Assembly (NCBI GenBank): GCA_034722055.1
Contig: JAYENL010000128.1
Span: forward strand, 21,928-36,085
Length of the DNA: 14,158 bases
Source: Armatimonadota bacterium
GTDB lineage: Bacteria; Armatimonadota; Zipacnadia; Zipacnadales; UBA5352
Direction: 5' to 3'
Numbering within the stretch: position 1 is the first letter of the stretch; every line of letters begins with the position of its first letter. Shown here piece by piece: positions 1-14,158 of this stretch. A program made the position numbers and the translations under genes. The notes beneath the pieces were generated by a model. That model had not been told where the DNA came from. It did no database searches and saw only the letters and a program-made list of their open reading frames with translations.

Positions 1-84
1 AACGGCGGGCGGCGTGGGCACGCCGCCGTCCACGGAGGTCGATAGGAGCCAACGGCGCACGGACAGGAGTGTCCGTGCCACGGA
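1..84 (-). repeat. Two REP-like palindromes with GTGG foot on the minus strand
   Basis: GGCGGCGT-gggc-ACGCCGCC (8-27) and GCACGGACA-ggag-TGTCCGTGC (57-78). Each is preceded by AACGGCG and ends in CCACGGA (CCAC reads GTGG on the minus strand), the tetranucleotide-plus-palindrome layout of REP sequences. Confidence 0.65.
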
Positions 85-272
85 ACGACAGATGGGAACG
101 GCAGGGCGGGCCAGGCGGGCGGTAGGTAACATGAGAGGGGCCGGAGAGGTTCGGGGGCTGCAATAGGGCGACGAGACGACGACGGCGGGCGTGATGACGC
201 GGACGCAGGAGGGTTGGGGCGCGGCGGTGGCGAAGCGGATGGCGCTGGACACAGGCGTAGGGGAGGGCTGCA

Positions 273-1904
273 ATGAGCGAAGTGACGGCGCCGGATTACG
301 ACCACTGGTACACATACGATGAGCTGACGGAGTACCTGAGAAGAGCGGAGGCCGAGCACAGTGAGCTGTGCAGGCTGGAGTCGCTGGGCAAGACGCCGGA
401 GGGGCGGGACGTGTGGATGCTGGAGGTGACAGACCAGGCCGGCGGTGGGAGTGATAAGCGGCCTGGGTTCCTGGTGCACGCCAACATCCATGCGAAGGAG
501 CTGGCGGGGACGACCTCGTCGCTGCAGCTCGTACACGAGCTGGTCAATGGAACGGGCGAAGAGATCGACACCGGCGAGCTGCTGAGGGAGGTGGTGTTCT
601 ACATCATCCCTCGACTGAACCCGGACGGTGCGGAGTTCGCTCTGACCACCGGCGGCGAGATACGCAGCCGCATTGAGGAGCGCCGGGAGCCGAACTGCCT
701 GTATCAGGCGGACGTGGACAGGGACGGCGCCATCCTTGACATGCGGATTGAGCGCCCCGATGGGGACATGAAGGTCTCAGAGGAGGACGAGCGGGTGCTG
801 GTGCCGCGCGAGCCGGGGGATGAGGAGGGGCCGTTCTACCGGGTCTATCCCGAGGGGCTGATCGCCGAGTGGGACGGCGGGGAGTTCCGGTGGTGCGCGC
901 GGTCGCATGACTTCAATCGCAACTGGCCGGCCAACTGGCACCAGGAGCACGAGCAGGGCGGGGCGGGTGACTACCCGTTCTCGGAGCCAGAGATGCGGGC
1001 GCTGGCGGACTTCGTGTACTCGCACCCCAACATCTTCGGTGTGGTGGGCTTTCACTGCGGGTCGAGCGCGGTACTGATGCCACCGAGCACGGGCGCGCTG
1101 GAGGACATGAACGCCGCGGATCGGAAGGTCTTCGAGCGGCTGGGCGGTCGGGCGGCGGAGCTGACGGGGCTGACGCTGCTTCCGACGATCGACTACCGTT
1201 CTGCGGATCAGCCGCCGATTGCGCTGAAGGGGCACTCCGCGGACTGGGGCTACGAGCACATGGGGCTCTTCCACTTCGAGATCGAGCAGGGGAACGTCTA
1301 CAACGCGGCCGGGGTGACGACGGAGGACTTCTTCGCAGCCGCCTCAGATCAGCGGCACGTGTTCCTGCACGACGCGATTCGCTACCACGACGAGCATCCG
1401 GACCAGGAGATGTTCGTAGACTGGCACGAGTTCGACCATCCGCAGCTCGGGCGCGTCGAGATCGGGGGGTGGAAGAAGCACTGGATGATCAACCCCTCGT
1501 TCGCGGAGCTGAGGGAGCGGATAGCGCCGGGATCGGCGCGCTTCATGATTGAGTATGCGGCACAGCATCCGCGGATGGTGATCTCGGACGCGTGTGCCGA
1601 GGCGGTCGGTGACGGGATATACCGGGTGCGGGCGCGGGTGATGAATGACGGGGACCTCGCGACGAACATCTCCGAGCTCGGCAAGGTGCTGCGATCGCTG
1701 GAGCCGGTGACGGTGGAGCTGGTGGCAGGTGATGGCGTGGAGGTGCTGTCGCGGGGGGAGCACCACGAGATCGGACAGTTGGCAGCTCACCAGCGATCAG
1801 GAGAGCTGGAGTGGTTCGTGCGGGCGCCCGCGGGCAAGGAGATCGCGATTCGGGCACAGGCGCAGAAGGGCGGCGTGGCAGAGAGGACACTGAGCCTGGA
1901 GTGA
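273..1904 (+). CDS. M14 family zinc carboxypeptidase (543 aa)
   Basis: N-terminal 'WYTYDEL...LESLGKTPEGRDVW', zinc motif HAKE (HxxE), NPDG, DFNRNW, PFSEPE, third zinc ligand in GFHCG, candidate catalytic Glu in HFEIE. GGAGG lies upstream of the ATG. Confidence 0.92.
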   Translation: MSEVTAPDYDHWYTYDELTEYLRRAEAEHSELCRLESLGKTPEGRDVWMLEVTDQAGGGSDKRPGFLVHANIHAKELAGTTSSLQLVHELVNGTGEEIDTGELLREVVFYIIPRLNPDGAEFALTTGGEIRSRIEERREPNCLYQADVDRDGAILDMRIERPDGDMKVSEEDERVLVPREPGDEEGPFYRVYPEGLIAEWDGGEFRWCARSHDFNRNWPANWHQEHEQGGAGDYPFSEPEMRALADFVYSHPNIFGVVGFHCGSSAVLMPPSTGALEDMNAADRKVFERLGGRAAELTGLTLLPTIDYRSADQPPIALKGHSADWGYEHMGLFHFEIEQGNVYNAAGVTTEDFFAAASDQRHVFLHDAIRYHDEHPDQEMFVDWHEFDHPQLGRVEIGGWKKHWMINPSFAELRERIAPGSARFMIEYAAQHPRMVISDACAEAVGDGIYRVRARVMNDGDLATNISELGKVLRSLEPVTVELVAGDGVEVLSRGEHHEIGQLAAHQRSGELEWFVRAPAGKEIAIRAQAQKGGVAERTLSLE

Positions 1905-2023
1905 CCGGCTGGAAGGAGTGGGAGGCGAACGCTCCACGCCGTCCCATGCCGTTGCGTGAGGGCGAACGGCAAACGGCCCTGTCGCGGATGGATGCTCGCG
2001 GGAGTGTGCGACCTTCAATGGGT

Positions 2024-2103
2024 GTCGGGCTGGAAGCTGAGAGCGCGCCGCGGCGCGCTCTCACCTGCGCCTGACAGACGCCGTCAGGCGCAGGCCGACC
2101 TAC
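2024..2103 (-). repeat. Multi-hairpin REP-like element between convergent genes (may also act as terminator/mRNA stabiliser)
   Basis: Outer stem GTCGG(2024-2028)/CCGAC(2095-2099) plus CTAC (GTAG on minus). It encloses a perfect 26-bp palindrome TGAGAGCGCGCCGCGGCGCGCTCTCA (2038-2063) and a 12-bp stem CCTGCGCCTGAC/GTCAGGCGCAGG (2064-2094). Confidence 0.65.
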
Positions 2104-2129
2104 GCGAATAACGCGGACTGGGGCGGTGG

Positions 2130-3152
2130 TCAGGGAATGCCGGTGGAGGAGGCGAGATCCTCGACGGCAGCGAGGACCATGGCCGGGGTGACCTCGAGCA
2201 TGCAGCGGCGGTGATCGCAGCGCTGATGGGGGCGGCAGGGCCGGCAGGGCAGATCGTCGATGTAGATGCTCCGGGCCAGAGGACCCTTGGGGCCGTTGCG
2301 GATGGGGCTGGGCCCGATGATGCACACGACGGGCGTGCCGACGGCGTAGGCCATGTGCGTGAGGCCGCTGTCGCCGCCGATGACGAGATCGGCGCGCTGG
2401 AGCAGAGCGGCCGCCTCCCTGACGGAGGTGCGGCCGGCGAATACGATGGGCGGACGGGCCATGCGGCCGGCGAGGGCCCGGGCGCGGTCACGTTCGCGCT
2501 CGGTGCCCGGGATGATGATGCGGGCGCCGAGGCGGCTGGTGAGGCTGTCAGCGAGCTCGATGAAGTACTGCTCGGGCCACTCACGGCGAGGCTCTGCCGA
2601 GAAGGGGATCATGACGACAACCGGACGGTGATCGGCGAGGGTCTGCTCCTCCCAGAGCCGATCGACGGGCCCGAAGTCATCCTCAGTGAGGAAGAGCTCA
2701 GGGACGAAGTCGTCGCGGGAGACTCCGAGGGCCTGGCACTGTTCAAGGTAGCGCTGAGAGATGTACTGCTGGTCCCAGCGCTCCGGGGAGAGCTCGTTGT
2801 AGGCGAAGAGGGCGGCCTCTCGGGCCTCCTGCTTGCCGATGCGGCGGGGCGCGCCGCTGGCCCAGGTGGCGATGGCGCTCTTGAGGAGGCACTGGAGGTC
2901 GATGGTGATGGTGAAGTCGCGAGCCTTCAGTTGCCGCCAGGCCATGACGATCTCGACAAGGGTGGGACGCATGGGAATGTCGAGAGTCTCGTCGATGTGA
3001 GGATTGTGCTCGAGAAGGGGGGCGAAGGGACGCTGGACCAGCCAGGTGAGGTGACAGTCGGGCATGGCGGCCTTGAGGCCGCGGGCGACGGGGGTGCTCT
3101 GAACGACGTCACCCATGGCGGACATTCGGACGATCAGGATTCTCTCCGACAC
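2130..3152 (-). CDS. Glycosyltransferase family 9 (WaaC/WaaF-like heptosyltransferase), 340 aa
   Basis: 'RILIVRMSAMGDVVQSTP', 'IDLQCLLKSA', 'REWP', 'GGDSGLTHMAYAVGTPVV', C-terminal CRPC. Start placed at GTG 3152 with GGAGG 7 nt upstream. The 754-aa ORF-track call is an antisense over-extension. Confidence 0.92.
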   Translation of the reverse strand: MSERILIVRMSAMGDVVQSTPVARGLKAAMPDCHLTWLVQRPFAPLLEHNPHIDETLDIPMRPTLVEIVMAWRQLKARDFTITIDLQCLLKSAIATWASGAPRRIGKQEAREAALFAYNELSPERWDQQYISQRYLEQCQALGVSRDDFVPELFLTEDDFGPVDRLWEEQTLADHRPVVVMIPFSAEPRREWPEQYFIELADSLTSRLGARIIIPGTERERDRARALAGRMARPPIVFAGRTSVREAAALLQRADLVIGGDSGLTHMAYAVGTPVVCIIGPSPIRNGPKGPLARSIYIDDLPCRPCRPHQRCDHRRCMLEVTPAMVLAAVEDLASSTGIP

Positions 3153-3191
3153 TTCCGCGCCTCCGTGGCGTGAGCGGGAGATGCCGAGGCG

Positions 3192-4331
3192 GTGAAGATG
3201 GCCGAGCCGTATCGATACGACTGCAGGCTCTTCACGGGCTACAAGCCGTGCCCGTATGACTGCGAGTGCGCCGACTGCGAGCACTACGAGCCGATGGGGC
3301 CGCAGGTGCTGGTGGTAAGAGTGCATCAACTGGGGAACATCGTCAAGTCTACTCCCGTTGTGCATGCGCTGCGAAAGCGGTTCGATGATCCGTGGATCGC
3401 ATGGCTGAGCAGCAGCGCTGCGGCGCCGCTGCTGGAGACGAATCCGCTGGTGGACGAGGTGATCGAGTACTCGTGGGAGGCCGTGCCGCTGCTGGCGGCG
3501 CGGCATTTCGATCTGGTGGTGAGCCTGGAGGCGGATGCGGCGGAGGCGGCGCTGGCGCAGGAGGTGCCCGCTGAGGAGCACCTGGGGTACGGAGTCCACG
3601 AGAGCGGGCGTCTGCGTCCGCTGGGCGAGGCGTCGCTGGGGTACTTCTCGCTGAGCGTCTCGGACCGTGTCAGGTTCGAGGAGAATACGAAGACGCTTGC
3701 GGAGCTGTGCTTTGACCTCGTGGGTGTGCCCTACGAGGGTGAGGAGTACATCCTGCGCGTGACCGATGCGGAGCTGGCGCACGCGCGGGGTGTGCTGGAA
3801 GAGCTGGGAGTGGAGCCGCCGACGGAGACGGTGATCGCGCTGGCGACCGGGGGGGACACGGCGCGGTTCGAGACGAAGGATTGGCCGCCGCAGCGGTTCG
3901 CCGAGCTGGCGCGTCTGCTGGAAGGGCGCACAGGGGCGCGGCTGCTGCTGGTGGGGGGACCGGCGGAGCGGGAGACGAACCGGGGGCTGGCCTCGGAGCT
4001 TGGAGAGACGGTGCTGGACACGGGGTGCGGACACAGCATCCGGGAGTTCTGTGCGCTGCTGTCGCTCTGCGACCTGGTGGTCAGCGCGGATGCTTTTCCA
4101 CTGCACGCGGCAGTGGCGATGGGGACGCCGGTGGTGGGGGTATTCGGGCCGACGCCGCCGGCGGAGGTGGCGATCTTCGGGCGCGGGCGGAAGGTCGTGA
4201 CGGAGATGACGTGCGGGCCGTGCTACATCCGCACGCGGGCGGAGTGTCCGCACGAAGGGGCGTGCATGCCGGGGATCTCGGCCGAGCGGGTGGCCGAGGC
4301 GGTGGTAGAGGTGCTGGAGGAGGGCGAATGA
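3192..4331 (+). CDS. Glycosyltransferase family 9 with Cys-rich N-terminal extension
   Basis: 'VLVVRVHQLGNIVKSTP', 'LLETNPLVDEVI', 'KDWP', 'ADAFPLHAAVAMGTPVVGVFGPT', 'CGPCY...CPHEGACM'. Start is GTG 3192 or ATG 3198. Confidence 0.9.
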   Translation: MKMAEPYRYDCRLFTGYKPCPYDCECADCEHYEPMGPQVLVVRVHQLGNIVKSTPVVHALRKRFDDPWIAWLSSSAAAPLLETNPLVDEVIEYSWEAVPLLAARHFDLVVSLEADAAEAALAQEVPAEEHLGYGVHESGRLRPLGEASLGYFSLSVSDRVRFEENTKTLAELCFDLVGVPYEGEEYILRVTDAELAHARGVLEELGVEPPTETVIALATGGDTARFETKDWPPQRFAELARLLEGRTGARLLLVGGPAERETNRGLASELGETVLDTGCGHSIREFCALLSLCDLVVSADAFPLHAAVAMGTPVVGVFGPTPPAEVAIFGRGRKVVTEMTCGPCYIRTRAECPHEGACMPGISAERVAEAVVEVLEEGE

Positions 4332-4441
4332 GGTGGGCAAGGCAGGTGTGCGGGGCCGAGCCGGGAAGCCGAGGAATGCACGGAGCAAGAGCAAATCGGA
4401 TCCGCCGCGGAGGCGCGGCGGGCGCTGAAGGAGGCCGGCGG

Positions 4442-5233
4442 ATGAAGCTGGGGCTGCTGACCTACAACATGGCGGCGGAGTGGGACCTGGACACGCTGCT
4501 GGAGAAGTGCGTGCTGCTGGGCTTTGAGGGAGTGGAATTCCGAACCGATCGCGACCACGCCCATGGCGTTGAGGTGGAGATGACGGGGGCGCAGCGGAAG
4601 GCGGTCCGCGAGAAGTGCGAGACGGCGGGTGTGGCGATCGCGGGTCTGAGCAGTGGGTGCGCCTTTGATTCGATGGACCGAGATGAGCTGGAGGCGAACA
4701 TCGAGCGAACGCGCAAGCACCTGGACCTGTGTGCGGACCTCGGCACAGGTGGAGTGAAGGTCTATGGAAACAGACTGCACGTGGACGACGGCGTGCCGGC
4801 CGAGGACACGATCGCGCAGATCGGGGAGGCGCTGGCAGGGCTGTCCGAGTACGCCGCGGGGCAGGGCGTGCAGGTGAGATTCGAGATGCACGGCGACTTC
4901 ACGACTCCGGACGTGTGCAATCGCCTGATGGAGCTGGCGGGGGACGGTGAGGGCATATGCCTGATCTACAACTGCAACAACGCCTACGACGTGGACGAGG
5001 AGGGCTCGATAGAGGGATCGTACAGGGCGGCGGCAGAGCGCGTGGGGCACGCGCACGTCCACGACCTGGCGGATCCGGACTTCCCCTACCTGGAGCTTCT
5101 GGGACTGCTTCACGAGGATGGGTATGAGGGGTGGTGCAGCGCGGAGCTGCAGGACAGCCCGGATCGGGAACGGGTGCTGCGATTCTACGTGGAGCTGTGG
5201 CACGCCTACCTGAGGATCGTGGGAGCGGAGTAG
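4442..5233 (+). CDS. Sugar phosphate isomerase/epimerase family (xylose-isomerase-like TIM barrel), 263 aa
   Basis: 'MKLGLLTYN', 'GFEGVEFR', 'FEMHGD', 'HAHVHD', 'GYEGWCSAE'. GAAGGAGG precedes ATG 4442. The upstream extension to 3881 overlaps the previous gene and is spurious. Confidence 0.88.
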   Translation: MKLGLLTYNMAAEWDLDTLLEKCVLLGFEGVEFRTDRDHAHGVEVEMTGAQRKAVREKCETAGVAIAGLSSGCAFDSMDRDELEANIERTRKHLDLCADLGTGGVKVYGNRLHVDDGVPAEDTIAQIGEALAGLSEYAAGQGVQVRFEMHGDFTTPDVCNRLMELAGDGEGICLIYNCNNAYDVDEEGSIEGSYRAAAERVGHAHVHDLADPDFPYLELLGLLHEDGYEGWCSAELQDSPDRERVLRFYVELWHAYLRIVGAE

Positions 5234-5308
5234 GGCTGCCGTCACTGCAGGCATGCCAAAGGCCGCGCCGGGAAAAAGGCGTGGCCTTTGGCATGTACTG
5301 GACGGCAG
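5230..5308 (+). repeat. Long imperfect hairpin starting with GTAG at the stop codon (expanded REP-like / mRNA 3' structure)
   Basis: GTAG (5230-5233), then CTGCCGTC(5236-5243)/GACGGCAG(5301-5308) enclosing CATGCCAAAGGCC-GCGCC / GGCGT-GGCCTTTGGCATG (5252-5295). Confidence 0.7.
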
Positions 5309-5318
5309 GTATGTATCA

Positions 5319-5465
5319 GGTACAAGCTGCAAGCAACAAGCTGCAAGCAACAAGCTGCAAGCTGCAAGCTGCAAGCTACAAGCAACAAGCTACAAGGTGC
5401 AAGCAACAAGCTGGGAGCTGCAAGCGACGAGCGACGAGCTACGAGCGGCGAGCTACGAGCGGCGA
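5319..5465. repeat. Heptanucleotide tandem array, 21 units
   Basis: Units GCTGCAA/GCAACAA/GCTACAA grading into GCGACGA/GCTACGA/GCGGCGA, in uninterrupted 7-nt phase. Confidence 0.95.
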
Positions 5466-5483
5466 GGTAACGACTGACGGCGA

Positions 5484-5594
5484 GGGCAGCGTCGATGGGC
5501 CGGGGCGGAATCTTCGGCCTCTTCGCTGCGCTGAGAGGCCTCACCGGGCGCTGCCCGCCCGGCGGCCCCTCCACCCAACTCCGGCGCATCTTCA
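5484..5594. repeat. Dispersed structured repeat, copy A
   Basis: Core 5497-5575 aligns ungapped to 7369-7447 at 71/79 nt (hand count). Outer stem GGGCCG/CGGCCC followed by CTCCAC (GTGGAG on minus). Confidence 0.9.
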
Positions 5595-5708
5595 CAACCA
5601 CCAAGCTCCCCGACCGCGCTCGTCGTCGATATCCGCTGACTTACGCAACTAAACACCACTCGTGGGCGCACGGGGCGGGTTGCGGGAGGGCATGTGGTGA
5701 CCGGGTGC

Positions 5709-7181
5709 TCAGCCGACGAGACCGGTCCGCCGGAGGGCGAGGCGGCCGTCGGTGCCGCGAATCCAGCGGACGTGGGTGGGCGTCTGAGTGTCCGCTGAGC
5801 GGGGAGCCCAGATTGCCACGCCGGGACTGTGCGGGCCAGCGCCCCTGAACTTGGCGACGAGCCAGAAGGAGCGGGACGCTCCGGCAGGCCGCTGATCAGC
5901 CCCGAGGTCCATGTCGGCGGGGACGACCACGAAGACCGCCGGGGAGCGCGGCGCGGCCTCAACCTCGTCAAGCAGGGCGCAGCGATGGGCGGTGGGGGCG
6001 AGTATGACGTCCCAGGCAGGGCCGCGCGTGGCGAGGGCGGCATGAAGTGCGACGGCGGCGTAGACGCGTGAGTGACGGCGGAGGGGCAGGTCCGACCGCA
6101 GCTCGCGACGCCAACTGCGAGGGCTGCGTGCAAGGGCAATGTCATCGTGGAGGGCGGGGTGAACGACGACTGTGCTGCGGTCGGGCAGGTTGTCGGCCAA
6201 CCACTGGGAGGCGACGGCGGCCGGCGTGGGCGCCGGAGAGCGAGGCGCGGGCGGGCCATCGGCTGCACCTGCGGCGAAGACCAGTGCGGCGCTAAGCAGG
6301 GCCGCCGACCAGGCATTGGCCGGGAGGGCGTCCCGGAGATATCGCAAAAGATAGACCATGGCGCCACAGAGGGCAGCGGCCAGCAGCAGCGGGACGAGAG
6401 CGGCAGAGGCCTGCCGGGCGAGGGCGGTAGGCTCAGGCGGGATGACGACCGCGGCACCGATGAGGAAGGACACGAGCGCGAGAGCGCCGGCAGGCACGGC
6501 CGGAAAGCTGCCCCGGGCGAGAGCCTCGTGCACGATCAGTGCAACGGCGCCCACGAGGGCAAGAGCCGCGACGAGAGGGAGGGCGTCCGTTGCAAAGCCC
6601 AACGACAGACCGAGGGCGATGGCGACGACCCCGGGGTGCCGCTGCTCGCGCCTCCACGGAAGTGCCACGAGCACACCCAGAAGGAGGAAGGTGAGGGCGA
6701 AGATGCCGGAGTCGAGGCGGTGACTGAGGGCGACGGCGGCCGGATGCAGCGCGACGGCGAAGGCACCCGCGACGCCAACCCAGTGATCGATGAGGCGGGT
6801 GCCGATGAGATAGACGAGAAGAACCGACAGCACTCCGGCGGCCACGGCCGCCGCGTGTGCGAGTGTGCAGAAGGCCGCGGGGTCGGTGAAGAAGCGGGCA
6901 CAGAAGTCGAGGGCCGTAAGGCCCGGCGAGATGAAGGCCTCGACCTGGTAGCGGGCGGCATAGATGAGAGCGAAGACCCAGGTGCCCAGTGCAGAGTCGG
7001 AGGATGGGGCGGGCGTGAGGCCGATGGCGGTGGCCAGTGCTTGGGGCTGCTGATGCAGGTCGAGTGAGGCATCATGACCGGCCTGAGGCCCGGCCCGGAG
7101 CACCGCAGCCAGCAGGCATGCAGCGATGAGGAAGATGATCGCGCCACGGTCGCGGGCGCGATGCGGTGCTTCCGCTCGCAT
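5709..7181 (-). CDS. Polytopic membrane protein, PMT/ArnT-like (GT-C fold) glycosyltransferase, 490 aa
   Basis: Many hydrophobic helices and the typical segment 'VLLVYLIGTRLIDHWVGVAGAFAVALHPAAVALSH'. Soluble C-terminal domain begins near 'ASQWLADNLP'. Confidence 0.7.
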   Translation of the reverse strand: MRAEAPHRARDRGAIIFLIAACLLAAVLRAGPQAGHDASLDLHQQPQALATAIGLTPAPSSDSALGTWVFALIYAARYQVEAFISPGLTALDFCARFFTDPAAFCTLAHAAAVAAGVLSVLLVYLIGTRLIDHWVGVAGAFAVALHPAAVALSHRLDSGIFALTFLLLGVLVALPWRREQRHPGVVAIALGLSLGFATDALPLVAALALVGAVALIVHEALARGSFPAVPAGALALVSFLIGAAVVIPPEPTALARQASAALVPLLLAAALCGAMVYLLRYLRDALPANAWSAALLSAALVFAAGAADGPPAPRSPAPTPAAVASQWLADNLPDRSTVVVHPALHDDIALARSPRSWRRELRSDLPLRRHSRVYAAVALHAALATRGPAWDVILAPTAHRCALLDEVEAAPRSPAVFVVVPADMDLGADQRPAGASRSFWLVAKFRGAGPHSPGVAIWAPRSADTQTPTHVRWIRGTDGRLALRRTGLVG

Positions 7182-7356
7182 GAGTCAGGAGTCTCCCAAT
7201 TACCTACGAGAAAGGACATCCAGCCAAGGATGGTGCGCAACGCTGGCGAGATGAGGATAGCAGGGAGGCCTTGAGGATCGCTCAAGGGAGACTCATGAAT
7301 CTCTCACGATTGGAGTACGACGCCTGGCGGTGGCGATGGAGTGACGTCGAGCTTCG

Positions 7357-7467
7357 GGGCAGCGTCCTGGGCCGGGGTGGAACCTTCGGCCCGTTCGCTG
7401 CGCTCACAGGCCTCACCGGGCGCTGTGCGCCCGGCGGCCCCTCCACCAAGCACGCCGCGTATCTTCA
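7357..7467. repeat. Dispersed structured repeat, copy B
   Basis: Direct repeat of 5484-5594. Internal hairpins GGGCCGGGG..CTTCGGCCC and CCGGGCGC-tgt-GCGCCCGG. Confidence 0.9.
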
Positions 7468-7678
7468 ACACAGGCGAGCCGTGGAGCGGCCTTCTCGTCA
7501 ACATGCGCGGAGTTGCACAAGTCACCACTAGCACATGATTGCGCTCCGGTACCTACATTAATGGAGGGGGCCGATGCAGAGTCGCCCTCCGGAGCTGGCG
7601 AGATGTGAGACGGAGGACAGATCATCGACCGCTCATGACAGGACCCGAAGGCAGTCTCCTGACGGAAGGAGGCGGTCG

Positions 7679-9166
7679 ATGTCAGGGGAGATGCAGGAGT
7701 GGGAGGAGCAGCCTGCACCGGTGCGCCGTTTCGTGTTGGATGCGGAGTACCTGGGACTGGAGGCTGAGGTGTATCCGGCGATCGTGGATGTGCTGGAGGA
7801 GGTCTTCGAGGGCGGATACACGGAGGCGGCGCTGTGCTGGGGGATCGGAGCGGGGAAGTCCTACGCCGCGAGTCTGGCGATCGCTTACCAGCTCCACAGG
7901 GCGCTGTGTCTGCGGGAGCCGCAGCGGCATTTCGGGCTCGGTGAGGGGAGCATGATCAGCTTCCTGAACATGTCCACGAATGCCGACCAGGCGCGGCGTG
8001 TGGTGTTCGGCGAGATACTACGGCGCATCGAGCGCTCGCCGTGGTTCGAGAAGCACACGCCGAAGGTGATGAGCCGGGAGCTGCGCTTCCCGAAGGACAT
8101 AGTGGTGATCTGCGGCAACTCGGCAGAGACGTATCCGCTGGGCTACAACATACTGGGCGCGGTTATCGACGAGGCGAGCTGGTTGCTGGAGACGGCGGGT
8201 GGGCGACGGGACTCGGCGGAGGAGATATACAACGCATTGCAGCGGCGGATTCGGAGCCGGTTCCTGGACCGGGGCCTGCTGGTCATGATCTCCTCGCCGC
8301 GGCACCGGGGGGACTTCCTGGAGCGGAAGCTGGAGGAGGCGAAAGAGAATCCGAGGATCTACGCGTCGCGGAAGGCGACCTGGGAGCTGAAGCCGGAGGA
8401 CGCCTACTGTGGCGAGAGGTTTGAGTGCGAGGGGCTGATGGTGCCGGTGGAGTATCGGCCGGAGTTCAGGCGCAACAAGCTCCGGGCGCTGCGCGACCTG
8501 GCGGCGCGGCCAGCGGAGGCCTTCGAGCCGTTCATCCGGGACGCGACGGTCCTGGAGCGAGCCATCGATGACAGCATCCCTGAAGCGTTTGACGACCGCG
8601 GGCGGCTGCTGCCGGAGTACCGAACGGAAGACCGGCAGCCGCGATTCGTGCACGTTGACCTGGGGCTGAGCCGGGACGCGTGCGGGATCGCAATGGCGCA
8701 CTGCGAGCCATGCCCGGAAGGTGGGGACGGGCCGGTGGTCATCGTGGACCTGATGCGGCGGATCGAGCCACCAGAAGGAGGGGAGCTGCAGTTCGCCGGG
8801 GTTCGGGAGCTGATCCTGACCCTGGCCGACAGGGGCTTCCGGATCGAGCAGGTGAGCTTCGACGGCTACGAAAGCGCGGACAGCAGGCAGATCCTGAAGC
8901 GGAGGGGCCTGAAGGTCAAGCTGGTGTCAGTGGACCGCAGCGTTGAGGCCTACGAGACCCTGAAGGAGCTGCTCAATGAGGGTCGGCTGCGATGGTACCG
9001 CTACGAGCCTGTGCTGCAGGAGTGCAAGGGCCTGGAGCTGGTGCAGGGGCGGAAGGTGGATCACAGGCAGGGGGGATCGAAGGACGTCGCTGACGCGGTG
9101 GCCGGCGCAGTGAGCGAGGCGGTGAACCGCTGGCAGGGCGGGGAGATGCGGGCGGTGATCGTGTGA
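7679..9166 (+). CDS. Phage terminase large subunit (495 aa; alternative start 7574)
   Basis: Walker A 'WGIGAGKS', motif 'NMSTNADQA', Walker B 'GAVIDEAS', coupling region 'MISSP', RNase H-like nuclease acidic residues in 'HVDLG', 'SFDGY', 'KVDH..GSKDVADA'. AAGGAGG 6 nt before ATG 7679. Confidence 0.9.
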   Translation: MSGEMQEWEEQPAPVRRFVLDAEYLGLEAEVYPAIVDVLEEVFEGGYTEAALCWGIGAGKSYAASLAIAYQLHRALCLREPQRHFGLGEGSMISFLNMSTNADQARRVVFGEILRRIERSPWFEKHTPKVMSRELRFPKDIVVICGNSAETYPLGYNILGAVIDEASWLLETAGGRRDSAEEIYNALQRRIRSRFLDRGLLVMISSPRHRGDFLERKLEEAKENPRIYASRKATWELKPEDAYCGERFECEGLMVPVEYRPEFRRNKLRALRDLAARPAEAFEPFIRDATVLERAIDDSIPEAFDDRGRLLPEYRTEDRQPRFVHVDLGLSRDACGIAMAHCEPCPEGGDGPVVIVDLMRRIEPPEGGELQFAGVRELILTLADRGFRIEQVSFDGYESADSRQILKRRGLKVKLVSVDRSVEAYETLKELLNEGRLRWYRYEPVLQECKGLELVQGRKVDHRQGGSKDVADAVAGAVSEAVNRWQGGEMRAVIV

Positions 9167-9191
9167 CGGAAACGGTAGGCAGCGGCAGGAC

Positions 9192-9325
9192 GCGCGGGCG
9201 AGGGCGCCCGCGCCCCAGTAGTTACTTCAGGGCAATGCGGGGGCGAGGGCGCCCGGTGACGCCTGTGAGTGCAGCCAACCGGTGAGACCGGAGGTCTGCC
9301 AAGGTTCCATGCCGGTCCAGGACGC
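9192..9325 (-). repeat. REP-like hairpin plus an inverted, insertion-bearing copy of the A/B repeat
   Basis: GCGCGGGCG-aggg-CGCCCGCGC (9192-9213). The reverse complement of 9249-9325 reads GCGTCCTGGACCGGCATGGAACCTT...GCTGCACTCACAGGCGTCACCGGGCGC, matching copy B. Confidence 0.8.
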
Positions 9326-9341
9326 ATCTGTGCCCAGAGCG

Positions 9342-9419
9342 AAACGGCGTGCAGGCGGGGGCGCCTGCACTACTTAACGGGTGGGGCAGGCGGGGCGCGT
9401 GCACTACTTAACGGGTAGG
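9342..9419 (-). repeat. Tandem pair of GTAG-footed REP-like units ending in CTACTTAACGG
   Basis: GTGCAGGCG-gggg-CGCCTGCAC-TACTTAACGGGT (9349-9382), a degenerate duplicate at 9386-9419, and a third copy at 11671-11709. Confidence 0.8.
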
Positions 9420-9492
9420 TGGGACGCACCCAGTTGGCGATCACTCGGGGCGCTGAGGGTAGCGCCTCGCTTTCATTTGCGGAGGTGGTGCC

Positions 9493-10728
9493 ATGCAGGA
9501 CGAGCTGATGAATGCTCACATCGTGGGGGCAGAGCCCCAGCGGGGCAAGAGCCAGCAGCTCCCCGAGGAGAGCTGGCGGGAGTCCTACGACAGCGGCGAG
9601 GTGAAGGAACCGCCCTACTCGCTGACGGCACTGGCGGAGCTATACGAGATGAACTCCACCCACAAGGCCTGTGTCGATGCGAAGACGACGAACATCGTGG
9701 GCCTGGGATACCGGTTTGTGGCGGTGCGTTCAGGCGCGAGTGAGGAGGAGCGGGGCCGGCTGGAGCACCTCTTCGGGTCATGCAACCCGCAGATGACCTT
9801 CACTGAGGTCATGCGGGCGGTGTGGACCGATGTGGAGACCGTGGGCAACGGGTACCTGGAGATCACCCGGAACTCGGAGGGAGAGATCGACGGGTTCTAT
9901 CACGTCCCAGCGACGACGGTGCGGGTGAGGAGCGACCGGAGCGGGTTCGTACAGATTCGGGATGGGCGGAAGCAGCGATTCCGGGCGCTGGGATCGGAAC
10001 CGCGCATCGATGACGAGACCGGGCAGGCGGAGAACGAGATTCTGCACGTGCGGAAGTACACGCCGCAATCGACCTACTACGGGATTCCGGACATCCTGCC
10101 GGCGGTGAGCGCGGTGGCGGGGGACCGTGCGGCGGCGGAGTACAACGTGAGCTTTTTCGAGCACAACGCGGTGCCGCGGATGGCGGTGATCGTGGAGGGC
10201 GGACCGGCCTCGAAGGAGCTGCTGCAACAGGTGCGGCGCTTCATGGAGACCGAGATCAAGGGGCAGGCCCACAAGACTCTGATACTGGAAGTGCCTGGTG
10301 GGGACACGAAGGTGCGGCTGGAGCGTCTGGGTCAGGTGGATGGCGACGACGCGGGGTTCCTGGACTACCGGAGGGCGAACCGGGATGAGATCCTGATGGT
10401 GCACCGCGTCCCTCCGAGCAAAATCACGATCGTGGAGAACGCGAACCTGGCGAACAGCCGGGACCAGGACAAGACCTTCCGCGAGCAGGTTGTGCGGCCC
10501 GAGCAGCGGCGGGTGGAGTTCCAGATGAACCGGATGATCCGGGAGCAGATGGGGATCGAGGACTGGGAGTTCCGCTTCCGGGAGATGGATTTGAGCGAGG
10601 AGCTGCAGCAGGCGGAGATCGCGAAGATCTACGTGGACATCGGGGTGTGGACGGCTGACGAGGTACGCGCAAGGCAGGGCCTGCAGCCGCTGGCTGAGAG
10701 GGATCGGAGCGACGAGCCAAGCGAGTGA
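9493..10728 (+). CDS. Phage portal protein, PBSX-family-like (411 aa)
   Basis: 'EPPYSLTALAELYEMNSTHKACVDAK..NIVGLG', 'GNGYLEITRN', 'YYGIPD', 'YNVSFFEHNAVP', 'ILMVHRVPP', 'TADEVR'. GGAGGTG RBS. Confidence 0.93.
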   Translation: MQDELMNAHIVGAEPQRGKSQQLPEESWRESYDSGEVKEPPYSLTALAELYEMNSTHKACVDAKTTNIVGLGYRFVAVRSGASEEERGRLEHLFGSCNPQMTFTEVMRAVWTDVETVGNGYLEITRNSEGEIDGFYHVPATTVRVRSDRSGFVQIRDGRKQRFRALGSEPRIDDETGQAENEILHVRKYTPQSTYYGIPDILPAVSAVAGDRAAAEYNVSFFEHNAVPRMAVIVEGGPASKELLQQVRRFMETEIKGQAHKTLILEVPGGDTKVRLERLGQVDGDDAGFLDYRRANRDEILMVHRVPPSKITIVENANLANSRDQDKTFREQVVRPEQRRVEFQMNRMIREQMGIEDWEFRFREMDLSEELQQAEIAKIYVDIGVWTADEVRARQGLQPLAERDRSDEPSE

Positions 10729-10763
10729 TGAGAGAGCGGAGCGGAGATGACGGAGGTGATCCG

Positions 10764-11615
10764 ATGGCCGTACCTGAGGGACCTGGAAGCTTTGCGGTGA
10801 CGATGCCGCTGGCGAAGGTGTGGGAGGACGAGGACGGCGAGATGCGGTTCGAGGGAGTGGCGTCCTCGACGAGCCTCGATCGCCAGCAGGAACGGATGAC
10901 ACGAAACGCGATCAGGAAGATGACCGAGCAGACCGGCCTGGATGTGTTGCCATCGCACAGTGCCGGCCCGCTGGAAGAGCTGGGCCTGGTGGAGGAGGCG
11001 TGGGCCGACAACGACCAGTTTCGAGTGGCAGGTCGGCTGGACAAGACCAATCCGCGGTCGCGACGGCTCTTCGAGAAGGTGCTTGGCGGTCGGCGCTACG
11101 GGCTGAGCGTCGGGGGACGGGTGACGAAGGCGTTCTGGCGCTACGACGAGGAGGTCGGCAAGCAGATCCGATTCATCGATGACGTGAAGCTGGACCACGT
11201 AGCGGTGTGCCGGCCGGACGCGGCAGCGAACCCGGACACGTATCTGTCGGTGCTGGCGAAGGCCGCGGAGGGGATCATGGACGGTCCGCCGGACACGCGA
11301 GATGAGGAAGCGGTGCTGACGCGTATCGGACGTGCGGCGGTGGAGGCCACACGAGCGCTGTGGCCGTTCGCGAGAACGGATGACGATGACGGTGAGGTGA
11401 AGCCCGGGCCGGTGAGCCTGGAGGAAGAGCTCGCGGAGCTGACGGAGCTGCGCAAGAGCGTGGAGGACGCCCTCGAAGAGCTTGAGAGCGCCCTGACGGA
11501 GCTGCGGAAGGCTGACGAGGAGCACAATGAGATGCCGTCGCGCGAGGGGCGTTCGATGGCGCTGCCCGGACAGGAGGCGCCGGAGAAGGGCGGCATGTGG
11601 AGGGACGTGATCTAG
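10764..11615 (+). CDS. Prohead (maturation) protease with C-terminal coiled-coil/scaffold region (283 aa; alternative start 10725)
   Basis: 'FEGVASSTSLDRQQE', His in 'LPSHS', Ser in 'GLSVGG', 'LDHVAV...AANPDT' typical of HK97-type prohead proteases. Heptad-rich acidic C-terminus. GGAGGTGA before ATG 10764. Confidence 0.85.
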   Translation: MAVPEGPGSFAVTMPLAKVWEDEDGEMRFEGVASSTSLDRQQERMTRNAIRKMTEQTGLDVLPSHSAGPLEELGLVEEAWADNDQFRVAGRLDKTNPRSRRLFEKVLGGRRYGLSVGGRVTKAFWRYDEEVGKQIRFIDDVKLDHVAVCRPDAAANPDTYLSVLAKAAEGIMDGPPDTRDEEAVLTRIGRAAVEATRALWPFARTDDDDGEVKPGPVSLEEELAELTELRKSVEDALEELESALTELRKADEEHNEMPSREGRSMALPGQEAPEKGGMWRDVI

Positions 11616-11643
11616 GACCGGAGTTGATGATCGGGATGGTGTT

Positions 11644-12195
11644 GGGCCGAAGGTTCCATCCCGGCCCGGTAAAGGGCGCGCAGGCGGGGGGGGCGTGCGC
11701 TACTTAACGAATGGGCCGGGGGTGGAACCTGGGAGGTCCTTCGCTAGGCTTCGGACCTCCCACCGCTCGCCAGGCTCGCGGCGGCCCCTCCAGGGTGGTT
11801 CCTCCATGATGGCGGGACGGCAGCCACAGTGACGCTGCATGATACGCGAGTTTCCGCCAGGGAGCACTATGTCACGCTTGCAGCACGATGCCGTCGCCGC
11901 CGGCACCGGGGAGCCCGTGCGGCACCGGCCGGGCCGGAAACGGAGGTATCGACCGAACGCCTTCAAACGGCGGGCCGGACAGTGGTCCGGCCCCTCCATA
12001 CGGCACCTGTCCCCGGATGGGTCGAGCTTTCAGCCCGACGGGGCCTCGCGCCTTCCGCGCAGGTAGGCCCTCCAGCCCCGGCAATGACCGGGCGGGAGCT
12101 GGGTGCTTGGCTGGCTGGAGGGTGTGTGGCGGCCCCTCCATGTTGGCCCGATAGCAGCCATAGTGAGGCTGCACAGTGCGCGAGCTTGTGCCACT
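11644..12195. repeat. Cluster of REP-like hairpins filling the protease-capsid spacer
   Basis: Inverted 24-mer of copy B (11644-11667, 23/24), CTACTTAACG unit (11671-11709), expanded unit (11713-11792), minimal unit (11972-11998), 39-bp direct repeat 11801-11839/12135-12173, inverted repeat CCCTCCAGCC/GGCTGGAGGG (12068-12122). Confidence 0.8.
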
Positions 12196-12320
12196 GAGCA
12201 GCAGTACTTAGCGGGGGGCAGGAGCGCGCCATGCTGTGGTTGACGGCAAAGGAGAGGTGAGATGAGAGAGCAGACCGAGGTGGGCGCGATCACAGGCGTG
12301 AGGCGAAGGGAGTGCTGGTT

Positions 12321-13262
12321 TTGGGTCAGGAGGAGATGCTGCAAAAGGCAATCGACACCACGGACCTGGCCGGCGGCGGGCTGCTGTCCACGGGGCAGGC
12401 GGAGCGCTTCGTGGACCTGTCGCTGGACCAGTCGGTGATGCTCAGGGACGCTCGGGTGGTACGGATGCGCAGCGCGGTAATGGAGCTTGACAAGATCGCG
12501 ACCAGCGGTCGGGTCAGCCAGCTCCGGACCGAAGGGGTGGCACCGGCGTCGCTGAGCGAGCCGAGCTTCTCGAAGGTGACGCTGACCGCGGTGGACATCA
12601 TCACCCCGTTCGAGATCACGATGGAGGCGCTGGAGGACAGCATCGAGCGCGGGGACCTGGAGGACACCGTGATCCGGGTGATGGCGCGTCAGACGGCGAC
12701 GGACCTGGAGGAGCTGGCGATTCAGGGGGACACGGGGTCGGCGGACGAGTTCCTGCAGGGCCTGGACGGCTGGCGAGTGCTGTCCAACGACGGTCATCTG
12801 GTGGACTTCCTGGGTGCGACGTTGGACAAGTCCGGGCTGGCGTCGATGTACAAGGCGCTGCCGAACCGCTACAAGCGGAATCAGGGGGAACTGAGGTTCT
12901 ATTTCGCGCCAGCGGCGGTTCAGGACTGGCACGATACGTTCAGTGACCGGGCCAGCGCGCTGGGGGACGAGGCGCTGACGAGCGCGGCAGCGCCTCCGTA
13001 CATGGGCGTGCCGGTGGTCTCGGTGCCGAACATCCCGACGGATCAGGAGGGCGTGGAGGGGTACTCGGGGTCGGATCTGACCTACGGGTTCCTGACGCCC
13101 CGTGAGAACCTGGTGTTCGGGATTCACCGTGACATCCGGATCGACAAGGACCGCGACATCCTGCGGGGCGTGAACATCTACACGATCACGACTCGGGTGG
13201 CGGTGGAGTTCGAGGAGGACGACGCGGTGGTCGTAGCGGTGAACGTGGCGAAGAGCGCGTAG
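12321..13262 (+). CDS. Major capsid protein, PBSX XkdG-like (HK97 fold), about 313 aa
   Basis: 'QEEMLQKAIDTTDLAGGGLL..QAERF', 'LEDSIE', 'DLEELAIQGDT', 'LDGW', 'LPNRY', 'RFY', 'NLVFGIHRDIRI', 'FEEDDAVV' match my recollection of B. subtilis XkdG along its length. Start placed at TTG 12321 after AAGGGAGTG (alternatives 12312, 12336). Confidence 0.92.
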   Translation: MGQEEMLQKAIDTTDLAGGGLLSTGQAERFVDLSLDQSVMLRDARVVRMRSAVMELDKIATSGRVSQLRTEGVAPASLSEPSFSKVTLTAVDIITPFEITMEALEDSIERGDLEDTVIRVMARQTATDLEELAIQGDTGSADEFLQGLDGWRVLSNDGHLVDFLGATLDKSGLASMYKALPNRYKRNQGELRFYFAPAAVQDWHDTFSDRASALGDEALTSAAAPPYMGVPVVSVPNIPTDQEGVEGYSGSDLTYGFLTPRENLVFGIHRDIRIDKDRDILRGVNIYTITTRVAVEFEEDDAVVVAVNVAKSA

Positions 13263-13279
13263 GTGCGAGCCCAGAGGGA

Positions 13280-13309
13280 GCGGGGGCGGCCGGAGGAGGC
13301 CGCCCCCGC
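13280..13309 (+). terminator. Strong GC stem-loop after the capsid gene (attenuator / mRNA stabiliser; no U-tract)
   Basis: Perfect 12-bp stem GCGGGGGCGGCC-ggagga-GGCCGCCCCCGC, 17 nt after the stop codon. Confidence 0.55.
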
Positions 13310-13395
13310 AGTGTGACTCGGTGCCGTGAGCGCCGAGGGAAGATGGGCATTGAGGACGGAGACCTGGCGCAAGCGGCAGTCGGAGGTGTCAGCAA

Positions 13396-14158
13396 TTGGC
13401 TCGACCGCAGATGCTGTACGTGGGCAAGAAGGGGGCGGTGACGTATCCGGCAATCGGGAACGTGGAGACGGGTGCAGGAAGCAAGGGGACGCTGGCCTTC
13501 TGGTATCACCCGTCAGCGGAGGGACAGCACTGTCACGTGGTGGAGGTAACGGCTGATCCTGAGAACTGGCTGATAATCCGCCGAGACCAGACGGAGTGGG
13601 TGCTGCAGGCGTACAGCTCCGGGTCCCTGGCGATGGTGATTTCGACCTCGATTCCGGTGGCCTGGCGGCATGTGGTTGCCACGTGGGACTTCACGACGCC
13701 GGGTGACGGGGTGCTGCGATTGTATCTGGATGGCGAGGAGGTGCCGGAGTCGCCAGCGACGGGGGCGCCTGAGCTGCAGGGCCCGCCGGACACCATCTAC
13801 GTGGGGCCGGGCCCGGCGAACCCGTACGCCCTGGCGCATGGGTGCTACGACCAGCTTGCCATCTGGAATGACATCATGACGCCGGAGCAGGTGGCGGACC
13901 TGCACGACGCGGGGCGGGTGCACATTCCGGAGAGTGAGGATGGCTCCGGGGCGATGCTCTTCCGGGCCTCGTGGGATGAGCAGTATGACGCGGAGGTCGC
14001 GGAGGGAGACGGGACGGCAGGCTTCGAGGGAGCGGTGGACCAGTACTGCCGGCTGGACTGCGGCAGTCGGCACCGTGGGAAGCGGTTTGCCTACCGGATC
14101 GGCACGCCGAGGCACGACGGCAGCGAGGACGACCGGGTGCCACTGATGGCGGTGCTGC
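13396..14158 (+). CDS. LamG/concanavalin-like jelly-roll domain protein, 3' end outside the window (absent from the ORF track)
   Basis: Frame open from TTG 13396 (GGAGGTG 7 nt upstream) to the window end: MARPQMLYVGKKGAVTYPAIGNV...GTLAFWYHP...WRHVVATWD...VLRLYLDG...TIYVG...YDQLAIWNDIMTPEQVADL, the usual LamG-like signature. Confidence 0.85.
   Translation, partial: MARPQMLYVGKKGAVTYPAIGNVETGAGSKGTLAFWYHPSAEGQHCHVVEVTADPENWLIIRRDQTEWVLQAYSSGSLAMVISTSIPVAWRHVVATWDFTTPGDGVLRLYLDGEEVPESPATGAPELQGPPDTIYVGPGPANPYALAHGCYDQLAIWNDIMTPEQVADLHDAGRVHIPESEDGSGAMLFRASWDEQYDAEVAEGDGTAGFEGAVDQYCRLDCGSRHRGKRFAYRIGTPRHDGSEDDRVPLMAVL

Follow-up and report, generated by a model that had tools for sequence, protein, structure and literature searches.

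A phage-derived head-tail-lysis gene cluster of Armatimonadota, probably a vertically inherited particle system resembling gene transfer agents

Positions 7679-14158 of the window, which is the whole 14,158-nt stretch of Armatimonadota DNA analysed here, code for a large terminase (TerL), a portal protein, a prohead protease, an HK97-type capsid protein, and the 5' start of a LamG lectin-like protein of ~1130 aa, and these genes are the left third of a phage-derived cluster of ~22 kb in genome G000. As judged from gene content and evolution, this cluster is probably a domesticated particle system of siphovirus-like type that is inherited vertically, is resident in the chromosome, and resembles gene transfer agents (GTAs), and delivery of DNA to related cells is perhaps its function, which is the reading that we prefer. 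Contig C128 stops 1.3 kb past the window, inside the LamG gene, and its end overlaps the start of contig C93 by ~147 nt with 1 mismatch (read by eye). The remainder of the cluster occupies C93:1-14329, where the LamG gene is followed by genes for a head-tail adaptor, two neck or tail-completion proteins, a tube protein, a chaperone-position gene, a 1060-aa tape-measure-position protein, a 768-aa hub-like protein, small Ig-like proteins, a holin, and an amidase. An earlier sequence-only reading had proposed a domesticated, vertically inherited particle system, and every computational test proposed for it that was run came out in favour; its description as a "capsid module" was right for the head genes and too narrow in scope, as the cluster is a complete head-tail-lysis cluster with tail and lysis genes on C93. 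No published description of this Armatimonadota cluster was found in the literature.

Table 1. Positions, strands, and supporting matches of the cluster genes, spacers, and divergent neighbour in the window.
Feature	Position	Strand	Evidence or remark
Divergent neighbour, putative multi-pass GT-C/PMT_2-like glycosyltransferase	5709-7181	-	weak match, 21.9 bits vs cut-off 26.1
TerL-upstream spacer, 497 nt	7182-7678	.	presumed promoter region; one 80-nt REP-like repeat at 7368-7447
Large terminase (TerL), 495 aa	7679-9166	+	phrog_2, E 1.1e-16
TerL-portal spacer	9167-9492	.	filled with REP-like hairpin repeats 9249-9282, 9357-9429
Portal protein, 411 aa	9493-10728	+	PF04860 1.6e-46; phrog_12 2.3e-67
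Prohead (head maturation) protease, HK97/S78 type	10725-11615	+	phrog_80 2.3e-12; TIGR01543 1.5e-5
Protease-capsid spacer, 696 nt	11616-12311	.	REP-like copies 11644-11667, 11687-11725, 11761-11792
Major capsid protein, HK97 family, 316 aa	12312-13262	+	phrog_1623 1e-82; PF05065 3.4e-9
LamG/ConA-like all-beta protein, ~1130 aa, N-terminal part	13396-14158	+	PF13385 4.3e-16; continues from C128 to C93

The terminase, portal, protease, and capsid reading frames were all found where the sequence-only reading had placed them, and the good ribosome-binding sites that it mentioned are seen by eye as GGAGG-type sites upstream of TerL and the portal gene. TerL has no match in the Pfam scan; its Walker A (G55-S61) and Walker B (D164-E165) motifs and the acidic nuclease residues D327, D395, D461, and D469 are invariant in all 15 orthologues. 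The portal is the sole PF04860 match in the genome, the protease orthologue of G022 matches PF04586 at 2.1e-5, and a C-terminal extension of the protease may serve as scaffold. The capsid protein exceeds the cut-off of TIGR01554 (32.7 vs 27.5 bits) and is 61-98% identical to its relatives in the order. Beyond these generic portal, protease, and capsid models, no NCBIfam model matched in the cluster. In each of the 18 loci that continue beyond the capsid gene, the LamG gene comes after it, and the LamG product is probably a virion adhesin or fibre: the structure model (pLDDT 78.5) has its fold matches among large LamG proteins of tailed phages, including a LamG-like jelly-roll protein of Streptomyces phage Wakanda.

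The gene content suggests how such a system might work. A host signal would trigger expression in a subpopulation, in which portal, capsid protein, and protease would assemble proheads, and TerL would fill these by a headful mechanism that does without a small terminase from the cluster. The cluster yielded no gene for a small terminase, and the spacer upstream of TerL holds no conserved reading frame for one; therefore, the packaged DNA would most likely be host DNA. A long tail, which looks non-contractile as no sheath family was found, would join the heads together with LamG adhesins, and holin and amidase would burst the cell. The released particles would then either deliver DNA to related cells, as in the preferred GTA reading, or only bind and kill them. 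The cluster is thus probably a tamed virus that makes particles for its host, perhaps to swap DNA.

The second of these outcomes corresponds to a defective prophage of the PBSX kind that is retained as a killer particle, in which selection would reflect interference competition without productive DNA delivery, and we regard this as unlikely, yet as the strongest competitor of the GTA reading. PBSX of Bacillus subtilis is a resident, non-replicating phage-like element that is kept by the whole host group and whose late operon ends with the lysis genes; the Armatimonadota cluster is likewise resident and non-replicating, with holin and amidase at its end. The head genes are also of PBSX type, as the best model of the portal is TIGR01540 portal_PBSX (156.8 bits, just below the cut-off of 166), and both this model and phrog_1623 of the capsid match the B. 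subtilis control genome, although these matches are to the genome as a whole and do not imply an identity with XkdG/XkdE. Furthermore, every evolutionary result given below fits a killer particle as well as it fits a GTA. However, when all genes of the cluster were scanned against Pfam and PHROG, no contractile sheath or baseplate family appeared; the cluster also has no adjacent gene for an Xre-type repressor or a sigma factor, and its host is a high-GC member of the Armatimonadota. The earlier label "PBSX-like" holds for the head genes alone. Keeping TerL intact, with its ATPase and nuclease motifs invariant and a dN/dS of 0.11, would also be costly if the DNA content were irrelevant, although PBSX keeps its terminase as well.

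Among known GTAs, RcGTA is a close counterpart with an independent origin in a different phylum. The RcGTA lysis genes are located elsewhere, outside its cluster, whereas the ~22-kb cluster described here contains holin and amidase. It further differs from RcGTA in the LamG protein between capsid and adaptor, the very long protein at the tape-measure position, the missing small terminase gene, and GenBank phage capsid relatives of 35% identity or less. As described in PMC9662315, RcGTA (Rhodogtaviriformidae) has the same succession of TerL, portal (PF04860), S78/HK97-type protease, and HK97-family capsid genes, a siphovirus-like tail, and no integrase or replication genes, and it shows host co-diversification and purifying selection, all as in our cluster. 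The same source presents BaGTA of Bartonella and BhGTA/VSH-1 of Brachyspira as independently domesticated tailed-phage particles that co-diversify with a single host clade and branch separately from sequenced phages, which again resembles the cluster. BhGTA genes are described there as lacking synteny between species, whereas collinearity is strict in the Armatimonadota cluster. BaGTA is linked to run-off replication (PMC9662315), whereas the flat contig depth of our cluster is weak evidence of a difference.

The case for vertical inheritance comes from the distribution and co-divergence of the cluster. Of 61 relatives from the same order, 46 carry at least one of three marker genes. Across five of the seven families, the orthologues occur once per genome and in collinear arrangement, with the same gene order in all 20 loci fetched, in agreement with the predicted single-copy orthologues in kept synteny. 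All three markers are missing from the other 15 relatives (f2 4/4, f7 4/4, f6 4/7, G021, G059, and G002); several apparent absences are assembly gaps. The marker distribution needs at least seven changes on the RpoB tree, which implies frequent loss unless some of the absences reflect assembly gaps. Congruence with the host had been predicted as well, and the capsid and RpoB trees agree down to the sub-genus level: the capsid tree recovers families f1, f4, and f5, two three-genome sub-clades inside genus g16, and all genera with at least two rows except g5, which fails because the capsid of G007 (g7) is identical to that of G010 (g5). Capsid and RpoB trees have 18 of 29 splits in common (mean 0.2 and maximum 3 in 1000 label shuffles), and the Mantel correlation of 0.67 was reached by none of 2000 permutations. 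For 10 of the 13 pairs in which both could be estimated, capsid dS and rpoB dS differed by no more than a factor of two. The three deviating pairs, G007-G010 (capsid dS 0.008 vs rpoB 0.56), G025-G045 (0.32 vs 1.34), and G045-G058 (0.26 vs 0.09), therefore point to some recent exchange or mis-binning.

Purifying selection acts on every gene tested. In the comparison of G025 with G039, dN/dS was 0.06-0.25 in 15 of 15 cluster genes (dS 0.7-1.8), with 0.13 for LamG, and over all comparisons it was 0.03-0.25, well below 1 as anticipated. These values bear on the idea that the cluster is an old cryptic prophage remnant that drifts with the chromosome and has no host function. Some copies do look broken, as the LamG gene of G008 is split over three frames and the capsid gene of G030 is frameshifted, and such decay would suit a remnant, as would the 15 relatives without markers and the lack of integration and replication genes. 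Without selection, however, about 19 genes would not stay collinear and intact across families that have just 63-67% identity in RpoB, and neither such low ratios at saturated dS nor a capsid as conserved as RpoB across families (61-76% vs 63-69% identity) would be expected, which makes drift very improbable.

The flanks of the cluster are chromosomal. On C93 it is followed by a short K/R-rich reading frame read as rpmH and then by rnpA-yidD-yidC-jag, and the rnpA-jag operon abuts the cluster end in families f1 (G000, G008) and f6 (G022, G027); core genes of the left flank are aconitase, RNase E/G, rpsB, tsf, pyrH, frr, and uppS. No integrase, replication, or repressor gene was found in or beside the cluster, no tRNA beside it, and no direct repeat of at least 10 nt between its two borders. 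The sequence-only reading had noted a lack of integrase, repressor, replication, and lysis genes; the first three are indeed missing, the lysis genes are the holin and amidase of C93, and the scan of this downstream contig found the tail module and neither an integrase or replication gene nor an att repeat or tRNA. Least probable of all is a functional temperate phage or satellite that co-speciates with its hosts, with integrase and replication genes missed or elsewhere. In its favour are the complete structural and lysis modules, the nine such contigs that were flagged as viral by virus-detection pipelines, the near-identical cluster that G007 and G010 have in common, and the XerC/D-type tyrosine recombinase 3.8 kb upstream of the cluster in G025. 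Against it, core host genes directly flank the cluster in five genomes with long contigs, none of the 22 tyrosine- and 4 serine-recombinase matches of G000 lies on C128 or C93, none lies on the G022 cluster contig or within 150 kb in G022, G027, and G008, dS mostly follows the host, and the G025 recombinase has Xer-type architecture in a neighbourhood absent from the congener G039. Satellites of the cf-PICI kind generally have an integrase and lack tail genes, unlike the cluster.

Comparisons with sequenced viruses showed no closely related free phage. Each of the nine IMG/VR hits is this chromosomal cluster again, and L105 and L111 also include the host PMT_2-like flank. Among 50,697 phage records, the best capsid match has 35.2% identity, and all 227 matching records are less than 60% identical, compared with 61-98% for the cluster's own copies across the order. 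The nearest sequenced viruses are the Streptomyces siphoviruses Coruscant and Wakanda and some Vibrio phages (capsid 33-35% identical over 83-84% of the length); phages of the Coruscant/Wakanda type are, unlike the cluster, infectious, 120-134 kb in size, and equipped with full replication machinery.

Host REP-like repeats in the spacers also count towards long residence. As the sequence-only reading had noticed, they belong to a family that also lies between host genes: the 80-nt element upstream of TerL recurs at 5496-5575 in a host spacer and has 103 blastn hits on 83 contigs genome-wide, with inverted or partial copies at 9249-9282, 11644-11667, and 11761-11792. The spacer upstream of TerL has no nucleotide similarity to the corresponding spacer in relatives. 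The TerL-portal spacer is a break point of contigs in four public runs, with a summed word depth of 183-581 in X1-X3 and 41 in X4 (neighbouring bins 5-58). Protease and capsid genes abut in relatives, in contrast to the spacer found here. It contains an element of very high copy number near 11966-12006, where bin 11801-12272 has a word depth of 197-2677 in the four runs, as well as a reading frame at 11829-12197 without family match in Pfam and PHROG scans. In three runs, pieces of the cluster and pieces of the host have equal contig depth, which is weak evidence for long residence. The region appears in no RNA run.

The claim of host-like codon usage is correct for GC (0.674 in the cluster vs 0.690 in the host) and GC3 (0.871 vs 0.896), and not for RSCU, which correlates with host genes at only 0.84 (random host sets at least 0.98) because G-ending codons are favoured over C-ending ones, a strand skew common to neighbouring host genes. 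Among the 815 GC-skew windows of the genome, the six most extreme all lie in the cluster region, and PMC9836097 likewise places alphaproteobacterial GTA clusters among core genes, in an extreme GC-skew peak caused by G-over-C codons. As the skew follows the DNA strand, takes in host genes on both strands, and almost disappears in 6 of 19 loci, it is a regional trait and not proof of GTA function.

The divergent neighbour was reported as a host glycosyltransferase about 500 bp away, and this distance is accurate (497 nt between starts), while its identity as a glycosyltransferase stands on a weak PMT_2/GT-C-like match (PF13231 at E 2.3e-4, below cut-off). The PMT_2-like gene is a host gene that adjoins the cluster in most f1 genomes: it lies directly upstream of TerL in G004, G005, G007, and G014 (34-38% identity, tblastn) and is missing in G008. 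Family f1 has no glycosyltransferase inside the cluster, and two clear GT9 genes lie just upstream, to the left of the PMT_2-like gene; in family f4 (G025), a GT4 gene and two GT9 genes are located inside the cluster, with a GHKL ATPase gene upstream.

The phage-derived genes that start with TerL at position 7679 of the window form a real, complete, single-copy head-tail-lysis cluster that has no means to replicate or to move. The cluster is approximately 22 kb long and is spread over two contigs of the source genome (G000; 6.14 Mb in 330 contigs, 68% GC, 92.7% complete): the contig of the window, C128, on which the window spans 21928-36085, stops 1257 nt beyond the window, within the LamG gene, and its last ~147 nt are, as compared by eye, the first bases of contig C93 with one mismatch. 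All remaining cluster genes were located on C93:1-14329 by tblastn with the cluster of the relative G004. The sequence-only reading, which described a domesticated PBSX-like capsid module at 7679–14158, had named the terminase, portal, protease and capsid reading frames correctly, as family matches confirm. Its statement that no lysis genes are in view holds for the window, but a holin and an Amidase_2 endolysin are encoded on C93, and the scan of this downstream contig for tail genes found adaptor, tube, tape-measure-position and hub-like genes. The gene lists rest on tblastn and family matches where critical; some genes are missed or merged by the GC3-based caller, such as those at window 2130-4394 and at C93:661-2025. 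The starts of the two divergent GT9 genes (window 2130-4394) are only about 10 nt apart, and a 754-aa minus-strand open frame that runs antisense through the plus-strand GT9 gene is a high-GC artefact.

Genes of the window and of the cluster, by window position and then in their order along contig C93
Gene	Position	Strand	Match or remark
M14 carboxypeptidase	273-1904		host gene, left half of window
GT9 heptosyltransferase-like gene	2130-~3200	-	host gene, left half of window; divergent pair with 3192-4331
GT9 heptosyltransferase-like gene	3192-4331	+	host gene, left half of window
Xylose-isomerase-like TIM-barrel gene	~4481-5233		host gene, left half of window
PMT_2/GT-C-like membrane glycosyltransferase	5709-7181	-	host gene, left half of window; weak match
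TerL	from 7679	+	phrog_2, 1.1e-16; no Pfam match
Portal	right of TerL	+	PF04860, 1.6e-46
Prohead protease	right of portal	+	phrog_80, 2.3e-12
HK97-family capsid protein	right of protease	+	phrog_1623, 1e-82; TIGR01554 above cut-off
LamG_3 protein, start only	right of capsid, to window end	+	family match
LamG C-terminus	C93, first in order		tblastn
Head-tail adaptor	C93, after LamG		phrog_442, 1e-24
Two genes, 173 and 228 aa	C93, after adaptor		no family match
Tube	C93, after 173- and 228-aa genes		PF18906, 4e-10
198-aa gene	C93, after tube		at chaperone position
1060-aa protein	C93, after 198-aa gene		at tape-measure position; named by position only
103-aa gene	C93, after 1060-aa gene		
Hub-like gene, 768 aa	C93, after 103-aa gene		
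239-aa gene	C93, after hub-like gene		weak Ig match
114-aa gene	C93, after 239-aa gene		
Holin	C93, after 114-aa gene		phrog_6918, 4e-5
Amidase_2 endolysin	C93, last cluster gene		1.6e-15

The cluster most likely works like a gene transfer agent (GTA), and the main rival is a PBSX-like killer particle. The best model for the portal is TIGR01540 (portal_PBSX), at 156.8 bits and thus below the cut-off of 166.05, and both TIGR01540 and the capsid family phrog_1623 match B. subtilis and E. coli control genomes, the matched B. subtilis locus not being given. Since these two families match the B. subtilis control, the likeness to PBSX head genes proposed in the sequence-only reading is plausible. 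A contractile tail with sheath and baseplate as in PBSX was not found; the tube matches PF18906, and the tail gene order is that of siphoviruses. Pfam and PHROG scans detected no sheath family in any cluster gene, and the tail therefore looks long and non-contractile. TerL keeps Walker A, Walker B and the acidic residues of the nuclease in 15 of 15 orthologues, with identities of 70-75% within family f1, to which the source genome belongs (73% to G004), and of 49-58% across families. A small terminase was not recognized: no conserved reading frame lies near TerL, the 497-nt upstream spacer is dissimilar to the spacers of relatives, and small reading frames near TerL in other families gave no family match. 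The AlphaFold model of the capsid protein, built from 16 close sequences, reached a pLDDT of 33, and PDB sequence searches with the capsid profile, TerL and the hub gave no match.

Another alternative, an integrated temperate prophage, would have an integrase with att repeats, a repressor and a replication module, none of which was found, and we regard it as very unlikely. Searches of every cluster gene against Pfam, PHROG and NCBIfam gave structural and lysis matches only, and both sides of the cluster are host chromosome: rnpA, yidD, yidC and jag lie to the right of the amidase on C93, with a short K/R-rich reading frame just upstream of rnpA that we read by eye as rpmH, and on C128 the window has core genes on its left, among them those of aconitase and RNase E/G and rpsB, tsf, pyrH, frr and uppS. 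In other families, the cluster is likewise flanked directly by host genes, namely an M6 peptidase gene and jag-yidC in G022, GHKL ATPase and Usp/M48 genes in G025, an M16 peptidase gene in G027, and Fe-hydrogenase and pilin-like genes in G040. Recombinase genes are present in the source genome (22 tyrosine-type and 4 serine-type matches), none of them on C128 or C93; G022 has none on the cluster contig, and more than 150 kb separate the cluster from the closest one in G027 and G008. The exception is G025, where a XerC/D-type tyrosine recombinase is encoded 3.8 kb upstream of TerL (L049:13488-14414), in a stretch with few clear genes, and the congener G039 has no matching neighborhood. The scan for integrase and replication genes that the sequence-only reading had called for revealed none downstream, and we found no direct repeat of at least 10 nt common to both cluster borders and no tRNA gene in six loci around three clusters. 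The cluster thus lacks replication, integration and excision genes of its own, which is one criterion for a GTA. Capsid-forming phage satellites (cf-PICIs) have their own head genes without tail genes, plus integrase and replication genes, and this possibility was rejected, as the cluster has adaptor, tube, tape-measure-position and hub genes and no integrase.

The capsid gene was found in 32 of the 61 genomes of the order, the source genome included, with identities of 98% within the genus, 74-90% within the family and 61-76% for the remaining families. Many capsid-negative results come from gaps in the assemblies: in f1, the hub gene (73-75% identity) was present in each of the five genomes tested that had no capsid match, and the portal query adds G020, G046 and G055. 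These gaps arise because REP-like repeats fill the spacers and contigs break there; the contigs of four public sequencing runs break exactly at REP-filled spacers, and the source assembly itself breaks within the cluster. By three marker genes, the cluster is present in 46 of 61 genomes (f1 17/18, f3 1/1, f4 14/14, f5 11/13, f6 3/7, f2 0/4, f7 0/4). With four other Armatimonadota as outgroup, the RpoB tree has f7 at its base and the other 55 rows in one clade with 99% support; 45 rows with and 13 without the cluster demand at least seven changes, namely a single gain, the rest being losses or unresolved gaps. Of 401 sampled genomes of the phylum, 25, all from this order, gave strong capsid matches, and eight remote matches (E 1e-11 to 1e-34) stem from other head modules that lack the LamG and hub genes. 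Matches outside the order (24-42% identity for the capsid, 28-32% for the portal) were also rejected as instances of the same cluster, and they represent other phage lineages, since the LamG and hub genes are missing there. As side observations, G005 has two portal matches (C751 and C381, 80% and 73% identical to the portal of the window), which indicate an additional copy or an additional strain within the bin, and a frameshift interrupts the capsid gene of G030 (G030:C71:128120-129000), by decay or assembly error.

The gene order TerL, portal, protease, capsid, LamG, adaptor, two small genes and tube is kept in 20 of 20 loci, and single-copy orthologues with conserved synteny, as would be expected of the host-owned module proposed earlier, are found in the relatives. 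In f1, a PMT_2-like gene precedes the cluster in G004, G005, G007 and G014, followed by TIM-barrel and GT9 genes in G004 and G005 and by GT9 genes alone in G007. In f4, a GT4 gene comes after the portal gene, GT9 genes lie after the capsid gene and near the cluster end, and a GHKL ATPase gene lies upstream of the cluster (loci L019/L038 of G025, L029/L041 of G039, L030 and L031); two congeners share 61-69% identity in these genes, and dN/dS was 0.10-0.22 in the two genes tested. Directly at the cluster end lies the rnpA-jag operon, in tandem in f1 (G000, G008) and convergent in f6 (G022, G027), but not in f4 or f5. As this position is common to families with only ~66% RpoB identity, it argues for an old, fixed site of the cluster.

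Vertical inheritance of the cluster, with purifying selection, goes back to an early stage of the order. In a capsid tree of 32 rows, obtained by careful search, f1, f4 and f5 each form one clade, as does each genus with at least two rows except g5, the exception being due to the capsid of G007 (genus g7), which is identical to that of G010 (g5); two three-genome sub-clades within genus g16 are recovered as well. The congruence with the species tree, a check proposed earlier, is largely seen, as 18 of 29 splits are common to the capsid and RpoB trees (label shuffles: mean 0.2, maximum 3 in 1000) and the Mantel r of 0.67 was reached by 0 of 2000 permutations. Apart from G007, the discordant splits are mostly short and weakly supported. 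Because kin share labels, the split-sharing and Mantel figures reflect clustering by lineage and not independent events, and synonymous divergence is the sharper test of co-divergence. The capsid dS was within two-fold of the rpoB dS in 10 of the 13 pairs with both estimates, for example 0.74 vs 0.72 for G000-G004, 0.57 vs 0.55 for G000-G005 and 0.50 vs 0.46 for G005-G010, the exceptions being G045-G058 (0.26 vs 0.09), G025-G045 (0.32 vs 1.34) and G007-G010 (0.008 vs 0.56). The near-identical cluster of G007 and G010 results from mis-binning of a contig or from very recent transfer; 8172 nt of locus L114 are 99.67% identical to the G007 contig (L025), and G007 has 8% contamination. A dN/dS well below 1, also foreseen for a host-owned system, was obtained for 15 of 15 cluster genes (0.06-0.25; G025 vs G039, dS 0.7-1.8) and for the capsid in the 13 pairs that yielded an estimate (0.03-0.22). 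Co-diversification with the host and purifying selection on structural genes, two further criteria for GTAs, were thus both observed.

Among 50,697 GenBank phage records, the best capsid match had 35.2% identity (Streptomyces phages), and all 227 matching records stayed below 60%. Nine IMG/VR loci are the same chromosomal cluster, excised by a virus finder, and two of them retain the PMT_2-like host flank. With regard to RcGTA (Rhodogtaviriformidae), the matches are limited to generic HK97-type families, with a higher portal score for the PBSX model than for the HK97 model, and we do not assign the cluster to this family here. The domesticated GTA groups with an established genetic basis that are treated in the relevant passages of one account number three, independently derived and all from cultured bacteria (PMC9662315). 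No description of the cluster was found in the literature on GTAs, domesticated GTAs and Armatimonadota, where one paper speaks of GTAs in connection with Rhodobacteraceae alone, and in the main text of the paper naming Zipacnadia none of six phage-related terms occurs.

The codon usage had been called host-like from the sequence, and this is correct for GC and GC3, which equal those of the host, but not for the choice between G and C, as G-ending codons are preferred over C-ending ones, with a GC3 skew of +0.28 (host mean -0.04, SD 0.10). The skew follows the DNA strand, adjacent host genes having +0.19 to +0.43 on the plus and -0.38 to -0.46 on the minus strand. Among the 815 10-kb windows of the genome, the six with the strongest skew all fall in the region from C128:10001 to C93:15000 (+0.19 to +0.24 over C128:10001-37342 and C93:1-15000; genome median |skew| 0.03), which spans core host genes and the cluster and whose skew drops to zero sharply at the amidase/rnpA border. 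The coding-strand skew in 19 loci of relatives was at least 0.156 in 13 and at most 0.076 in 6. Alphaproteobacterial GTA clusters lie in regions of extreme GC skew that are rich in core genes, owing to a preference for G over C in codons, according to the sections on this subject in Koppenhöfer, Tomasch and Lang (PMC9836097). We likewise see the cluster within a peak of GC skew surrounded by core genes, with codon choice rich in G; such a position is a reported correlate of GTAs, not part of their definition (PMC9836097). The parallel is striking, yet the cause of the skew here looks regional.

The LamG gene directly follows the capsid gene in 18 of 18 loci that reach that far and has a dN/dS of 0.13, and by eye no obvious hydrophobic signal segment is present at the N-terminus of its product. 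The model (pLDDT 78.5) is a chain of all-beta domains; searched against a viral library, its fold matched large LamG jelly-roll proteins from tailed phages, and we infer that the protein is a virion adhesin or fibre. The fold search in the PDB aligned one jelly-roll domain only (TMq at most 0.15), with sialidase lectin domains, laminin/neurexin LG domains and receptor-binding domains of clostridial neurotoxins at 7-10% identity, and these were rejected as a functional lead, being generic fold likeness. The PDB sequence search matched solely the C-terminal Ig domain of a rhamnosidase, and in the ESM Atlas all scores were below 0.9, with LamG_3 carriers only. In the source genome, 200 nt in the middle of the LamG gene are N (L002 ~16040-16240, on C128), and the LamG gene of G008 is spread over three frames (L016 9152-12373), by decay or assembly error.

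Going beyond the most likely function as a GTA, we tentatively propose a fuller scenario, which we consider possible though rather less than evenly probable. The cluster may be an independently domesticated GTA that would represent a new viriform family of "Zipacnadia"-type Armatimonadota, acquired once after the f7 split and retained while the order diversified. Packaging of host DNA would proceed with no dedicated small terminase, recipients would be recognized via the giant LamG lectin, the glycan target would be shaped by the accompanying glycosyltransferases (upstream in f1, interleaved in f4), and the GC skew would be convergent with that of alphaproteobacterial GTAs. Such a fourth GTA lineage, in an uncultured, globally distributed sediment clade of Armatimonadota, would show that the taming of whole tailed phages is commoner than the cultured record suggests, and extreme GC skew could be used to find GTAs in uncultured phyla. 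That a distant phylum shows the same trait suggests that such clusters are generally linked with chromosomal regions of extreme skew, and the parallel makes it testable why GTA genes look like core genes. The 22 kb of cluster genes would also offer a tangible target for expression and imaging. These chromosomal clusters are already being classified as viral contigs by virus-detection pipelines, as the nine IMG/VR entries attest, and because of this, and because REP repeats in the spacers break assemblies, presence/absence calls from metagenome-assembled genomes are unreliable.

The sequence data for the region come from four DNA runs of one study, available as contigs, and no RNA run contains it. 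Joints in these contigs fall at repeats and have a shorter side of at most 31 letters, except for four opposite-strand joints that link REP copies near 7363-7368 and 9328-9347 (sides 32-42); no run contig bridges the cluster, and the joints are uninformative about excision. At window 11966-12006 lies a short element of very high copy number, with many contigs ending on either side, and the bin 11801-12272 has a summed contig word depth of 197-2677 in the four runs, compared with 3-55 in the neighboring bins. Window 5290-5476, in the spacer that follows the TIM-barrel gene, is a tandem array with a 7-nt unit (CAAGCTG/CAAGCAA-like, seen as a 14-nt period) next to a REP-like copy at 5496-5575.
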